Of a stretch of DNA of 64,000 bases, positions 1-64,000 are shown one piece after another (position 1 is the stretch's first letter; the number at the start of each line of letters is the position of its first letter). Both the position numbers and the translations under genes were made by a program. The DNA comes from an uncultured bacterium (GTDB lineage: Bacteria; Omnitrophota; Omnitrophia; Omnitrophales; Aquincolibacteriaceae). The stretch lies in NCBI GenBank assembly GCA_964373045.1, contig CAYJSI010000005.1:371-64370 (forward strand), read 5' to 3'. The notes under the pieces are model-generated. The model had not been told where the DNA came from. It worked only from the letters and a program-made list of their open reading frames with translations, and made no database searches.

Positions 1-330
1 CAAATTGCGATGTCAAGGAAGGGGCGCGGGGGAAGACGCACCAGGCCTTACGCATTTACGGAACACGGCGCGCTCATGGCGGCAAATATTCTGAACAGTG
101 CCCACGCGGTGCAGATGAGCGTATTTATTGTCAGGGCATTTATCCGAATGCGGGCCCTTTTAACCGATCATCGTAAACTGGCGGGGCAGTTGAAAAAATT
201 AGAAAACAAACTTACGAAAAGACTTGACGCCCATGAGATTGCAATCGTGAAGGTATTGCATCGAGTCATGCGACTACTGGAACCCGCGCCAGAGCCGCTT
301 CCTTCCCCTAAACCAAAGATTGGTTTTTAG
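1..330 (+). CDS. ORF6N-domain protein, C-terminal fragment (5' end lies outside window)
   Basis: Reading frame is open back to position 1. The segment RPYAFTEHGALMAANILNSAHAVQMSVFIVRAFIRMR matches the conserved C-terminal core of ORF6N/KilA-N-related proteins typical of phage/mobile contexts. From memory of the family, no search run. Confidence 0.5.
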   Translation, partial: QIAMSRKGRGGRRTRPYAFTEHGALMAANILNSAHAVQMSVFIVRAFIRMRALLTDHRKLAGQLKKLENKLTKRLDAHEIAIVKVLHRVMRLLEPAPEPLPSPKPKIGF

Positions 331-564
331 TAGAACTGTATGCGGTATCACAGACGACCCGCCAAAAGTCGCGGCGGGCAAGCAGGTTGAAAAGAAAATA
401 ACCCATGGGTAGAAAGGTGCCGAGTATCCCACGGGACTTCCTTAAATTATCGGTCAAACGTTGGGACAGTAGTGAAGCATATTATATATTCAATATATAA
501 ATTATATGGATGGCAAAAATAGAATATTTAAATATGGACAAAAGTATGGTTATCAGGTATCTTT

Positions 565-856
565 ATGACTGAAGACCGGCCGAATGACTTTGTTTGGGAT
601 GCCAAAAAAGAACGGTTGAATATTTTGAAGCACGGCGTCAGCTTCCGATGAGCCATGCTGGCTTTTTTGGATCCTAAGCGGCAGATCATCATTGACGAGG
701 TCCATAGCATCAACGAGCCAAGGTTCTTTTGCTATGAGGAAGTGGACGAAAGGATTTTGACGGTACCGTTTCACTTACCGCGGCGGCATGATACGCATTT
801 TAGGCGCCGGTTATTGGCGAAAAGGAGAAAGGTTCTATGAAGATAAAAAGGAATAA
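565..856 (+). pseudogene. brnT: brnT-like RNase toxin (DUF497) disrupted by in-frame TGA and a +1 frameshift
   Basis: ATG at 565 gives MTEDRPNDFVWDAKKERLNILKHGVSFR then TGA (649-651), matching the BrnT N-terminal motif F-x-WD...KHGVSFEEA. The same frame continues AMLAFLDPKRQIIIDEVHSINEPRFFCYEEVDERILTVPFH. From about 776 the family-like C-terminus RGGMIRILGAGYWRKGERFYEDKKE continues only in the next frame. Confidence 0.55.
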
Positions 857-1115
857 GCGAGGACCCGACGGTTACGAGAATGACGATCCAACAGATCCGG
901 ATTTTCCCATCGGGAAGATGACCCGGGTTCCCGATTTTCTGCCTCCACCGGATCAACTCGTACTTCCCGGCGGTGAAACGGAAAAAGTGACCATTGTCCT
1001 TAAGAAATCGAGTGTCGATTTTTTCAGGAAAAAGGCCAAGCAGCATCGCACGAAATATCAGCGCATGATCCGGGAAGTGCTCGACCGTTATGTCTCCCGC
1101 TACGAAGCAGCCTGA
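837..1115 (+). CDS. brnA: BrnA/CopG-family antitoxin (ribbon-helix-helix)
   Basis: 92 aa. The C-terminal segment VTIVLKKSSVDFFRKKAKQHRTKYQRMIREVLDRYV is the typical BrnA RHH region. It sits immediately downstream of and overlapping the brnT remnant. Confidence 0.6.
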   Translation: MKIKRNKRGPDGYENDDPTDPDFPIGKMTRVPDFLPPPDQLVLPGGETEKVTIVLKKSSVDFFRKKAKQHRTKYQRMIREVLDRYVSRYEAA

Positions 1116-1906
1116 TGCGCTCGGGCGGTGTTGAGCGTATGAGGCGCAATATTAAGCTCATCCTGGAATACGACGGCGCGGCGTTTTTTGGGTTTCAGAG
1201 GCAGCCGAAGCACCCCACGATTCAAGAGCATCTCGAGAAGGCGCTTTCGCAATTATTCAATCGCAAGATGAAAATTTCGGCTGCGGCCGGACGCACCGAC
1301 AGCGGTGTTCACGCCAAGCATCAGGTGGTGAATTTCTATGTAGGGGCGACTCGTCGAGTCGCCCCACCATTGGAACAAATTCAAAAAGGATTAAATGGAA
1401 TCCTTCCCAAGCAAATTGCGGTGAAAAGTGTGCAGGAAGTCTCTGCTAACTTTCATGCCCGTTACGGCGCCAAATCTAAAACGTATGAATACCTCGTTTG
1501 GAATCATCCTGTCCGCTCGCCACTTCTTTTGCATCGGGCCCATCACGTGTCTTTCCGGCTTGATTTAAAAAAGATGCGCCTGACGGCCCGGTTTTTGATG
1601 GGGCGCCGTGATTTCCGTTCGTTTTGCGCCGCGGATCCCGCTCGGAAAAACGGAAAGGCCGCCGATACGATGCGCACAATCCGGAAATTTGAAATCAAAA
1701 AAGAAGGGGATTTGCTCCGCTTTCGAGTCCAAGCCGACGGGTTTCTTTATCATATGGTACGCAATCTCGTGGGGACCCTGCTTGAAGTGGGAAGGGGGAA
1801 AATAGCGCCGGAGGAGGTCCAGAAGATCCTCCTTGCCAAGGATCGCAGGAAGGCCGGCCCGACCGCTCCCAGCACCGGCTTAACTCTCGTCAACGTGTCT
1901 TATTGA
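1115..1906 (+). CDS. truA: tRNA pseudouridine(38-40) synthase TruA
   Basis: KLILEYDGAAFFGFQRQP and the catalytic GRTDSGVHA motif, at TruA-like length. The true start is probably the internal Met at 1139 (MRRNIKL). Confidence 0.9.
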   Translation: MRSGGVERMRRNIKLILEYDGAAFFGFQRQPKHPTIQEHLEKALSQLFNRKMKISAAAGRTDSGVHAKHQVVNFYVGATRRVAPPLEQIQKGLNGILPKQIAVKSVQEVSANFHARYGAKSKTYEYLVWNHPVRSPLLLHRAHHVSFRLDLKKMRLTARFLMGRRDFRSFCAADPARKNGKAADTMRTIRKFEIKKEGDLLRFRVQADGFLYHMVRNLVGTLLEVGRGKIAPEEVQKILLAKDRRKAGPTAPSTGLTLVNVSY

Positions 1907-2015
1907 ACTCACTTTTCAATTTCCCCCTACCCTAACCCTCTCCCTCAGGGGGAGAGGAAAAAATTGCAAGGCGCAACCCCTTGATTGCTAAGGAGTTACC
2001 ATAATTTTAAAGATT

Positions 2016-2044
2016 TTGACACTGAGACAAGGTTTTGTTATACT
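2016..2044 (+). promoter_or_regulatory. sigma70-like promoter TTGACA-N17-TATACT upstream of rplM-rpsI
   Basis: TTGACA at 2016-2021, a 17-nt spacer, TATACT at 2039-2044, ending about 30 bp upstream of the rplM ATG at 2075. Confidence 0.45.
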
Positions 2045-2074
2045 TTCACCTCTTTTTTCCTAAGAGCTAAAATT

Positions 2075-2503
2075 ATGAAAACCTATCTCCCCAAAGAAAA
2101 AGATTTTAACCGGAAGACTTACCTCGTGAATGCCTCGGGCAAGACCCTCGGCCGAATGGCGACCCGCATTGCCACGGTTTTGATCGGAAAAGGCAAGCCT
2201 GTTTTTGCCTACGACCAGCTTTGCGGCGATCAAGTTGTCGTCGTAAACGCTAAGGAGGTTTTTGTCACGGGGAAAAAGGCCTCGCAGAAAATTTATAAGC
2301 ACTACACGGGCTACCCCGGCGGGCACAGGACTTATACCTTCGATGAATTAATGGTAAAGAGGCCGGAAGAAATTATTAAACGGGCCGTCTCCCGAATGCT
2401 TCCCAAGAATAAACTGGGCCGGGAAATGTTAAGAAGACTTCGAGTCTACGCCGGCCCCCTTCACACACAGGCAGCGCAAAAACCCGTTGCCTTAGAGGTT
2501 TAA
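2075..2503 (+). CDS. rplM: 50S ribosomal protein L13
   Basis: MKTYLPKEKDFNRKTYLVNASGKTLGRMATRIA is the canonical L13 N-terminus. The upstream ATG of the ORF-track entry (1985) is not supported by homology. Confidence 0.95.
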   Translation: MKTYLPKEKDFNRKTYLVNASGKTLGRMATRIATVLIGKGKPVFAYDQLCGDQVVVVNAKEVFVTGKKASQKIYKHYTGYPGGHRTYTFDELMVKRPEEIIKRAVSRMLPKNKLGREMLRRLRVYAGPLHTQAAQKPVALEV

Positions 2504-2507
2504 TTTT

Positions 2508-2900
2508 ATGAGCCAAGCCGCTCTCTACGCCACCGGAAGAAGAAAGCAAGCGATTGCCAGGGTCTGGCTTTTTTCCGGCCAAAAAGGAATCTCGGTGAAC
2601 GGACGAGATCTTTCCGAATACGTGAGGCGTTCCAATCTTCAAACCCTTGTCGAGCAGCCGCTGCGCGCCGTTCAACTTCTTGACCAATTCCGAGTTCGCG
2701 CCAGAGTCTTGGGCGGCGGAGTCGCCGGACAGGCGGGCGCGATCCAACTCGGTATCTCCCGGGCGCTTCTCAAGCACGACGAAAAACTGCGCCATGCCCT
2801 CCGCCAAGGGGGATTTCTCACCCGCGACCCGCGCGAGAAAGAACGCAAGAAGCCCGGTCGCAAGGGAGCGCGTAGAAGCTTTCAATACACCAAGCGCTGA
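2508..2900 (+). CDS. rpsI: 30S ribosomal protein S9
   Basis: YATGRRKQAIARVWL ... C-terminal GARRSFQYTKR is canonical S9. Confidence 0.95.
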   Translation: MSQAALYATGRRKQAIARVWLFSGQKGISVNGRDLSEYVRRSNLQTLVEQPLRAVQLLDQFRVRARVLGGGVAGQAGAIQLGISRALLKHDEKLRHALRQGGFLTRDPREKERKKPGRKGARRSFQYTKR

Positions 2901-3025
2901 TGAGGAATCTCCTCTTCCTGGTCCTCTGGATCGTTCTTGGTTTGAGCCTCTCGGCCTGTCAGGGTTTTCTCGAAGATTACGACTACAGTCCCGTCGGCCC
3001 TGTATCCTCAACCCCCTCTTACTAA
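2900..3025 (+). CDS. small lipoprotein (41 aa) candidate, translationally coupled to rpsI
   Basis: ATG overlaps the rpsI stop (tgATGa). Translation is MRNLLFLVLWIVLGLSLSACQGFLEDYDYSPVGPVSSTPSY. This has n-region MRN, a hydrophobic core, lipobox LSAC and an acidic 21-aa mature peptide. Not in the ORF track because it is under 60 aa. It ends 14 bp before the AsmA-like gene. Confidence 0.45.
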   Translation: MRNLLFLVLWIVLGLSLSACQGFLEDYDYSPVGPVSSTPSY

Positions 3026-3038
3026 CCTTCTCGGGGTT

Positions 3039-5543
3039 ATGTCACAATTCAAGAGCGTTCTCAAGACTCTCCTCATCGTCTTTGCCGCATCCGCCTTGGT
3101 CTTCTCGGCCTTGATCCCATTCCTGATCAAGTCCGAACTCCTGGAAAAGGCACTCATCCGGCGGACAGAAGAAGTGGCCCACGGTGCATTTATTTTTGAT
3201 CACTTGACCCCTTCTTTCTGGCCGCGCCTTCAGATTACAGTTCATGACGCGATGCTCTTATCGGCGGCGGAAAAGGGATTTCAATTTAAGGCGAAGGAGA
3301 TTAAGATTCATTTGAATCTTCTGGCGGCCCTTATGAAACGGCTCGACATTGAAAGCCTGGAAATTAAGGAAGGGGAATTTGAAATTCCGCTTTCGGATTC
3401 CTTTCTTCTTGAAAAGCTGGTGATTCGGCCCGTGGCCCTGAAAGTCCGCTCTGTCCGCCACGGAGAACCGATGCAGGTGAGCGTCTCGGGAGGGCTGGAA
3501 GGGACTGCGAGGACCCTTGAAGGGAAATTCTTGCTCACCCTTGAACATTTCGAAAAATGGGACTGGGATCAGGCGGCCTTGCAGGGCCGTTTGACCCTGC
3601 GGCCCTTTGAACTTAACGGGCTTAAGAAAAGGATGAAATCGCGGGATTCCGCCATTCAAGAGGGATCTCTTTCGAGCACGCTCGAGGTTAGCAAGGCGAA
3701 AGGGGAGGCGGATCTCGCCGTGGAAGGACGCTTCGATTTAGCGGGTCTGGTCTATGAAATGCGGGATGAAGGGAACGCGGCCAAGTCTCCCTCCCTCGAT
3801 ACAGGCTTTGCTTTCAAAGCAAAATTCAATCTCGAGAAGGAGAGTTTTGTCTTAGACGAAAGCGTGTGGATCACCCCCGTGGGCCGGGCGGAAATAAAGG
3901 CCAACGGTTCTTTTGGCGCCTGGGAAATTCAGGACATGCGCCTTACGGCCACCAACCTTTTGCTTGAAGCGATTCCGCAATACGCGCTTTCGCTTAAGAG
4001 TTTTATTCCGTCCAACGTGGGTTTTTCGGGCGTAAGCGATTTGGAATTGTTTGTCAAAGGGACGCCGGATCATTTATCGCTTCACGGCAACTGGGATCTG
4101 ACTCCCACCCTCTTGACTTACGGCCGCTTTTTTTCAAAGCCGAAGGATGTGCCGATTCAATTGATCTTTGACTATCTGGTGAAGGATCAGAAGATTTTAT
4201 CCGGCGACTTTTCGACGCGGTTTCAGGATCTTTCGGTGAAGGGGAGTTTTTCAAATTGGGATTTTGTGAAAGACGAAGGGCAGGTCAATCTGATCACGAA
4301 TAAATTTTCGCTGGAAGGATGGGAGGCCTTTTTGCCCCTCATTCAGCCTTGTCGGCTTCACGGCGAGATGAAAATTCTTGCCAACTTTAAGGGGAGTCCG
4401 GCCGAGGCCCGCAAGGCCGAGACCATGCTCAACATTACGCTCGAAGACGCTGAGATGGTGAATGACAAAGGGAAGGGGATTCGGCGTGTCCATCTGGCCT
4501 TCGATTATGGGCCGGTGATGCTTCAGGCCAAACAAGTGGAGCTGACCCTTGACGATGCGGCCCTGACCGGTGAGTTTTCAATTCGCCAGATCTTAAGTCA
4601 CCCGGAGGCGAAATGGGCCTGGAAGTCTCCCAGTCTTGAACCGGCGGCATTTTTGGAGGCCCTTCAGCAGCATGCGGGGCGGTGGTTTTCAAAGGAAACC
4701 AACGAAACCTTAGGAAGGTCCAAGATGCTTTTTCGGAAAATCTTTCCCGTGGCGGAGCCTTTTGAAAATATTTCGGCGGAGGGAGAATGGAAAGCGGGGC
4801 GCCTCCATATTCAGAATCTTGATTTTGAGGCCTACAGCGGAGCCGTTCATGCCGAGGCCAGTTTGAATTCAAGCGAAGGGATTCCGGCGTACTGGGTTGA
4901 AGGGGAGGCGACGCGCTTGAGCCTCGCCCGCTTTTTTCCTAAGGGAGAGGATGGGAAAAGTTGGGTGGAGGGAAATCTGTTTTTGAAGGGACATCTCGAA
5001 GGGGCGGGTTTTGAGTGGAGCGGGGGTGGAAGCAGCCTTTCGGGCCGCGGAACGATTTCGATGACCAACGGTGAATTCCCGGGCTTTGACCTCCTTGCCT
5101 CGGTGGGGGGGATCGAAGGATTTTCGGGGTTGAATGCCTTTCTCACCCAAAAGACCTCTTTCGATGACCTGAGATTCGATTACGAAATCGCCAAAGACAA
5201 GATTATGGCCACGCAGTTAAATGTGAGCTCCGCCGATCTTACGGCGCAGGGAAACGGGGATATTTCGTGGGACGGGCATTTGAATCATCGCCTCGATGTC
5301 TTTTTATCTCCGGCGCTGACGGATAAAGTGATGGCCCCTCTTTTGGGGCGCAAAAGCGTGGAAGGAAATCAGCAGTTCGGGCCGGTGCCGCTTCTTTTAT
5401 CGGGGCCCATCGCGAAGCCCGAAATCAAGCCGGACCCCAATCACTTACCCCGGCTTCTGGATGATTTACGAAACAAGCAGACTCAGCGGGTCTTGCGTAA
5501 TTTTTTGCCGGAAGAAGCCCTTTTTAAACGGCGCGGCCCCTGA
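3039..5543 (+). CDS. AsmA-family outer-membrane assembly protein (large periplasmic beta-rich protein with N-terminal TM anchor)
   Basis: 834 aa. N-terminal TM helix LLIVFAASALVFSALIPFLI, then long beta-rich repeats and a C-terminal segment typical of AsmA/TamB-like proteins. Family call from memory. Confidence 0.55.
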   Translation: MSQFKSVLKTLLIVFAASALVFSALIPFLIKSELLEKALIRRTEEVAHGAFIFDHLTPSFWPRLQITVHDAMLLSAAEKGFQFKAKEIKIHLNLLAALMKRLDIESLEIKEGEFEIPLSDSFLLEKLVIRPVALKVRSVRHGEPMQVSVSGGLEGTARTLEGKFLLTLEHFEKWDWDQAALQGRLTLRPFELNGLKKRMKSRDSAIQEGSLSSTLEVSKAKGEADLAVEGRFDLAGLVYEMRDEGNAAKSPSLDTGFAFKAKFNLEKESFVLDESVWITPVGRAEIKANGSFGAWEIQDMRLTATNLLLEAIPQYALSLKSFIPSNVGFSGVSDLELFVKGTPDHLSLHGNWDLTPTLLTYGRFFSKPKDVPIQLIFDYLVKDQKILSGDFSTRFQDLSVKGSFSNWDFVKDEGQVNLITNKFSLEGWEAFLPLIQPCRLHGEMKILANFKGSPAEARKAETMLNITLEDAEMVNDKGKGIRRVHLAFDYGPVMLQAKQVELTLDDAALTGEFSIRQILSHPEAKWAWKSPSLEPAAFLEALQQHAGRWFSKETNETLGRSKMLFRKIFPVAEPFENISAEGEWKAGRLHIQNLDFEAYSGAVHAEASLNSSEGIPAYWVEGEATRLSLARFFPKGEDGKSWVEGNLFLKGHLEGAGFEWSGGGSSLSGRGTISMTNGEFPGFDLLASVGGIEGFSGLNAFLTQKTSFDDLRFDYEIAKDKIMATQLNVSSADLTAQGNGDISWDGHLNHRLDVFLSPALTDKVMAPLLGRKSVEGNQQFGPVPLLLSGPIAKPEIKPDPNHLPRLLDDLRNKQTQRVLRNFLPEEALFKRRGP

Positions 5544-6229
5544 CGCAGTTTGCGCAGAAGCAATCGCGCTGCCTTTTCTTCGGATTCGTGGCGGGATCGG
5601 GCGACGGCCACAGCCTTACGCGTGGCGCTCACAGAAACAGTGGTCCGGATCCCTCCCGGCGCCGACTCGCTCCTGTATTCGGGGAGTTTTTGCCACTGCT
5701 TTTGCGTGATTTCCTGCAGGGCACTTTTGGGATTGGGATCGAGATGGAAGAGCCGCCGCGAATCAAAATACGAGCTGAAATGGCGGAGGATAAAGACCTC
5801 CGTCCGAGCCAGCCCTTGATCGAAATAAAGGGAAGCGATCAAGGCCTCAAAGGCGTCGGCAAGGAGTTTAAACTTCATCCACTCTTTTTCCTTGCGCAAG
5901 CTCCTGCCGATGCGGAGCACCTTGGTAAGCTGAAGGGTTCGGGCGATGCGGCATAATATTCTTTTGGAAACAAGGATGGAGCGCAGGCGGCTTAACATGC
6001 CTTCATTAGCGTTGGGAAATACCTTAAAGAGTTTGCGGCAGATAATGTAGTTCAAGATGGCGTCGCCGAAAAATTCCAGACGATCGAAATCGACGAGTTT
6101 GGGACACGGACTTTCATTGCGATAGGAAGGGTGACTCAAGGCGGCTTCGAGAAGCAGCGGGTTACGGAATCGAATCTTGAGGATTTTAGAAGCGGCGGCG
6201 CAAATCGATGACGAACGAACGCGTTTCAT
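5483..6229 (-). CDS. rnc: ribonuclease III
   Basis: RNase III signature motif EFFGDAILN, plus a dsRBD-like C-terminus with a basic tail. Its 3' end overlaps the convergent AsmA-like gene by about 60 bp. Confidence 0.85.
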   Translation of the reverse strand: MKRVRSSSICAAASKILKIRFRNPLLLEAALSHPSYRNESPCPKLVDFDRLEFFGDAILNYIICRKLFKVFPNANEGMLSRLRSILVSKRILCRIARTLQLTKVLRIGRSLRKEKEWMKFKLLADAFEALIASLYFDQGLARTEVFILRHFSSYFDSRRLFHLDPNPKSALQEITQKQWQKLPEYRSESAPGGIRTTVSVSATRKAVAVARSRHESEEKAARLLLRKLRQGPRRLKRASSGKKLRKTR

Positions 6230-6276
6230 GAGGCAACACGATAAGTTTTCCGACGGCGAAAGTCAATCGCATAAAA

Positions 6277-6307
6277 TTGACAATAAATGAAGACGTTATC
6301 TTATAAT
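6277..6307 (+). promoter_or_regulatory. possible sigma70-like promoter TTGACA-N19-TATAAT for the arg operon
   Basis: TTGACA 6277-6282 and TATAAT 6302-6307, 40 bp upstream of argC. The 19-nt spacer is longer than optimal. Confidence 0.3.
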
Positions 6308-6346
6308 ACCCATTTTTAATATTGAAGGGAGCGGTGATTTTTTAAG

Positions 6347-7375
6347 ATGCTTAATTGTGCAGTGATCGGCGCTACCGGCTATACGGGTTCTGAGCTTGTG
6401 AAAATTCTTGTGCGGCATCCTCATGTCCGCATCACTGCCCTCACCACACGGCAAAAGGAAACGATCCCCATTCATCGCCTGGCCCCCTCGCTTCCCAAGG
6501 ATGTGTCTCTGGAAGTTCGTCCTTTTTCTTTCTCAGAGATCAAGCGCCGAGCGGACCTCGTCTTTCTTTGCCTGCCGCACACCGAGGCCATACAGGCCGC
6601 GGCCGAGTTTCGGGAGGCGGAAAAAATCGTGATCGATCTATCCGCGGACTTCAGGATTCGGGATTGGAAACTTTATGAAACCTGGTACGGGGTGAAGCAC
6701 ACGAACCGCACGCTTTTAAAGCACGCCGTTTACGGGCTGCCGGAATTTTACCGGGAAGATATTCAAAAGGCGGATTTGATCGCCAACCCGGGCTGTTATC
6801 CCACAGGTTCGATTTTGGGCATCGCCCCCTTGCTTAAGGAAAAGCTGATCGATCTTGATTCGATTGTGATCGATGCCAAATCTGGGGTGAGCGGAGCGGG
6901 AAAGAAACTGAATCCCGCAACCCAATTTTGTGAAGTTGATGAAAATTTTTATGCCTATAAGGTTAATCAGCATCAGCATACGCCGGAAATCGAGCAGACC
7001 CTCACGGATGCGGCTCATGAGAAGGTGCGCGTTACTTTTGTCCCGCACCTTTTGCCGATTCAAAGGGGAATCTTGACAAGCATTTATCTTAAACGGAAAA
7101 AAGGTGTCAGGCCGCAGGCCATTTCGGATACCTACAAAACGGCTTACGAAAAGGAACCTTTTGTCCGTATGAAGAGCGAAGGAATATTCCCGGCCCTTAA
7201 GGATGTGCAGGGAACGAATTACTGCGATATCGGATTTCGGCTGTATCCTGAAAGTGATCGGTTGATTGTGATCACGGCGATTGATAATCTTTTGAAAGGC
7301 GCTTCGGGACAGGCCGTCCAAAACATGAACATTCGCTGCGGATTTTCAGAGGAGGAAGGTCTTCGGGTATGGTAA
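6347..7375 (+). CDS. argC: N-acetyl-gamma-glutamyl-phosphate reductase
   Basis: N-terminal GATGYTG NAD(P)-binding motif; active-site cysteine in the GCYPT segment; ArgC-like length. Confidence 0.95.
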   Translation: MLNCAVIGATGYTGSELVKILVRHPHVRITALTTRQKETIPIHRLAPSLPKDVSLEVRPFSFSEIKRRADLVFLCLPHTEAIQAAAEFREAEKIVIDLSADFRIRDWKLYETWYGVKHTNRTLLKHAVYGLPEFYREDIQKADLIANPGCYPTGSILGIAPLLKEKLIDLDSIVIDAKSGVSGAGKKLNPATQFCEVDENFYAYKVNQHQHTPEIEQTLTDAAHEKVRVTFVPHLLPIQRGILTSIYLKRKKGVRPQAISDTYKTAYEKEPFVRMKSEGIFPALKDVQGTNYCDIGFRLYPESDRLIVITAIDNLLKGASGQAVQNMNIRCGFSEEEGLRVW

Positions 7376-8589
7376 AGCTATCGTGGGAAAAAAGAAGGCG
7401 CGGAGGCATCACCACCCCCATCGGGTTTTACGCAAGCGGTCTTCACGCGGGAATTAAGAAGAAGAAAAAAAGGTATGATTCTTCTTTGATTGTTTCACGC
7501 ACGCCCTGCGTGGCGGCCGGGACCTTCACCAAAAATCGGGTGAAGGCCTGGTCTGTTCTTCATTCCATGAAGGCCATTCAAGGGCCCAAGCACCGGGCCA
7601 TTCTCGCTTCGAGCGGGAACGCCAATTGCGTGAATGGACCGAACGGAAAGCACGCGGTCGAAGAGTGTGTGGCCGAGGCGGCCCGCCACCTTAATATCAC
7701 GAAAGAAGAAATCCTGATCGCGCAAACGGGTTTGATTGGCGTCCCCTTTCCCGTGACGCGTTTCAAGAAAGCGATTCCAAAACTGGTTCACCGTTTGTCA
7801 GAAGACGGAGGACGCGCGGCCGCGAAGGGGATTATGACGACCGACCTTGCGGTGAAAGAAGTGGCGCTCTCTTTTATGCTGGGGGGAAAAAAAGTGACGA
7901 TCGGCGCGATGGCCAAGGGAGCGGGGATGGTGCATCCCAATATGGCCACCATGCTTTGCTTTATCACCACCGATGTGGCGATTACCAAACCGCTTTTGAG
8001 GCGCGCCATCCGGCACGCGGTGGATGATACTTTTAATCAAATGGCGATCGACAACGACATGAGCACCAACGATATGGCGCTCGTACTCGCGAATGGAGAA
8101 TCAAGGACGCCTTTGATTCAAAAGGTGGACCGGGACTACAGGACCTTTCGGGAAGTCTTAGAAGAAGTCTGCCGCATCATTGTCTACAAGATGGTCCACG
8201 ACGGGGAGGGTGTCACGCATGTCTGCACGCTTCGGGTTTCGGGTGCCAAAAATCCTACAGAGGCTGAAATCGCGGCGAGGCAGATCGCGAACTCCATGCT
8301 TTTTAAAACCATGCTGGCCGGCGCGGACGCTAATTGGGGCCGCATCGTGGCCGCGATCGGAGCCAGCGGAGTGGATTTTAATTTGTCTCAGCTTAATATT
8401 TCCTTCGGAAAGGCGATGGCCGTGCATCACGGGAAATTGAGGGTGCTTAATTTGCCTAGGGCGCGCAGGGTCCTTCAGCGCAAGGAATACACAATTGATG
8501 TCAATATTGGTAAGGGAAGGGGGCGGGCGCAATTTGTCACTTCAGATCTGACGACCAAGTATGTCCAGATCAACGCGTCCTATTCCTAA
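7369..8589 (+). CDS. argJ: bifunctional ornithine acetyltransferase / N-acetylglutamate synthase ArgJ
   Basis: ATML-CFITTDV self-cleavage site motif characteristic of ArgJ. About 400 aa. Confidence 0.9.
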   Translation: MVKLSWEKRRRGGITTPIGFYASGLHAGIKKKKKRYDSSLIVSRTPCVAAGTFTKNRVKAWSVLHSMKAIQGPKHRAILASSGNANCVNGPNGKHAVEECVAEAARHLNITKEEILIAQTGLIGVPFPVTRFKKAIPKLVHRLSEDGGRAAAKGIMTTDLAVKEVALSFMLGGKKVTIGAMAKGAGMVHPNMATMLCFITTDVAITKPLLRRAIRHAVDDTFNQMAIDNDMSTNDMALVLANGESRTPLIQKVDRDYRTFREVLEEVCRIIVYKMVHDGEGVTHVCTLRVSGAKNPTEAEIAARQIANSMLFKTMLAGADANWGRIVAAIGASGVDFNLSQLNISFGKAMAVHHGKLRVLNLPRARRVLQRKEYTIDVNIGKGRGRAQFVTSDLTTKYVQINASYS

Positions 8590-8590
8590 G

Positions 8591-9448
8591 ATGATGCAGG
8601 AGCTCGTTGAAAAGGCCAGTGTCCTGATCGAGGCGCTGCCCTACATTAAAAAATTCAGGGGTAAAGAGGTCCTCATTAAATACGGCGGGGCCGCGCTCAC
8701 TTACGAAGACATCCGGCAGAATGTCCTGCAGGACCTTGTCTTCATGAATTACGTGGGGATGAAACCGATCTTAATCCACGGGGGCGGGATCACCATTACG
8801 GAGAATTTGAAGAAGCGGGGTATCCAGAGCCGGTTTGTGAACGGCCTTCGCGTGACCGACAAAGAAACCGTGAATGTCGTGATCGACACCCTGGCCGATC
8901 TCAATAAAAGTATTGTCCACGACATCAACCGCTTTGGCGCACGCTCCGTCGGGCTCTCGGGCCACGATGCCGAGATTTTAAATGTGACGAAATACGACGC
9001 GGATGGCGATGTGGGCTATGTGGGAGAAGTGAAATCGGTCAACATCATGCCCATTAAGGAGCTCACTGAGTTTAATATTATCCCCGTGATCTATCCCGTC
9101 GGCATTGATGAGCATGGCGAGTCCTACAATGTGAACGCCGATGAAGCGGCGGCCAAGATTGCGGTGGCGATGAACGTTCAAAAAATTATGGTGCTGACCA
9201 ATGTCAAAGGCATCCTGCGGGATCCGAAAGATGAAAATTCTCTGATGTCGTCGCTGCACGTGAGCGAGGTCCAGGAGCTCATTGACAAAAAGGTGATCAC
9301 GGGCGGCATGATTCCGAAGGTGAAGGCTTGTATCACGGCACTCGAAGGGGACGTCAAAAAGGCGCATATCATCGATGGGCGCATGAAACATTCCCTCCTC
9401 CTTGAAATCTTCACGGATCAGGGGATCGGAACCGAGATCTGCATTTAA
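8591..9448 (+). CDS. argB: acetylglutamate kinase
   Basis: LIEALPYIKKFRGKEVLIKYGGAA and ILIHGGG motifs of the amino-acid kinase family. Start chosen at MMQELVEKA rather than the upstream ATG that overlaps argJ. Confidence 0.9.
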   Translation: MMQELVEKASVLIEALPYIKKFRGKEVLIKYGGAALTYEDIRQNVLQDLVFMNYVGMKPILIHGGGITITENLKKRGIQSRFVNGLRVTDKETVNVVIDTLADLNKSIVHDINRFGARSVGLSGHDAEILNVTKYDADGDVGYVGEVKSVNIMPIKELTEFNIIPVIYPVGIDEHGESYNVNADEAAAKIAVAMNVQKIMVLTNVKGILRDPKDENSLMSSLHVSEVQELIDKKVITGGMIPKVKACITALEGDVKKAHIIDGRMKHSLLLEIFTDQGIGTEICI

Positions 9449-9449
9449 T

Positions 9450-10646
9450 ATGAAAACTGAAGACGTCAAGAAACTTTATTCCGAATTTGTGCTGCCGACC
9501 TACACCCAGGTTTCTGTCTGCCTGGTCAAAGGCAAGGGCTCGCGGGTGTGGGACCTTGCCGGCAAAGAATACCTCGATTTTTTCCCGGGCTGGGCCGTTT
9601 CCGGCTTAGGCCATTGCCACCCGGAAGTGGTGCACGCCATCAAGGATCAGGCGCGAAAGATGCTTCATATCTCGAATAACTTTTTGAATCTTAAGCAGGT
9701 GCAATTAGCCGAGGTCATCTCCCAGGCCTCGTTTCCGGCGCGGGTCTTTTTTTCCAATAGCGGGGCCGAGGCCACCGAGGCGGCGCTCAAATTTGCCCGC
9801 AAATATGGCCACGATTCAGGCCGCTATGAAGTCATCACCATGAAACAGTCCTTTCACGGCCGAACGCTTGCCGCGATGACGGCGACCGGGCAGGAGAAGA
9901 TTCAGAAGGGATTTGATCCTCTTCTAGTTGGTTTTCGCTATGCAGATTTTAATGATCTTGAATCCGTGAATAAGCAGGTGAGCGAGAAAACGATCGCGAT
10001 TTTCCTCGAACCCATCCAAGGAGAAGGCGGGGTGAATGTCGCCACCCAGGAATTCATCCAGGGCTTGCGAAAACTCTGCGATGAAAAAGATCTCCTTCTT
10101 ATTTTTGATGAGGTGCAGACAGGGATGGGCCGGACGGGAAAGATGTTTGCCTTTCAGCATTACGGCATCGAGCCTGATCTGATGACGCTCGCCAAGTCCT
10201 TGGGGGGCGGAGTTCCCATCGGAGCGTTTGTGGTGAACCGAAAGATCCAAAAAGAAGTTTTTACCCCGGGGACTCACGCCACCACTTACGGAGGCAATCC
10301 CCTTGTGTGCGCCGCGGCGCTTGCGGTCTTTCGGGCCATTCGCAAGGAAAGGCTGCTTCAGAATGCGGTTACGATGGGAAATTATTTGGGCGAAAAGCTG
10401 GAAGCCCTCAAGGGTCGATTTCCCGTCATCCAAAAAGTGAAAGGGATGGCTCTGATGCGGGCCCTTGAGCTCTCCATACCCGGAGGAGCGGTTGCGGACA
10501 AGGCTCGCGAGAAGGGTCTTTTGATTAATTGCACGCAGGAGAAAATCCTGCGTATCATGCCGGCTCTGACGGTGACTAAAAAGATGATCGATCGGGGCCT
10601 GCAAATTTTAGAAGAAAGTTTAAGCGAGGTCCAAGCCTCTTCATGA
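9450..10646 (+). CDS. argD: acetylornithine aminotransferase (class III PLP aminotransferase)
   Basis: The DEVQTGMGRTG motif is the lysine-containing PLP-binding signature of this class. Located within the arg cluster. Confidence 0.85.
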   Translation: MKTEDVKKLYSEFVLPTYTQVSVCLVKGKGSRVWDLAGKEYLDFFPGWAVSGLGHCHPEVVHAIKDQARKMLHISNNFLNLKQVQLAEVISQASFPARVFFSNSGAEATEAALKFARKYGHDSGRYEVITMKQSFHGRTLAAMTATGQEKIQKGFDPLLVGFRYADFNDLESVNKQVSEKTIAIFLEPIQGEGGVNVATQEFIQGLRKLCDEKDLLLIFDEVQTGMGRTGKMFAFQHYGIEPDLMTLAKSLGGGVPIGAFVVNRKIQKEVFTPGTHATTYGGNPLVCAAALAVFRAIRKERLLQNAVTMGNYLGEKLEALKGRFPVIQKVKGMALMRALELSIPGGAVADKAREKGLLINCTQEKILRIMPALTVTKKMIDRGLQILEESLSEVQASS

Positions 10647-11557
10647 AAAAACATTTGATCTCGATAACGGACTTAAGCGCGGCAGAAATCCGAAAGATCT
10701 TTGATCAGACTCACGCCCTTAAGCGTGAGCCCGAGAAATTTCAAAACGTATTAAAGGGAAAAATGTTCGGACTTATTTTTGAGAAGCCCTCCACCCGCAC
10801 CTGGATTTCCTTTGAAACGGGCATTTTTTCTCTCGGAGGCGGGACGATTTTTCTTGGGCCGGAGGATATGAAGCTCGGGGTCCGCGAGGAGGTGCGGGAT
10901 GTGGCGCGTGTACTCAGCCGCTATCTCGCCGGGGTTGTCTTGAGGACCTTTTCTCACGAGACCCTCACGGAGTTTGGGAAATATTTTTCAAAACCCATCA
11001 TTAACGGCTTAAGTGATTTTGAGCACCCCTGCCAGGCCCTGGCGGATTATTTTACGCTGGAAGAAAAATTTAAAGATGTCAAAAAACCTCTTCTTGTCTA
11101 TGTAGGGGACGGCAATAATGTGCTTAACTCCTTGCTTCTTTTGGCTGCTACCTTGGGGGGGCGCCTGCGTTATGCCACGCCCGAAAAGTTTGAGCCGGAC
11201 CCCAAGGTCCTTAAAACGGCTTTAAATCTTGCCGTGAAGACCGGGGCGCAGATTGAAGGGGGGAATGATCCGGCAAAGGCCGTTCAAGGGGCGGATGCGG
11301 TTTATGCGGACGTCTGGGTGAGCATGGGCGAAGAAAAAATGCGGGCTCAAAAACTAAAGGCCTTCAAAGGAATGCAGGTCAACGCCTCTTTAATGAAGAA
11401 GGCGAATCCGGGGGCGCTTGTGATGCACTGCCTGCCTGCGCACCGAGGCGAAGAAATTACAGATGAAGTGATGGAAAGCAAAAATTCCGTTATCTTTGAT
11501 CAGGCTGAAAATCGATTGCACGTTCAAAAGGCCGTTTTATTGCAGTTGTGTTCATAA
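10643..11557 (+). CDS. argF: ornithine carbamoyltransferase
   Basis: STRTW carbamoyl-phosphate motif and HCLPAHRGEE (OTCase-type HCLP rather than ATCase HPLP). Confidence 0.9.
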   Translation: MKKHLISITDLSAAEIRKIFDQTHALKREPEKFQNVLKGKMFGLIFEKPSTRTWISFETGIFSLGGGTIFLGPEDMKLGVREEVRDVARVLSRYLAGVVLRTFSHETLTEFGKYFSKPIINGLSDFEHPCQALADYFTLEEKFKDVKKPLLVYVGDGNNVLNSLLLLAATLGGRLRYATPEKFEPDPKVLKTALNLAVKTGAQIEGGNDPAKAVQGADAVYADVWVSMGEEKMRAQKLKAFKGMQVNASLMKKANPGALVMHCLPAHRGEEITDEVMESKNSVIFDQAENRLHVQKAVLLQLCS

Positions 11558-11583
11558 CTTAACGTCATTGCGTAAAAGCTATA

Positions 11584-11620
11584 GGTGCCAGGCACGGTGC
11601 CAGGCACCGTGCCTGGCACC
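11584..11620. repeat. tandem 12-mer (GGTGCCAGGCAC x2) followed by its inverted copy: 25-bp near-perfect palindrome between argF and argG
   Basis: 11584-11595 and 11596-11607 are identical 12-mers. 11609-11620 is their reverse complement. No downstream T-tract. Confidence 0.7.
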
Positions 11621-11646
11621 ATTAGAAGGAAGGGGGATTTGAAACG

Positions 11647-12828
11647 ATGAAAAAAGTTGTGCTTGCCTTTTCGGGCGGTCTCGATACCTCCTGTGCTGTG
11701 AAGTGGCTTCAGGAGCAGTATGGATTTGAAGTCATCTGTTTTTCAGCTTTTATCGGGGAAGTAACGGACAAGGCCAAACTCCGCAAAAAAGCGGAAGCAG
11801 CCGGCGCCTCGAAAATATTTATCGAGGATTTGAAAGAAGAATTTGCTAATGACTTTATCCTCCCCGCGCTTTTTGCCCACGCCCGTTACGAAATGGGATA
11901 TCCCTTGGCCACGGCCCTGGGGCGGCCTTTGATCGCCAAGCACCTGGTGCGAATTGCCGAGAAGGAAAGGGCCCACTATGTGGCTCACGGCTGCACGGGG
12001 AAGGGTAATGATCAGGTTCGAATCGAGGTCGGTGTCAGGACGCTCAATCCCAAGCTTCAGATCATTGCACCCTTAAGAGAGTGGGAATTTAAGACGCGGG
12101 AAGCAGAAATCAAATACGCCAAGGCCCATAAAATTCCCGTAGAGGCCACGAAGGCCAGTCCCTATTCCATTGATAAGAATATTTGGGGGATCGCAATCGA
12201 AGCGGGTATTCTAGAAGACCCCTGGCAGGAGCCGCCGGAAGAGGCCTATGTGATGACGCGGGGCCTTGACCAAGCGCCTAAAAAAGCGCGTTACCTTGAA
12301 ATTGATTTTGAAAATGGCATTCCCGTGAAATTAAACGGGACCCCCCGATCCTTTGTCGAGATGATCGAGTCTCTCAATGACATCGCGGGCGAATACGGCG
12401 TCGGCCGCTACGATCAAATCGAAAATCGCCTGGTCGGGATCAAGAGCCGGGAGGTCTACGAGGCCCCGGCCGCCCATGTACTCTTGAAGGCCCACGAAGA
12501 GCTCGAGGGAATGGTGATGGACCGCGAGTTCCTTCACTATAAAAAAGTGCTCTCAGAAAAATATGCCGAGCTGGTTTACTTCGGGCTTTGGTTTTCGCCT
12601 TTAAAGGACGCCCTCGATCAATTTTTTAAGTCGAATCAAAATCGCGTCACGGGAAAGATTCGAATCAAGCTGGATCGTGGACACGCAACCTGTGTAGGCC
12701 GGCGCTCACCTTACTCGCTTTATTCCGAGAAACTAGCCACCTATTCCAAAGGCGATGTCTTTGACCGGAAAATGGCGGAAGGATTCCTGAAACTCTGGGG
12801 CCTTCCCTACGAGGGGATGAAAAAGTGA
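11647..12828 (+). CDS. argG: argininosuccinate synthase
   Basis: AFSGGLDTS PP-loop motif and full ArgG-like length. Confidence 0.95.
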   Translation: MKKVVLAFSGGLDTSCAVKWLQEQYGFEVICFSAFIGEVTDKAKLRKKAEAAGASKIFIEDLKEEFANDFILPALFAHARYEMGYPLATALGRPLIAKHLVRIAEKERAHYVAHGCTGKGNDQVRIEVGVRTLNPKLQIIAPLREWEFKTREAEIKYAKAHKIPVEATKASPYSIDKNIWGIAIEAGILEDPWQEPPEEAYVMTRGLDQAPKKARYLEIDFENGIPVKLNGTPRSFVEMIESLNDIAGEYGVGRYDQIENRLVGIKSREVYEAPAAHVLLKAHEELEGMVMDREFLHYKKVLSEKYAELVYFGLWFSPLKDALDQFFKSNQNRVTGKIRIKLDRGHATCVGRRSPYSLYSEKLATYSKGDVFDRKMAEGFLKLWGLPYEGMKK

Positions 12829-12874
12829 TGCGTTGCAACCTCTTGCAACCTATTGTAACTTTGAGGATTTTTTT

Positions 12875-14269
12875 ATGAAGAAACTATGGGGTGGACGATT
12901 TAAAAAGGAAATGCATCCGGTGCTCAAGTGTTTCAGCTACTCGCTATTTATCGATTTCGAGTTGCTTCAGGCAGAACTCCGCGTGAACGAAGCGTGGGTG
13001 CGGATGCTGGCCCGCGCAAAATTGATGACTTCCACCGAAGCGGCTCGGCTCTTGAGAGGGCTTCGGGCCATCGCGCGGGAGTTTCAAAAAAGGGATCCCC
13101 ACGCCCCGATCAAGGCGCAATTCCTCAATCGATACGAAGATGTTCACACCCTGATTCAGGGCGAGCTTGAAAAAAGGGTGGGTTCTGTTGCCAAGAAACT
13201 CCACACCGGCCGAAGCCGCAATGATCTTGTGGTTACGTCCACGCGGGTCTATTTGCGGGATAAAGTGATCAACATTCAAAATCGTATTCGGAAAATTGAG
13301 AAGGCGCTCCTCCGGCTGGCCAAGAAGGCGGAAGGTGCCATCGTGGCTGGGATGACCCATCTGAAATATGCCCAACCCGTGCTCTTTGCCCATCATCTGC
13401 TCGCCTACATTGAGATGCTTGAGGAGGATTACGGGCGCCTCGAAGATTCGCTTAAAAGAATTGATGTGCTCCCGCTCGGGGCCGCGGCGCTTGCGGGCTC
13501 AGGCCTGGCCATCGATCAGAAATTCCTTCAACGCTCACTTGGTTTTTCAAAGATCGCAGCCAACAGCCTTGCGGCCGTAAGCGACCGCGCCTTTCTCACC
13601 GAAGCGGTTTCGCATCTGGCCCTTCTTTGGGTGCATTTATCCCGCTTAAGTGAGGATTTTGTCCTTTGGAATTCAGAACCCTTTGGTTACATCGAGCTGG
13701 ACGATGCCTTTTCAACCGGCTCGAGCCTGATGCCTCAGAAAAAAAATCCGGATGTTTTTGAACTCACACGCGCCCGCTCGGCGGCTATTTTTGGCCACTT
13801 GCAGTCCCTTCTAACACTGCAAAAAGGACTTCCTTTGGCCTACAATCGGGATCTTCAGGAAGACAAACCCGCTTTGTTTGATGCGGTGAGAAAAACGGAG
13901 CTGGTTTTGGATGTCCTTTCCCTGACGATTGAAAGCGCGCGCCTTAACCCGGAGGCGATGGCGCGCTCCCTGGAAGACGACAATCTCTACGCCACAGACC
14001 TCCTCGATTACCTGATTCGCAAGGGTGTGGCTTCGAGCGAGGCGCATGCGGTGGTGGGAAAAGTGGTTCACTATGCGGCCGAGCAGGATCGGTCCCTGCG
14101 GGAGCTTTCGCTTGCCGAGTGGCGGCGTTTCTCGCATGAATTTGGCGCCGATGTCGAACGAGTTTTCGATGCCAGGCGCTCGGTTTCCTCCAAAACGACG
14201 ATCGGGAGCACGCACCCCGTGCGCGTGAAGAATGAAATCAGAAAGTGGGGGCGCGAACTTAGTGCATGA
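12875..14269 (+). CDS. argH: argininosuccinate lyase
   Basis: MKKLWGGRF N-terminus and the GSSLMPQKKNPD fumarate-lyase signature. Confidence 0.95.
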   Translation: MKKLWGGRFKKEMHPVLKCFSYSLFIDFELLQAELRVNEAWVRMLARAKLMTSTEAARLLRGLRAIAREFQKRDPHAPIKAQFLNRYEDVHTLIQGELEKRVGSVAKKLHTGRSRNDLVVTSTRVYLRDKVINIQNRIRKIEKALLRLAKKAEGAIVAGMTHLKYAQPVLFAHHLLAYIEMLEEDYGRLEDSLKRIDVLPLGAAALAGSGLAIDQKFLQRSLGFSKIAANSLAAVSDRAFLTEAVSHLALLWVHLSRLSEDFVLWNSEPFGYIELDDAFSTGSSLMPQKKNPDVFELTRARSAAIFGHLQSLLTLQKGLPLAYNRDLQEDKPALFDAVRKTELVLDVLSLTIESARLNPEAMARSLEDDNLYATDLLDYLIRKGVASSEAHAVVGKVVHYAAEQDRSLRELSLAEWRRFSHEFGADVERVFDARRSVSSKTTIGSTHPVRVKNEIRKWGRELSA

Positions 14270-15518
14270 TTTTTATTATGTGGGCAAGGACCTTTACTGC
14301 GAAAAGGTCCGCGTACGCGATATCGTAAAGAAAGTCGGGACGCCGGCCTATATTTACAGCCACAAGACCTTTGTCGAACACATCGAGAAGATTCAAAAGG
14401 CCTTCCGGAGCGTCAAGCCCCTTATCTGCTATTCCGTGAAGGCCAATTCCAATCTTGCGATTCTGAAGGTCCTTGTTTCCAAGGGGGCCGGCCTGGATAT
14501 TGTCTCGGGCGGCGAACTCTTCCGGGCGAAGCGGGTTGAATGCGATCCCCGTAAAATTGTGTATGCCGGCGTGGGAAAAACAGAGGAAGAAATCGTCGAG
14601 GCCATTCGCGCCAACATCCTTCTTTTTAATGTGGAATCAGTGCCCGAACTTGAAACCATCGATACGGTTGCAAGGCGTCTTAAGAAGAAGGTGAGTGTTT
14701 CGCTACGCGTGAACCCCGGCATTGACCCCAAGACCCATGATCACATTGCGACCGGGAAGGCGGAGAGCAAATTCGGGATGGATTTGGAGGCCGCAGAGAA
14801 AATTTTTCTGAGCCGCTCCCGCACCTCCGCCCTCGAGCTTTGCGGGATTCATGTTCATATCGGTTCTCAAATCATTACGGGTGAGCCTTTTGTCGAGGCC
14901 TTCCGCAAGGTGCTTAAGTTTATCGAGGGCCTCGAGAAAAAAGGAATCAAGATTCGATTTTTGAACTTAGGCGGCGGGCTGGGTGTGATTTACAGCAATG
15001 AAAATCCGCAGACGGCGGAGCAATTCGCCAAGAAAATCCTGCCCCTTTTTAAGGGAAAAAAATTCCGCATTATTTTTGAGCCCGGCCGCTTTGTCTCGGC
15101 CAACGGCGGTATTCTGGTGACTCAAATCCTTTATATCAAGCAGACCAAGCTCAAAAATTTTGCCATCGTGGATGCCGGGATGAGCGAACTCATTCGCCCT
15201 ACCCTTTACGGGGCGCATCACGAGGTCTGGCCGCTTGAAAAAAATGAGAAGGCCCCCAAATGGATTTATGATGTGGTAGGCCCCCTTTGCGAGAGCGGGG
15301 ACTTTCTGGCCAAAGACCGCCACATTCAGGAGCTTTACAAGGGAGATTACCTTGCCTTGATGACGGCCGGGGCCTACGGATTTGTGATGGCCTCCAATTA
15401 CAATTCCCGCCCCCGTCCCTGTGAAGTGCTTGTCAAAGGCAGTCAGTTTGCAGTGGTTCGCAAGCGCGAAACACTTCAGGCCCTTGCGGCCGGCGAAACC
15501 CTCCCGTCTTTCGTCTAA
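14232..15518 (+). CDS. lysA: diaminopimelate decarboxylase
   Basis: Fold-III PLP decarboxylase motifs: the YSVKAN PLP-lysine, GGG and ESGD motifs. Overlaps the argH 3' end. An alternative GTG start exists at 14262. Confidence 0.9.
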   Translation: MKSESGGANLVHDFYYVGKDLYCEKVRVRDIVKKVGTPAYIYSHKTFVEHIEKIQKAFRSVKPLICYSVKANSNLAILKVLVSKGAGLDIVSGGELFRAKRVECDPRKIVYAGVGKTEEEIVEAIRANILLFNVESVPELETIDTVARRLKKKVSVSLRVNPGIDPKTHDHIATGKAESKFGMDLEAAEKIFLSRSRTSALELCGIHVHIGSQIITGEPFVEAFRKVLKFIEGLEKKGIKIRFLNLGGGLGVIYSNENPQTAEQFAKKILPLFKGKKFRIIFEPGRFVSANGGILVTQILYIKQTKLKNFAIVDAGMSELIRPTLYGAHHEVWPLEKNEKAPKWIYDVVGPLCESGDFLAKDRHIQELYKGDYLALMTAGAYGFVMASNYNSRPRPCEVLVKGSQFAVVRKRETLQALAAGETLPSFV

Positions 15519-15553
15519 ATCCCAGCCCTGCTTCGGACGATAATCGTAGTCCA

Positions 15554-15916
15554 ATGGCGAAGCGTATTGTTGTGGTCGATGATGAGCCGGGTGTCGTCGA
15601 AGAACTGGAGGCGTGGCTCGAGGATGAGGGGTATGATGTTGAGACTTCGACCGACTCCGCCCAGGGTCTCAAGAAAATTAGGGAAACCAACCCACATTTG
15701 GTGATTCTTGATATCGTGATGCCCGAAATGGATGGTTTTGAAGTCTTAAGCGAAATCAAAAAAGACTCCCAGACCGCGGATATCCCCGTCATCATGCTGA
15801 CCGCCAAGCCCGAAACCCGTTCGATTATGAAGGCAAAAGACCTTCGCGCCTCGGATTACGTGATCAAGCCCTTCAAGCCGCAAGAGTTCCTCCGCACCAT
15901 CCAAAGGCACATTTAA
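15554..15916 (+). CDS. single-domain response regulator (CheY-like receiver)
   Basis: VVVDDE acidic pocket, phospho-acceptor Asp in LVILDIVMP, then T and K motifs (MLTAKP). No output domain and no adjacent histidine kinase. Confidence 0.85.
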   Translation: MAKRIVVVDDEPGVVEELEAWLEDEGYDVETSTDSAQGLKKIRETNPHLVILDIVMPEMDGFEVLSEIKKDSQTADIPVIMLTAKPETRSIMKAKDLRASDYVIKPFKPQEFLRTIQRHI

Positions 15917-15945
15917 TTCGACTTCACGGCTCTCTCGAGGTCTTC

Positions 15946-15974
15946 TTGAATCCTCTCCGTAATTTCTCTATAAT
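15946..15974 (+). promoter_or_regulatory. sigma70-like promoter TTGAAT-N17-TATAAT
   Basis: TTGAAT 15946-15951, 17-nt spacer, TATAAT 15969-15974. This lies 25 bp upstream of the TTG start at 15999. Confidence 0.4.
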
Positions 15975-15998
15975 CCATGCCATCGGTCGGGGGGTTGC

Positions 15999-16655
15999 TT
16001 GATCTGGATTCCGGTTTTAGGTCTTTCTTTTGCCGCCTTTCTATTGCAGCTTTTTTTCCTCCGAGAGTGCCGAAAATACCCCGGCGTTGCCAATCTTACG
16101 GGCTGTGAGATTGCGCGGCGGCTCTTGGACATGAAAGGTTTCTCTCAAGTGGCCGTGGAGGAGGTTTCAGGGCGGAACCGATTTAAGTCGCCCAAGGTCA
16201 ATCAACTTTGTTTGGATGCCGAGATTTATCGGGGAAAAAATTTAGCGGCCATTGCCCGGGCCGCGAGAGGGGCCTGCCTGATGATGAAAGTCAAAAGTTT
16301 AACCATTCCCCTTGATGCCCGAATGCTACTCTGGGCTCTGTTTCGATACCTCATCCTGGGAGGGTGGGCGGTTCTCGTCGTCAATCAATTTTACCTTCTC
16401 TTCATCGGCGGGACCCAGGCAGCTATCACGATTTTTACGGTTATTTTTGTTGTGGCGGTGGCAAGTCTTCCCTCGGAGTGGGAGGCAAGCGATCAGGCCT
16501 TCTCCTTACTCAAGGAATCGGACGCGCTTCGGGCCGATGAGCTTGCCCGTATTAAAAATATTCTCCGTGCAGAGAGGATTCACCAGCTGGCTTACATTTT
16601 TCGAGCCCCCTTTGACTTTCTTTACCCAATGCTCGCAACCCCGCGGAAAAAATAA
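15999..16655 (+). CDS. YugP-family (putative neutral zinc metallopeptidase, Zn_peptidase_2) membrane protein; HExxH apparently lost
   Basis: The N-terminal region aligns well to my recollection of YugP proteins (MTGAEVARRLL..., LAAIGVAAHE...). Where the HExxH motif should be, this protein has AARGAC. It has a TTG start and several TM helices. Confidence 0.5.
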   Translation: MIWIPVLGLSFAAFLLQLFFLRECRKYPGVANLTGCEIARRLLDMKGFSQVAVEEVSGRNRFKSPKVNQLCLDAEIYRGKNLAAIARAARGACLMMKVKSLTIPLDARMLLWALFRYLILGGWAVLVVNQFYLLFIGGTQAAITIFTVIFVVAVASLPSEWEASDQAFSLLKESDALRADELARIKNILRAERIHQLAYIFRAPFDFLYPMLATPRKK

Positions 16656-18107
16656 ATGCCTTACAGAAATTTAAGCGAGTTTTTGGATGCCCTTCGCCGT
16701 CATGGAGAGCTCCACGAGATTGAGACGGAGGTGGATCCCGCGCTTGAAATCACAGAGGTCTACGATCGGGTGGTGAAGCAAGGCGGCCCGGCCCTGTTTT
16801 TTAAGAAAGTCAAATCCTCCGCCATCCCCTTAGCGATTAACCTCTTTGGTTCCAGCAAAAGAATGGCCCTTGCCCTGGGCGTGAAAGAGATCGGAGAAAT
16901 CCCGCGGAGGATCGAAGAGTTTACGGAGATGAAACCACCTCAAGGTATTCTTGAAAAACTCCAACTGCTTCCCAAGCTCGGAGTTTTAAACGCCCTTGCG
17001 CCCAAAACGGTGGGGTCGGCTCCTTGTCAGGAAGTGGTGATCATGCCGGGCGAAGGCCCGATGCTGGATCGATTGCCCGTCATTCAATGCTGGCCCAAGG
17101 ACGGCGGGAAATTTATCACGTTTCCTCTGGTGATTTCGCGGGACCCCGAGACCGGCAGGAGGAACGTCGGGCTTTATCGTATGCACATCTATGATAATCA
17201 GACTACAGGGATGCACTGGCAGATCCATAAAGACGGGGCGGAACATTATCGCCGGCTTCCCCAAGGGACGCGCAAGCGCCTTGAAGTGGCAGCCGTCCTG
17301 GGCACGGATCCTGCCACCATGTTTTCAGCGGCCTGCCCGCTTCCGAGCGGCATGGATGAGCTCATGCTCGCGGGTTTTCTTCGCAAGGAATCCGTGCCTC
17401 TTGTGAAATGTAAAACGATAGGTCTCGAAGTTCCGGCGGAGGCCGAGATCGTGTTGGAAGGTTACGTGGAAGAAGGGGACATGCGAACCGAGGGTCCCTT
17501 TGGAGATCACACGGGTTTTTATTCGCGCGCCAAGGAATTTCCCGTATTTCATGTGACCTGTATGACGCAACGCAGGAATCCCGTTTATGTGACGACCGTG
17601 GTGGGCCGTCCTCCCATGGAAGACTGCTACATGGGGAAGGCCATTGAGCGTATCTTCCTGCCGCTGATTCGAAAACAGGTCCCCGAGATCGTGGACATGA
17701 ATCTCCCCTGGGAAGGCTGCTTTCATAATTTAATGGTGGTCTCGATCCGCAAAAGTTATCCCGAACAGGCCAAGAAGGTAATGAGCGCAATCTGGGGCCT
17801 CGGTCAGATGATGTTTTCCAAGTGCATTGTTGTTTTAGATCACGACGCCAATATTCAGGACGTGAAAGAAGTGGCCTGGCGCGCCTTCAATAACGTCGAC
17901 CCCAAACGGGATATCGTTTTTACCGAAGGCCCTGTGGATGAGCTGGATCATTCCGCCAGCCAGGATTTCTTTGGCTCCAAAATGGGGATCGATGCGACGC
18001 GTAAAAGTGAGGCGGAAGGCATGAAGCGGCCCTGGCCCGAGGATATGGTGATGACCCAAGCCATCCGAAACCTTGTGACCCGCCGCTGGAAGGAATATGG
18101 CTTCTAG
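16656..18107 (+). CDS. UbiD-family decarboxylase (MqnM-type, menaquinone/futalosine context)
   Basis: Full-length UbiD-family protein, 483 aa. Located in a menaquinone gene cluster. Confidence 0.85.
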   Translation: MPYRNLSEFLDALRRHGELHEIETEVDPALEITEVYDRVVKQGGPALFFKKVKSSAIPLAINLFGSSKRMALALGVKEIGEIPRRIEEFTEMKPPQGILEKLQLLPKLGVLNALAPKTVGSAPCQEVVIMPGEGPMLDRLPVIQCWPKDGGKFITFPLVISRDPETGRRNVGLYRMHIYDNQTTGMHWQIHKDGAEHYRRLPQGTRKRLEVAAVLGTDPATMFSAACPLPSGMDELMLAGFLRKESVPLVKCKTIGLEVPAEAEIVLEGYVEEGDMRTEGPFGDHTGFYSRAKEFPVFHVTCMTQRRNPVYVTTVVGRPPMEDCYMGKAIERIFLPLIRKQVPEIVDMNLPWEGCFHNLMVVSIRKSYPEQAKKVMSAIWGLGQMMFSKCIVVLDHDANIQDVKEVAWRAFNNVDPKRDIVFTEGPVDELDHSASQDFFGSKMGIDATRKSEAEGMKRPWPEDMVMTQAIRNLVTRRWKEYGF

Positions 18108-18957
18108 GATCCTTACCTTTCTTGAAATGATCAAGTGGGAGCATTCGGTTTTTGCACTTCCCTTTGCTTATCTTGGTCTTGTGCTGGCCGAAGGCGGCGT
18201 CCCGCGCCCCCGTCTTCTCCTTTGGGTCACGGTGGCCATGGTGGCCTTTCGAACCATGGGGATGGCCCTTAATCGTTTAATCGATCAGCCGATCGATGCC
18301 TTAAATCCCCGCACCCAAAATCGCGCCCTTCCGGCCGGAAAACTTCGACCTGCCTTTGTTTGGGGTGTCACGGCCTTTTCATTCCTTCTCTTTGAGCTTT
18401 CTTCTTTCGTGTTGGGGGATTTGTGTTTCAAACTTTCACCCATCCCGGTTTTGCTTGCGATTCTTTACCCCTGGATGAAAAGATTTACATGGTTCTCCCA
18501 TATGGTTTTGGGTATCATACTGGGCATGGCTCCTTATGGGGCCTGGATCGCCAGCCGAAACGAATTTTCGTGGGTTCCGGGGCTCTTGATGCTCGGGGTG
18601 GCAAGCTGGGTGGCGGGATTCGATATCATTTATGCCCTTTTAGATGAGGAATTTGACCGCAAACAAGGGCTCTATTCCATCCCCGCCCGTTTCCGATCCC
18701 CGTTTGGATTACGGCTCACTCGATTTTTTCATATGATGACTTTGGCGGCATGGGGAGCGGCCGGATGGCTTGCGGGTTTGGGGTGGATTTATTTTTTAGG
18801 CATGGGATTCGTGGCCCTCTTTCTTTTGCGGGAACATTGGCTTGTGCGGAGCGCTGGCTTGGAAAAAATTGAAGAGGCCTTCTTTCATATGAATGCCATC
18901 GTGAGTCTTTCCGTCTTAGTGGCTGCCTGTGCCGATCTCCTCAAGGGGAGTTTTTAG
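18097..18957 (+). CDS. UbiA-family prenyltransferase (MqnP-type)
   Basis: Polytopic membrane protein with the Asp-rich NRLIDQPIDALN motif of UbiA prenyltransferases. Confidence 0.8.
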   Translation: MASRILTFLEMIKWEHSVFALPFAYLGLVLAEGGVPRPRLLLWVTVAMVAFRTMGMALNRLIDQPIDALNPRTQNRALPAGKLRPAFVWGVTAFSFLLFELSSFVLGDLCFKLSPIPVLLAILYPWMKRFTWFSHMVLGIILGMAPYGAWIASRNEFSWVPGLLMLGVASWVAGFDIIYALLDEEFDRKQGLYSIPARFRSPFGLRLTRFFHMMTLAAWGAAGWLAGLGWIYFLGMGFVALFLLREHWLVRSAGLEKIEEAFFHMNAIVSLSVLVAACADLLKGSF

Positions 18958-19608
18958 ATGAAGCCTTATATCGTGGCCATGACCGGCGCAAGCGGTGCCG
19001 TCTATGGCGTGCGCCTGGTAAAGGTTCTCCTCGAAATGGGTCACCGCATTGCCTTGGTGATCTCGGAACCCGCGCGCCTCGTCATCCGCGAAGAGTTAGG
19101 AATCGGCCTGAAGAGTTTGACCCGCCGCGAAGATCTTACCCCGCTATTCGGCACGGAACTTTCTTTGTTGGAAGCTTATTCTCCCAAAGACTTCGCCGCA
19201 CCCATTGCCAGCGGCTCTTACCCTACGCAGGGGATGGTGATCCTGCCTTGCAGTATGGGGACCTTGGGTGCCATTGCCTCCGGCGTAAGCCAGAACCTCA
19301 TCCATCGCGCTGCCGACTGCGTCCTCAAAGAAGGAAAAAAACTTATTCTTGCCCCCCGCGAGACCCCTTTAAATGCCATTCATCTTGAAAATATGCTGAA
19401 GCTCGCCCGGCTTGGCGTTCGCATCGTTCCCGCCATGCCCGGTTTTTATTCCGGGACAAAAACGCTGGAGGATGCCGTGGATTTTGTGGTGGGAAAGGTG
19501 CTGGATCAATGGGAAATTCCGCATGCCCTCTATCCGCGTTGGACAGGTCATTTGTCCGATCTCACCGGCGCTCCCCAAGCACACTCCGAGGGTTTTGAAT
19601 CGCGATGA
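18958..19608 (+). CDS. ubiX: flavin prenyltransferase UbiX (MqnL-type)
   Basis: MTGASGAVYGVRL... flavoprotein fold and UbiX/Pad1-like length. Confidence 0.9.
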   Translation: MKPYIVAMTGASGAVYGVRLVKVLLEMGHRIALVISEPARLVIREELGIGLKSLTRREDLTPLFGTELSLLEAYSPKDFAAPIASGSYPTQGMVILPCSMGTLGAIASGVSQNLIHRAADCVLKEGKKLILAPRETPLNAIHLENMLKLARLGVRIVPAMPGFYSGTKTLEDAVDFVVGKVLDQWEIPHALYPRWTGHLSDLTGAPQAHSEGFESR

Positions 19609-20459
19609 AAAGCGGACTTCGAGTCAAGGCCCGGGTGGGAAAAATTCGGTATACGAATTGTCTTCCTTTCTATCACGGTCTTGAGTCGGGCGACGGCCGC
19701 GCCTTTGATCTTGAATTTTACGAGGAGGTCCCGGCCCGCATCAATCTTGCCATGCACGAAGACCGCATCGATATGGCCCCCATTTCTTCCCTGGAATATC
19801 TCCATCACGGCAAGGAGTATGCTCTTCTTCCCGAGCTCGCCATCGGCTCCCGGGATTTTTCGGGAAGCGTCCTCCTGATTTCCAAAGAAAAAATCGAAGG
19901 TTTGGACGGCGCCTCGATTGCCCTCTCCCGGGAGAGCCTGAGCTCGGCGGCACTGCTTAAAATTCTTTTCAAATTCAAGTACAAATTCGAGAACGCCTTT
20001 CATGTTTCTGATTCCGACCCCGAGGAGATGCTGCGCCACCACAAGGCGGCCCTCATCATTGGGGATGACGCACTTTTTTTTGCCCCCCAAAAGTTTGTCT
20101 ATCAATATGACTTAAGCGAGCTTTGGTGGAATTGGACGGAAAAGCCCTTTTGTTTTGCTTTGTGGGCGGTGCGCCGCGAATTTGCCGAGCGTTACCCTGA
20201 GGAAGTGGCAGCGTTCTTTAAAAAACTCAAGGGAAATCTTGAACGAAACCTTGCGGATATTCAAACCCTGCTCAAGGATTCCCTTGCGATGGATTTTATG
20301 GATCAACGTTTTTCTAAAGTATTTGGGTATCTTTTTAACTTGAGCTACGGCCTGGATGGCGCCATGAAAGAGGGTCTCGATCTTTTTTTTCGGCTTGCCA
20401 AAAGGCAGGGGCTTGTGGCTCATCACAAGAAACTGGATTTTTTTAAGGTTCCCTCATGA
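19605..20459 (+). CDS. MqnA/MqnD-family menaquinone (futalosine pathway) biosynthesis protein
   Basis: VitK2_biosynth-like periplasmic-binding-fold protein (IRYTNCLPFYHGL). It sits between ubiX and a radical-SAM Mqn gene. Confidence 0.55.
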   Translation: MKSGLRVKARVGKIRYTNCLPFYHGLESGDGRAFDLEFYEEVPARINLAMHEDRIDMAPISSLEYLHHGKEYALLPELAIGSRDFSGSVLLISKEKIEGLDGASIALSRESLSSAALLKILFKFKYKFENAFHVSDSDPEEMLRHHKAALIIGDDALFFAPQKFVYQYDLSELWWNWTEKPFCFALWAVRREFAERYPEEVAAFFKKLKGNLERNLADIQTLLKDSLAMDFMDQRFSKVFGYLFNLSYGLDGAMKEGLDLFFRLAKRQGLVAHHKKLDFFKVPS

Positions 20460-21535
20460 TCGACGCCTGCGATCGGCTATTAGCCAAGCGCCTCGACGGG
20501 GGGCGGCTCACCTTTGAGGAAGGGGTGTCGCTTTATTCCTTGGATCTCTTAAAGCTTGGCCGCGCCGCCAATCAATTGGCCGAACCCTTCCGTCCGAACG
20601 GCCGCGTGACCTTTATCGTGGACCGCAACGTGAGCTATACCAATGCCTGTGTGGTGGATTGTGATTTCTGCGCCTTTTACCGCAGCCCCGGCGACAAGGA
20701 GGCCTACACGCTTTCCTATGAAGAGATCTTTGGAAAGATTCAGGAGCTGGTCGATATGGGAGGAACGCAGGTACTCATTCAAGGTGGGGTGAATCCCGAG
20801 CTGCCCCTCGAGTATTATCTCGACCTCATTCGCGCTATCCGGGAAAAATTCCCTCAGGTTCAGATTCACTCTTTTTCGGTCGTGGAGTTTGATATGATTT
20901 CAAAAAAATTCCGTCTCCCGCTCGCAGAAGTTTTTCGGCGTTTCAAAGAGGCCGGGTTGAATTCACTTCCCGGGGGAGGCGCCGAGATTTTGGTGGAGCG
21001 GGTGCGCAAACTCATCAGCCCGAAAAAAGCATCCTCGGATAGGTGGATTGAAGTCATGCGCACGGCTCATGAGGCCGGTCTGAAATCCACCGCGACCATG
21101 GTCTTTGGCCACCTTGAAACTATAGAAGAACGCATTCAGCACCTCCTCAAGATCCGTGAGCTGCAGGATCAAACCCACGGTTTTCGCGCCTTCATTCCCT
21201 GGACCCTTTCACCCCAGGGAACTCCCCGCATGAGTCAGTTTCGTCCCGCCGGAGGGGAGGATTATCTTAAGACCATCGCCATCTCACGGCTCATGCTGGA
21301 TAATTTCGAGCATATTCAGAGCGGATGGCTGACGGAAGGGCTTAAGCTGGGTCAAGTTGCGCTTGGGTTCGGCTGCGATGATATAGGAGGGACGCTCCTT
21401 GAGGATAAAGTTTTGGAGCCCACCGGAATTCAGGTTCACACGCGCCGCGAGGATCTCATCCGCCTGATTCGCGAAGCGGGGTTCATTCCGGCGCAGCGCA
21501 ATACCAATTATGAAATTCTCCAGATCTTCAACTGA
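20456..21535 (+). CDS. radical SAM enzyme of the MqnC/MqnE family (futalosine pathway)
   Basis: CVVDCDFCAF CxxxCxxC cluster motif and a TIM-barrel of MqnC/MqnE size (359 aa). Confidence 0.75.
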   Translation: MIDACDRLLAKRLDGGRLTFEEGVSLYSLDLLKLGRAANQLAEPFRPNGRVTFIVDRNVSYTNACVVDCDFCAFYRSPGDKEAYTLSYEEIFGKIQELVDMGGTQVLIQGGVNPELPLEYYLDLIRAIREKFPQVQIHSFSVVEFDMISKKFRLPLAEVFRRFKEAGLNSLPGGGAEILVERVRKLISPKKASSDRWIEVMRTAHEAGLKSTATMVFGHLETIEERIQHLLKIRELQDQTHGFRAFIPWTLSPQGTPRMSQFRPAGGEDYLKTIAISRLMLDNFEHIQSGWLTEGLKLGQVALGFGCDDIGGTLLEDKVLEPTGIQVHTRREDLIRLIREAGFIPAQRNTNYEILQIFN

Positions 21536-22232
21536 ACTCGTTGGGACGGACGGCCGGATCCTCCAGCAGTTCTTTGATTCCATCGCGCTCCGCTACGACT
21601 TCTTAAATCATCTCCTCAGCTTTCGCTTGGATGAATCCTGGCGAAGGCGTTCCCGCGACCTCGTGCTGGAAGGATCCGAGGAGCGTCTCCTTGATCTTGG
21701 GACGGGGACGGGGAAGTTTCTTGAGTTGTTTCTTGAGGCAAAGTCCTGGAAGAGGCTGGCCGGGCTCGATTTCTCGTCAAGGATGCTTCAGGGTGCACGT
21801 GAGATCCTGCCGGATGAAGTGGCCCTTGTGAGCGGTGACTTCGAGGCCCTTCCTTTTCAGCCCCAAACCTTCGACCTCGTCATTTCAAGTTTTACGCTTC
21901 GGAGCATTCGCGAGATGGAGGTTTTTCTCAAAGGCGTTTTCGACCTTTTGGCGGATGGCGGAAAGGCCGCGTTTCTTTGTCTGACGCGACCCGAAAATCC
22001 GTTTTGGCGCGGCCTTTGCTATCCTTATTTAAAATTTTACCTGCCATTTGTCGGAGGGCTTCTCACGGGCCATCGAAAGGCCTACCAATTTTTAGCGGAT
22101 TCCATTCTGACTTTTCAGGAGCCCATCGAGACAGCCGAGATGATGAAAGCAAGCGGTTTTTCATCCGTCTCGATTCACCGCTTCACCCTGGGTCTTGCGA
22201 CGCTTATTGTCGGGAAGAAAGAAACAAAATAG
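21510..22232 (+). CDS. ubiE: demethylmenaquinone / ubiquinone methyltransferase UbiE/MenG
   Basis: Class I SAM methyltransferase motif I LDLGTGTG. The N-terminus is UbiE/MenG-like. Confidence 0.8.
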   Translation: MKFSRSSTELVGTDGRILQQFFDSIALRYDFLNHLLSFRLDESWRRRSRDLVLEGSEERLLDLGTGTGKFLELFLEAKSWKRLAGLDFSSRMLQGAREILPDEVALVSGDFEALPFQPQTFDLVISSFTLRSIREMEVFLKGVFDLLADGGKAAFLCLTRPENPFWRGLCYPYLKFYLPFVGGLLTGHRKAYQFLADSILTFQEPIETAEMMKASGFSSVSIHRFTLGLATLIVGKKETK

Positions 22233-22249
22233 GCCTTCCTTTGGATTAC

Positions 22250-22699
22250 GCAAGCCGAATCAAATCTCTCAATCTCACGCTTTCTCAGCCGGCCAAGCCC
22301 GTGGGCTCTTATCGTCCCGTGGTGTTTTCGGGACATCTGGCCTTTTTAAGCGGACAAATCTCACGAACCTCCGAAGGAAAAATTCTTACGGGGAAGGCCG
22401 GCAAAGATTTAACGCTTCGTGAGGCCGAGGGCGCAGCCCGCGCGGCGGCCGTGAATGTCTTAAGCGTCATCCAACACCACATCGGCTTCGATCGCTTTGA
22501 CCATTTCGTACGAGTCGTGGGGTACGTGCAGTCCCAGAGCGATTTCTACGAGATTTCTCAGGTAATGAATGCGGCCTCCGATCTTTTTCTTGAGGTCTTT
22601 GGTGAAAAGGGGATTCATGCCCGTTCGGCCGTGGGTATGATGAGCCTTCCCCTTAATGCCGCGGTTGAAATCGAAGCCACCTTGGCCGTAAAACCGTGA
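22250..22699 (+). CDS. ridA: RidA/YjgF-family reactive-intermediate deaminase
   Basis: The LSGQI and ARSAVGM...PLNAAVEIE motifs are typical of RidA. The start is uncertain, with no in-frame ATG after the ubiE stop; it is probably a TTG near 22250. Confidence 0.65.
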   Translation, partial: ASRIKSLNLTLSQPAKPVGSYRPVVFSGHLAFLSGQISRTSEGKILTGKAGKDLTLREAEGAARAAAVNVLSVIQHHIGFDRFDHFVRVVGYVQSQSDFYEISQVMNAASDLFLEVFGEKGIHARSAVGMMSLPLNAAVEIEATLAVKP

Positions 22700-23583
22700 A
22701 GTCATTTTTTAAATTTCTTCTAATTTTTTCTTCGATTCTCCTTGTAAGCGCCACTCTCGCCCCCATTCTTTTTGACTTTCTCCCTTTTAAATTCGAAAGG
22801 ATCTTTAATCGTCTTGTGATGGTATTTAGCCTGATCGCCATTTTTGTGAACGTGCGTATCCGGCGTGAAACCTTTATACAGTACGGTCTTTTGGGAAATC
22901 AAAATAAAATGAAGCATTTCTGGAAGGGCTTCGCCTCGGCCTGGGTTGTTTTATCGCTTTTTGGACTGGCCGCTGTTTTAGCCGGCCAGGCCCGCTGGGC
23001 ACCCCGGCTTGAGGCGGGACTTCTTGTATTTTCATTTTTCAAAAATATGACGGCGGCGGTGCTGATTGGATTCATCGAAGAATTTTTTTTCCGCGGGTTT
23101 ATCTTCTCCACCTTGAAAAACAGGCTGGGCTTGGGTTTAGGAGTGAGTTTTGTGGCCACTAGCCTCTTTTATTCCCTGATTCATTTTGTAAGCGGGGAGT
23201 CTCCTTTCGTAGGACCCGATCCGACTTTCTGGGACAGCCTACGGCTTATGTCCGCACCCTTCTCTAGTCTTCTTAACTGGCGTCCCATCTGGACAGGAGC
23301 GGTAGGTCTTTTTCTCTTCGGCCTGATTCTGAACGGCCTCTTCTTAAGGACCCAGTCCCTCTATCCCTCCATCGGGCTCCACGCGGGCTGCGTTTTTTTT
23401 GTTAAGATGGATTCACTTTTCGTCGATTTTCTAGGAAAGGCCCCGCTCTGGTGGGGGTCCTCACAAATCTATGACGGGGTGATAGGGTGGGTATTCCTTG
23501 GCCTCCTTGGTTTGGGTGTGATGGGGTTTATGTTTAAGTCAGTCCGTGAACGTGAATTAAAACAAAGGGTGGGGTTGGGATGA
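22696..23583 (+). CDS. CPBP-family intramembrane metalloprotease (CAAX protease/Abi)
   Basis: EEFFFRGF (EExxxR) and FYSLIHF (FxxxH) motifs on a polytopic membrane scaffold. Confidence 0.75.
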   Translation: MKSFFKFLLIFSSILLVSATLAPILFDFLPFKFERIFNRLVMVFSLIAIFVNVRIRRETFIQYGLLGNQNKMKHFWKGFASAWVVLSLFGLAAVLAGQARWAPRLEAGLLVFSFFKNMTAAVLIGFIEEFFFRGFIFSTLKNRLGLGLGVSFVATSLFYSLIHFVSGESPFVGPDPTFWDSLRLMSAPFSSLLNWRPIWTGAVGLFLFGLILNGLFLRTQSLYPSIGLHAGCVFFVKMDSLFVDFLGKAPLWWGSSQIYDGVIGWVFLGLLGLGVMGFMFKSVRERELKQRVGLG

Positions 23584-24761
23584 AAAAAATTGCGTGGCTC
23601 ATCATCGCCTGTTGGATGAACGGTAGTGTTTTGTCGACGGTCTTAATGGCTCAGGAGGGATCCTCCGCCTCGGAGTCAAAAAAAGAGTCGCTAGAACCAT
23701 CAGAGGAGGCCGGCATGGATGAGCTGGACAGCCTTTTTGCCGATCTCGATGAGCTAGAGTTTACGAAGGCAAAAAAAGCCCCCCGCATTTCAAAAACAAG
23801 GAAAAAGATGATTCAGAAAGCGCCGCAACCCCTCACCACAAAAACCAATGTTTCAGAAGAAGGAAATCAATCCGCCGTTGCATTGTCCCCGAAGACAGAG
23901 AGGCAGCCCGAGCCGCCCTTACCCATCCAGGAGGCGAACCCAACCCAACCTGTCGAGATGAATCCTGTGAGCGCAGAAGCAGCCTTGGTCACGGTGCCGG
24001 GTCAAAGCGCAGGCAGCGCTCTCACAGATCTCTTGCCTATTGATCCCTTATCGGAGACAGTGCTGCCGTCGGTTCCGGGGGCCGCTGCTTCGTCGGTGAC
24101 GATGACCGCTTTGCCTGAAGAAAAAAAGAGCGAAAATAAAACGACCGCGGAAAAACAAGTCGAAGAAAATCCGGAGGAAGACACTCCGCTCATTCTGGAT
24201 CAAAGCCTTCTTGAAAGCAAGGCAGAGCCTAAGAAAAAGGGACCGCAAAAAGTCGAATCCGTTGTTTTATTCCGATTGGAAGATCATCTGGGAGAGGCGG
24301 AGGCGACTTACTTTCTCAAAAAGCAGAATTACCCGATCTCAGGCCTATGGAAGAACAATATTTTTTCCTTCACCGGATTAAGTCCGGAGACAGAAATTAA
24401 AGTGTCAGAGGGAAAATTTAGCGGGGTCGCACAGCGTGGCATCCGGCTTTTTGCGGCCAGGGATTTGATGTTGAGGCTTCGATTTTCGTCCGTCCCTGCG
24501 GGGGAGAGACTCCGTCTGCAGTATGGAATCGAAGATGCGAAAGTTGTTGCGGATGTTCCCGCTAAGCTCTATCTCCGGGTTTGGATAGGAAGCCATGAAC
24601 TCAGGAGGGTTCAGATTCGTAATGAAAAAGGCTGGAAGGAAGAAATATTCCCAGCCGGTATTGCGGCCTTTACCCATCGGGCAACGCATATAACGTTTGA
24701 GATGACCGCCGATATCGAAGACGGCAAGCCCTTTTTCCTCAGCGCGGAAGTGCGAACCTAG
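23580..24761 (+). CDS. secreted hypothetical protein (signal peptide, long acidic/Pro-rich disordered linker, C-terminal ~150-aa globular domain)
   Basis: Signal peptide, then a low-complexity E/P/S/T-rich segment. No recognisable family. Confidence 0.45.
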   Translation: MKKIAWLIIACWMNGSVLSTVLMAQEGSSASESKKESLEPSEEAGMDELDSLFADLDELEFTKAKKAPRISKTRKKMIQKAPQPLTTKTNVSEEGNQSAVALSPKTERQPEPPLPIQEANPTQPVEMNPVSAEAALVTVPGQSAGSALTDLLPIDPLSETVLPSVPGAAASSVTMTALPEEKKSENKTTAEKQVEENPEEDTPLILDQSLLESKAEPKKKGPQKVESVVLFRLEDHLGEAEATYFLKKQNYPISGLWKNNIFSFTGLSPETEIKVSEGKFSGVAQRGIRLFAARDLMLRLRFSSVPAGERLRLQYGIEDAKVVADVPAKLYLRVWIGSHELRRVQIRNEKGWKEEIFPAGIAAFTHRATHITFEMTADIEDGKPFFLSAEVRT

Positions 24762-24893
24762 GAAAATCAAGTTTTTCATAGATCAATTTATATCAAAATA
24801 TAGCAACGTGATGTTTTTCTCTCAGTCTATTCAAATGCAGGATACACTTCTTATATAGGCGAAAAAGCCTCCAAAAAGGGGTCGTATCTGAAA

Positions 24894-27362
24894 ATGCTGC
24901 ATGCGGAGTGTTCTATGCAAGGCAGAGGTGACCGTTATCTCTATGGGGTTGCGAGAGGGTGTCTTGTCCTTTGGCTCTCTTCCGGGATTTTTCTTTCTTC
25001 TAATACCTTCGCAAACAAACAAAGCATTCTTCTGGAAGATGATCTTCTCCTGTCCTCGCAGGTGATCCCCTTACCGGTTGTCCCCCGGGAAATTTCCACA
25101 GCTTCTTCCGCCGGGAAAATTCGCAATTTTCAAACCATGGCGGAGCCGCGCTGCGGCAACCGATTTGTCGAGGGTGTGGAGCAATGCGATGATGGAAATG
25201 TTATGAATAGTGACGGCTGTTCTTCAGAGTGCAGGATGGAAATTATTAAAACAACGACATCTCAATGCACGACAGATCGGGATTGCGATGATGACAATGC
25301 TTGCAATGGAGAAGAGAGATGCTCCAATGGTACCTGCTCTGCCGGGACGGCCTTAACTTGCTCGGACGATGGCAATGCCTGCACAACGGAAGTCTGCAAT
25401 CCAACGTCGGGTTGCGTGTCCGAGCAGAATAGCAAACCCTGCAATGATTTTAATGCCTGCACGGTGGAAGATAGATGCGCCGGAGGCACCTGCGGGAGCA
25501 CGGCCATGCAGTGTCCCTCCGGCCACGCCTGCCAAGAGGGGGAATGCATTTGTACGGAACCGAAGGTGACCATTTCGGGAGGAGGTTCCGGCTCCGTCGG
25601 ATCTTCGCTCAGTTTTTCAGTGACGACGACGTGCGGCGGTTCGAGCGGTGAAGCGGAAGCGGAGGCCTGGCAGGAGACTTCCTGGCTGAGTCAATTTTTC
25701 GGAGTTCCATCCGCCTTTGCAGAACCCGGCCCTAATGCAGTAGCGGGTAAATCCGATTCTACGGATAAGAAGAAGGGAAAAAAAGTCAGAAAGGCAAACA
25801 GTGATTTTGTGGCGAACTCAAATCTTCAGAATTCCCCTTCGATGGGGACGCCGCAAGAGGGATTGGAAAATCTGGGCCAGGCGAGACTTGAAATGATGAT
25901 CAAAAACCTCGGGGATGTGCTATCGATTTCAGGGCTGGCCAATATGGGGTTCATGCTGGAGGGAGAAGAACAGACTTTACTCTTCTTTGAGGCCGAAGAA
26001 GATATGAGAAATGAAAACATGGCCCAAACAAACATTATATTTCAAAATATTCCATTTCTTCAGTCGGCCGAGTTCGGTCCTGAGGATGAGGAGGAGGGTA
26101 ACGAGGCGATAGAAGGCGGGGCGAATAAGGTTTTAGCGGTTGAGAATACCTCCAAAGGAAAAAAAAGGGCGGTCGTTCAGCTTGGATCGGGCAAGGATGC
26201 ACAACCCACAGATTCGGATCAGGGATCCGTCGGTGGAACGCGGCCCCCCCCGTCACCAGCACCTTCAGTTCAAGTGAGCGTGACCTACAGCGATAACCTC
26301 GCCATGGACAGCTCTTCAGGGCAGTCTCTGAGTTTTAAATGCGTCAAACCGGGGATGGGCACCGTGACGATTTCTCTAAGCACGGGGGCAAGTTCTTCTA
26401 CGGAAATCAACTGCGCCTGCCCCGCCGATAAACCCAATTACAATCCGGTACAAAACGAGTGCATGTCTTGCCCTTCCGATAAACCTTTTCTCGATGCCGC
26501 CACCAAAACTTGCAGGGCTTGTACCAATGACAGTCACTGTAAGGATGCCAACCCCTGCACAAAAAACGAGGCCTGTGATTCCTCGACGGGTCAGTGCAAG
26601 GCGGAGGTCATCCCGAATTGTTCCTGTTCGGCGAATTCAGAATGCGTGGATGGCGACCCTTGCACGAAGGATGTTTGCAGCACCGATAAAGCGTGCCTGC
26701 ATACCGCGGTTTCCGGATGCCCCAAGACCTGCGAGGATGCCGGTTTTTATTCCAATGCCTCTTCGCTCGTTTGTCCTCAGGACAAGGCCGTCACTTTCAC
26801 GAATTCAGACACGGGAGAGCGGCGGGCCCTGTCCTGCTTTGTTGAATCTGGCTGCCCGACCGGGTTTTCCTCTTCCAGCAGTTCCTGCGATAAATGTGTG
26901 GAGACCAAAAGCATGAGTTGTGCCGGCGGTAAAAACCTAACCTGTTATCAATGCGCCGATGCCCAGTGGAAAACCAGCAAAGATCAGGTGTGTGTCAATG
27001 CCGGTTACGCGGGAGAAAAGTCAGGAACCTGCCCCGGTGTTGCAAGCGGAAACTCGGATGAATTCGGAAATCAATGTCAGTCTTCCGTAACGCGTGAAAT
27101 GACTTGCACGGCGCCGGCGATCCCGAAGCCGGGGCTGTCGGATCCGGTTGCAACTGAGAAAGTTGATTGTTGTAAGTGCAGCTCAGGTTTTTCTTCCGGT
27201 TCCTGCACGGCCACATCCTGTACGGAACCCAGGGGCGAGGTGGAGATTTGTACGGCTTGTGTGGCAAGCTGCAGCACGTGCTCCAGCCAGGCTGTGCAAA
27301 GAACCTGCACTCAAACCGGAGGCAACTGGTCTGGAAGGGGTTGCCTTAATTCGGTTGCGTGA
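24894..27362 (+). CDS. large cysteine-rich secreted protein with a Myxococcus-type cysteine-rich repeat and multiple Cys-rich modules
   Basis: Signal peptide, then CGNRFVEGVEQCDDGNVMNSDGCSSEC, which matches the C-x-N-G-x-x-E-x-GE-x-CDDGN Myxococcus cysteine-rich repeat signature. Dozens of further spaced Cys modules follow (CxDxxxC, CTKDxC). The start may be the internal Met at 24915. Confidence 0.6.
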   Translation: MLHAECSMQGRGDRYLYGVARGCLVLWLSSGIFLSSNTFANKQSILLEDDLLLSSQVIPLPVVPREISTASSAGKIRNFQTMAEPRCGNRFVEGVEQCDDGNVMNSDGCSSECRMEIIKTTTSQCTTDRDCDDDNACNGEERCSNGTCSAGTALTCSDDGNACTTEVCNPTSGCVSEQNSKPCNDFNACTVEDRCAGGTCGSTAMQCPSGHACQEGECICTEPKVTISGGGSGSVGSSLSFSVTTTCGGSSGEAEAEAWQETSWLSQFFGVPSAFAEPGPNAVAGKSDSTDKKKGKKVRKANSDFVANSNLQNSPSMGTPQEGLENLGQARLEMMIKNLGDVLSISGLANMGFMLEGEEQTLLFFEAEEDMRNENMAQTNIIFQNIPFLQSAEFGPEDEEEGNEAIEGGANKVLAVENTSKGKKRAVVQLGSGKDAQPTDSDQGSVGGTRPPPSPAPSVQVSVTYSDNLAMDSSSGQSLSFKCVKPGMGTVTISLSTGASSSTEINCACPADKPNYNPVQNECMSCPSDKPFLDAATKTCRACTNDSHCKDANPCTKNEACDSSTGQCKAEVIPNCSCSANSECVDGDPCTKDVCSTDKACLHTAVSGCPKTCEDAGFYSNASSLVCPQDKAVTFTNSDTGERRALSCFVESGCPTGFSSSSSSCDKCVETKSMSCAGGKNLTCYQCADAQWKTSKDQVCVNAGYAGEKSGTCPGVASGNSDEFGNQCQSSVTREMTCTAPAIPKPGLSDPVATEKVDCCKCSSGFSSGSCTATSCTEPRGEVEICTACVASCSTCSSQAVQRTCTQTGGNWSGRGCLNSVA

Positions 27363-28780
27363 AAAATCTTAAACTCTTTTTCAAGTCGCAGTTCGAGCTT
27401 CTTTTTCTTGCTTACCTCCTCTCTTTTTTTCTTACCCTAGGAACCGATCATACCCCCCAGGTGTTTCTCCGCATGGTCTGGGGAGGCATTCTCATCGGCG
27501 CGTCATTTATTTTGTTCGGCAAAAGAAGCGGGGAAGGTTCATTTAAAAATGTTGCTTCGCTTCTTTTCGTCACTTTTTTTGTCTTTGAGCTGATACGCTC
27601 TCTGTGGGCGGGGTGGGGACTTCGCACCGCACCGGAAGGACTCGATTATTTGATTCATCGCCAACGGCTCGTCTCACCCCTCAAATGGTTTTTTTATTTG
27701 GGTTTCTTCAACCTGAGTTACTCTTTTTTCTCAGAAAAGAAGAAACTTTATCATCTCTTCTGGCTCCTCGCCTGGGCCGCCTTTTTTTTGGCCTTAAACG
27801 GCATTCCGCCTCTTCTGAGGGAAACGCATCACGCGGGTTACGAAAATCCCCATGGCGGGTATGTGTTCTTCTGGCCTCCGCTTTATTTTTCAAAGTCCGT
27901 GTCCGATTATGTGCTGGGATGGGTTTATCAAAGTAATTATACCGGCGATATCGTCGCCTTAGGTTTCTTCGCGGCCTTCGCGATATTTCTTTATGCCTTT
28001 CAGATGGCTTGCGAAAAGAATCGTTATTCCGAAGAAGAGAGAAAATATCTTTCTGCCACCACCCTGGGAATGCCGCCTCTTTTTGTAGGGACAATCGCCC
28101 TGGCCACCCTCCTTTTTAATTCCCGCGGAACCATCCTGTCCTTTGCCCTCACCCTCGTCCTTTATTTTCTTTCCCTTCTCCTTAAATTTCGCTCTAAAAG
28201 CCAGCTTTTTATAAGCGGATTGGCGGCGGTCTTCATCTTCGGCTTCTTTGCCTGGGCCGGGAATCCGGCCGGCACCCTCAAGGAACTTCAGACGATTCAG
28301 GAAGAAACGGATCCGCACACTCAGAAGAGTTTTATCGCGAATGTAGAAGGCGCTCAGAGGGCCGTAGCTATCTATCGCGCTTACCCGATCTGGGGCGTAG
28401 GCACAGATGGCTATGAAAAAGTATCCGAGCATTTTGCTACCGAAAAAAGCAGGCAAGCAACGGAAAGACGCGGGGCCTATCAACTCGCGCAATTTAAGGC
28501 AATGTCCCATTATCTGCAGATCCTTGCCGAAGAGGGCCTCGGCGCTTTTCTCTATGGTCTGTTTTTGATTGCCTACGCATGGATATTAATCAGCCGGTTG
28601 ATCTGCGTAAAAAGCAGATTCCAATTTATTGCGGCTCTTTCGCTGGCAGCGCCGGTTTTTTTAATTTTGGTCCACGCAAGTTTTGGATTTCTTATGCAGC
28701 AATTTTCTGTTTCCATGCTAGTCTATTCCCTCATGGGCGCAAGCCTGGGCGCCCTGCGCCGTGATTTTGTCCACTCTTAA
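27359..28780 (+). CDS. O-antigen ligase-like (Wzy_C domain) polytopic membrane protein
   Basis: More than 10 TM helices. The periplasmic-loop motif ...AMSHYLQILAEEGLGAFLYGLFL resembles the O-antigen ligase/polymerase family. Confidence 0.6.
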   Translation: MKNLKLFFKSQFELLFLAYLLSFFLTLGTDHTPQVFLRMVWGGILIGASFILFGKRSGEGSFKNVASLLFVTFFVFELIRSLWAGWGLRTAPEGLDYLIHRQRLVSPLKWFFYLGFFNLSYSFFSEKKKLYHLFWLLAWAAFFLALNGIPPLLRETHHAGYENPHGGYVFFWPPLYFSKSVSDYVLGWVYQSNYTGDIVALGFFAAFAIFLYAFQMACEKNRYSEEERKYLSATTLGMPPLFVGTIALATLLFNSRGTILSFALTLVLYFLSLLLKFRSKSQLFISGLAAVFIFGFFAWAGNPAGTLKELQTIQEETDPHTQKSFIANVEGAQRAVAIYRAYPIWGVGTDGYEKVSEHFATEKSRQATERRGAYQLAQFKAMSHYLQILAEEGLGAFLYGLFLIAYAWILISRLICVKSRFQFIAALSLAAPVFLILVHASFGFLMQQFSVSMLVYSLMGASLGALRRDFVHS

Positions 28781-28795
28781 GAGCTTTTCGTTTTC

Positions 28796-29515
28796 ATGAA
28801 GGTGCCGAGGAGCTGGATTCTTATCCTTTCTTTGATGGGAGCGGGTTGCGCACTGCAGGGCTGGCCCTTCCCGGCGGATTCAGCTGTTGAGGTCACACGG
28901 CATTCTTTTTTGTTCACGTCTTCCTTGATCCCCGGGCATGAAGAGGCATTGGATTATCATTTGTTGGCATTCAAGGGGGATGCCTCCCGAAAAAAATATC
29001 CCCTCCTCGTTGTCTTCCATGGAACCGGGCAAAAGGGATTGAGTTATCTTGACCTTTGGAAACAAGGGGCTGCGGATCACGGATTTATGGTTGCCGCGCC
29101 TGAATTGCAGCGGTCCTACGGGGAATTGCCGGCGGACCTAGAATTTTTGCGCTCTTTCGTTCAAGAAGTGGCCCGTCTTTATCCCGTCGACCGAAACAAA
29201 ATTGTGCTGGCCGGCGTCTCCTCCGGGGCAGCGATGGTGCGATGGCTCGCGAATCAGTATCCCGCGGAATGGCACGCCATCATTTTGATTGCCTCGCCCA
29301 TGCCGTCCAGCTCAAAGGAAGGTCAACCCTACCCGCCTTTTCTATTTGTGCACGGGGGCAACGATTCAGCATTTCCTCTATCGGGAGTCCTCCAGGAATC
29401 AGAGAAGCTTAAAGATTTGGGTATCCGGGTCAACCTGCTCGTTTTTAAGGATGCCGGTCACGAGCAAAAGCCTGAGTGGACCGATGCGATTTTGGATTGG
29501 GTGGAGAGGGTTTAG
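28796..29515 (+). CDS. alpha/beta-hydrolase esterase (PHB-depolymerase/phospholipase-carboxylesterase-like), lipoprotein
   Basis: Lipobox LMGAGC. Nucleophile elbow GVSSG, plus downstream Asp and His (HGGND, GHEQ). Confidence 0.6.
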   Translation: MKVPRSWILILSLMGAGCALQGWPFPADSAVEVTRHSFLFTSSLIPGHEEALDYHLLAFKGDASRKKYPLLVVFHGTGQKGLSYLDLWKQGAADHGFMVAAPELQRSYGELPADLEFLRSFVQEVARLYPVDRNKIVLAGVSSGAAMVRWLANQYPAEWHAIILIASPMPSSSKEGQPYPPFLFVHGGNDSAFPLSGVLQESEKLKDLGIRVNLLVFKDAGHEQKPEWTDAILDWVERV

Positions 29516-29538
29516 CAGCGTGCGGGGTGCGGTAACGC

Positions 29539-30912
29539 CTACTCTTGAATGATATAAGAGCTCTCGTCCTTTTTTTTCACTTCTTTTTTAACTTCAATTC
29601 CCCGGGTCATACATTCAAAATAATCCGCAAAATCTTTTTTGGCGTTCGAGACGCCGGCAAGCCCGACCGAAAGAAGGGGAAATTTAACCGTAACGTCTTC
29701 ACCCGTTTCCGTAAAACGCCGGCGGTCTTGGTGGAGGGTATAACCGAGATCAAGGTCGTCTTTTCGATAAATCGCCGTAAGGACCTCGGATTCAAAGAGT
29801 TTACATACACGCTCCGCAACATCCTTGGCTTTTTGCGGGCGGGTGATCATGACAAAGTCATCGCCCCCGTGATGCCCTACAAAATCATCCGAGGCGCCTT
29901 TTTCTCGAATGGCCTTCAAGAGAATTTCGGCTGTTTTTTTAATCGCCATGTCGCCGCGCCCTAATCCGAAGTGGTCGTTGAACACCTTAAAACGGTTGAG
30001 ATCAACATGGAAGAAAACAAATTTCTGGCGCTCAAAGATCCGCTTATTAATTTCCTGAAAGATGGTGTCGTTTCCGGGAAGCCGCGTGAGGGGATTGGCC
30101 TCTTCGGCGCGCTGCTTGACCTCCTTCATGGCGTCACTCATCTGGTTGAAGGTTTGCGCCAGCATCTCAATTTCATCCCCCGTGTTCAGGGTGACATGCG
30201 TCCCCAGTTTTCCCTTGATGACCTCGCGGGTGCCCTCGTTCAATTGACGAATGGGATCGACGATCGACTTTGCCAATCCCCGCCCGATTAGTATTCCTAC
30301 AAAAATAATCATACAGAGAATGACGGCAAGACTTCCGCGGGATTTCGAGAGGGCGTCCTGCATCGTCGCGAGCGAAAAGACAACGCGGGCGACCCAAGTT
30401 TTATCTGAATCAGCCGCCTTGAGAGGGATGTAGGCCATTAACTGTTTGTTTTGAGCATTGACCTTGGCATGATAAGCCCTTCCCAGCTGTTTTTCGTGGA
30501 GACTTTCCTCCAGCGCTTGATTGTCCACGGGGGTCCAGGGGATCGAGTTGTCTTCAAAGAGAAGCCGTTTATCGAAGACATCGATCATTTGAATGTGGGA
30601 AATCTCATAGGCCTGGATTAATTTGTCCATTTTTTCTTTCAAGGGAGCCGGGTCATTGAGGTCAGGCTGCTTTTTGATTTCAGCCGTCAAGACTTTGTGG
30701 ATATCGCTCAGGGCAAGCCGGCTTTTGATTTCGAGGAATTCATTCATGATACGAAGCTGGATGGTGAGCTGCATGGCCGCAATAATGACCGCTAAAAGGA
30801 AAAGAGGGATGATCAGCCTGAGCAGGATTCGAGCGAGGACGGTTGTCTTCTTGTGGCGAGCGATATGCAGCATATAAGTTAGACTTAAACGTGTCTTCCC
30901 TTTACGGCCCAT
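29539..30912 (-). CDS. membrane-anchored diguanylate-cyclase-like GGDEF-domain protein (motif reads GGDDF)
   Basis: N-terminal TM, a periplasmic sensor segment, a second TM and a HAMP-like linker. The GGDEF-domain signature is FKVFNDHFGLGRGDMAI...HHGGDDFVMI. Confidence 0.8.
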   Translation of the reverse strand: MGRKGKTRLSLTYMLHIARHKKTTVLARILLRLIIPLFLLAVIIAAMQLTIQLRIMNEFLEIKSRLALSDIHKVLTAEIKKQPDLNDPAPLKEKMDKLIQAYEISHIQMIDVFDKRLLFEDNSIPWTPVDNQALEESLHEKQLGRAYHAKVNAQNKQLMAYIPLKAADSDKTWVARVVFSLATMQDALSKSRGSLAVILCMIIFVGILIGRGLAKSIVDPIRQLNEGTREVIKGKLGTHVTLNTGDEIEMLAQTFNQMSDAMKEVKQRAEEANPLTRLPGNDTIFQEINKRIFERQKFVFFHVDLNRFKVFNDHFGLGRGDMAIKKTAEILLKAIREKGASDDFVGHHGGDDFVMITRPQKAKDVAERVCKLFESEVLTAIYRKDDLDLGYTLHQDRRRFTETGEDVTVKFPLLSVGLAGVSNAKKDFADYFECMTRGIEVKKEVKKKDESSYIIQE

Positions 30913-31045
30913 TTTTTGAAAAACTTAATGAATGAATGATTTGTCCGATAATAGGGATACAGCTTTGAACCCCAGGGATGAGTCTGTTACTCCCTCAAAG
31001 GGTAACACCTTGTCTAATAAGAGGTTATGAAAGCCGAGGGTAGCG

Positions 31046-32962
31046 ATGAAAGGTATTCGAGCCTGGGTGGTAGCGATTTTTGGCGGCATCGGTCTTATCG
31101 CGGCAGGGTTTTCTTTTTATTCCAATTTTCTTCTTGATTACTCACTGGAAAATTTGGAAATCGCCCTTCAGGCGACCGATCAAAAGGCGGAAAATTTAAG
31201 TCCGTTGTACGAAAGCGTCTACAGCGCAGTGGCCCAAGACCTTGCCTTCGAAGAGGCTTCTAAGACAGAGTCCAATCTGCAAAGCCTCCTGCTTCTTGAA
31301 CGCGCCTCCCAATCCTTTGAAGGAGCGATCGACCGGGGAGGAAGCCAGCGGGCCAATTTTTATCTGACGGAAGTGGCAAAGAAACAATCGGCGAAGCGGA
31401 GCCGTCCTCTCCAGGCCCTTGACTGGGCCTACAAAAGATGGAAACAGCTTTTTTCTTTTATTCGATCGTTTGTGGGTTATGTCCACGATCGGATTTCCCC
31501 GCCCAAGCAGAAGGAAGAAAAGCCTCTGGAGTATTCCGCCATGCTGCTTCTGAACCAGGCCGAACAATCAGAAAAAAATGGGATGCTGGTGGAAGCCGCC
31601 AATCTTTATCGAAAATTTCTTGCGGGAAACTTTGACAAGAGGGATCAAGGTCTCGTAAGTATTTCTCTCGCCCGCCTTTTAATCAAGCAAAAAAAATGGA
31701 CGGAAGCAGAAAAAATTTTGCGTGACATTCAACAGAGATTTCCCGGAAGCGCCGAGTGGAATTTGGCCGCAGCCCTGCTTAAGAAGGTCAACCTGATACG
31801 GGTGCGGGATAAAACCATCGGAAAACTTCAATCGCTCATCGCCTCCCATCAGGGCAGTCCCAGGGCCGACGCTTATCAGTTTGAGATGGCCTTGGCCTAT
31901 CTTTCCTCCAACCAGATCGCCCCGGCGCTAGAGGTTCTTAAAAAAATCGAAAATACGGGTTACCCGGGTTTGCGTCCCAAGACCATGTTTTATCTCGGCT
32001 GGCTCTACAAGTTAAATAGGCAATACGACGAAAGCGAAAAGGCCTTTCAAACTCTTTCAAAGGATCCTGCGGCAAAAGGGGAGCTCGGAGCGGCGATCAA
32101 AGCGCAGTTGGCCGACCTTTATTACCAGAAGAAAGATATGAAAAAATCCATGGCCCAATATCAGGAGTTGGCTAAGGGCAGCGATGAAGAAGGAAGCGAA
32201 GTCTGGGGGGCCTTGGCGGAGCTCGAACAGGCCAATATCTATTATTTTGATATGAATCTATCCAAGGAGGCCGAAGAAAAAATGTCACGGCTTCAAAGCC
32301 GCAATGCCTTTTCCCAATCTTTCAACACGTCCGGTTTAAAGAGAGAGATTAATCAAGCCTACCGGGGTTCTCTAAGGGATCGGGCATTTATCGAGATGCA
32401 AAAAGGAAAGACGCGCTCGGCCCTTGATCTATTTGAGCGGGATTTAACCAGTGCGCCAAAAGATGTTTGGACCCACGCGGGTCTCGCAACGGCGAATACG
32501 CTGGTTGGGGACCTACAGCAAGCGCAGATGTTTGCAGACCAGGCCTATCTTCTGAAGGCGGATGAATACACGGCCTCTGTCCGGGGTTACGTCTACGCCC
32601 TTCTCGATCGTCCCAATGAGGCCATCTCCATGTATCAAGAGGCCGCCGGTTTTAACCCGAGTTACTTCCCGGCACAATTTAACCTTTCCTGCGTTTATTT
32701 GCAGCTTGGACGGTATCAGGATGCGCTCAATCTTTTAACGGACCTTGATCGAAGGATACGGAAATCCAGCAGCGTGGTCCGGGCCAAAATTTTAAATAAT
32801 ATGGGATACGCCTTTTGGGGGATGGGACAGCGCGAAAAGGCGGTCGAGAAGTTCAAGCTTGCGCTTGAGCTGGCTCCCGGTCTGCAAACGATAAAAAAGA
32901 ACATTGCACGATTGGAGGAATCCATCGCCGCAATGCCTGAGATCAAGAATAATAAAACGTGA
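31046..32962 (+). CDS. TPR-repeat membrane-anchored protein
   Basis: N-terminal TM helix, then multiple 34-aa TPR-like repeats (W/LG/Y/A/F/A/P pattern). Confidence 0.65.
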   Translation: MKGIRAWVVAIFGGIGLIAAGFSFYSNFLLDYSLENLEIALQATDQKAENLSPLYESVYSAVAQDLAFEEASKTESNLQSLLLLERASQSFEGAIDRGGSQRANFYLTEVAKKQSAKRSRPLQALDWAYKRWKQLFSFIRSFVGYVHDRISPPKQKEEKPLEYSAMLLLNQAEQSEKNGMLVEAANLYRKFLAGNFDKRDQGLVSISLARLLIKQKKWTEAEKILRDIQQRFPGSAEWNLAAALLKKVNLIRVRDKTIGKLQSLIASHQGSPRADAYQFEMALAYLSSNQIAPALEVLKKIENTGYPGLRPKTMFYLGWLYKLNRQYDESEKAFQTLSKDPAAKGELGAAIKAQLADLYYQKKDMKKSMAQYQELAKGSDEEGSEVWGALAELEQANIYYFDMNLSKEAEEKMSRLQSRNAFSQSFNTSGLKREINQAYRGSLRDRAFIEMQKGKTRSALDLFERDLTSAPKDVWTHAGLATANTLVGDLQQAQMFADQAYLLKADEYTASVRGYVYALLDRPNEAISMYQEAAGFNPSYFPAQFNLSCVYLQLGRYQDALNLLTDLDRRIRKSSSVVRAKILNNMGYAFWGMGQREKAVEKFKLALELAPGLQTIKKNIARLEESIAAMPEIKNNKT

Positions 32963-33012
32963 CTTTCTCGTCGTTTTTTTTTCGTAGACCCACAATAACA
33001 CAGTATCGTATC

Positions 33013-34407
33013 ATGCTTGTATTTTTGCTGACCCTGTCTTGTTATTCAAAGATGGCGGAGGCGGTCGTGGGTCAGGCGGAACGTTTTGATGAATTTAAGG
33101 AGGAAGAATTGAAAGAATTTCAAGACAATCTTACGCGTGAAGAAGCGAGCGAACAAACCGGGCAAGGGGGGAAAGATCTGACCGCCGTCTTATCTCGTAA
33201 GAGGAGCGAAGCCAAGAAAGCCAAGGGGGAAGAGAAGGATGCTCTAATGGCTGAAATCGAGGCGCTAAAAAAAACCCTTCTTCAGCTGCCTCCGCGGGAT
33301 CGATTCAAGATTGAAATGAGCGGGCAGCAGAAATATGAATCCAATGTGGCCCGCAAACATCACCCCTTCGAAAAGGATGACAATATTTTTGATACAAAAA
33401 CCACAGGTTTAGTTGATTTATCGGGTCGTAAGACTGATATGCGCTTTGAAAGCGGGTTTGGCCGGCAATGGAACATCACCTTCAGCGAAAAAGATACTTA
33501 TCAGGTGGATGGGCGGCTTCGTTTCCGGAGAAATTATTTCAAGAAATTAACCAACTCGTCGCAGATGAACCTTAGCCGAAACAGTTCCAAAACGGTTGAA
33601 ATTAATGACCCAAAAATCAGGTGGGACAATGCGCAATCCTCCGCCTGGAATTATGCCTTTTCTCAGAAAATGTCAATCAATAACGAAGGCACTTTCACCA
33701 AGAGGTATTTTCCTCAGGAGGCCTTTGATCAGGATTCCTCCTGGGAGTCTGCGGTTGCCCCCAGCGCTTTTTGGAATTTTACGCCCAAAAGCCGCATCTC
33801 AGCGGGCTACAGCGCGGCGACCAACCGCATTCGATCCAAGGCAGGGAATACCAATGCGCGCAATATTCGAATCGGATATTTTGGGAAGGTAACGAAAAAA
33901 TCTTCAGCAAGCGTCGATCTCGCACTCAATCATCAAACGCCAAAATCAAAGGAAAGCGCCAAGAGCAATACTTACACGGCGGGTCTCGGTTTTATTTGGC
34001 AAATGACTCCCAAGACGCAGCTTACGACGCAGTACATTCGGTCTGTGCAGAATACCACCTCCGACCTTCTTAGCGGGGAAGTGAACGGATCCGGTACGAC
34101 ATCCAAGCAAGACAGTCATTTTTACAATGACAGCATTTCCTTTTCACTCAATAGCCGGCTGGCAAGCAAACTGACGGCTGTCCTGACTTTTAATATGTCA
34201 ACGGTCAGAACGCGGGTGGAGAAGGACGGCAATAAAGAAAACGAAACACTCCAAATGTCTTTTCCCGCGACGTTTTCGGCCAATTACGTCTTGGCCCGGT
34301 GGGCGCGGTTATCGACCTCCTATACATTTGGTTACAGGACCGGCAATGAAAAGCCAGATAAAAACAGGGCTCATACCCTGATAACGAGCATGAATGTTTC
34401 CTACTAG
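33013..34407 (+). CDS. outer-membrane beta-barrel protein (EPS-locus associated)
   Basis: Signal peptide. The C-terminal two-thirds alternate polar and hydrophobic residues. It ends in an aromatic residue (...MNVSY), typical of OMP barrels. Positioned directly upstream of wza. Confidence 0.5.
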   Translation: MLVFLLTLSCYSKMAEAVVGQAERFDEFKEEELKEFQDNLTREEASEQTGQGGKDLTAVLSRKRSEAKKAKGEEKDALMAEIEALKKTLLQLPPRDRFKIEMSGQQKYESNVARKHHPFEKDDNIFDTKTTGLVDLSGRKTDMRFESGFGRQWNITFSEKDTYQVDGRLRFRRNYFKKLTNSSQMNLSRNSSKTVEINDPKIRWDNAQSSAWNYAFSQKMSINNEGTFTKRYFPQEAFDQDSSWESAVAPSAFWNFTPKSRISAGYSAATNRIRSKAGNTNARNIRIGYFGKVTKKSSASVDLALNHQTPKSKESAKSNTYTAGLGFIWQMTPKTQLTTQYIRSVQNTTSDLLSGEVNGSGTTSKQDSHFYNDSISFSLNSRLASKLTAVLTFNMSTVRTRVEKDGNKENETLQMSFPATFSANYVLARWARLSTSYTFGYRTGNEKPDKNRAHTLITSMNVSY

Positions 34408-35074
34408 AAAATTTCTCAGTCAACTGTTCGTGTTGATGCTGGCCATTGTCTGGGAGGCATTCTTTTCTCCTCTTCTTTGGGGAGTTGAGTCTTCTTTGCC
34501 TCAGCCCAAGAGTTCTTTGAGTGCCGCAAGCGAGGCAGAGGCAGAGGCAGAGGCTTCCCGGTTTCAATATGTTCTCCAGGCGGGAGACCACATCAAGGTG
34601 AAGATTTTTCCTGAAGATGAATATATACGAGGGGGCGAGACGGAGATTAGCGCGGAGGGAAATATCACATTACCCGTTATGGGAAAAGTCAAAGTGATGG
34701 GGCTGACGGCCATTGAGGCGGAAAAAATGATTGCCAAGGTTTTGGAGATGGATTACCTTGTCGATCCGGAAGTCGCGGTTGAGATTATCACGCGGCAGGC
34801 CTATCAATACTCCCTCCTCGTCTTGGGGCAAGTGAAGAAGCCCGGAAGCATCGAGTTTCCGACCGATACGAGGCGTCTTACCCTTTTGCAGGCCATCTCC
34901 CTTGCCGGGGGATTTACTGAGATTGCCAACATCAAGAAAATTCGGATTGTCCGTAAGGTCAACGAAAAGAACGAAATCATCAAAGCCAATGCGGAAGATA
35001 TTTTGAGTGGAAAAGACCCCGATATTGAAGTCGAGCCGGGAGATACGGTCAATGTGGCGGAAAGTGTTTTTTAG
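34394..35074 (+). CDS. polysaccharide export protein (Wza/Poly_export + SLBB domains)
   Basis: Poly_export motif (YVLQAGDHIKVKIF...GNITLPVMGKVKVMGLTAIEAEK) and an SLBB domain. Confidence 0.8.
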   Translation: MFPTRKFLSQLFVLMLAIVWEAFFSPLLWGVESSLPQPKSSLSAASEAEAEAEASRFQYVLQAGDHIKVKIFPEDEYIRGGETEISAEGNITLPVMGKVKVMGLTAIEAEKMIAKVLEMDYLVDPEVAVEIITRQAYQYSLLVLGQVKKPGSIEFPTDTRRLTLLQAISLAGGFTEIANIKKIRIVRKVNEKNEIIKANAEDILSGKDPDIEVEPGDTVNVAESVF

Positions 35075-35086
35075 GAGAGCGCGTTT

Positions 35087-36913
35087 GTGACGGATCCCAA
35101 CTACATCCCCTACACGGAGGAGGTCGAAAAGCCCTTCGATTACAAACGCTATCTTTATCTCTTCAAGGTTTACTCTCACGTCGTTTTAACCTTCTTCGTT
35201 ATCGTGATCACGCTTACTTTCATATCGGTATCCAAGATTGCTCCTTCCTACCAGGCAACCGCTCAAATTATCGTGGAACGTCCCCGGCCCGTATGGAAGG
35301 GCGATCCCTCCGATACCTCGATGTGGACGGAAGGATTCATGGATGAGTACTACAACACCCAAACGGAAATCATGAAAGGCAATACAGTCATGAGACAGGT
35401 GGTGGATGAACTCAAACTGGTTGATTATTTCGAAGTACCCAATGAGGATGTTGCGGCCGCGCAGTTATCGAAAATGATTTCCATTCAGAGGCTGAAAGAA
35501 AGCCGCCTCTTCAATATTACAACCACTGCCGGGGAAAGCAAATTCGCGGCTGAACTTGCCAATTCGGTGGCGAATGCTTATATCAGGAAAAATTTTGAGG
35601 ATGTTTTGTATTATTCAAGAGAAGTTCTGGCGTGGCTTCCAACCGAAGGCCCACCCGATGAGACGATTACGATTAAGGATGTGACCGGCCGAGCGAGACA
35701 GATGACCCGGGAACAGCTTCTGGAGAGCCTTCCTTCCGTGCGGACGGACCCTACCATCCGTCAGCTTAAGGAAAAAATAAGTTCCCTGGAGGCCGAGCTT
35801 CAGCTTTTGGAAAGACAATACAAAGCCAAGCACCCCCTGATCGTAAAGACGCAGGCGAACTTAAAATTTTTACAGGAAAGCATCGAGCTGGAAAAAAGCC
35901 GGGTCATCGACGGCCTGAAATCCAAAGCCGAGGGAGCGCTCCAGGTCAGTCTCGCCCGTATTGTTGAAGAGGCCCAGTCTCCCAAAGCCCCTTTACCGAT
36001 CGATCGAATCAAACCCCTTGTTGTTGCCGGGCTCGGCCAACTTTGTATCAGTTTTCTGATCATTTTTCTCATGGACTATTTTGACCCCTCCATCCATGCC
36101 ATGGAGGATCTGGAAAGAAAGGGCGTCATGCTTCCTTTCCTTGGCCCCATCCCCTTGGTGAAGGGAAAATTCAAGGAGAACCTCCAACGGTCAATCATCA
36201 GTTATTATGAAAAAAATTCAGAGATTGCGGAAGCCTTCCGGTATCTTCGCGTCGCCATCAACTTTTCAACCACACCTGAATCGCTCAAAAATCTAATCAT
36301 CTCGAGCAGTTTGCCTCATGAAGGTAAGTCCTTCGTCTCCAACAATCTGGCGGTCTCTTTTGCGCAAGACGGAAACCGCACCCTTTTAGTGGATGCGGAT
36401 TTAAGACGTCCCATAGCTCACCGCATTTTCAAACTGGATAATCTAAACGGGCTGTCGAACTTTCTGACGAGCAACATTGATTTCACGGCCGTCCTCAAAG
36501 AAACATTTGTTGAAAATTTAATCGTGGTTCCGAGCGGTCCGACCTCTCCGAATCCGGGTGAAATCTTGGGATCGAACCGCATGAAAAAGTTTATCGAGGA
36601 AGCGCGCAGTCGTTTCGACCGGATTATCATTGATTGCCCGCCCCTGACGGGCATCGGCGACGGTTTTGTGGTCGGGTCTTTAATTGGTCAACTGATTTTA
36701 GTCATCGCCGCGCGTAAGACACCCGCTGATTTAATTAAGCATACGGATCAGCAGCTGCAAAAGTCAGGTATCAAGGTCATTGGGACGGTCCTCAATATGG
36801 TGGACGTCGAAAAGGAAAGGTATTACGGTTACTCCAAACACTATTATCATGTTTACGATCGCTATCATCCCGCCGCCGGAAAGGAAGAAAAGGCTTCCAC
36901 CCCTTCTGATTGA
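35087..36913 (+). CDS. polysaccharide co-polymerase with C-terminal BY-kinase (Wzc/GumC-type tyrosine autokinase)
   Basis: Two TM segments flank a periplasmic coiled-coil domain. Walker A (SSSLPHEGKS), Walker B (RIIIDCPP) and a C-terminal Tyr cluster (YYGYSKHYYHVYDRYH). GTG start. Confidence 0.85.
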   Translation: MTDPNYIPYTEEVEKPFDYKRYLYLFKVYSHVVLTFFVIVITLTFISVSKIAPSYQATAQIIVERPRPVWKGDPSDTSMWTEGFMDEYYNTQTEIMKGNTVMRQVVDELKLVDYFEVPNEDVAAAQLSKMISIQRLKESRLFNITTTAGESKFAAELANSVANAYIRKNFEDVLYYSREVLAWLPTEGPPDETITIKDVTGRARQMTREQLLESLPSVRTDPTIRQLKEKISSLEAELQLLERQYKAKHPLIVKTQANLKFLQESIELEKSRVIDGLKSKAEGALQVSLARIVEEAQSPKAPLPIDRIKPLVVAGLGQLCISFLIIFLMDYFDPSIHAMEDLERKGVMLPFLGPIPLVKGKFKENLQRSIISYYEKNSEIAEAFRYLRVAINFSTTPESLKNLIISSSLPHEGKSFVSNNLAVSFAQDGNRTLLVDADLRRPIAHRIFKLDNLNGLSNFLTSNIDFTAVLKETFVENLIVVPSGPTSPNPGEILGSNRMKKFIEEARSRFDRIIIDCPPLTGIGDGFVVGSLIGQLILVIAARKTPADLIKHTDQQLQKSGIKVIGTVLNMVDVEKERYYGYSKHYYHVYDRYHPAAGKEEKASTPSD

Positions 36914-37023
36914 CCGATTCTCTTAAAAATGGCATAATGGCGCATCTCGCCTAAGTTGGAATATTTAACCCCCTAGACCGTCAGCACTTAGGATTTCTTT
37001 TCTTTGGAGATAATTTTCTCAAG

Positions 37024-38205
37024 ATGAAAACCTTCTACTTTGACTATAACGCTACAACCCCGCTGGCCCCGGAAGTCCGCCGGGCCATGGAGCCCTTCTG
37101 GGCCGATTGTTTTGCGAATCCTTCCAGCCTCCACAGCCTGGGGCAGAAGGCTGCAAAGGCTGTGCGCCTTGCCAGAAAACAGGTAGCGCGATTCATCGGT
37201 GCCGTAAGCGATGAGGAAATTATTTTTACAAGCGGTGGAACGGAAAGCAACAACACGGCCATCCGCTCAGCCCTTGCGACATCGGGAAAGAAAAAAATTA
37301 TCACAAGCGCCGTGGAACACTCCAGCGTTCTCAAACTCTGCCGCGAGCTTACCAAAGAGGGGTACAAAGTCTTTGAAATCCCCGTTCATGCTTCCGGGGC
37401 GCCTAATCTTCAAGCACTTAAAGAAATCCTCTGTGAGCAGACGGCGATCGTTTCACTTATGCTGGCCAATAATGAAACGGGTGTTTTGTTTCCCGTAGAA
37501 ACGATGGGCCGGCTTGTGAAGGAGAAAGGAATCCTTTTTCATGTGGATGCCGTACAGGCCTTGGGGAAGTTTCCGCTTCGGGTCTCTCAAATGCCGATTG
37601 ATTTTCTTTCTCTTTCCGCCCACAAAAATTATGGCCCAAAAGGGGTCGGGGCTCTTTATGTTAGGAAGGGAGTAACCTATCGACCCCTTATCCTCGGAGG
37701 AGGGCAGGAGCGCGGCCGCCGCGGCGGCACTGAAAATGTGGCGGGTCTCGTGGGTTTTGGAGAGGCCTGTGCGTTGAGTGAATCAAACCTATCTGCCGAA
37801 ATTGAGCGCCTCACTTCTTTGCGTAATCACTTTGAAAAAAAAGTTTTGAGTTCTATTCCCGAGGTCGCAGTGAATGGTGCTGGTGTTGAACGCCTTTGCA
37901 ATACAAGCAACCTTCGTTTTCGGGGTATCGAAGCCGAGACGCTGCTGCTTACCCTGGACCAAAAGGGCATTTGTGTGTCAAGCGGATCGGCCTGCATGAG
38001 CGGCGCCCACGATCCTTCTCATGTCTTGAAGGCCATGGGGCTTTCTGATGAGGAGGCAAACGCCTCGATTCGCTTCAGCTTCGGCCGGCCTACGACCGAA
38101 GACGACATCCAGCATCTTGTCGCTCAGCTTGCGGAGGCAGTTAAGCGGTTGCGGTCTCTTAAGGCGGCATCCCAACAAACCCGAACACCCATGGTTACGG
38201 TCTAG
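37024..38205 (+). CDS. cysteine desulfurase (NifS/IscS family)
   Basis: FDYNATTP N-terminus and the class V aminotransferase fold. The active-site Cys loop is SSGSACMSG, which is NifS-type. Confidence 0.9.
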   Translation: MKTFYFDYNATTPLAPEVRRAMEPFWADCFANPSSLHSLGQKAAKAVRLARKQVARFIGAVSDEEIIFTSGGTESNNTAIRSALATSGKKKIITSAVEHSSVLKLCRELTKEGYKVFEIPVHASGAPNLQALKEILCEQTAIVSLMLANNETGVLFPVETMGRLVKEKGILFHVDAVQALGKFPLRVSQMPIDFLSLSAHKNYGPKGVGALYVRKGVTYRPLILGGGQERGRRGGTENVAGLVGFGEACALSESNLSAEIERLTSLRNHFEKKVLSSIPEVAVNGAGVERLCNTSNLRFRGIEAETLLLTLDQKGICVSSGSACMSGAHDPSHVLKAMGLSDEEANASIRFSFGRPTTEDDIQHLVAQLAEAVKRLRSLKAASQQTRTPMVTV

Positions 38206-38211
38206 GACGTT

Positions 38212-39252
38212 ATGACGGTTACAAAGGAAATGATCCTCGAAACGCTTCGCAAGGTCGAGGACCCCGAGCTTAAGCGGGATATTATTTCGCTTGGCATGCT
38301 GCGTGATATTGCAACCGATCACGGCAAGATTTTTATTCATCTTGAGATCACCACACCTTCGGAGCCATTAAAATCGTTACTCAAACAAAGCGTTCAAGAG
38401 CATGTAAGAAAAATTCCGGGCGTCTCGGATGTTACGGTGCAAATCTCAACACAGGCGAGCCGCCGGGGTCCCGCCTTCTCAAATCAATCGCCCGTGGCCG
38501 GGATTCGGCGCGTCATTGCGGTGGCGAGCGGAAAAGGAGGGGTCGGGAAGACGACCGTGGCCGTGAACCTTGCGCTTGCCGTGGCCCAACGCGGTTACAA
38601 AGTCGGCCTGATGGATGGTGATATTTACGGGCCCAACGTTCCTTTGATGCTGGGGGCTGCTGAGAACGCCAGGCCTTCGGTGACTCAAGATGAAAAAATG
38701 GGTCCGCTGGAACTCCACGGCATCAAGATGATTTCCATGGGGATTTTAGTACCGCCCGACCAGCCCATGATTTGGCGCGGCCCAATGCTTCACAATGCCG
38801 TCAGCCAATTTGTCCAAAAAGTAGATTGGGGGACACTCGATTTTCTTTTTGTGGATCTTCCTCCCGGGACGGGGGATGTCCAGTTATCGCTCGTGCAAGT
38901 GGTGCCCTTGACGGGCGCTGTGATCGTGACCACACCCCAAGAGGTGGCGCTCCTGGATGTCCGCAAGGGGATTGCCATGTTTCAGAAGACGGCAGTTCCG
39001 ATCCTGGGAATGATTGAAAATATGACAGGTGAAATATTTGGACGAGGCGGGGGCAAAAAGGCTGCGGAACAGTTTCGAGTGCCCTTGCTATGTGAAATTC
39101 CTCTTGATCCACGCGTTCGCGAGGGAGGCGATGCGGGAATGCCCATTGTGGTGGGAGCGCCGTCCTCTCCAAGCGCACGCTGTTTTTTTAAGGCCGCGGA
39201 CACCTTAATCGAAATTCTGGCGGAAAAAGATCAAACCGCACAAAGGAGGTAA
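38212..39252 (+). CDS. Mrp/ApbC/NBP35-family Fe-S cluster carrier ATPase
   Basis: N-terminal DUF59/MIP18 domain, a deviant Walker A ([11 protein letters not shown]) and a CxxC motif region. Confidence 0.9.
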
Positions 39253-39256
39253 TTCG

Positions 39257-39853
39257 ATGAGTTCTAATTTTGCTTCACTTAAAAAGATTCAGGAGTTTGA
39301 AAGAATGGAAGGGTTGGTTCACCAGCTTTTGGGTTTGCTGGGCGAAGACCAGAACCGCGAGGGCCTTGTGAAAACCCCGAGGCGGGTTGTGGAATCGCTT
39401 CGTTATCTTACTCAAGGGTATCGCCAGGACGTCAAAAAGGTTCTGAATAACGCTATTTTTTCCGAGCCCTACGATGAAATGGTGGTGGTCAAGGATATTG
39501 AAATTTTTTCCCTCTGCGAACATCACCTTCTTCCTTTTTATGGCAAGGCCCACGTGGCCTATATCCCCAACGGGAAAATCATCGGTTTGAGCAAAATTCC
39601 CCGGGTGGTGGAGGTCTTTGCAAAGCGGCTTCAAGTGCAGGAGCGTTTAACAAGCCAAGTTGCGGAATCTCTTATGGAGGCGCTGCGCCCTCGCGGTGTT
39701 GGGGTTGTGATTGAGGCCCTGCATCTTTGCATGGCCATGAGGGGTGTTGAAAAACGCAGTGCTTTTACCGTGACAAGTGCCATGTTAGGAAGTTTTCGAA
39801 GTTCCGAACGGGTTCGAGGAGAATTTTTGAGCTTGATCAACCGCAAAGGTTGA
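39257..39853 (+). CDS. folE: GTP cyclohydrolase I
   Basis: [21 protein letters not shown] and the zinc-binding Cys/His motifs of FolE. Confidence 0.9.
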
Positions 39854-39858
39854 GGAGA

Positions 39859-40899
39859 TTAAGATTTAGCGAGCTGCTTTTCTAATTCTTCTACACGCTT
39901 GCGAAGTTCGCGGATGTCTTCCAGCATTTCAGCCGATCGAAGCTGGGCTGCCAACTGCCTTCGTGCTTCCTGATAAGGCCGGGCGGGCTGTCCAAAAACA
40001 ATTTGCTTGGCTGGAACTTTTTTCCCTGTAGGAAAACCGGCCCCTGCACCCACCAGGGTCCAATCGCCAATTTCTACGTGATCCCCCAATCCCACCTTGC
40101 CTCCCATGGTGACATGGGACCCAATTTTGCAGCTGCCTGAAATACCCGTTTGGGCGGAAATCACCGTGTGCGGCCCAATCGAGACATTATGTCCGACCTG
40201 GACCAGGTTATCGATCTTACACCCCCGTCCGATGCGGGTCGAACCAATCGTGGCGCGGTCAATGGTCACACAAGCCCCGAGCTCGACCTCATCCTCGATG
40301 ATCACATTTCCCACCTGCTGAATTTTTTCCTGCCCCGTGCTGGTGGCGACATAGCCGAAGCCATCCGCCCCGACAATGCTTCCGGCATGAATAATGACCG
40401 AGGATCCGATCTGGCAGTTTTCATAAATTACCACACCCGGGTGCAGCACCGAATGGGCGCCGAGATGGACCTTGGGTCCGACATAGGCGTGGCTTTGAAT
40501 CACGGCGCCGTCTCCGATTTGGGCCAGTTCGGAGATGACCGCAAAGGGTTCAATGGTGACACGCTTTCCGATCCGGGCCGTTTTGGCGATCGAGGCCTTT
40601 GGAGAAATTTTTTTGGAGTAAGCCGCGGCAGGGTGAAAGACCCGCAATAATTTTGCCCAGGCAAGCTTTGGCTCCGAAACCCGGATTAAACATTTAGCCG
40701 CCGATTGTAAGCTTGGCGGGACAATGAGGCAGGCAATCTCAGAGGATTCAAGTTTCTGCAGGCTCTTTTCGTCCTGAACAAACGTGATCAAGCCCGCGCC
40801 GGGGGTTTCGATATTGGTAATCCCACGAATGGGGGTTTTGCCGTCACCCATGACTTTTCCGTGGACTAAATCAGCCAATTCCTGTACAGTTTTCGACAT
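39859..40899 (-). CDS. lpxD: UDP-3-O-acylglucosamine N-acyltransferase
   Basis: LpxD N-terminal domain plus a left-handed beta-helix of hexapeptide repeats and a C-terminal helix. Start taken at MSKTVQEL. Confidence 0.85.
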
Positions 40900-40956
40900 A
40901 AGTGGCCGAGTATAACAACGGCCGTAGGGTTTGTCAACGAACCGACGGATCAAAGC

Positions 40957-41868
40957 ATGAAATCAATGCACTCTTTTCAAAAACCCGCCTTTTTTTTGAT
41001 TCTATCTTTCTGTCTCCTTGGATTTTCAGGCTGTTTTGAGACGCGGTTTGACTTTAAAACCGTTGTTCACAGAGACGGTTCTGTCGACCGAAAAACTCAG
41101 ATCGACGGCCGCGGCGGATTTCTCTTTAAAATCCCTTCCGGGAAAGGCTGGCAAGCCAAGTCTTGGAAGAGCGAAGGCGACGCCGCTCTTTTGCCCGACG
41201 TTGAATATCACGTGCAGGCAGAGGGGAAATTTCCGTTCCGGCAGACGATTCCTTCGGACTATGAGTTTGATTTAGAGAAACAAAGAGAGCGGTGGGGGGA
41301 GAAAGAAAAGACGCGTCTTGAAGAGGCTGGGATTAAGCCCCCCTACGAAGAAAATCTTTATTCTAAAAATCTGATTCGAATCCACCGTGTGAAGGGCTGG
41401 CCCACGGATACCTTTTTTTACGAAGAAACCTTCGAAAACAAAGGGATTCTCGCCCTTCTTCTCCTCGATCTCAAAGATGAAGTCCGTAAGCAGAGTCAAG
41501 CCCGTGGGGAAGTCTTGAAGGAAGAAGAAATCGAGGTCCTGGCCCGATTAAGGCTAGAAGAAGAAAGTCTGCCCGAGATCCGATTTTCGAGTGAAGTGGT
41601 CATGCCCGGGAAAGTCATTTCCTCGAACGCCACCCAAATCGAAAAGGGAAAAACGGTCTGGCGGTTTTCGATGAAGGACTTCCAAAATGATCATTCTATC
41701 TACACCCTCAAGGTTGTCAGTCGATCCTTGGGCGGCGGTAGCACTGCCTTTACCGCGGTGGCGGGATTGGTTGGTGTCGGTATTTTGATTCTCGTGTGGA
41801 TGGGTCTTCGCATGCGTTCTTTCGGGAACGCAAAAAACTCCCCTAAGAAAAAAAATCCCAAGAAATAA
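40957..41868 (+). CDS. hypothetical lipoprotein with C-terminal TM anchor
   Basis: Lipobox LGFSGC and a C-terminal hydrophobic helix, followed by a KKKNPKK tail. Confidence 0.45.
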
Positions 41869-42843
41869 TCAAGCCGGTTGGATTTCTCCCGCGGGTTCCG
41901 GGCGGGGAGTGAAATCCTTAAGCCTTGCCCTTTCATTGACCTCTTCCACCCAGCTGTTGAAACGCTCGAAACGCTTCTGATTTAAAATCTCATCTCGGTA
42001 CTGGACCTTCTGATTTTCTTGAAGAGAGGTGCTCCCAACTGTTTCTTTGTTCAGCATTCGCAGGACTGCAAATTCATCACCGATTCCAAGGGGCTCCGAA
42101 ATGGCTTCGCTTTTAAGTTGACGAAGCCTTTGCGCGCTGTTTTCCGAGAGTTTCCAGGATTGAATAAAGCTATCGAGATTGACATCGGAAAGCGTGGTAA
42201 AACGGGACGAATCTCTTTTTAATTCTTCCTCCCACTGCTTGGGGTCATTTGTTTTTTGGCGGAAGGCGTCAGCCTCCCCGCGGGACTTAAATCGGATCAG
42301 TTCAACCGACGTCGTTTTTTGCCCCGCCTCAAATTTTTTCAGAATTTCCTCATCGGTCGGGGGCGGGATCGGCGTCTCATTCATTTCTTGGATCAATCTT
42401 TGAACCCGCAACAACTCCCGAATCTGACTTTCGAAATCCCGCGCGGACTCTCGAAAAGCTCCCTCCACCCAACGCTTATAGGCTTGCGGGGATGGATTTT
42501 CTATTTTTTGCAGGGCAAGAAGACGCAGGACCTCCTGACGCACTTCCTCATCCGTGACCTCGACTCGGCGGCGATGAGCCTCTTTCGAAAAAATGAGGTT
42601 TTGCCAGGCGTGTTCTCGGACCGCCTCAGGGTCTTTGGGAGTGTTTCCCGTAAAGGTAAAAATTTCACTTGCCCTTAAGAAACGATTGAATTCCTGGAAA
42701 GAAACCTCCTTTCCAAAGATTTCACCGGCGACCCTGCCTTGTTTTTGAAATTGCTGTCCGACGCTATAACCACCCCATAAAGAAAAGGCGATAATGACGG
42801 TCCAAATAATTAATTTTGTATTTTTTCGGAGACTTTTTAACAT
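41869..42843 (-). CDS. SurA-N-domain periplasmic chaperone-like protein (PpiD/SurA-like, no obvious PPIase domain)
   Basis: N-terminal TM anchor, then a SurA-N-like helical chaperone domain. Family assignment from memory. Confidence 0.5.
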   Translation of the reverse strand: MLKSLRKNTKLIIWTVIIAFSLWGGYSVGQQFQKQGRVAGEIFGKEVSFQEFNRFLRASEIFTFTGNTPKDPEAVREHAWQNLIFSKEAHRRRVEVTDEEVRQEVLRLLALQKIENPSPQAYKRWVEGAFRESARDFESQIRELLRVQRLIQEMNETPIPPPTDEEILKKFEAGQKTTSVELIRFKSRGEADAFRQKTNDPKQWEEELKRDSSRFTTLSDVNLDSFIQSWKLSENSAQRLRQLKSEAISEPLGIGDEFAVLRMLNKETVGSTSLQENQKVQYRDEILNQKRFERFNSWVEEVNERARLKDFTPRPEPAGEIQPA

Positions 42844-42856
42844 AAACGCTCCAGGG

Positions 42857-43369
42857 TTAAATGAGTTTCACATCAGCCCCTTGCAGTCGATAATCCCAGC
42901 GCCACAGACCGTGGTGGGCGCATTCGACATAAACCTGAAGATGGTTGATAACGCCATTGATCCGTATTTCCGCTTCAAAAACTTTATCAACTTTTTCGAA
43001 GCCGCGATAACCCACCACAATGCCGTCTTTATCCAAAAGGTAGACGGCCTTAATGGAATCATCGTCATTCACCGCCGGGGGATGAGGAATTCGAACAAAG
43101 ATGCGGCGAATATTCTCAAGGCCCTCCTTTCGGATCTTGCTGGTGAGGCGGGGGTCATGGAGGCCTTCGAGGCCGTGCCAGGGTCCTGGATCGGCTCGGG
43201 TATAAAGGGGCCGATTTTTAGGCAAGGCAATGACCGCGCCGGATGCCTCATCCAAGAAGTCGTTTTCACCCGCGGCTAAAGGTAAAGAAAAAAAAACGGC
43301 TCCGAGGAGATATCCCATGATGATTTGTGGGATGAAATAGTTCTGCCAGAACGGACGGAATATATTCAT
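42857..43369 (-). CDS. desulfoferrodoxin/neelaredoxin-like (superoxide-reductase-type Fe-binding domain) protein with signal peptide
   Basis: C-terminal ECAHHGLW resembles the C-N-L-H-G-L-W iron-ligand motif of superoxide reductase, and His residues sit upstream (IPHPP). It has an N-terminal signal/TM. The family call is weak. Confidence 0.35.
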   Translation of the reverse strand: MNIFRPFWQNYFIPQIIMGYLLGAVFFSLPLAAGENDFLDEASGAVIALPKNRPLYTRADPGPWHGLEGLHDPRLTSKIRKEGLENIRRIFVRIPHPPAVNDDDSIKAVYLLDKDGIVVGYRGFEKVDKVFEAEIRINGVINHLQVYVECAHHGLWRWDYRLQGADVKLI

Positions 43370-43424
43370 GGGTTCAGAGAGATTATACTTATCTTATGAA
43401 ATTGGGGCAAATGCCGAAAATTAA

Positions 43425-43847
43425 ATGAAGCATGCCCTTATCTTCGGACGAAGGAGAGAAACCTTGAAGACCATCGTGGGAAGGAAGCTTTTTTGCTGGC
43501 TGGGAATGATCCTTTTATGTTGTGCGAGCCTTTCGCCTTTGCTTTTCGCAAGCTACGATTACAAATTGGACTCGCGACAGGTCAAGATGGGTCAATTTGA
43601 ATCTGAAATAGGGGCCAAGCTTGGTCGGGGGGCAACCAATATCCTCTACGGCTGGACGGAAATTGCGCGCACCGCGACGCGGTGGTCGGGAGAACCCGAG
43701 CACGGTTTCTGGGAGGCGGTGACGATCGGAATTCCTTACGGCGTCTTTCGTATGATGGGCCGCACGATCGTCGGGGTTTACGAGGTGGCCACCTGCTACG
43801 CGCCGCAGAAACCCATTTTTTCGCCCATCGAAGGAGATGTGGTGTGA
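43425..43847 (+). CDS. exosortase-system-associated-type protein (TIGR04073-like), copy 1
   Basis: Signal peptide, then KLGRGATNILYGWTEIARTA...GIPYGVFRMMGRTIVGVYEVATCY, matching my recollection of the TIGR04073 conserved core. Not searched. Confidence 0.5.
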   Translation: MKHALIFGRRRETLKTIVGRKLFCWLGMILLCCASLSPLLFASYDYKLDSRQVKMGQFESEIGAKLGRGATNILYGWTEIARTATRWSGEPEHGFWEAVTIGIPYGVFRMMGRTIVGVYEVATCYAPQKPIFSPIEGDVV

Positions 43848-44248
43848 CCCCCTTCAGCAAAAAATCGATCTTCCTCTCTCTTTTTTTAATGGGATGCCTT
43901 GTGAGCGGATTAGTCTATGCCCTCGAATCCACCTATTCAGGCAATTATATTGTCCCGGAATTTCAGTCCGGGTTTTATCCCGAGCAGTATGAAGTGCGCG
44001 TCGGGAAAAAATTACAACGGGGTCTTGAAAACTTCTTCCTAGGCTGGCTCGAGATCCCTCACCAAATTCGATTGGAGATGGAGCGCGAAAAGAAAGAATA
44101 CTACGACCGAAGGCCGATCGCTTTTTTCCGCGGTTTCGGGAAAGGTCTTGGGCGGGCGACTCTGAGGACCGCAGTAGGGTTTTATGAAATCTTTACACTT
44201 CCCTATGCCCAGGAGCCCATCTTGGAGGAGATGCACGAATGGTGGTAA
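43844..44248 (+). CDS. exosortase-system-associated-type protein (TIGR04073-like), copy 2
   Basis: GTG start overlaps the upstream stop. Signal peptide, then KLQRGLENFFLGWLEIPHQI...GFGKGLGRATLRTAVGFYEIFTLPY, the same motif architecture as copy 1. Confidence 0.5.
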   Translation: MTPFSKKSIFLSLFLMGCLVSGLVYALESTYSGNYIVPEFQSGFYPEQYEVRVGKKLQRGLENFFLGWLEIPHQIRLEMEREKKEYYDRRPIAFFRGFGKGLGRATLRTAVGFYEIFTLPYAQEPILEEMHEWW

Positions 44249-44904
44249 TCCTGCTTGCCGGATGGATGGCCTTATTTTTTTTAAACCCCGCCGCTCAAGC
44301 CAAAGAAGAACTCCCGCTCGCCATTCTCTTTGATCGAGGGAATGCCGAGCAATCGGTGGCCGCCTTAGGAGACCGCCTGCTCGCAAAAGATGATACTTAT
44401 GAAAACTACCGCGTCCTTACTTTTGAACCTCACGAAATTGCCCTTGAAGATGAGCAAAGCCGCGAAATGCTTAAATGGGCAGAAAGGGGAATGACGAGTG
44501 ACAGGATGATGCGGCGCGCACGTCATCTTTTTGTGGTCAAGCAGATGAAGGCGATCTATGAGTCTCAGATTCATTATTTTCACCAATTTTCTGAAGGCTA
44601 TGCCCCGGATCTTGTGACCTTGATTCGTCAGGAATATCTGGCTGATGGGTTTGAGAATTTTCGAAAGCAGGAGTATGATTTCCGAATCACTGAAACCAGC
44701 GTCGAATTCAAGAAAGACCCGACTTTTTTAGCGATCGCGTCGCCCTCAGAAACAATCCGACCCGATTTTTATTTTTCAGTCGATCATCTAGGACTCGTGC
44801 GGTTTACCGAAATACCGGATCGCTTGAAGCAGGCCCCGGTTTGGGATTATACAGACCATGGATCCGGTCCTCCAAGCCGCTCTCTTGGCATTGAGGAAGA
44901 TTAG
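44239..44904 (+). CDS. secreted hypothetical protein
   Basis: Signal peptide; no recognisable domain; start overlaps the upstream gene. Confidence 0.45.
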   Translation: MVVILLAGWMALFFLNPAAQAKEELPLAILFDRGNAEQSVAALGDRLLAKDDTYENYRVLTFEPHEIALEDEQSREMLKWAERGMTSDRMMRRARHLFVVKQMKAIYESQIHYFHQFSEGYAPDLVTLIRQEYLADGFENFRKQEYDFRITETSVEFKKDPTFLAIASPSETIRPDFYFSVDHLGLVRFTEIPDRLKQAPVWDYTDHGSGPPSRSLGIEED

Positions 44905-45904
44905 GGTGGCGAAACGCCTGCAAAAAGTTTTTATCCGCCTGGGAGTTTTTTTTGCGTGCGGGATATTTTTTTTGCCTTTGAGTCTCAGGGCCGATTATGA
45001 CGAGGAACTTCGAGATCAGATCCAATCCGTGCAAACACGGCACGTACGCTTCAAAACCCTTGAGTATTTTCATGACATGGGGATCCTTGCCCGCAAAGCG
45101 GATGAGGCCGAGCTTACTCCCCTCACGACTGAGATCGTAAAATCGCTGCTATTGAAAACAATGGAAGAGTATGTGACAGGAGAGTTAAAGCACATCAATG
45201 AACTTTATGTCACCGATCCCTCCGCTGCCACGGAGCTGCTTATCTCCCTCAATCGTTTTGAGCGTTTTTATCAGCCGACCGAAGATTACAAGGGGACGAC
45301 TCACGGCCAGGTTTTGTCGGCGGAATTAGCGCGCTTGAGGGGCGAGGCCCTTCTTGATCTCGCCCACTCCTGCTCGGATGACTCCATCTTAAAAGGGCTT
45401 CACGCCCTGCGCGCCACAGGGGTTTTTGTCACGAATCATAGCGAAGAGGTTTCACGTTTGCAGGAAATCGCATCGGGTCTCGATTGCTGCCTCGGCTGGA
45501 AAACGCATCTTGATTTTCAAAGCCAGAAGGAATTTGAAAACGATTACGAAAAAGGTGTCTTGGTTGAAGAAGTTCATTTAAAATTGCTGACAAACCGGAA
45601 AAATTATCAGCGGGCAAAGTGGAGTGGGGAATGGATCTACCGGTTTAAAGGACGGGAAGGGGCGGGGGAGGGCTTGAGCCAGGCCACCTTTGAATACTTG
45701 AAGGGGAGCGATGTCGCCCAACTTGCGATTTCGGCCAGCAGGGTTTCCTCTGCAGGTCGCATTAATTTTCCCATGCGGCTTGCCGGTGAAAAACGCGAGG
45801 TGTCCATGGCGGGAAAACCGATTGTGCCTGAGGTTAACTTTCCAAACGCCACGACTCCTGTCGTGCTTGTCGGTTGCCTGCAGGCCAAGGGTAAAAATGA
45901 ATAA
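44858..45904 (+). CDS. hypothetical membrane-anchored protein
   Basis: One N-terminal TM; no recognisable domain; overlaps both neighbours. Confidence 0.45.
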   Translation: MDPVLQAALLALRKIRVAKRLQKVFIRLGVFFACGIFFLPLSLRADYDEELRDQIQSVQTRHVRFKTLEYFHDMGILARKADEAELTPLTTEIVKSLLLKTMEEYVTGELKHINELYVTDPSAATELLISLNRFERFYQPTEDYKGTTHGQVLSAELARLRGEALLDLAHSCSDDSILKGLHALRATGVFVTNHSEEVSRLQEIASGLDCCLGWKTHLDFQSQKEFENDYEKGVLVEEVHLKLLTNRKNYQRAKWSGEWIYRFKGREGAGEGLSQATFEYLKGSDVAQLAISASRVSSAGRINFPMRLAGEKREVSMAGKPIVPEVNFPNATTPVVLVGCLQAKGKNE

Positions 45905-47429
45905 ACGCGCGCTTAGTGTGATAGGTGTTTCTTATGTGATTATTTTTTTCTTCCTCACCCTTCCCGCGACCTCCCTCCTTGCAAAAAAAACGGAGGAAGA
46001 AAAAACCATTCAGTATCCTTCGAGCGTTGAAGACCTAAGCGACCGCAATTATTTCATAAGGCTCCGGCAGCTGATCGCCTATTCCAAAAATACTATCGAT
46101 GTTGCCATAAGCACGATGGCCGTAAGCGACATCCCGAATGATCCCGTGGCGACCCTCCTTGAGGATTTAATCCTTGCGACCAAGCGGGGAGTCCGCGTCC
46201 GATTTTTTTTAAATACTTTCAGTGGGAGCACGTTTGAGAGTTCGATTTTTCTTCGTGAGGATAAACTTCAGACCTTAAGAAGTCACAAAATCGAGATCCA
46301 TTTTGTTCATCCCCGCTATCGATACATGGATCAACTCGTCATTTTTGACCGCGAGTGGGTGCTCGATGGCGGTCTTCCCTGGACGGCCGCGGCGTTAAAT
46401 GAAGCCCTTGGATCCGCGACGTTGTCCTATTCCATGATCTTAGCGGACCAGAAAAGAGTTCGTCTCGAACTTTTGCCGCTCTGGGATGTCCAAATGGCGA
46501 AGGAGGAGCGCCGCGACGGGCGCCTCGCGGTTCCCTTCTTCCTCCTTAAGGAGATGAGACACTTTCCGGCTATGGCGAAAGTCGACGACGGGGATTCCAT
46601 GAAAATCTATCTCGCGATTCTTCGCCTTTTTTATCTCGCCCATCAGGACCCGCTTCGAGTGAATTTCGAGGAATTGGGGCATCAAATTCCGGCCGCCAGT
46701 ACGATTGATCGGGGGGCGTTGATTTTTCAGGTGGTCCAGTCTTTACGCCGTCTTGAAAAGGAGTATGAACTCATCACCTTGGTGAAAGAGGAAGCCGAGC
46801 GCTCAGAAATCCGACTCCTTTTACCTGAAAATAGGGCGCCCTTGGTCGGTGTGCCGCACGCTTTTTTTGACGAACACTACGCCAAAGAACTTTCTCCCGA
46901 GGCTATCTACACGTACCTCATTATCTTGTATCGATTGCAAATGAGCGGGGAGTCTCCGGTCTGGCTGGGTTCGGAGCGGAACATCGAGCAGGATTTTCCA
47001 CTGACGCAGGAAAACTTTCGATTCGGTATGCGAGAATTGAAGCGTCAAAATTTAATCGAAACCTTTCCCTTTCGGCTTTCCTTCGGCAAAGGCTATGAAG
47101 GAGAAGAGACGCTCGAGGCACGCTACTTAATCAATCCCATCCCGGCTCTTTCGGAGCGGCTCCGTACTTGGAATCGCATGCATGAGGAATTTGGCCGCGA
47201 TGAATTCTTAAAAGCCCGTGAACTTGCGGATCTCTTAGGCGAACCGGAAGACCCCAAGGTGGTAAGCGCCTATATTGAGTTCCTGAAAAAATATCCCGAG
47301 GAGCATGTGCGCTCATTGACGCAGCACGTGGCCGTGCTCACCCCGCGCAGCACCCCCGCCCTCTTGGATTATTTAAGCATGCTCCTCCACAACGAAACTC
47401 AGGCGAATGCCCAGCTTGCAACCACGTAA
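45897..47429 (+). CDS. secreted PLD-like-domain protein (HKD motif apparently degenerate) with C-terminal helical domain
   Basis: Signal peptide. The N-terminal half has the PLD-like fold pattern (ILATKRGVRVRFFLN ... VIFDREWVLDGG), but YMDQ stands where HxK is expected. Confidence 0.4.
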   Translation: MNKRALSVIGVSYVIIFFFLTLPATSLLAKKTEEEKTIQYPSSVEDLSDRNYFIRLRQLIAYSKNTIDVAISTMAVSDIPNDPVATLLEDLILATKRGVRVRFFLNTFSGSTFESSIFLREDKLQTLRSHKIEIHFVHPRYRYMDQLVIFDREWVLDGGLPWTAAALNEALGSATLSYSMILADQKRVRLELLPLWDVQMAKEERRDGRLAVPFFLLKEMRHFPAMAKVDDGDSMKIYLAILRLFYLAHQDPLRVNFEELGHQIPAASTIDRGALIFQVVQSLRRLEKEYELITLVKEEAERSEIRLLLPENRAPLVGVPHAFFDEHYAKELSPEAIYTYLIILYRLQMSGESPVWLGSERNIEQDFPLTQENFRFGMRELKRQNLIETFPFRLSFGKGYEGEETLEARYLINPIPALSERLRTWNRMHEEFGRDEFLKARELADLLGEPEDPKVVSAYIEFLKKYPEEHVRSLTQHVAVLTPRSTPALLDYLSMLLHNETQANAQLATT

Positions 47430-49308
47430 GGTCTCGAACAAACTTTCCGTCATCCTGACGATTTTTTTAAGCGCTCTTAGCTTTTTTTTTATCATCTGGC
47501 CCGCGGTTTCATTTTCTCAAGAGCCCGTCCGAGAGATTGCCATTAAGGCAGCCGTTTCGCCGGCCTTTAAGACGAATCCCGAGTGGGAAACGGATATCCG
47601 CGACAGGGTGCTTTTCGCAAACCGTCTCTTTGAGCCCGTTTTCGGAATTCATTTCACGGTTCGTCAAACGATTGAATGGACCCCGGAGGATGAAACCCGG
47701 CCCATGGATCTTCTGATAGAAGAACTCCGAAGTTTTATTGCCCTAAGTCCTGAGGAGGTGGTGGTAGGTTTTCACCGCATGTCTCGGCCCCTTTCGAAGG
47801 AGGTGCTCTCGGACATGGATACCGTGGGCCAAGCGCAATTTTTTCGCGGATTCGTCATGATCCGGGATCCCTTTACCGGACTCGATTCTCTTCATCGAGA
47901 AGTTGTCTTCACTCACGAGCTCGGCCATCTTTTTGGGGCGGTGCACGTCAGTGACGAGACGGCGATCATGAATGCAAAACTCCCCTTTCAACCCGCGCAG
48001 GTTTTTGATACGGACAATCAGGATATTATCCGCTCGACCCGCACCCTTGATTTCCAAAAGGGGCTGGACTCCATTCCGGGAGAATCGATTGACGGGTTGA
48101 TCCGTGTCTATGAAAAATTAATTCGCCTTCATCCTCAAAGTGATTTTTATTTGCAGCTGGGTCATTTTTATGGGAAGCGAGGTCAGAGCGCCAAGGCCAT
48201 TTCGGTTTGGGAAGAGGCGGTGCGCTACCACTACGACAACCCTTACATTCATCGCGAACTCGGGGTTCATTATTTTGAAAGCGCCCGTTATGAACAGGCC
48301 ATCCGTTCACTTGGAAGTGCCGTGGCCCACTTCATTCTTCCGAGTCAAAAGAAGCAAAGGGCCCACACCTTTAATTTGCTCGGAGTAGCGTATTACGAGA
48401 AGGGCAATTTGGAGCAGGCCATTTTTAACTGGCTGCAGGGGCTTACGGCCGATCCCGACGACCCCACGCTCCAGGCGAATCTAGCCGTAACCTATTTGCA
48501 AAAAGGCGATACCGATCGCGGCATTGCAGAACTTTTAAAATTGGCTGCCAAAAATCAGAAAGATCCGACGACCTTAAGCAATTTAGGAGCCGCTTATTTA
48601 AATGTGCGGGATTATGAAAAGGCCTTGGACTATTTGAAACGCGCCCTCGAAAATCTGGCCTTGCCGCTTGCATCAATGGAACCAGGCTCAGCCGGCGAAT
48701 CGCGGGCTCCATCTGCTTTAATGGGGGAGGTCTCAGAAGCGGAGGTTCGTCTCAATTTAGGAGTTGCGCTGCTTGAGCAGGGAAAGGCAGCCGATGCCGT
48801 AAGCGAACTTAAGCGCGCGAATGAGTTACACCCTGACAACGCCCTCGTCTACCGGCCCCTGGCCCGAGCCTACCTGACCCAGCAGGAGCATGAGCGCGCG
48901 ATTAAAGAAATTGAAAACGGCTTACGATACACAAAGGATGATCCGTATCTTTATGCCATGCTGGGGCAGGCCTATGCCGAAACGGGACGAAGGGCGGAGG
49001 CCATGCAGGCCCTGCGGGAGGGTTTGCGATACGCCAAAGATGAATTAGCCGCTAACTTTCATAAGAATATGGCGGTTTTGTATGCTCAGGATCGGGATTT
49101 TACGCGAGCCATGGCGGAATTTAAGACAGCACTGAATCAAAATTGGAAAGATCCCGAGGCGCATACGCAGCTAGGAATGGTTTATGCGACCTTAGGAAAA
49201 ATTGAGGACGCCAAGCGGTCGTTCGAAAACGCGCTTCGTATCGAGCCTCAACATGAGGCGGCCAAGCAGGCCCTCGATTCCTTGGCGAAAAACGGTTCCG
49301 GAAAATAG
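47407..49308 (+). CDS. metzincin-motif zinc protease domain fused to a TPR-repeat array
   Basis: Signal/TM; HELGHLFGAVH (HExxHxxGxxH) followed by a Met-turn-like AIM; then more than 10 TPR repeats. Confidence 0.6.
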   Translation: MPSLQPRKVSNKLSVILTIFLSALSFFFIIWPAVSFSQEPVREIAIKAAVSPAFKTNPEWETDIRDRVLFANRLFEPVFGIHFTVRQTIEWTPEDETRPMDLLIEELRSFIALSPEEVVVGFHRMSRPLSKEVLSDMDTVGQAQFFRGFVMIRDPFTGLDSLHREVVFTHELGHLFGAVHVSDETAIMNAKLPFQPAQVFDTDNQDIIRSTRTLDFQKGLDSIPGESIDGLIRVYEKLIRLHPQSDFYLQLGHFYGKRGQSAKAISVWEEAVRYHYDNPYIHRELGVHYFESARYEQAIRSLGSAVAHFILPSQKKQRAHTFNLLGVAYYEKGNLEQAIFNWLQGLTADPDDPTLQANLAVTYLQKGDTDRGIAELLKLAAKNQKDPTTLSNLGAAYLNVRDYEKALDYLKRALENLALPLASMEPGSAGESRAPSALMGEVSEAEVRLNLGVALLEQGKAADAVSELKRANELHPDNALVYRPLARAYLTQQEHERAIKEIENGLRYTKDDPYLYAMLGQAYAETGRRAEAMQALREGLRYAKDELAANFHKNMAVLYAQDRDFTRAMAEFKTALNQNWKDPEAHTQLGMVYATLGKIEDAKRSFENALRIEPQHEAAKQALDSLAKNGSGK

Positions 49309-49322
49309 CAAGGCAGGTTCTC

Positions 49323-50042
49323 ATGATCGACACAAAGGCTTTTTGGAAAAATCAGCGGCTCCTCGTTATCTCGCCTCACCCCGATGATGAGGTCTTTGGC
49401 TGCGGGGGGACTATGGCCAAGGCGAAGGCCTTGGGGTGCGGGGTTTATGTGATGATTTTTTCGGTGGGGGACTTAAAATTTTACGAGAAAAAAAGCCTGG
49501 TTAAAGCCAAAAAACGGGTGGGCGAGGTGGCCCGGGTGGCGAAGATCCTCCAATGGGATGGCTATGAAATTATTTATGAAGACACGGAAAAGCATTTGAG
49601 GCTGGATGCCCTGCCCCAGCGTGATCTCATCGCAAAAATTGAAAAAGAGAGCACGGTCTCCATGGAAAAGGTGAAGCCGACGATGATTGCGATCCCGGCG
49701 CCCTCTTATAATCAGGATCACCGGGCGGTTTATGAGGCCGCCTTCGCCGCCAACCGGATTCATGCCGGGGGATCCAAGGTGATTGCTGAGACCGTGCTCG
49801 TCTATGAAAGCCCCACGCTGAGTTGGAGCCCCAAAGGGAAGTCGTTTCGTCCCAATTTTTATGTTGATATCTCGGATTATCTGGCAGTGAGAAGGAGAAC
49901 CATCCAAACGTATGTCTCTCAGCGCCGCGATTCTCGCGATCCCTGCGGCCTGGAAAATTTAGAAGACCTGGCTCGCGTGCGCGGCCGTGAAGCGGGCCGG
50001 GGATCTTGCGAGGCCTACGAACTTTGCCGTTTTATTGTCTAG
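49323..50042 (+). CDS. PIG-L/LmbE-family N-acetylglucosaminyl deacetylase
   Basis: ISPHPDDEVFGCGGT metal-binding motif. Confidence 0.8.
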   Translation: MIDTKAFWKNQRLLVISPHPDDEVFGCGGTMAKAKALGCGVYVMIFSVGDLKFYEKKSLVKAKKRVGEVARVAKILQWDGYEIIYEDTEKHLRLDALPQRDLIAKIEKESTVSMEKVKPTMIAIPAPSYNQDHRAVYEAAFAANRIHAGGSKVIAETVLVYESPTLSWSPKGKSFRPNFYVDISDYLAVRRRTIQTYVSQRRDSRDPCGLENLEDLARVRGREAGRGSCEAYELCRFIV

Positions 50043-50048
50043 AGGCAC

Positions 50049-50756
50049 ATGATCCTTGCCGGGCATCAACCCAATTACCTGCCCTATCTCGGCTTTTTTC
50101 ATAAGATTTACCACTGCGATCTTTTTGTCATCGTGGATAACGTGCAGTATGTCAAACGGGGCCCCTTCGGCTGGGTCAACCGCAATAAGATCAGGACACA
50201 AGATGGCTGGCAATGGCTCACGGTCCCCGTGCTGGTGAAAGGCAAGTTCCACCAGAGCATTCTGGAAACCCGCATCAATACCGTCCTGCCCTGGGCCCGC
50301 AAACATTGGAAAAGCCTCCTTGTGAATTACGAAAAGTGCCCTTATTTTTCTCAGTATGCCGATTTTTTTGACGATACCTATAACAATAAGAAATGGGAGA
50401 GTTTTGCTGATTTAAGCGTGCATCTTATCTTGCATCTGATGAAGCTCTTGGGGATCGAAAGGCCCGTCAAAAGGGCCTCCGAGATCAAAGCCGAGGGCAA
50501 GGGGGATGACCTGATTCTGGACATGTGTCATAAAACGGGGGCGGATGCCTATTTGCATGGCGTGCACGGCAAAGACTACATTGATGAAAATAAATTCAAG
50601 CAGCAGAATATCCGGAGCCTGTATCAGGATTTTCAGCACCCGGTTTATCGTCAGCGTTTCGAACCCTTTGTCTCTCATATGTCGGTGATCGATCTTTTGT
50701 TTAATCACGGGGCCGCCAGTTCGGATATCCTCCTCGGCCGCCAAAAAGTGGCGTGA
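50049..50756 (+). CDS. WbqC-family protein (polysaccharide biosynthesis associated)
   Basis: The HQPNYLPYLGFFHKI N-terminus is diagnostic of WbqC-like proteins. Confidence 0.8.
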   Translation: MILAGHQPNYLPYLGFFHKIYHCDLFVIVDNVQYVKRGPFGWVNRNKIRTQDGWQWLTVPVLVKGKFHQSILETRINTVLPWARKHWKSLLVNYEKCPYFSQYADFFDDTYNNKKWESFADLSVHLILHLMKLLGIERPVKRASEIKAEGKGDDLILDMCHKTGADAYLHGVHGKDYIDENKFKQQNIRSLYQDFQHPVYRQRFEPFVSHMSVIDLLFNHGAASSDILLGRQKVA

Positions 50757-50760
50757 ATCG

Positions 50761-51813
50761 ATGATCGACCTCTCATGGCTGCATCATTCCTATTTAAAAA
50801 TTTTTTTAGTGGCCGTGGGCGTCACGCTCCTGACAACGCCTTTCGTAAGGGCCCTCGCCATCCGCATGGGGGCCATGGATCTTCCATCAGACGTCAAGGT
50901 TCACAAGAAAGCCACCCCCCGGCTCGGAGGTCTTGCTATTTTTCTTGGGTTTCTATTCTCCCTTCTTTTTGTGGAGTCGCTTAGCCCCCAACAAAAAACG
51001 ATCATCATGAGCGCGGCCTTTGCCCATCTCATCGGGATTTTGGATGATACGCGATCTGTTCCCGCCGCGGTCAAGCTGCTTTCCCTTTTCGCCATCACGG
51101 CCTTTCTGGCTTACCGCGGCATCATGCTTCATTTAACGCCCTGGCTGCCAGTCGATTTGTTTCTCACCCTTTTCTGGATCGTGGGAGTGACTAGCGCCTT
51201 TAATGCCATGGATAATATGGATGGCTTGGCCGCGGGGTTGACCTTCTTTGCTTCACTCGCCTACGCCTATATTGCGGTGCAAAATAACCAGTGGGGGTGG
51301 GGTGCCCTGGCCGTGGCGCTCATGGGGAGCTCCTTGGGATTTCTATTTTATAATCTTCCGCCGGCCTCCATTTTTATGGGCGATTCGGGAAGTTTTTTCC
51401 TGGGCTATTCCTTGGCCGCGATCAGTGTGATGGGTGTTTGGTCGACTCATCCCTTAAAGGCCATCGCCGTTCCCGTCTTCATTTTAGGGCTCCCCATTTT
51501 TGATTTGATTTATGTCGTGAGCAAACGGCATCATCACCGAATCACAAGGTCGCTGCGTCAGATCGTAACCTTCAGCGCGAAAGATCATTTCTCTCATCGT
51601 CTTGTCAAGCTCGGTTTGTCGCAGCGCTCAGCCCTCTTTTTTATGCTTGCGGCCGGATTGGCCTTAAGCCTCGGGGCCGTTTCCATGCGTTATGTGCAAA
51701 AAATCGAGGCCATCCTTCTTTGCGTTCAATACGTTATTACGATCCTGCTCATTGTTTTTTTGATGGAATTGATCGATCAGAACACTCAAAAACGTAAAAA
51801 TGATTTCGATTAA
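50761..51813 (+). CDS. polyprenyl-phosphate N-acetylhexosamine-1-phosphate transferase (WecA/WbpL/MraY family)
   Basis: Polytopic membrane protein with the NAMDNMDGLAAG motif. Confidence 0.85.
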   Translation: MIDLSWLHHSYLKIFLVAVGVTLLTTPFVRALAIRMGAMDLPSDVKVHKKATPRLGGLAIFLGFLFSLLFVESLSPQQKTIIMSAAFAHLIGILDDTRSVPAAVKLLSLFAITAFLAYRGIMLHLTPWLPVDLFLTLFWIVGVTSAFNAMDNMDGLAAGLTFFASLAYAYIAVQNNQWGWGALAVALMGSSLGFLFYNLPPASIFMGDSGSFFLGYSLAAISVMGVWSTHPLKAIAVPVFILGLPIFDLIYVVSKRHHHRITRSLRQIVTFSAKDHFSHRLVKLGLSQRSALFFMLAAGLALSLGAVSMRYVQKIEAILLCVQYVITILLIVFLMELIDQNTQKRKNDFD

Positions 51814-51881
51814 AGGAGATTGATCAAACGTGATCGAGAGAATTCGTTGCGGTGAGATCAAAAAATCGATAAACTCTGCCT

Positions 51882-52688
51882 ATGTATCTTGACTATTGGG
51901 GACTCAGCGACAAGCCGTTTAGGAACACCACGGACCCGCGGTTTCTTTGCCTCTCCGAGCAGCACGAGGAGGCGCTAACGCGCCTTAAATTTGCGGTAGA
52001 AGAATTCAAGGCCTGCGCCCTGTTGACCGGTGTCTTTGGAACCGGGAAAACCCTCCTGGTTCAGGCCCTGCTCGAAGGCCTGCGGCCCGATCAGTTTGTC
52101 TCAGCCTATATCTTCAATCCTCAGCTTGATCACGTGGAACTGCTTCGCGAAATTCTTTATGAGTTGGGAGCGCGCGATCACATCCCGGAGCATAAAAGCG
52201 ACGTCATGCACCGTCTCTCGGAGATATTAAATGACAACTATTCCGAAGGGCGCCATGCCGTGATCGTTATAGACGAGGCCCACTTAATTGAGGGCCGTCT
52301 CATTTTTGAAGAATTGCGCATGCTTCTCAATTTCCAGAAACCCGATAAGTTTTTGCTCACGCTCATTTTAGTGGGGCAGCCCGAACTTCGGGAGAAGATC
52401 GCAAACTTGAAGCCCCTTGATCAGCGCGTTTATATCCGCTTTCATTTAAAAGGCCTGAAGGCCGATGAAACAAAGGCCTACATCCTCCATCGGCTGGCGG
52501 TGGCGGGGGCGACCAAGGAAATTTTTGAGGAGGATACCTTCTCCGCGATCCATGAAGCAACGGGCGGAATCCCGCGGCGCATCAATCAGATCTGTGATTT
52601 GGCTCTGCTTGCTGGTTTTGGGATGAAGTTATCGACGATTAATCAGTCGGTTCTGAAGGAAGTGGTCATGGATTCTCAAGCGGTCTAA
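51882..52688 (+). CDS. ExeA/GspA/MshM-like AAA+ ATPase, copy 1
   Basis: Walker A GVFGTGKT and Walker B VIVIDEAHLI. About 270 aa, the size of ExeA-like secretin-assembly ATPases. Confidence 0.75.
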   Translation: MYLDYWGLSDKPFRNTTDPRFLCLSEQHEEALTRLKFAVEEFKACALLTGVFGTGKTLLVQALLEGLRPDQFVSAYIFNPQLDHVELLREILYELGARDHIPEHKSDVMHRLSEILNDNYSEGRHAVIVIDEAHLIEGRLIFEELRMLLNFQKPDKFLLTLILVGQPELREKIANLKPLDQRVYIRFHLKGLKADETKAYILHRLAVAGATKEIFEEDTFSAIHEATGGIPRRINQICDLALLAGFGMKLSTINQSVLKEVVMDSQAV

Positions 52689-52704
52689 GTGAGGAATTTA
52701 TAAA

Positions 52705-54378
52705 ATGCGTTTTTCTGATATCGTCAAACCCAGAGACGAAGCGGAGGCAGCCTTTATCCAAAAAGAGACCCCTCCCAAGACAGCAAAACCGCCCCAACCC
52801 ATCCCAAGTCCTCCACGCAAGGCACCTGCCCAGGCAGAACCCCTGCGCGTCGATCGTGCCGCCATTGAAAAAGAACTTCGCGCCCAGCTTGAGAAAGAAT
52901 TTCAGATGAAGAGGGAGGGCATGGAAACAGAACTCAAGATGCTTTTTGAGAAAAAACGCCAGGAAGAAGTTGTGCGATTGCGTGAGCATGAAGACACCCT
53001 GCTCAGTCAGCAGGAAAAACTCAGCCGGATGTTCGAGGAGTTTCAAAAACAAAAGGAAGAAAAACAAAAGGAGGAGAAACGCAAAGAAGTTACGGAAAGC
53101 GAACGGCGGATGGAAGAGCTTCAAAAGAAAATTCTAGAACGGGACCAAACGCTTCGCAAAATGGAAGCGGAGATCAGGGGTCAAAAGGAAAAAACCGAGG
53201 AAAGAACTCCCACCGCGCCTGCGGCGCGACCAAAGGCTCCTGAGCAATACGAAACATCGGTTGAGACCGGACCTCCGCCCATTGTCGAGATCCCGCCTTT
53301 TACAAAACCCGTGGTGCGCGAGAAAGTCGATGTTTCGACGATCTTTGATCCGGTTCGTCACAAAAAGGCCAAGTCGATTGCGGAAGAATTGATAGCCCGC
53401 GGAAGTCCTGTCATTGAAAAAATTGCAAAGTCGGAGCCCTTTGAGGTCACAGGGTTGACTGCATCGCTCGCCTCACTCGTTGATCTGGCACTTCAAAGTG
53501 ATGCAGAGTTGATTCATTTGCTTTTTCAACCTTATAGCGAAACCACCGAGTTTATTTCCCACGCCCTTAATTCTGCGATCCTATCCGTCATCCTCGGGCT
53601 TGATCTTCAACTGGCCTCAGATGAGCTTCGCGAGCTGGCCCTCGCCGCTTTTCTGCATGACGTCGGCCTTGTGAATATCAGAGAGAATCTTAATTATCCA
53701 AAACAATTGACGGATGATGTCCAAAAAGAAATCTTGAGCCATCCCATTCGCGGCGCTGATCTTTTGGCAGACAAGGTGAGCGAGCCGGCCGTAACTGCCA
53801 TTCGTCAGCATCATGAAGTCTGTAACGGCAAGGGTTATCCGGAGGGGCTGACAGATAAGCAGATTCACCTTTACGCCAAGATTCTTCACGTGGCGGATGT
53901 CTTTGAGGCCCTGACCCATGAACGCCCTTACCGGAAAAAACCCTTTGAGGTGAATGAGGCGATGAAGGAAATCATCGAAAAGGGCCGCGGGGTCTATGAC
54001 CCGGCGGTGATGAAGGTCCTGATGGGCCGCATTGGTCTCTATCCTCCCATGAGCCTCGTGGAACTCAGCAATAAACAAATCGCTCGCGTCATTCGGCTGA
54101 ATCGAAAATTCCCCTTAAGCCCCGTGCTTCGCGTTGAGTTTGACGAAAACGGAAACAAGCTTGAAAGGCCCCCCGTCTTGGATTTAAGCGAATCTCGGGT
54201 CATCCACATTACGGGACCCGTGAGAGAATCCCCCTCTTTTCACGCCAAAAAGATGGCGGCGGAGACGTCTAGGACAGCTTCGGCGGCGGCCGGCAGCCCG
54301 CGATTTATCGAATTCATCCCTATGGTTCTCATTGCCATCGCTATTCTCCTCCTCCTCTATATTGTGGTAAAGATCTAA
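52705..54378 (+). CDS. HD-GYP domain c-di-GMP phosphodiesterase with long N-terminal charged coiled-coil and C-terminal TM tail
   Basis: Within a contiguous HD-GYP domain I see the FLHDVGL (HD) and NGKGYPEGL (GYP) motifs. The first ~200 aa are K/E-rich coiled coil. The last ~25 aa are hydrophobic. Confidence 0.85.
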   Translation: MRFSDIVKPRDEAEAAFIQKETPPKTAKPPQPIPSPPRKAPAQAEPLRVDRAAIEKELRAQLEKEFQMKREGMETELKMLFEKKRQEEVVRLREHEDTLLSQQEKLSRMFEEFQKQKEEKQKEEKRKEVTESERRMEELQKKILERDQTLRKMEAEIRGQKEKTEERTPTAPAARPKAPEQYETSVETGPPPIVEIPPFTKPVVREKVDVSTIFDPVRHKKAKSIAEELIARGSPVIEKIAKSEPFEVTGLTASLASLVDLALQSDAELIHLLFQPYSETTEFISHALNSAILSVILGLDLQLASDELRELALAAFLHDVGLVNIRENLNYPKQLTDDVQKEILSHPIRGADLLADKVSEPAVTAIRQHHEVCNGKGYPEGLTDKQIHLYAKILHVADVFEALTHERPYRKKPFEVNEAMKEIIEKGRGVYDPAVMKVLMGRIGLYPPMSLVELSNKQIARVIRLNRKFPLSPVLRVEFDENGNKLERPPVLDLSESRVIHITGPVRESPSFHAKKMAAETSRTASAAAGSPRFIEFIPMVLIAIAILLLLYIVVKI

Positions 54379-54560
54379 CTGACCTACTGTTTGTAGTACC
54401 CCCCGCTCACTCCGGCCTAAAGTGTCGCAACCCCTTTTTCTTCAAAGGGTTGTCTTAAGAAATCCCCTCTGATTGCCGATCTTAGATAAGCAGCTTTCAT
54501 GAGGTCCAAAGGGGATTTTTGTCCCCCGAAAGCCCTCAAAAATATAGGAATTCGGGATCC

Positions 54561-55430
54561 ATGAGCTACTATCGAGTCCTTGGACTTGAAAGGGAACCTT
54601 TTTCGACGAGCCCGGACCCTGCCTTTTTTTATGAATCGAGGCATCACAAGGCAGCCCTGGCCAATCTGATGATCGAGCTTCGTCTCAAGCGCGGCCTGAG
54701 CGTGATCCTAGGGGATGTGGGAACGGGGAAAACGACCCTGGGTCGCAAGCTGATTCAAATGCTGCGCGACCGGGAGGGTTTTATTTTTCATCTTATCCTA
54801 GATCCCTCTTATAGCTCTGAGGAATTATTTCTCGAATCACTGATTCGCACCATGGGGATCGAGATTTCTCATCCCAAACCCAGCGTCATTGATTGCAAAG
54901 AAGCCCTTGAGCGGCATCTCTTTCGAATCGGAGCCGGCGGGGACAAAACACTTGTCCTGATTATCGACGAAGCGCAGAAGATGAATCCCATGTCGCTAGA
55001 AATCCTCCGCATGCTCCTCAATTACGAAACCAATGAATACAAATTGCTGCAGCTCGTTCTGCTTTCCCAGGTCGAGCTGATGCCCAATTTGGTCCACATG
55101 CAGAACCTGCTTGACCGCATCAGCCTGAAATGTATTTTGGAGCCCTTAAACGAGGAAGAGACCCGGGAAATGATTCATTTCCGTTTGCGCCAGGCAGGCT
55201 TCGGCGGGCGTTATCATCTTTTTGTAGACGAGGCTGCCCGGGAGATCTACCGCGCCACGCGCGGATATCCGAGAAAGATTGCAATGCTTTGCCACCGCGC
55301 CCTTAAAACTTTGGTGATGAAAAACCGAGAGATTGTGAATGCTGAAATGATAGAATCCCTGGTGGGTGAGGAGGTTCGAGCAGGATGGTACAACGCAAGT
55401 CCACTCCCGAAGAGCAACTTCTTAAGCTGA
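54561..55430 (+). CDS. ExeA/GspA/MshM-like AAA+ ATPase, copy 2
   Basis: Walker A GDVGTGKT and Walker B VLIIDEAQKM. Start taken at MSYYRVLGLE. Confidence 0.75.
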   Translation: MSYYRVLGLEREPFSTSPDPAFFYESRHHKAALANLMIELRLKRGLSVILGDVGTGKTTLGRKLIQMLRDREGFIFHLILDPSYSSEELFLESLIRTMGIEISHPKPSVIDCKEALERHLFRIGAGGDKTLVLIIDEAQKMNPMSLEILRMLLNYETNEYKLLQLVLLSQVELMPNLVHMQNLLDRISLKCILEPLNEEETREMIHFRLRQAGFGGRYHLFVDEAAREIYRATRGYPRKIAMLCHRALKTLVMKNREIVNAEMIESLVGEEVRAGWYNASPLPKSNFLS

Positions 55431-56092
55431 TCGAAGGCTCAGGCGCCAAGCCGGAAGACTCAAAAATGGCTGGAGCCGCTAAGCCCAAGCGCGGATCAGT
55501 CTTTGGAAGGGCGCCGGGTTTTATTTCTTATTTCAAGACTCAATGGGGAAGACGTGAAATCGGGGCTCCCTGGAAAGGGATTTCGGTGACGACCCTTGAT
55601 ATCAAGGGAATCAACCGAATTCTCATGGGGATGATCTTTGCCACGGTGATTTATCTTCTGCTTGACCTCGTGATTTTAAAACCCAGTCACGCGAATTTTT
55701 TAGCGCAGGTGAGTACGAGCGACCCCGTCTACCCCGTCTTAGAAAAACAGCTTCAAACCTCGGAGCAGGATCTCGCGCTTTATAAGCAATCCTTTCAAAA
55801 ACGAAATCCATTTTTCCTACCCTCGGCCCAACCGGCCGATGAATCTGGTGTTCCAGGTTCACTTGCCATGTCCACCGGATCCACAAGCCGTGTGGTGCAG
55901 GCGCTTCAGGGGTTGAAGCTGGTCGGTGTTTCACTCGGAGGCCGTGACCCCATCGCCATGGTGGAAGATGAATCCACGGGGCGGACTTATTTTCTCAGGC
56001 ACGGCCAGGAGGTTCGGGGCGTCAAGGTCCAGTCGATTCGCCAAGAAAAGGTTACCGTGACCTTTGAAGGGGAAGAAGGAGAACTGCTTTAA
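55385..56092 (+). CDS. single-pass membrane protein (possible GspB/ExeB-like partner of ExeA)
   Basis: About 85 cytoplasmic residues, one TM (ILMGMIFATVIYLLLDLVIL), and a periplasmic C-terminal region. The role is inferred from its position between the ExeA-like ATPase and the secretin. Confidence 0.35.
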   Translation: MVQRKSTPEEQLLKLIEGSGAKPEDSKMAGAAKPKRGSVFGRAPGFISYFKTQWGRREIGAPWKGISVTTLDIKGINRILMGMIFATVIYLLLDLVILKPSHANFLAQVSTSDPVYPVLEKQLQTSEQDLALYKQSFQKRNPFFLPSAQPADESGVPGSLAMSTGSTSRVVQALQGLKLVGVSLGGRDPIAMVEDESTGRTYFLRHGQEVRGVKVQSIRQEKVTVTFEGEEGELL

Positions 56093-57685
56093 ATGAAAAA
56101 GCGATTCGTTTTCTTTTTATTTCTATCCTTTCTCCTGAATAGTTCGAAACAAGCCGCTTTCTTGAGGGCCCAGGACTTGGGATCCGACTCGGGGATCCAC
56201 TTGAATCAGATTCCGGCGCGTATTGCCATTGACGCAAACGCCCCTGCCCTGAAGGAGCGCGTCACACTCGACCTGCGCAACATTGAAATTGGGGAGGCGC
56301 TGAAATTTCTTGCCCTTAAGGGAAATTTAAATCTTGTCATCGGTAAAAATGTAACGGGGCGCATCTCGCTGTATCTCACGGATGTCACGGTGGGGGATGT
56401 GCTTGAAATCATGCTTTTGAGCAATAGCCTGGCCATTGCAAAGCAGGGCGAAATTTACAATGTGATGAGCGAAACGGAATACCAGGCCCTTTATGGAAAA
56501 CGTTTTTCAGATCTTCGGGAGGCTAAAATTTATAAGGTCCGATACGCCGTCCCGAGCCAAATGTTTACCGTTTTAAGCTCCGTCAAAAGTGACATCGGGA
56601 AAGTGGTCATCGATGAAGATTCTGCCACGCTTATCTTGATGGATATCCCTGAGAAAATTGAGGAGATGGACAAAATTATTTATGAAATGGAAAAAGGTCA
56701 GAGCCTTCGGATTTTTAATTTGCGCTATGCGAAGGCGGCGGATGTCGAGGCCAACTTGAAAGAACGGCTTGATGCCTTGAAGCTCGGTACGGCACGCTCA
56801 GATGAGCGGAGCAATACGATTATCGTCTCGGCCCTCTCCAAGCGGATGGAAGAAGTTGAAAAAATTGTTCAAGCCCTCGATGAGAAGACAAGAGAAGTCT
56901 TAATCGAAGCAAAAATTATCAAGGTTACTTTAAGTGACGATTACGATCAGGGCATTGACTGGAAGAGAGTGATCAGAGATGCAGGCAATGACTATCATCT
57001 AGAGAAATTTCGGCCGATACTGTCCGGTACCTTTACAAAACCTGCGGCCGTGACACAATTTGGGCGACTTCAAATCGGAAATACCAGCACGGATGCCTTG
57101 AGCGCTACGATCGATTTTCTTCAGACGGTGGGGCAGACCAAGGTGCTGGCGAGTCCCCGAATCATGGCGATTAATAATGAATCGGCTAGAATTTTAATCG
57201 GGACGCGAGAGGCATTTGTGACCACGACAACGACCACGGGACAAACGACGTCAACGACTGCCGAAAACGTAACCTTTGTCGATGTGGGCATTTCTTTGGA
57301 GGTGACGCCCACGATCAATGATGACGGTTACGTGACCATGAAGATCAAGCCTGAAATATCCAACGTAGCCCGCACGCTTACGACCCCGACTGCGAACCAG
57401 ATTCCCATTATCGATACCACGCTGGCTGAGACGAGTGTGATGGTCAAGGATGGCACGACGATTATTATTGGCGGCCTCCGGAAAAATGAAAAGGTAAAAA
57501 CGGTCACTAAAATTCCCGTGCTTGGCAGCATCCCTATTTTAGGGGCGCCCTTCCGCAGAACGGACGAGGACCTGGAGAAAATCGAGCTCGTGGTTTTTTT
57601 GACCCCGTACATTATCACGGGAGACACCACGTTTACGGACCGCCAGATTTTGGATAAACAGGTCAAACCGTTTAAGACGTATTAA
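56093..57685 (+). CDS. secretin (GspD/PilQ/MshL family outer-membrane channel)
   Basis: Signal peptide, N0/N1 secretin-N domains, and the C-terminal secretin domain with VLASPRIMAINNESARI...TKIPVLGSIPILGAPFR signature. Confidence 0.9.
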   Translation: MKKRFVFFLFLSFLLNSSKQAAFLRAQDLGSDSGIHLNQIPARIAIDANAPALKERVTLDLRNIEIGEALKFLALKGNLNLVIGKNVTGRISLYLTDVTVGDVLEIMLLSNSLAIAKQGEIYNVMSETEYQALYGKRFSDLREAKIYKVRYAVPSQMFTVLSSVKSDIGKVVIDEDSATLILMDIPEKIEEMDKIIYEMEKGQSLRIFNLRYAKAADVEANLKERLDALKLGTARSDERSNTIIVSALSKRMEEVEKIVQALDEKTREVLIEAKIIKVTLSDDYDQGIDWKRVIRDAGNDYHLEKFRPILSGTFTKPAAVTQFGRLQIGNTSTDALSATIDFLQTVGQTKVLASPRIMAINNESARILIGTREAFVTTTTTTGQTTSTTAENVTFVDVGISLEVTPTINDDGYVTMKIKPEISNVARTLTTPTANQIPIIDTTLAETSVMVKDGTTIIIGGLRKNEKVKTVTKIPVLGSIPILGAPFRRTDEDLEKIELVVFLTPYIITGDTTFTDRQILDKQVKPFKTY

Positions 57686-57732
57686 AGGCAAAAGGCAAAA
57701 GGGAAAAGGGAAAAGGGGAAAGGGGAAAGGCA
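57684..57732. repeat. perfect 7 x 7-bp purine repeat (AAAGGCA)2(AAAGGGA)2(AAAGGGG)2(AAAGGCA)1
   Basis: Read directly. It starts at the secretin stop codon and ends 3 bp before the GTG at 57736. It contains several Shine-Dalgarno-like AAGGGG/AAAGG motifs. Confidence 0.9.
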
Positions 57733-57735
57733 AAA

Positions 57736-58950
57736 GTGGACAAAAGAAAGCTGGTATCGCGTTTGACAAGTTTGGATGATATTTCCGAAGGTGTCATCCC
57801 CGCATGCTTTAAGCGGGGATCCATGGATTCCGGCTTTCGCCGGAATGACAAAACTTACTCGAGTACAATGAACGGTAACCCAGCTGCTCATCAAGCACGG
57901 TTCTTCTTAAAATTATTTGCGATTCTTTTCTCTTTTATTTTTTCTCTCTTACCCTTCTCCTATGCCCTTTTTGAAAACCCTGACAAACAAAAAGTGGTCG
58001 AACTGGAAGCTCAAATGCAGAAACTGAATGAAAAAATCCGCACCGTGACCTTGGATCGCGATAATCTGCTTAAGCAGGCGAAGGCGATCCAAGTGGAAAA
58101 AGATGAACTCGGCAAAAAAATAGAGCAGATCAATAACGCGAGCTCAGGCGCCGCCCTTGAAGTTGATTCTTTAAAAAAAGAAACAGGCGTTCTCAAAGTC
58201 GAGCTTGAAAAGATGAAGGCGGCCCGTGAAAAAGATGCCAAGCTTTACCAGGAAGAGAAGGGCAACCTGGAAAAGCAATTGACCGACGAAAAGGCGAGGG
58301 CCGATTCTGTGGCCTTGATGATGAAAGAATATACTCCCGAACGCATCCAGGGCCTGATTGAAGACAGAAACCGCCTCGAGGAAGAGAGCAAGCGGATGGC
58401 GCAGCGGGTTTTTGAATATGAAAAACGCATGGAAGAAATGCGTAAACAGATGACCCCGCTTGAACTCGACCGCGAGGAACTTCACCGCGTGCAGGCGGAG
58501 AATCGCGAATGGCGGAACAAATTAGGTTATGTGCAGACCATTGAAAAGCGGCAGAAGCAGTTGATCGCAGAAAACGCAGAATACCGCAATCAGATTGAAA
58601 TTTTGAAGGCCAAGTTCAAAGACGCGGCGCCGGGCCTTGCCAAATCGAGCCGCATCTCCCAGAAAATGATGAGAGAAAACGCGGACATGCACTATAATCT
58701 CGCGAACATTTTTTTAAACAACAAGCAATATCGTGAAGCCATGCGAGAATATGAGCGCGTTTTGGAATTGCGACCCTCCGACCCCGAAACCCATTACAAC
58801 CTCGGAATCCTTTACGATGATTATTTGAAAGACCGCGACAAGGCCCTGTACCATTACCAAAAATATTTAACGATTAACCCCAAGGCCCCGGATGCCAAGC
58901 ACGTGGAGTCCTATATCTTGAATCTTGAATTAGAGCAAAAGGTCCGCTGA
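57736..58950 (+). CDS. coiled-coil protein with N-terminal TM and C-terminal TPR repeats (MshN-like?)
   Basis: Hydrophobic segment FFLKLFAILFSFIFSLLPFSYALF, a long heptad-rich coiled coil, and two or three C-terminal TPRs. The true start may be an internal ATG (57826 or 57871). Confidence 0.5.
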   Translation: MDKRKLVSRLTSLDDISEGVIPACFKRGSMDSGFRRNDKTYSSTMNGNPAAHQARFFLKLFAILFSFIFSLLPFSYALFENPDKQKVVELEAQMQKLNEKIRTVTLDRDNLLKQAKAIQVEKDELGKKIEQINNASSGAALEVDSLKKETGVLKVELEKMKAAREKDAKLYQEEKGNLEKQLTDEKARADSVALMMKEYTPERIQGLIEDRNRLEEESKRMAQRVFEYEKRMEEMRKQMTPLELDREELHRVQAENREWRNKLGYVQTIEKRQKQLIAENAEYRNQIEILKAKFKDAAPGLAKSSRISQKMMRENADMHYNLANIFLNNKQYREAMREYERVLELRPSDPETHYNLGILYDDYLKDRDKALYHYQKYLTINPKAPDAKHVESYILNLELEQKVR

Positions 58951-58952
58951 GC

Positions 58953-61900
58953 GTGATCGTGAAGAAAAGCATTCACCTTTTTTATGCGCTTTTCATTCCC
59001 GCCTTTTTTCTTCTCCCTTTTTCTGCCTTTGCCAAAATCGAGCAGTGGGACTTTCAAAACCCGATCGATTACCGTTATGAGCCGCAAAAAATAAAAGTGG
59101 GGGACGGCACAGCCCGGCTCCTGCAGCATGCCCCTTACCGGGATAACAAGGGTGAGGCCTTTGACCGGGGCACTTATCAAGGGGCGTGGGCCCCATCGGG
59201 TGCGGTGGAACCCCAGCGTTACCCCTTAGAAGAAAAGAATCCCCGCCAAGTCTCAGCGCCGCTTGCCAATCAGACCCCGGGACTGCTCGCCCTCTGGCAT
59301 TTTGATGAGCCGAGCGGCACCCATCTTCTTGATGAAATAAACCGCAACGTGGCTAAGGGCAGCGATCTTCAAGTCGTGAGCGGCCAAACAAACTTTCAAT
59401 ATGCGCGTCAGTTTGACGGGCACAAGAGCCACGTCTTTATTCCTCACTATCAAAGGTTTGAACTGAAAGGCCCTTTCACGCTCGAGGCCTGGGTCCGGCC
59501 GGGAGCGGTCCCAAGCGCCAAGCCCCAGACCATTCTTTCCCGCTGGCAGAGTGTGGGTTCCCAAAAAGTTTTTGCCTTGCAGATCAATCCCGAAGGCAAA
59601 ATCGATTTTCTTGTTTCTTCCAACGGCTCGACTGTGGTTCATCACTTAAGTGAATCAGCGGTGGCGGCGGGATTTTGGTATCACGTGGCAGCCGTCTTTA
59701 CGGGCTCGGATCTTAGAATTCATTTAAATGGCGTGCTGGACGGGGAGCCGACGCCCTTTCGCGATAAGATTTATCAAGCCGCCAATCCCATGTACCTGGG
59801 CGCTCTCGTGGACAATCGCATCGATGAACTTTTCCGCGGCTCCATGGATGAAGTGGCGATTTATGACCGCGTCCTTTCTGAAATGGAGACCTTAAGCCAC
59901 GCCGGCAATGCCGAGGCCCTGGTCGCGCTCTGGCACTTAAATGAGAGGGGCGGCGTTCTGATGGATCGTTCCGGCTTGGGTCATAATGCCATTGCCCACG
60001 GCAACCCGGAATATGAGGCCGAAGGAAAGCTGGGTTCTTCGCTTCATTTTGACGGGAAAGATCAATTCCTTGAAACGCCGGAGACTTTTCGTTTTGGACC
60101 GAACGATGAATTAACCCTCGAGGCCTGGATCAAGCCCGACAAACTTCCTTACCCCGAACGATTCGTGACCCTCCTCTCGGGTCGCGGCGAAAAAAGCGAA
60201 TATGTCCTGTCTCTTGTCGGTCCCGAGGGACGTCTCCGTGCTTTTGCCCCCACGCTTACGCCCGCTGAAGTGATAAGCCAACATAAGGTGGTGCCGGATG
60301 TTTGGCAGCATGCGGCCGTGACCTGGTCTAAAGGAACGGTTCGTCTTTATTTGAACGGATTACTCGACACCTCTGCTCCGTACCACGGCGTGCTTGAGAC
60401 GGGTAAAACAGAGGTGCGCCTCGGCATGGACTTTTTAAAAACAGCCCCCTTTAAGGGTTCGATCGATGAGGTGGCCATTTACCGGCGTGCCAAGAGTGCT
60501 TATGAAATGGCCAAAACCGCGGGGCTCTTTTCTCCCTATGCCCTTTATGAATCCTCGATCAAGGATGCGGGAGGCGTTGTCCCCTGGCAGTCGCTTTCCT
60601 GGAAAGAGTCTCTGCCCTACGGGGATGAATTTTCCACGAATGCCAAGGGGCTTGTGCATCTTTATCATTTGAATGAACCGGACGGCCAGATCTTGGGAGA
60701 CAGCCGCGTCATCTCGGCCCTGCACGCCACGGGCACCTACGAAGTCCCGGGACTTTTTTCGCGCGCCCGCTGGTTCGCCGAAAAAGGGAGCGATAAGATG
60801 ATCTCCGAAAGAGAGATCCCTTCCTTTAATACCTTTACCGTTTCCTTTTGGTTTCAGTTTGCCTCGCCCGTGGCAGGGGCCTCAGACAGGCTTTTTAGCA
60901 TCGGGGATGAAAATCCCTCGATGGTTCGCGCCGCCCCGGACGGGCGTCTTCATGTGATGGCCGGCGGTCAGCGAAAAATGACGAGCGCAAGTTCGCTTAC
61001 GGATACCCATTGGCATCACGCGGCGCTTAGTTCGGATGGCCAGCAGCTTTTTCTATATTTGGACGGTGTCTTAAATGCCGTAAGCCCCTTCACGACCGAG
61101 ACGGCCAACCAGCCCCTTGTGCTGGGGAACCTAAAATCCTCCGACACCTTTCAGGGGGCCATTGATGAATTTGCCTTCTTTAATTATGCCCTGGCGCATG
61201 AAGAGATTTGGAATCATTTCCTTGCGGGAAAACTCGATCTTCGATTTCTGGTCCGCTCCTCCCAAGAGGCGGTGGTGGCGAACGCCCCGTGGTACGGACC
61301 GCGGGGGGTTCAAAAAGGGGATCGTGAGGCCAGTGTCTTCACCATCGGCCTCTGGCACTTTAATGAAGGCAGCACGCCTGACGGTTCCCTTAAAATAGCG
61401 GATGCAAGCCGCTATGGTCATCATGCCGCTGTCTACGGAAACGTTTCGATGGTGCCGGGCGGGATCCTCGACGGCGGCTTACTTTTTAATGGATCAACGG
61501 ATTTTCTCGAGATCCCCGATTCAGAAATCATGCATCTTACGGACCAATTCACGCTTTCAGGTTGGGTCCGGCCTTTTGAAATGACGACGCAGGATTCCCG
61601 CATTTTGGATAAACATTATCACGCAGACGCACCTGTCTTTTCCTCGTTTGCTTTGGAACTCACCTCCGGAAACCGCCTGGCCCTCAAAGTAGGCCGCCCG
61701 GGCGGTTATCAGGTGATAACCACGGATCGTGATGGCGAGATTGCGGTTGACCGATGGAATCATGTGGCGGCAACTTACGACGGAAAAGAAATAAAACTCT
61801 TTATTAATGGAAAGCTCAAAAAATCGTCCTCCTTTGATGAGCGTATTCCTTACGACGGGGGCGCGCTATTCATCGGCCGAAGCGGCGGCGGAGAAGCCGC

Positions 61901-64000
61901 CTATTTCAACGGTTTGCTGGATGAAGTCGGCATCGAGAATCAGGCCTTAAGCGATGAGGAAATCCTTTCTCTCTATCAGCGGGCGGATCCGGAGAACTTT
62001 TATCGAAGAAGCGAACTTGAAAAGTTAAAAGTTGCGCCGGGCCGTTACTTCCAATATCAGGCCCATCTCTCTACGGATTATTTTGCGGCAAGGCCTCTCC
62101 TTGCTTCGGCGGAGGTCCGCGGCGCCAGTTTTCCCACGGACCTGCCTTTCATTTCAAATAATGTCAGCGTCTCTTATGCCGAGATTCAACATTTTGCGGA
62201 AAGGCCCGGCAAAAAGCATGGAGGGGCGCTCAGTTATCAGTTTTCCAATGACGGATCCAACTGGTTTTATCATAACGGCCGTCACTGGGTTTTGGCGGCA
62301 GATCCGCTTGAATCCAATACCGCCGCGCAGGCAGCCTCGCGCATTCGTGATTTTGCAAGAGAAGTCGGCATCGGAAGTTTTTATTTCAAGGCTTTTCTTC
62401 ACTCGCCCACGGGTCTCGAACCTGCCGAATTGGATGCCGTTGAGGTCGACTATCTTCCGAATAAACTGACGGTCTTAAGCCCTAATGGCGGCGAGGCCTG
62501 GCTCGTAGGTTCTCAGCAGCAAATTGTTTGGAGTTCTACGGGCGAGGTTCAACAGATCAGTCTTGAATATTCCAAAGATAATTTTGAAAAGGATTTTCAG
62601 GCCATCGCCAGGGATATTGCAAACACAGGAGCCTATGCCTGGAAAGTTCCCGACGATCTTACGCCGCAAGCCAGGATCCGCGTTTCCGATATTTCAGATC
62701 CCCGCATCTATGACAAATCGGACACCGGTTTTCGCATCATCGGTGCCTTTGAGGTCGTGAGTCCCAATTATGCGGAGCGCTGGGCGGTTGATTCCGAGCA
62801 AGAGATTTCCTGGCGCACTCTGGGCGCGATTCCGCAGGTGAAACTCGAATATTCAACCGATGAGTTTGAACAGGCCGTTTTCCCGATTGTGGACTCGGTA
62901 GAAAATGAAGGCCGATACGACTGGAAGATCCCCGATCTCATTTCTCCTTCGGCCAAGGTCCGGGTTTCGGACGTTCGCGATCCGCTCACTTATGATCAAT
63001 CAAACGACACCTTTGCCATCGTGGGCACGCTTTCGCTGGTTAGTCCCCAGGCAAAAATGCGCTGGGCGGTTGATTCCGAGCAGGAGATCCGCTGGCAGAC
63101 CCTGGGCAATGTCCCCTCGGTAAAGATTGAATATTCTCTGAGTGAAAATAATCCGAATCACATCTGGCGCGCCATTGAAGACGCCTATCTCAATCGGGGG
63201 GTCCTTCTATGGAAGGTGCCCGATGCCATTGATCCCGCCGTTCGAATCCGGATCTCTGATGTTCGTGACAAGCAGGTGGCCGTCGAGAGCCCTCCCTTTG
63301 CCGTTACAGGAGGCCTGAAGCTCCTTCTCCCTAAGGGAGGAGAGAAGTGGACGGTGGGGAGCCGCCGAAAAATTGCCTGGCAGACGCGAGGGACGGTTCC
63401 TGCGGTTTATTTGAAATACGCGCGCTTGGATTCCGTGTTTGAGACAACGGCGTCGGAAGACTCGCTTGCCAAAGTGAAATGGCAGACCTTCGGTGACGCG
63501 ATCCCCAACACCGGGAGCTTTGCGTGGGACGTTCCCGATGAAATTTCGGAACGGGTCGTGATTCGCATCGTGGATGCCAAGGATTCTCGGGTGATGGCTC
63601 AGAACCAGGCCGCCATTCAAATCATTCCCGGTTTTGTGCTGAAAGTTCCGAACGGGAATGAATCGTGGAAGGTGGGCTCTGAGGTGGACCTTCTCTGGGA
63701 AACCAAGGGAAGCATTCCCTATGTGAAGCTGGAATATTCCAAAGATCGTTTTGTCAGTGACCTTCAAACCATTATTCCGAGCGCCTCCAACATCGGGCGA
63801 TTCGCCTGGAAGGTGCCGGATGATCCCGCCAAGCAGATTCGAGTCCGCGTCTCCGACCCGAGCGTTCCCGAGGCCTCGGATCTCTCGGATGTGCCCTTTC
63901 GCGTTTTCGCCGATTTCAAAATCAAAACGCCGCACGGGGGTGAAAAATTTGAAGTGGGAAGTATCGCCCCCTTGGCTTGGAAGACGCTCGGAACGGTCCC
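58953..64000 (+). CDS. giant secreted surface protein (>1680 aa, 3' end beyond window): signal peptide, 4 LamG-like (concanavalin-A-like lectin) domains, then 8 or more tandem ~90-aa beta-sandwich repeats
   Basis: GTG 58953 gives the signal peptide VIVKKSIHLFYALFIPAFFLLPFSAFA. I translated by hand to 64000 and found no stop, so it is absent from the ORF track. There are four LamG_3-like units (ALWHFDE...LEAWVRP...DEVAIYDRVLS and variants). From about 62440 there are tandem repeats of the form P-x-GGE-x-W-x-VGS...I-x-W...V-x-LEYS...G-x-[FY]-x-W-x-VPD...RIRVSD. Confidence 0.75.
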   Translation, partial: MIVKKSIHLFYALFIPAFFLLPFSAFAKIEQWDFQNPIDYRYEPQKIKVGDGTARLLQHAPYRDNKGEAFDRGTYQGAWAPSGAVEPQRYPLEEKNPRQVSAPLANQTPGLLALWHFDEPSGTHLLDEINRNVAKGSDLQVVSGQTNFQYARQFDGHKSHVFIPHYQRFELKGPFTLEAWVRPGAVPSAKPQTILSRWQSVGSQKVFALQINPEGKIDFLVSSNGSTVVHHLSESAVAAGFWYHVAAVFTGSDLRIHLNGVLDGEPTPFRDKIYQAANPMYLGALVDNRIDELFRGSMDEVAIYDRVLSEMETLSHAGNAEALVALWHLNERGGVLMDRSGLGHNAIAHGNPEYEAEGKLGSSLHFDGKDQFLETPETFRFGPNDELTLEAWIKPDKLPYPERFVTLLSGRGEKSEYVLSLVGPEGRLRAFAPTLTPAEVISQHKVVPDVWQHAAVTWSKGTVRLYLNGLLDTSAPYHGVLETGKTEVRLGMDFLKTAPFKGSIDEVAIYRRAKSAYEMAKTAGLFSPYALYESSIKDAGGVVPWQSLSWKESLPYGDEFSTNAKGLVHLYHLNEPDGQILGDSRVISALHATGTYEVPGLFSRARWFAEKGSDKMISEREIPSFNTFTVSFWFQFASPVAGASDRLFSIGDENPSMVRAAPDGRLHVMAGGQRKMTSASSLTDTHWHHAALSSDGQQLFLYLDGVLNAVSPFTTETANQPLVLGNLKSSDTFQGAIDEFAFFNYALAHEEIWNHFLAGKLDLRFLVRSSQEAVVANAPWYGPRGVQKGDREASVFTIGLWHFNEGSTPDGSLKIADASRYGHHAAVYGNVSMVPGGILDGGLLFNGSTDFLEIPDSEIMHLTDQFTLSGWVRPFEMTTQDSRILDKHYHADAPVFSSFALELTSGNRLALKVGRPGGYQVITTDRDGEIAVDRWNHVAATYDGKEIKLFINGKLKKSSSFDERIPYDGGALFIGRSGGGEAAYFNGLLDEVGIENQALSDEEILSLYQRADPENFYRRSELEKLKVAPGRYFQYQAHLSTDYFAARPLLASAEVRGASFPTDLPFISNNVSVSYAEIQHFAERPGKKHGGALSYQFSNDGSNWFYHNGRHWVLAADPLESNTAAQAASRIRDFAREVGIGSFYFKAFLHSPTGLEPAELDAVEVDYLPNKLTVLSPNGGEAWLVGSQQQIVWSSTGEVQQISLEYSKDNFEKDFQAIARDIANTGAYAWKVPDDLTPQARIRVSDISDPRIYDKSDTGFRIIGAFEVVSPNYAERWAVDSEQEISWRTLGAIPQVKLEYSTDEFEQAVFPIVDSVENEGRYDWKIPDLISPSAKVRVSDVRDPLTYDQSNDTFAIVGTLSLVSPQAKMRWAVDSEQEIRWQTLGNVPSVKIEYSLSENNPNHIWRAIEDAYLNRGVLLWKVPDAIDPAVRIRISDVRDKQVAVESPPFAVTGGLKLLLPKGGEKWTVGSRRKIAWQTRGTVPAVYLKYARLDSVFETTASEDSLAKVKWQTFGDAIPNTGSFAWDVPDEISERVVIRIVDAKDSRVMAQNQAAIQIIPGFVLKVPNGNESWKVGSEVDLLWETKGSIPYVKLEYSKDRFVSDLQTIIPSASNIGRFAWKVPDDPAKQIRVRVSDPSVPEASDLSDVPFRVFADFKIKTPHGGEKFEVGSIAPLAWKTLGTV

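What the first reader, a model, noticed from the sequence alone, without database searches (positions are those of the whole stretch)
51882..57685. Orphan secretin module: ExeA-like ATPase, tail-anchored HD-GYP, second ExeA-like ATPase, single-pass protein, secretin, with no pilus/T2SS core genes nearby
A complete secretin (N0/N1 plus secretin domain) is preceded by two intact paralogous ExeA/GspA/MshM-like AAA+ ATPases (both have Walker A and B) and a small single-pass membrane protein positioned like GspB/ExeB. In Aeromonas/Vibrio, ExeA-ExeB assemble the GspD secretin through the peptidoglycan. In MSHA pili, MshM-MshL are the analogous pair. Here no GspE/F or PilB/C/M-P genes occur within 12 kb on either side. 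An HD-GYP c-di-GMP phosphodiesterase is inserted between the two ATPases. This suggests a c-di-GMP-coupled secretin assembly or export unit, possibly serving the adjacent giant LamG protein or an exopolysaccharide. It is the best candidate for a non-canonical system in the window.
Basis: partly seen in the sequence, partly recalled or inferred. Interest (0 to 1): 0.7.

Follow-up and report, generated by a model that had tools for sequence, protein, structure and literature searches.

The report
Detached arm of Omnitrophota secretion machine
The five genes are real, but they are probably not a stand-alone "orphan" system: they look like the outer-membrane half of a type II secretion-like machine found across the uncultured phylum Omnitrophota, here carrying an extra c-di-GMP-degrading enzyme and sitting directly upstream of a giant surface-protein gene.

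Summary
All five ORFs exist at the stated coordinates. They form one tightly packed, same-strand gene string that continues into a coiled-coil/TPR gene and a giant LamG gene.

Both ATPases are ExeA-family AAA+ proteins with intact Walker motifs, but they lack ExeA's membrane and peptidoglycan-binding parts. The HD-GYP has intact motifs and a conserved C-terminal membrane anchor. The single-pass protein is a GspC/PilP-type secretin-binding protein, not GspB/ExeB.

The core ATPase2–X–secretin–TPR recurs in about 45 Omnitrophota genomes, with conserved overlapping start and stop codons. In 14 related loci it is contiguous with a full type II secretion core: GspE with a c-di-GMP-binding motif, GspF, L- and M-like proteins, GspG and minor pseudopilins. 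In 10 other loci that core lies just downstream of the 3' end of a giant LamG gene.

The window module is therefore most likely the GspA/C/D arm of a split type II secretion system. The rest is predicted beyond the giant gene, outside the window, and I could not verify this. Secretion genes flanking Omnitrophota giant genes are already published. The paired ExeA-like ATPase/HD-GYP cassette and the giant gene embedded in the operon appear to be new details.

The parts
51882..52688 (+). ATPase1: cytoplasmic ExeA/MshM-like AAA+ ATPase (268 aa), a paralogue of ATPase2 at 28% identity. It forms a recurring two-gene cassette with the HD-GYP gene.
   Evidence: AAA_22 83 bits; TIGR03015 227.5 bits, below the 324.5 cut-off. 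Aeromonas ExeA matches at 158 bits, E=8e-49. Walker A and B are conserved in 14 orthologues. 28% identity to ATPase2. An ATPase1-like gene next to an HD-GYP gene is also seen in L037, L049 and L050.
52705..54378 (+). HD-GYP phosphodiesterase (557 aa). It has a Lys/Glu-rich N-terminal half, a catalytic domain at about 280-445 and a C-terminal transmembrane tail anchor at about 535-555.
   Evidence: HD_5 93 bits. It aligns to solved HD-GYPs 5z7c, 4mcw and 4r8z, with the HD and HHExxxGxGYP motifs in register. The hydrophobic tail and GYP motif are present in 10 of 10 clade orthologues and the HD motif in 9 of 10 by a simple pattern match.
54561..55430 (+). ATPase2: the phylum-wide core ExeA/MshM-like AAA+ ATPase (289 aa). 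Its 3' end overlaps the start of gene X by 46 nt.
   Evidence: AAA_22 68 bits; TIGR03015 179.7 bits. Aeromonas ExeA matches at 122 bits. 39 orthologues, each scoring 340-520 bits against it. The 40-46 nt overlap with X recurs in about 30 loci. Start codon.
55385..56092 (+). X: a GspC/PilP-type single-pass inner-membrane protein (235 aa). It has an invariant cytoplasmic N-terminal helix (TPEEQLLKLIE), a transmembrane segment at about 73-97, an RNPF motif and a C-terminal homology-region beta domain (170-235) of the kind that binds secretin N0.
   Evidence: A profile of 25 orthologues matches M. xanthus PilP 3jc8 at E=2.9e-8 and ETEC GspC-HR 3oss at E=0.012. In the AlphaFold model the C-terminal domain has pLDDT above 94. 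The top 13 Foldseek PDB matches are all PilP or GspC-type proteins (GspC, PulC, LspC); 3oss_C aligns at rmsd 1.4 A, TM 0.78. Conservation.
56093..57685 (+). Secretin (530 aa): signal peptide, N0, two ring-forming N domains and the secretin barrel. It has no AMIN domain and no S domain.
   Evidence: Pfam Secretin 161 bits and Secretin_N 67 bits. GspD, PilQ and MshL equivalog models all score below their cut-offs. AlphaFold model. The best structural matches are the T2SS secretins PulD, GspD and ExeD. A 4-nt overlap or abutting junction with X recurs in about 30 loci.
57868..58950 (+). Coiled-coil/TPR protein (about 360 aa from Met45 of the 404-aa ORF that starts at 57736). It has an N-terminal hydrophobic anchor or signal, a long coiled coil and C-terminal TPRs. 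It is a conserved fourth member of the core and occupies an MshN-like position.
   Evidence: TPR_11, TPR_1 and related models match at residues 316-360. There are weak matches to the Tgl and PilW models. 40 family members were found across the related loci, nearly always directly after a secretin gene. Relatives are called at 345-355 aa.
58953..64000 (+). The 5' part of a giant secreted LamG/Kre9-like repeat protein. It starts 2-8 nt after the TPR gene and runs off the window. In close relatives the gene encodes 5402 and 6941 aa. It is the probable cargo or partner of the machine.
   Evidence: Open frame of 1683 codons with a signal-like N-terminus. Gene calls in L002 and L004 give 6941 and 5402 aa with Laminin_G_3 domains. 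14 of 22 loci have an ORF of 1000 aa or more downstream of the secretin, against 2 of 32 upstream.
41869..42843 (-). SurA-like chaperone/PPIase (324 aa). Here it lies 9 kb upstream on the opposite strand. In other lineages it follows the TPR gene directly.
   Evidence: SurA_N_3 51 bits; Rotamase_2 weak. Fifteen full-length family members were found in the census, about ten of them just after the TPR gene (L005, L019, L021-L024, L027, L034, L043). This matches the 'conserved Rotamase_2 isomerase' of the locus described in bioRxiv 10.1101/2023.11.21.568195.

Best explanation
The region encodes the GspA-like, GspC-like and GspD arm of a type II secretion-like machine (type IV filament superfamily) that is conserved across Omnitrophota.

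**Proposed assembly (inferred).**
- The secretin forms the outer-membrane channel.
- Protein X sits in the inner membrane and grips the secretin N0 domain with its PilP/GspC-type beta domain.
- X presents an invariant cytoplasmic helix, most likely to the soluble ExeA/MshM-like ATPase2, whose gene overlaps its own.
- The anchored coiled-coil/TPR protein and a SurA-like chaperone assist in the periplasm.

**The missing half (predicted, not seen).** The inner-membrane core consists of GspE with an MshE-type c-di-GMP-binding N-terminus, GspF, a PilM/GspL-like protein, a GspM-like protein, GspG and minor pseudopilins. It is not in the window. I predict that it lies downstream of the 16-21 kb giant LamG gene, possibly after an F1-like ATPase cluster, or elsewhere in the genome.

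**Cargo and control (inferred).** The giant LamG protein, encoded between the two halves, is the likely cargo or surface partner. In this clade a second ExeA-like ATPase and a tail-anchored HD-GYP were added. They probably lower c-di-GMP locally and so tune the c-di-GMP-sensing GspE.

**Shown versus inferred.** Shown: domain identities, the fold of X, synteny across genomes, and contiguity with a T2SS core in relatives. Inferred: the physical contacts, the cargo, the regulatory logic and the location of the core in this genome.
For: - **Component identities:**
- **Conserved core:** a genome scan with the X profile returned 45 loci, all but one or two from MAGs titled Omnitrophota/Omnitrophica or from unnamed or Planctomycetia-labelled MAGs. 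Nearly all carry ATPase2-X-secretin-TPR. The ATPase2/X overlap of 40-46 nt and the X/secretin 4-nt overlap each recur in about 30 loci.
- **Direct link to T2SS:** locus L046 reads hth-ATPase2-X-secretin-TPR-TPR-GspE-GspF-PilM/GspL-like-GspM-like-pseudopilins.
- **Reciprocal scan:** 80 metagenome loci were retrieved with that GspE. In 13 of them E-F-L-M-G/I/K pseudopilins are contiguous with ATPase2, X or the secretin. In 10 a LamG giant ORF ends 4-7 kb upstream of GspE, with conserved post-giant genes and, in the five loci read in detail, an F1-like ATPase cluster in between. Only 3 loci with full flanks have neither.
- **T2SS identity of the core:** GspG passes its equivalog cut-off (138.8 against 88.85). 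GspE carries the MshE-type c-di-GMP motif above cut-off (52.7-57 against 38).
- **Giant gene association:** 14 of 22 downstream against 2 of 32 upstream, Fisher p=8e-6. With the window clade excluded this is 7 of 16 against 2 of about 23, p about 0.02.
- **Recurring c-di-GMP link:** HD-GYP genes recur near the module in distant lineages, next to an ATPase1-like gene in L037, L049 and L050 and upstream of GspE in L126.
- **Literature:** T2SS-like loci containing a Rotamase_2 isomerase upstream of Omnitrophota giant genes (bioRxiv 10.1101/2023.11.21.568195); secretion or pilus flanks at 13 of 14 giants (10.64898/2026.06.07.730766); gspD treated as a 'loner' gene in T2SS detection models (PMC6668835).
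Against: - No GspE, F, L, M or pseudopilin gene is seen in the window or within 10 kb of the module in any of the 10 close relatives or most distant ones. Only L046, out of 45 genome loci, has them.
- The contiguous examples come from more distant lineages (secretin 280-430 bits against 780-880 bits within the window clade).
- The two halves were never seen on one contig separated by a giant gene, so the 'split by a giant gene' picture joins two sets of loci by inference.
- The source contig (68 kb) ends inside the giant gene.
- In V. cholerae, deleting mshM or mshN does not reduce MSHA pilus production (PMC4624765). The role of short ExeA-like ATPases is therefore unclear even in the best-studied relative.
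- No experiment exists for any Omnitrophota component.
Confidence: 0.7

Rival explanations
1. **Autonomous minimal secretin unit.** The secretin, X and the ExeA-like ATPases export or display the giant LamG protein without any pseudopilus, GspE or GspF. The AAA+ ATPases supply the energy and the HD-GYP supplies c-di-GMP control.
For: 44 of 45 genome loci show no GspE or GspF within 10 kb. A giant gene is the conserved downstream neighbour. Two intact ATPases are present.
Against: The same ATPase2-X-secretin unit is embedded in complete T2SS operons in 14 loci. The ATPases are soluble and have no known way to drive transport across two membranes. A GspC/PilP-type protein normally links a secretin to an inner-membrane platform. 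T4aP/T2SS-type clusters are reported in nearly all Omnitrophota (PMC10066038).
Confidence: 0.1
2. **Pilus secretin.** The module is the outer-membrane part of a type IVa or MSHA-like pilus (MshK/L/M/N-like components) used for attachment to hosts. It would not be a protein-secreting T2SS, and the giant gene would be only a co-regulated adhesin.
For: - The component set PilP-like + secretin + ExeA-like ATPase + TPR mirrors MshK, MshL, MshM and MshN. MshM is described as an ExeA homologue (PMC4624765).
- PilQ and GspD models score equally (240.9 against 243.1 bits).
- X matches PilP better than GspC.
- Seymour et al. call the F1-ATPase-linked clusters 'type-4a pili'.
- GspE has an MshE-type c-di-GMP motif.
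Against: - The linked core has a GspG that passes the T2SS equivalog cut-off, plus GspI- and GspK-like minor pseudopilins and a GspM-like protein.
- My seed set contained no PilT, so PilT was not searched for specifically. No second GspE/PilB-family ATPase was seen in these clusters.
- The MshL model scores below its cut-off (201.5 against 250.2).
- The best structural matches to the secretin are T2SS secretins.
Confidence: 0.15
3. **Polysaccharide or PEP-CTERM/exosortase-type export.** The TIGR03015-like ATPases and the secretin would serve the surrounding exopolysaccharide locus.
For: The ATPases' best NCBIfam match is the XrtA/PEP-CTERM-associated ATPase. Two TIGR04073 exosortase-associated proteins lie at 43425-44248. 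Wza, Wzc and Wzy-like genes, a GGDEF gene and sugar-modifying genes are in the window.
Against: Both ATPases score well below the TIGR03015 cut-off. No exosortase was found among the window ORFs scanned with Pfam. The PIG-L/WbqC/GT4 genes next to the module are absent in two close relatives (L002, L004) that keep the module. Distant loci keep the module without polysaccharide genes. Secretins are not known polysaccharide exporters, and a Wza-type exporter is already present.
Confidence: 0.04

Closest known systems
Type II secretion system, specifically the GspC-GspD outer-membrane complex with the accessory GspA/ExeA (as in Klebsiella Pul, ETEC Gsp, Aeromonas Exe)
   Same: Secretin with N0 plus ring domains. 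An adjacent single-pass protein with a homology-region domain like GspC. An ExeA-family AAA+ gene at the head of the unit. In relatives the unit is contiguous with GspE, F, L- and M-like genes, GspG and I/K-like pseudopilins.
   Different: - X lacks the PDZ or coiled-coil C-terminal domain of GspC and has an invariant cytoplasmic helix.
- The ATPases are short and soluble, without the transmembrane, C39-like and peptidoglycan-binding domains of ExeA.
- There is no GspB.
- A coiled-coil/TPR protein and a SurA-like chaperone are fixed members.
- A giant gene and, in some clades, an HD-GYP are inserted.
- The core genes are not adjacent in this genome.
MSHA pilus secretory operon of Vibrio cholerae (MshK-MshL-MshM-MshN, c-di-GMP-binding MshE)
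   Same: The same four kinds of component: PilP-like protein, secretin, short ExeA-like ATPase and TPR protein. Both systems have a c-di-GMP link through an MshE-type ATPase motif.
   Different: The gene order is permuted. The MshL model scores below its cut-off. The linked core has T2SS-type GspG and K pseudopilins. The c-di-GMP enzyme is an HD-GYP inside the module rather than a separate regulator.
[quoted passage not shown] (PMC10066038)
   Same: Same phylum. A secretin/GspD next to a giant gene. A conserved Rotamase_2-type isomerase. c-di-GMP-related genes nearby. An F1-like ATPase beside the GspE cluster.
   Different: Searching the main text of those papers for 'ExeA', 'HD-GYP' and 'secretin' found no mention of them. 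I found no description there of the ExeA-like ATPases, the GspC/PilP-like protein, the ATPase/HD-GYP cassette or the split arrangement. The published description emphasises gspE, gspF and rcpC (Tad-like) genes, which are absent here.
XrtA/PEP-CTERM system-associated ATPase (TIGR03015)
   Same: Best-scoring curated model for both ATPases. The alignment is full length.
   Different: Scores are 227.5 and 179.7 against a cut-off of 324.5. No exosortase was found. The genomic partner is a secretin rather than an exosortase locus.

Membership tests
Type II secretion system | Outer-membrane secretin of the GspD type | tested here: met
   Pfam Secretin 161 bits and Secretin_N 67 bits. The top Foldseek matches are PulD, GspD and ExeD. 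The GspD equivalog model TIGR02517 scores only 243 against a cut-off of 351. This supports secretin family membership but not GspD equivalog status.
Type II secretion system | GspC-type inner-membrane protein with a homology-region domain that binds secretin N0 | tested here: met
   Profile against PDB: PilP E=2.9e-8, GspC-HR E=0.012. Foldseek: 3oss_C rmsd 1.4 A, TM 0.78. Pfam T2SSC matches orthologues at E=2.8e-4, below threshold. Binding itself was not tested.
Type II secretion system | GspE ATPase, GspF platform, GspL/M and G-K pseudopilins in the same genome | not testable with these tools
   These genes are absent from the 64-kb window. The genome beyond the giant gene could not be fetched. 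In 14 related loci they are contiguous with the same module, and GspG passes its equivalog cut-off.
ExeA/GspA | N-terminal AAA+ domain homologous to ExeA | tested here: met
   Aeromonas caviae ExeA against ATPase1: 158 bits, E=8e-49. Against ATPase2: 122 bits, E=1e-37. They share the N-terminal GL..PF...DP motif and Walker A and B.
ExeA/GspA | Transmembrane segment plus periplasmic C39-like and peptidoglycan-binding domains | tested here: not met
   Aeromonas ExeA has GspA_C39-like and PG_binding_1 domains. The window ATPases are 268 and 289 aa with only the AAA+ domain.
GspB/ExeB | T2SSB C-terminal domain (PF16537; PDB 4wfw) | tested here: not met
   X against T2SSB gives E=0.12, whereas ExeB gives 3e-21. 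hhalign of the X profile against ExeB gives probability 1.2%. 4wfw is not among the Foldseek matches.
MSHA pilus system | MshL-type secretin | tested here: not met
   TIGR02519 scores 201.5 bits against a cut-off of 250.2.
MSHA pilus system | Short soluble MshM ATPase and MshN TPR protein beside the secretin | tested here: inconclusive
   The architecture and neighbourhood agree. No MshM or MshN model was available in the libraries searched. The TPR matches are generic. The MshM-ExeA homology comes from PMC4624765.
Type IVa pilus | PilQ secretin with PilM/N/O/P alignment genes | tested here: not met
   TIGR02515 scores 240.9 against a cut-off of 284.35. The model has no AMIN domain. No PilM, N or O gene is in the window. 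X is PilP-like but anchored by a transmembrane segment.
XrtA/PEP-CTERM-associated ATPase (TIGR03015) | Score above the curated cut-off, and an exosortase locus | tested here: not met
   227.5 and 179.7 bits against 324.5. No exosortase family was found among the window ORFs scanned with Pfam.
HD-GYP c-di-GMP phosphodiesterase | HD_5 domain with HD and HHExxxGxGYP motifs | tested here: met
   HD_5 scores 93 bits against a cut-off of 27.2. The motifs align with 4mcw, 5z7c and 4r8z. The Lys of the usual HDxGK motif is Leu here. Enzyme activity and substrate (c-di-GMP or cGAMP) were not tested.

The most novel reading that the evidence does not exclude
The machine is a type II secretion system dedicated to one cargo, a 0.6-0.75 MDa LamG repeat protein whose gene sits inside the operon between gspD and gspE. 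Export would be gated by c-di-GMP through an ExeA-like ATPase/HD-GYP pair acting on an MshE-type GspE. This would be a secretin-dependent route for megadalton adhesins, which in known bacteria use type I secretion.
Probability: 0.3. Interest if true: 0.75.

Novelty: new variant of a known kind. Interest (0 to 1): 0.45.

Why it matters
Omnitrophota are uncultured, ultra-small and probably predatory or parasitic bacteria. Their giant proteins are thought to mediate attachment to hosts, but how such proteins reach the surface is unknown.

This analysis gives the secretion locus beside the giant genes a defined parts list: a short ExeA-like ATPase, a GspC/PilP-like adaptor, a secretin, a coiled-coil/TPR protein and a SurA-like chaperone. 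It ties that list to a GspE that carries a c-di-GMP-binding motif. It also identifies a recurring ExeA-like ATPase/HD-GYP pair as a candidate regulator.

If the giant protein is the cargo, the size limit assumed for type II secretion would need revisiting. The function of short ExeA/MshM-type ATPases, unclear even in Vibrio, would gain a new test system.

Tried and rejected
- **Exact look-up of the window secretin:** not on record. The 100%-identical shorter call lies on a 2-kb contig only.
- **Searching with the giant protein** to obtain full-length relatives and so read the DNA beyond the giant gene: only proteins under 3000 aa came back and none was usable. The region downstream of the giant gene in the window clade therefore remains unseen.
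- **E. coli K-12 GspA as a reference for the ATPases:** too divergent (BLAST E=3e-5 and 0.002; no NCBIfam match). Aeromonas ExeA replaced it.
- **PDB sequence search with ATPase1:** no match.
- **Anti-phage defence reading of the ATPase + HD pair** (prompted by a Pfam nSTAND6 match): PADLOC gave only P-loop-level matches at E of 1e-4 or weaker, so I rejected it.
- **Promoter and terminator scan of 49-59.5 kb:** counts no higher than in shuffled sequence, so uninformative.
- **Bridging the 'module-giant' and 'giant-core' locus sets** through the two conserved post-giant genes: no copies were found in the first set.
- **Pseudopilin motif scan of the module loci:** hits only in L046, plus one false hit.
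- **The small conserved ORFs upstream (43425-44248) as possible pseudopilins:** rejected. They belong to the TIGR04073 family.

Full report
**Observation.** The window carries a same-strand gene string:
- ATPase1, 51882-52688
- HD-GYP, 52705-54378
- ATPase2, ORF from 54519, likelier start 54561
- a 235-aa single-pass protein I call X, 55385-56092
- a secretin, 56093-57685

A coiled-coil/TPR gene ends at 58950. A giant LamG-repeat ORF starts 2-8 nt later and is still open at the window end.

Pfam and NCBIfam confirm the domain assignments. Both ATPases keep Walker A and B across all orthologues, and they are 28% identical to each other. The HD-GYP aligns to solved HD-GYP enzymes with its HD and HHExxxGxGYP motifs in register. 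Its hydrophobic C-terminal tail is conserved in 10 orthologues.

The secretin model shows a signal peptide, N0, two further N domains and the barrel. Its best structural matches are the T2SS secretins PulD, GspD and ExeD.

I scanned the other large ORFs of the window, roughly 58 kb upstream. They encode arginine and menaquinone biosynthesis, an exopolysaccharide cluster (Wza, Wzc and Wzy-like genes, a HAMP-GGDEF gene) and housekeeping genes. None is a GspE/F or PilB/C/M-P gene.

**Organism.** Every close secretin homologue that carries a source name comes from Candidatus Omnitrophota.

**What the parts are.**

*The ATPases.* They belong to the ExeA family. Aeromonas caviae ExeA, found by tblastn and identified by its AAA_22 + C39-like + PG_binding_1 architecture and adjacent ExeB, matches ATPase1 at 158 bits and ATPase2 at 122 bits. 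The window proteins contain only the AAA+ domain, like MshM of Vibrio, which the literature describes as an ExeA homologue (PMC4624765). They score below the cut-off for the PEP-CTERM-associated ATPase model.

*Protein X.* It is not GspB/ExeB. The Pfam T2SSB match is E=0.12 and hhalign against ExeB gives 1% probability. A profile of 25 orthologues instead matches M. xanthus PilP (E=2.9e-8) and the ETEC GspC homology region (E=0.012). The confidently modelled C-terminal domain superposes on GspC-HR at 1.4 A. The top 13 PDB matches are all PilP or GspC-type proteins. X also has an invariant cytoplasmic N-terminal helix (TPEEQLLKLIE), one transmembrane helix and an RNPF motif.

**Conservation.**
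- Close relatives (secretin 68-79% identical) keep ATPase1-HD-GYP-ATPase2-X-secretin-TPR-giant LamG. The giant genes there encode 5402 and 6941 aa. Two of these relatives lack the PIG-L/WbqC/GT4 genes that sit just upstream of the module in the window.
- Distant relatives (about 50% identical) keep only ATPase2-X-secretin-TPR, followed after a few genes by a large ORF.
- A genome-collection scan with the X profile returned 45 loci. Apart from one record titled Methanosarcinales and one titled Planctomycetota, they come from MAGs titled Omnitrophota/Omnitrophica or from unnamed or Planctomycetia-labelled MAGs. My phmmer census shows the four-gene core in nearly all of them.
- A SurA-like isomerase follows the TPR gene in about ten loci. 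A small MerR-type HTH gene precedes ATPase2 in many lineages other than the window clade.
- ATPase2 overlaps X by 40-46 nt, and X overlaps or abuts the secretin by about 4 nt, each in about 30 loci. This points to translational coupling.
- Large downstream ORFs of 1000 aa or more occur in 14 of 22 loci with enough flank, against 2 of 32 upstream (p=8e-6). With the window clade excluded the figure is about p=0.02.

**Is it an orphan?** One genome locus, L046, reads hth-ATPase2-X-secretin-TPR-TPR-GspE-GspF-PilM/GspL-like-GspM-like-pseudopilins. I used that GspE to scan metagenome contigs and retrieved 80 loci:
- 13 have E-F-L-M and G/I/K-type pseudopilins contiguous with ATPase2, X or the secretin.
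- 10 have the 3' end of a LamG giant ORF 4-7 kb upstream of GspE. Conserved post-giant genes lie between them, and in the five loci I read in detail an F1-like ATPase cluster (epsilon, b, alpha, gamma, beta) does too.
- 3 with full flanks have neither.
- The rest are too short to judge.

GspG passes its T2SS equivalog cut-off. GspE carries an MshE-type c-di-GMP-binding motif above its cut-off. One locus, L122, has the giant gene, the core, and the secretin with X all within 22 kb.

The GspE proteins closest to L046's (67-78% identical) are those with a giant gene upstream. The simplest picture is therefore an operon A2-X-D-TPR-[chaperone-giant-F1-like ATPase]-E-F-L-M-pseudopilins, with the bracketed part present or absent by lineage. 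For the window genome this predicts that the core lies past the giant gene, outside the window. I could not check this. The source contig ends inside the giant gene, and the tools did not let me reach beyond 10 kb from the secretin in relatives.

**How it most likely works.** The following is inference. The secretin forms the outer-membrane pore. X links it to the inner membrane through the N0/homology-region contact known from GspC-GspD and PilP-PilQ complexes. The cytoplasmic helix of X probably recruits ATPase2. The anchored coiled-coil/TPR protein and the SurA-like chaperone act in the periplasm. The giant LamG protein has a Sec-type signal and is the likely cargo or surface partner.

The clade-specific ATPase1/HD-GYP pair would degrade c-di-GMP at the membrane and so modulate the c-di-GMP-sensing GspE. 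HD-GYP genes recur near the module in distant lineages: next to an ATPase1-like gene in L037, L049 and L050, and upstream of GspE in L126. In those lineages the HD-GYP lacks the tail anchor. A HAMP-GGDEF gene lies at 29539-30912.

**Rivals.**
- An autonomous secretin unit remains possible, because the core is not adjacent in 44 of 45 genome loci. The contiguous operons elsewhere and the soluble nature of the ATPases argue against it.
- A pilus (MSHA or T4aP-like) reading fits the component set and the better PilP match. The linked core, however, has GspG, I and K-type pseudopilins and no second GspE/PilB-family ATPase. My seeds included no PilT, so PilT was not searched for specifically.
- A polysaccharide or exosortase role is unsupported.
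- An anti-phage reading of the ATPase/HD pair found no support in PADLOC.

**Comparison with the literature.**
- West-Roberts et al. reported a T2SS-like locus with a Rotamase_2 isomerase upstream of Omnitrophota giant genes, and c-di-GMP-related PilZ genes downstream.
- A 2026 preprint found secretion or pilus flanks at 13 of 14 giants.
- Seymour et al. noted F-type ATPase clusters beside 'type-4a pilus' clusters.
- T2SS detection models already allow gspD to be encoded apart from the rest.

The general association is therefore known. Searching the main text of two of those papers for 'ExeA', 'HD-GYP' and 'secretin' found no mention of them. I also found no description there of the GspC/PilP-like adaptor, the recurring ATPase/HD-GYP cassette or the split arrangement around the giant gene.

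**Verdict.** The locus is a variant T2SS-like arm, not a new kind of system. Interest is moderate, mainly for the possible secretin-dependent export of a megadalton protein and the c-di-GMP wiring.

Noticed in passing
L057:4913-9998, L066:5084-9988, L072:4926-9989, L095 and L122 likewise: A five-gene F1-like ATPase cluster (epsilon-, b-, alpha-, gamma- and beta-like) sits directly upstream of GspE in the five loci read in detail. Homologues of its subunits turn up in 30-45 or more of the 80 GspE loci. It probably corresponds to the non-respiratory 'type 2/3 F-type ATPase' that Seymour et al. reported beside Omnitrophota pilus clusters.
   Followed up: partly
L057:3-3284, L063, L066, L070, L072, L073, L095 (ORF ends): Giant LamG proteins that end upstream of GspE share a conserved C-terminal region ending ...YLKNKTQ.LKA.M....KM.DN.ANKPVTQTW(Y/F)E(Y/F)K. 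This could be a sorting or anchoring signal. The C-terminus of the window's giant protein is not available for comparison.
   Followed up: no
window 43425-43847 and 43850-44248: Two tandem small proteins belong to the exosortase-system-associated family TIGR04073 (62.9 and 46.1 bits against a cut-off of 50). No exosortase was found among the window ORFs scanned. Together with two unknown ORFs, a PLD-like gene and a TPR-metalloprotease (44239-49308), they form a block conserved upstream of the module in the window clade only.
   Followed up: partly
L022:10669-17009, L023:4218-9876, L047-L050: Some lineages carry two secretin genes in tandem, separated by a much enlarged coiled-coil/TPR gene (600-1300 aa). 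In L047-L050 the SurA-like gene precedes X, and in L047, L049 and L050 an ATPase1-like gene follows (with an HD-GYP gene after it in L049 and L050).
   Followed up: no
L046:8887-9171 and about 30 other loci, just upstream of ATPase2: A small (75-100 aa) MerR/HspR-like helix-turn-helix gene precedes ATPase2 in most lineages other than the window clade. No copy was detected in the window at E below 1e-3. The 183-nt gap at 54379-54560 holds no such ORF.
   Followed up: partly
L022:8887-9981, L023:2327-3529, L026:7374-8723, L037:8432-9967, L051:8256-9773: In several lineages a membrane-anchored long coiled-coil protein (364-511 aa) is inserted between ATPase2 and X. This breaks the otherwise conserved gene overlap.
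   Followed up: no
window 27359-36913 and 29539-30912 (-): A polysaccharide export set (Wzy_C-like, TPR protein, Wza-like Poly_export/SLBB, Wzz plus tyrosine-kinase-like ATPase) has a HAMP-GGDEF diguanylate cyclase on the opposite strand. This is a possible source of the c-di-GMP that the HD-GYP would degrade.
   Followed up: no
window 45711-45904: The PLD-like ORF as listed (572 aa) overlaps the preceding ORF by about 190 nt. Relatives are called at 500-508 aa, so the true start is probably near 45900.
   Followed up: no
window 53650-53670 (HD-GYP residues about 316-322): The usual HDxGK motif of HD-GYP enzymes reads HDVGL here and HD(I/V/M)GL in nine of the ten clade orthologues. The conserved lysine is replaced by leucine. 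The effect on activity or substrate choice is unknown.
   Followed up: no

Follow-up and report, generated by a model that had tools for sequence, protein, structure and literature searches.

The last 5,048 nt of a 64,000-nucleotide stretch of DNA from an Omnitrophota bacterium (hereafter the window) probably contain about the first quarter of the gene for a giant secreted fibre protein (Table 1). The reading that we favour, with a probability of roughly 0.7, is that the product is a Sec-exported fibrillar adhesin with a LamG head and an Ig-like stalk, for which a secretin encoded in the same gene block is the likely route or tether. The large, secreted, LamG-headed protein of tandem beta-sandwiches and adhesin type described in the initial annotation is recovered in complete orthologues, which have 5,594–6,941 aa and 41–55 repeats and are accompanied by a syntenic secretin. 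A surface location and a function as an adhesin are suggested by this architecture.

Table 1 Features of the giant gene and of the genes upstream of it (positions in the window)
Feature	Position	Strand	Basis and remarks
Secreted TPR protein with full metzincin motif HELGHLFGAVH	47407..49308	+	Pfam TPR; sub-threshold Reprolysin_5/Peptidase_M10
ExeA/GspA/MshM-like AAA_22 ATPase, copy a	51882..52688	+	Pfam AAA_22; TIGR03015, 227 bits against a cutoff of 324; syntenic
HD-GYP-type domain protein	52705..54378	+	Pfam HD_5 and HD; HD, HHE and GYP motifs at aa 318, 369 and 377; syntenic
ExeA/GspA/MshM-like AAA_22 ATPase, copy b	54519..55430	+	Pfam AAA_22; TIGR03015, 180 bits against 324
Bitopic inner-membrane protein, 235 aa, one TM (aa 75)	55385..56092	+	Weak GspC matches (E 2e-4 and 8e-4)
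Secretin, 530 aa: signal peptide, two Secretin_N, Secretin domain	56093..57685	+	Pfam Secretin, 161 bits
Membrane-anchored coiled-coil protein with C-terminal TPR	57736..58950	+	Pfam TPR; TM-like segment; start codon uncertain
Giant LamG/Kre9-repeat gene, 5' portion, 1,682 codons	58953..64000	+	Stop-free frame running off the window end
Predicted Sec signal peptide, 27 aa, cleavage between AFA and K	58953..59033	+	Hydrophobicity and conserved site
LamG/concanavalin-A-like domain 1, approx. aa 112–310	59286..59882	+	Pfam; LWHFDE at start, DEVAIY at end
LamG domain 2, approx. aa 325–525	59925..60527	+	Pfam Laminin_G_3; motifs
LamG domain 3, approx. aa 566–760	60648..61232	+	Pfam; LYHLNE to DEFAFF
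LamG domain 4, approx. aa 797–1004	61341..61964	+	Best Pfam stretch aa 846–1004; ends in DEVGIE
Conserved 160-aa domain without family match, between head and stalk	61983..62462	+	Asp-box-like SNDGSNWF motif
Five complete Kre9_KNH/Ig-like repeats (94, 94, 95, 106 and 95 aa)	62463..63914	+	Repeat HMM, Pfam, AF2, Foldseek
Repeat 6, initial 28 aa, truncated by the window end	63915..64000	+	Repeat HMM

Open frame and LamG head

The frame initially described as open from the GTG at 58953 was found to run for 1,682 codons to the window end with zero stops. The nearest in-frame stop on the upstream side ends at 58928, leaving GTG 58953 and GTG 58959 as the only candidate starts. The random chance of 1,682 stop-free codons is ~1e-31, calculated at the GC content of the ORF (0.537). 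The window portion of the protein has no Cys. Because the window halts at codon 1,682, the length, repeat count and C terminus of the window gene itself are extrapolated from orthologues that are 47–56% identical. By this extrapolation, the frame would continue for another 12–16 kb, with some 35–50 additional repeats of 94 aa and a C-terminal module of the pattern YPYGI[YF]T..W[TS]K.GY ... PV[ILM]D[IV]Y[DN] ... helical tail, ahead of a gene for an AsmA-N-like protein of 225–240 aa. Exact-protein look-ups for an extension of the contig gave no match for the secretin or for two versions of the TPR protein; the ExeA-like ATPase matched the 17.5-kb Logan contig ERR3478686_54182, which stops within the secretin.

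The N terminus (MIVKKS-IHLFYALFIPAFFLLPFSAFA, with KIEQWDF following the predicted cleavage site) resembles a Sec signal peptide and is the sole strongly hydrophobic segment across the 1,682 residues. A small-x-small site directly precedes a conserved [KQE]I[EQ]QWDF motif in all orthologues. The signal peptide proposed earlier is thus upheld as a prediction by its hydrophobicity and by the retention of the cleavage site across orthologues. The four concanavalin-A-like, LamG_3-type domains proposed with it correspond to four stretches matched by Pfam Laminin_G_3 (PF13385; E 3e-109, 362 bits against a cutoff of 27.6). The DE[VF]A[IF][YF] signature assigned to the end of each domain stands for three of the four, but fails in domain 4. 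LamG domain 2 has a weak sequence match to the LamG-like module of an arabinanase (PDB 5hon). The sole NCBIfam match of the protein, to the TafC fimbrial protein (NF052521; 129.7 bits against a cutoff of 410), was rejected as LamG-domain similarity only; TafC is a LamG-containing, Tat-dependent subunit of haloarchaeal Tat fimbriae of about 370 aa (PMC11821415).

The domain that separates the LamG domains from the repeats gave no Pfam match at E ≤ 1, although it is strongly conserved in the orthologues. Its AF2 model has a pLDDT below 45, which is attributable to a shallow alignment. A Big_5/LamG ORF from Sulfitobacter, at least 3,472 aa long, carries a 35%-identical copy at its C-terminal end. 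Together with the four lectin-fold domains, this domain is predicted to form a ligand-binding head.

Repeat stalk and C-terminal module

A repeat HMM built from the window's own repeat copies places five complete repeats at aa 1171–1654, followed by part of a sixth, fewer than the "at least eight" counted at first. The repeats belong to the Pfam family Kre9_KNH (PF10342), with 44.2 bits in the window against a threshold of 24.6 and with 342 and 242 bits in two orthologues. AlphaFold2 models of the repeats are all-beta sandwiches with pLDDT above 90, and a Foldseek comparison of the repeat model showed matches to tandem FnIII/Ig domains. The Pfam assignment and the models agree with the earlier description of the repeats as Kre9/KNH-like or Ig-like beta-sandwiches.

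The repeats are mutually 30–46% identical at the amino-acid level, and each is positionally orthologous from genome to genome. The DNA-level repeats that had been claimed were not recovered: TRF found none, exact direct repeats in the ORF reach 24 nt at most, and the repeat families detected at the DNA level are only 63–76% identical and at most 78 nt long. Similarly, the longest exact repeat is 18–22 nt in three orthologous genes (14.4 kb scanned). As TRF, the repeat search and the exact-repeat scan showed no significant DNA repeats, the associated claim that the gene is prone to recombination or misassembly was rejected, consistent with the amino-acid divergence and the positional orthology of the repeats. 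It is also extremely improbable that misassembly or pseudogene decay accounts for the ORF. In L002, one of the relatives, the gene contains a frameshift and a stretch of N, and several MAG contigs terminate within it. However, the window frame is unbroken over 5,048 nt, three orthologous genes are intact over 16.8–20.8 kb at the loci with a complete gene, the repeats are conserved position by position, and exact repeats of at most 24 nt are too short for collapse.

Three complete and collinear orthologues from Omnitrophota MAGs (P0137–P0139; in order of size 5,594, 6,203 and 6,941 aa) are 47–51% identical to aa 10–1199 of the window protein. They are acidic proteins of 630–780 kDa, in which the repeat HMM detects 41 (P0138), 48 (P0139) and 55 (P0137) contiguous repeats; in four loci, 38–39 repeats follow each other without interruption. 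No Pfam families other than Laminin_G_3 and Kre9_KNH occur in the N-terminal 4,800 aa of two orthologues. At L006/L018, the gene that follows the secretin block encodes exactly P0139, with no mismatches over 4,792 aa.

The orthologues end in a conserved module of about 470–510 aa consisting of two or three beta-sandwiches, a disordered linker and a helical bundle (model of moderate confidence, mean pLDDT 64.7). Foldseek returned only generic macroglobulin/FnIII/Ig matches for the module and no informative structural match for its helical tail, and a metagenome scan with the module recovered three short loci only. The C-terminal sorting signals that had been suggested for checking (PEP-CTERM, T9SS CTD, LPXTG, T1SS/RTX) are absent from the complete orthologues. 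The three proteins have no RTX GGxGxDxUx, LPXTG or PEP-CTERM motif and no TM-like segment past the signal peptide, and their C-terminal modules have no Pfam match whatever, Por_Secre_tail (T9SS) included. With respect to the hallmarks of fibrillar adhesins, a tandem stalk array is present (5.3 repeats in the window and 41–55 in the complete orthologues), and the orthologue C termini carry no recognised surface anchor among LPXTG, PEP-CTERM, RTX, TM and Pfam features. No autotransporter, intimin/invasin, TPS or other outer-membrane barrel family (T5SS) was detected by Pfam in the window protein, the N-terminal 4,800 aa of two orthologues or the C-terminal modules, the middle repeats of the complete proteins being covered by the repeat HMM. 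The C-terminal module is most likely a cell-proximal attachment or assembly element.

Instead of an adhesin with a specific ligand, a very large, acidic, Cys-poor protein of repetitive beta-sandwiches could be a structural part of the envelope (an S-layer-like coat, a sheath or a matrix tethering cell to cell). There is a weak match between one LamG domain and a PDB entry named "S-layer domain-containing protein" (4qvs, E 1e-5), and glycan-biosynthesis genes are located upstream. This explanation is nevertheless quite unlikely, since SLH and other S-layer anchoring domains are absent from the window protein, the 4,800 aa of the orthologues and the C-terminal modules, and a single terminal lectin-type head on a long uniform stalk is the architecture of a fibrillar adhesin and not of a lattice former. 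The positional conservation of each repeat likewise fits a spacer of defined length.

Secretin block upstream of the giant gene

The giant gene is preceded, in order, by genes of an ExeA-like ATPase, an HD-GYP protein, a second ExeA-like ATPase, a bitopic GspC/B-like protein, a secretin and a TPR protein. The spacings among the last five genes are −46, 0, 50 and 2 nt, and no terminator-like excess was seen. The location directly downstream of an orphan secretin module, as first described, is accurate in that the secretin gene comes before the TPR gene, whose stop is 2 nt ahead of the giant-gene start. The same gene order was observed in 10 of 10 related loci that extend far enough upstream (L001/L003, L002, L004, L005, L006/L018, L008, L009, L019 and L020, with L007 covering the TPR gene to the giant gene). 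The secretin is 72–80% identical among related loci, compared with 47–63% for the giant protein. Where the 3' end of the giant gene is visible, a small AsmA-N-like gene usually lies directly behind it (five loci). The flanking genes vary; PIG-L, WbqC and GT4 genes are found in some loci and are absent from L019 and L020. These two loci have a TPR gene for 583–606 aa at the position of the metzincin-TPR gene, a conserved upstream neighbour. Small secreted proteins ending in poly-Lys and G[WL]F also belong to the conserved block. The surrounding region encodes envelope and exopolysaccharide functions (Wzy_C, Poly_export, Wzc-like and GT4).

The block proteins are related to known families at scores below the family cutoffs. 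The secretin reaches 243 bits on the GspD model (TIGR02517, cutoff 351) and 201 bits on the MshL model (cutoff 250), and its PilQ score is also below cutoff. The bitopic protein, a possible GspC/GspB analogue, further shows T2SSB at E 0.12, with a faint T2SSC match of the L020 orthologue. The TPR protein is syntenic in all loci and has weak NCBIfam Tgl/PilW matches well under the cutoffs. The HD-GYP protein is likely a c-di-GMP phosphodiesterase or sensor. The true start of ATPase copy b may be ATG 54561.

The GPTGSGKT Walker A box and the prepilin motif are absent from all frames of the window. Pfam searches showed no GspE/PilB ATPase, GspF or pilin genes among the window genes at 3–59 kb, and GspE/PilB, GspF and prepilin genes are likewise absent within 10 kb of the three complete orthologous loci. 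The block thus contains a secretin without a visible motor. As for a complete T2SS, Pfam Secretin and Secretin_N are matched, and GspE, GspF and the pseudopilins are missing from the loci. GspA/GspB (ExeA/ExeB) assist secretin assembly, and MshL/MshM/MshN make up a set of the MSHA system. The block resembles both in that a secretin is encoded together with a TPR protein, a bitopic partner and an AAA_22 ATPase of the ExeA type. It differs in that all scores are under the family cutoffs, the ATPase is duplicated with an HD-GYP gene between the two copies, Pfam shows a peptidoglycan-binding domain in neither ATPase, and no pseudopilus or pilus genes are adjacent.

In the Vibrio msh locus, MshQ is a large LamG-containing protein of the MSHA pilus. 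The giant protein might by analogy be a tip or accessory adhesin (MshQ- or PilY1-like) on a type IV filament passing through the adjacent secretin, as an ExeA-like ATPase, a secretin and a TPR protein encoded together are reminiscent of MshM/MshL/MshN and the secretin is matched by the MshL model. Such a role is very unlikely, however: that match is under its cutoff, an NCBIfam search of the giant protein at E ≤ 0.1 gave the sub-threshold TafC match alone and no MshQ, neither a prepilin motif nor a PilB/MshE-type Walker A box occurs in the window, nor the corresponding genes in the three flanks, and a stalk of 600–780 kDa is unlike known pilus tip proteins.

A more serious alternative, although still somewhat unlikely, is that the fibre is secreted but the secretin/ExeA/TPR block serves a T4P, T2SS or polysaccharide pathway encoded elsewhere, the two being neighbours through a shared envelope regulon. 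In this case, the fibre would reach the surface by another path, for instance aided by the downstream AsmA-like protein. The block could serve another envelope process because it lies in an EPS gene region and its ATPases resemble the XrtA/PEP-CTERM-associated ATPase. The lack of GspE, GspF and pilin genes near the secretin, the PEP-CTERM/EPS-associated model TIGR03015 as the closest relative of the ATPases, the nearby EPS export genes and the AsmA-N-like gene in five loci are all compatible with such a separation. In contrast, the invariant order and tight spacing across ten independent loci, while the flanks vary, and the 2 nt between the TPR stop and the giant-gene start argue against it. 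The secretin is probably the outer-membrane route or tether of the giant protein.

As a Sec-exported fibrillar adhesin, the giant protein would first have its signal peptide cleaved and would then pass, or be tethered in, the outer membrane through the dedicated co-encoded secretin. The LamG domains and the 160-aa domain would bind the ligand, and a stalk of ~40–55 contiguous Kre9_KNH domains, 5.3 of them in the window, would hold this head roughly 150–250 nm off the cell. The head is placed distally and the C-terminal module proximally to the cell in this arrangement, an orientation that is a guess. The giant gene would close a conserved, operon-like block as its last large cistron, and c-di-GMP control of the display is possible, given the HD-GYP gene in the block. 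We know of no secretin that exports or holds a protein of at least 600 kDa.

A more speculative proposal, which we consider doubtful, is that the block from the ATPases to the AsmA-N-like gene, with the small secreted proteins, is a self-contained, motor-less surface-fibre system in which the secretin is a dedicated conduit and perhaps a permanent socket. The C-terminal helical bundle would stay plugged in or below the secretin pore, holding a Cys-poor fibre of ~0.2 µm, and c-di-GMP would govern its display or release, possibly via the upstream metzincin-TPR protein.

Relation to giant adhesins and significance

The RTX adhesins LapA, SiiE and MpIBP are giant fibrillar adhesins secreted by the T1SS of Gram-negative bacteria. 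The giant protein resembles them in being acidic, Cys-poor and hundreds of kDa in size, in combining a putative ligand-binding terminal region with tens of Ig-like stalk domains and a separate, presumably cell-proximal module, and in having a c-di-GMP-linked gene nearby. However, it carries an N-terminal Sec signal peptide instead of a C-terminal T1SS signal, its orthologues are without RTX nonapeptides, and a secretin block takes the place of T1SS genes at the locus. Its stalk is of Kre9_KNH type, and its C-terminal module is of no known family.

Long proteins of Omnitrophota commonly adjoin T2SS/T4P-like genes; the reported classes include "tandem-repeat scaffold", PF13385-rich and signal-peptide-only proteins, and tandem repeats are reported to persist in the proteins after their decay at the nucleotide level (10.1101/2023.11.21.568195; 10.64898/2026.06.07.730766). 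The published giants range from 10,000 to >100,000 aa, and most of them have numerous TM helices together with SecA-DEAD or dockerin domains. Upstream of them are systems of over ten genes (among them gspE, gspF, rcpC and a rotamase gene), and pilZ genes follow downstream (10.1101/2023.11.21.568195). They are defined by a length above ~30,000 aa, numerous TM regions and a divergent SecA-DEAD domain (West-Roberts et al. 2023, 10.1101/2023.11.21.568195). The proteins described here share with them the phylum, a very great length, secretion and a position next to secretion-system genes. They fall outside that definition, since the relatives have 5,594–6,941 aa and no TM segment past the signal peptide, and they differ further in an upstream block that contains a secretin and lacks gspE, gspF and pilins, and in the AsmA-N-like gene downstream. 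The words LamG, Kre9 and secretin do not occur in either of the two Omnitrophota papers (10.1101/2023.11.21.568195; 10.64898/2026.06.07.730766). Literature searches found no papers on secretin, adhesin and Omnitrophota together, nor on Taenariivivens.

The lectin domains, the Ig-like stalk and the constant place behind stand-alone secretin genes mark out a family that is new among the giant adhesins of bacteria, not a system of a different type. Most Omnitrophota have not been cultured; these ultra-small bacteria are believed to attach to other cells or to prey on them. The locus is a compact, well-conserved candidate for a contact apparatus, in which a lectin-headed fibre about as long as the cell would come with a dedicated secretin and a gene linked to c-di-GMP. 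Proteins of 5.6–6.9 kaa are also far more tractable than giants of 30–150 kaa for domain expression, glycan-array binding and cryo-ET. If the secretin is the conduit or socket of the fibre, a role not reported to our knowledge from T2SS, T3SS, T4P or phage systems, the range of functions known for secretins would grow. If it is not the conduit, the proteins would still constitute a clear-cut new fibrillar-adhesin family whose C-terminal module, presumably for attachment, is unclassified.

The giant protein and its complete orthologues

The frame of the giant gene is open without a stop from GTG 58953 to the end of the window at 64000, as the initial annotation had stated, and its translation gives 1,682 codons. 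The chance of an equally long open random frame, calculated at the base composition of the ORF (GC 0.537), is ~1e-31. The gene is missing from the ORF listing solely because its frame extends past the end of the window, also as proposed. The closest upstream in-frame stop ends at 58928, and GTG 58953 and GTG 58959 are the only start candidates. The N-terminus, the sole strongly hydrophobic segment of the 1,682 residues, consists of MIVKKS, a 20-residue hydrophobic core and AFA, with KIEQWDF beyond the putative cleavage site. In every orthologue, a small-x-small site immediately precedes the conserved [KQE]I[EQ]QWDF motif, which supports a predicted cleaved Sec signal peptide.

Pfam searches placed Laminin_G_3 (four stretches, 362 bits) and Kre9_KNH (44 bits) above their cutoffs, in agreement with the four LamG and the Kre9-type beta-sandwich domains originally described. 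The motif DE[VF]A[IF][YF], thought to end each LamG domain, is present in three of them; the fourth reads DEVGIE. An identification of the protein as TafC was rejected, as the match reflects domain-level similarity only. An HMM trained on the repeat copies in the window showed five complete repeats (94, 94, 95, 106 and 95 aa) and the first 28 residues of a sixth, rather than the at least eight counted initially. In the AlphaFold2 model, repeats 1-2 are beta-sandwiches with pLDDT above 90, and Foldseek matched the repeat model to tandem FnIII/Ig modules, such as the CbhA Fn3-like modules, titin Z1Z2 and NCAM.

The linker domain contains an Asp-box-like SNDGSNWF motif; it matched no Pfam family and AlphaFold2 yielded no resolved model. 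A linker-type domain of 35% identity lies at the extreme C-terminus of an ORF in a Sulfitobacter sp. MAG (JBLHVN010000001, L011 2-10417), which has at least 3,472 aa with Big_5 and LamG domains and a 5' end outside the retrieved DNA. Its presence in this alphaproteobacterial ORF marks the linker domain as a mobile, autonomous module.

Close relatives from a word-indexed protein search were limited to two partial sequences, P0001 from Candidatus Omnitrophica (56% identity) and P0002 (50%), whose apparent end is a frameshift, the PGRYFQYQ motif carrying on in another frame. Near the LamG4/linker boundary of the orthologous gene in L002 (~9000-9165, JAKFZD010005447), a frameshift separates a "1,047-aa LamG protein" from a "547-aa Kre9 protein", the gene being either misassembled or a pseudogene; this contig also contains 10 N. 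Scanning of GTDB species genomes with the linker and the first two repeats showed eight Omnitrophota loci (56-63% identity), including Ca. Taenariivivens baikalensis. In four of the eight, the frame is open for ~4,800 aa up to the end of the retrieved DNA with 38-39 uninterrupted repeats, and Laminin_G_3 and Kre9_KNH are the only Pfam families seen. An exhaustive representative search with window aa 1-1200 gave three complete collinear orthologues, P0137 (6,941 aa, 55 contiguous repeats), P0138 (5,594 aa, 41) and P0139 (6,203 aa, 48), of 627-776 kDa and pI 5.0-5.5. P0139 is the exact product of the L006/L018 gene (0 mismatches over 4,792 aa). Thus, the window gene is most likely ~5,600-7,000 codons long, with roughly its first quarter visible. 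The idea of a giant secreted LamG/Ig-repeat protein is both supported and considerably sharpened. Tandem Ig/FnIII rods measure ~3.5-4.5 nm per Ig-like domain, from which the stalk would span ~145-250 nm.

Repeat array and C-terminal module

The DNA-level repeats and recombination-prone array suggested by the initial annotation were not borne out. TRF reported no tandem repeats in the giant ORF, the top direct-repeat families show 63-76% identity over at most 78 nt, and exact repeats reach no more than 24 nt, with maxima of 18-22 nt in 14.4 kb of three orthologous genes. The repeats inside the window share 30-46% amino-acid identity, whereas each is 40-68% identical to, and best matched by, the repeat at the same position in each complete orthologue. 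Thus, the array is old and positionally conserved rather than a recently expanded, recombination-prone tandem. In general terms, the same conclusion was reached for Omnitrophota long proteins in a 2026 preprint (10.64898/2026.06.07.730766).

Beyond their repeats, the three complete orthologues share a conserved, repeat-free C-terminal module of 467-509 aa, which also closes two independent fragments found with distal-repeat queries (P0112 and P0120). The module showed no Pfam match, no significant PDB sequence match and no TM segment. Of the sorting signals put forward earlier (PEP-CTERM, T9SS CTD, LPXTG-like and T1SS), none is present in the orthologues, which also lack RTX motifs. In the AlphaFold2 model of the module, whose mean pLDDT is 64.7, two beta-sandwiches (pLDDT 70-83) and a terminal helical bundle of ~110 aa (pLDDT 78-90) are accompanied by a disordered linker rich in Pro, Glu and Lys and by a third, weak beta domain; Foldseek returned generic macroglobulin/FnIII/Ig matches only.

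Secretin block and neighbouring genes

Seven genes, from that of the large secreted metzincin-motif TPR protein to that of the coiled-coil/TPR protein, directly precede the giant gene in the window. The last five genes of the block, from the second ATPase to the giant gene, are spaced by -46, 0, 50 and 2 nt, and the region has no excess of terminator-like sites. Gene order between the first ATPase and the giant gene is kept in L001/L003, L004, L005, L006/L018, L008, L009, L019 and L020 (slash pairs being one locus); the L002 contig starts within the HD gene, and only the TPR gene and the giant gene are visible in L007. Among the loci compared, secretin identity is 72-80%. The flanks vary, with PIG-L/WbqC/GT4 genes inserted in the window and L001 and absent in L019 and L020, which argues for conservation of the core block and not of its surroundings at large. 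In L017 (Logan ERR3478686_54182, 17.5 kb), the ExeA-like ATPase is identical to that of the window and the upstream gene order is the same, indicating the same or a very close organism in the ERR3478686 sample; this contig ends inside the secretin gene.

Coordinates of features in the window and in related loci
Feature	Location	Strand	Remarks
Linker domain, 160 aa	giant protein aa 1011-1170		between LamG4 and repeats; strongly conserved
AsmA-like protein, 834 aa (possible)	window 3039-5543	+
822-aa protein	window 24894-27362	+
EPS-type set	window 27359-36913	+
HAMP-GGDEF diguanylate cyclase	window 29539-30912	-	amid EPS set
Large secreted TPR protein, 633 aa	window 47407-49308	+	complete metzincin motif HELGHLFGAVH at aa 170
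ExeA/GspA/MshM-like AAA_22 ATPase, first	window 51882-52688	+
HD-GYP-type protein	window 52705-54378	+	HD, HHE and GYP motifs
ExeA-like ATPase, second	window 54519-55430	+
Bitopic protein, 235 aa	window 55385-56092	+	GspC similarity weak, GspB very weak
Secretin	window 56093-57685	+
Membrane-anchored coiled-coil/TPR protein	window 57736-58950	+
AsmA-N-like genes	L012 10875-11591; L013 2858-3550; L018 27211-27888; L019 30849-31541; L020 26801-27523
Poly-Lys small-protein genes	L013 3626-4294; L016 4918-5544; L020 27555-28154, 28270-28977
Poly-Lys small-protein genes	L018 25871-26533, 27917-28627; L019 31600-32373	-
Related small protein, 190 aa	L018 26605-27177		without the motif
Paralogous giant gene	L018 29274-35794; L020 29871-34427		L018: 3,714-aa product runs past locus end

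The secretin stays under cutoff with the GspD, PilQ and MshL models, as do both ExeA-like ATPases with TIGR03015. The whole 64-kb window is devoid of prepilin motifs and of the GspE-type Walker A box (GPTGSGKT), and Pfam showed no T2SS or T4P motor among the genes from 3 to 59 kb, which include arginine biosynthesis, diaminopimelate-decarboxylase-type, UbiD-family, MqnC-like radical-SAM and LpxD/SurA-like genes. Thus, "orphan secretin module" was a fair description. The combination of ExeA-like ATPase, secretin and TPR protein is reminiscent of GspA/B-GspD and MshM/L/N, and MshQ is likewise a LamG protein, but scores stay under all family cutoffs and pilins are absent here.

The metzincin-motif TPR protein has only sub-threshold Reprolysin_5/Peptidase_M10 matches; in L019 and L020, a 583-606-aa TPR gene occupies the corresponding place ahead of the block. 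Further upstream, the EPS-type set comprises a Wzy_C O-antigen ligase-like protein, a Poly_export/SLBB Wza-like protein, a Wzc-like P-loop protein and a large TPR protein. The diguanylate cyclase gene within it adds another c-di-GMP gene to the vicinity of the HD-GYP gene of the block. The adjacent 822-aa protein is unannotated apart from a marginal match to DUF4215 (Cys-rich repeat).

In five of the six loci with downstream DNA, the giant gene is followed by a gene for a conserved, N-terminally anchored protein of 225-240 aa (gap of -4 to 22 nt in four), whose match to AsmA is confined to the N-terminal part of that family; the copy belonging to the window genome would fall past 64000. The 834-aa protein, with an AsmA C-terminal match just sub-threshold (29.2 vs. 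29.8 bits), is possibly a full-length AsmA-like protein of the same genome. Small signal-peptide proteins (199-257 aa) encoded just after the giant gene end in poly-Lys and G[WL]F(W), as in KKKKKGWF and KKKRWGLF. This ending resembles no sorting signal known to us, and it is the sole feature that the L016 protein shares with the others; the 190-aa L018 protein is related to them in sequence but lacks it. In L018 and L020, the giant gene has a giant LamG-headed paralogue a few kb further downstream. The paralogues are 23-29% identical to the window protein and begin with the same signal peptide and QxWDF; the repeat HMM detected no window-type repeat in that of L018.

Proposed export and display of the putative fibre

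The architecture, size and synteny, together with the lack of a known alternative export or anchor signal, favour a Sec-exported, adhesin-type fibre, to which we assign a probability of roughly 70%. The protein resembles the fibrillar adhesins of Gram-negative bacteria in architecture and inferred function and fails the tests for the T1SS/RTX, T5SS, T9SS, PEP-CTERM and LPXTG classes. Very long proteins beside T2SS/T4P-like genes have been reported in Omnitrophota (10.1101/2023.11.21.568195; 10.64898/2026.06.07.730766). In comparison with these, the present protein is smaller and has no TM segment, its locus has no gspE, gspF, rcpC or rotamase genes upstream, and an AsmA-N-like gene follows in the orthologous loci instead of pilZ.

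A rigid Ig-like stalk would carry the lectin-fold head at its far end, and the C-terminal module, which belongs to no known family, would mediate attachment at the cell envelope. Cysteine is nearly absent (none in the 1,682 aa and only six in each complete orthologue), which would suit translocation ahead of complete folding but is no more than suggestive. The co-encoded secretin may tentatively be regarded as the outer-membrane conduit or socket of the fibre, because the operon structure is conserved and no other route was seen. However, the motor is missing, the ATPases and the neighbourhood have an EPS-like flavour, and we know of no secretin shown to handle a chain of at least 600 kDa. A less likely possibility is that the block forms a secretin-based system for displaying fibres without a motor. 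A role of the metzincin-motif TPR protein as a protease for fibre processing or release is speculation. The HD-GYP gene in the block and the nearby GGDEF gene suggest, purely by analogy with LapA-type adhesins, that the giant fibre may be under c-di-GMP control.
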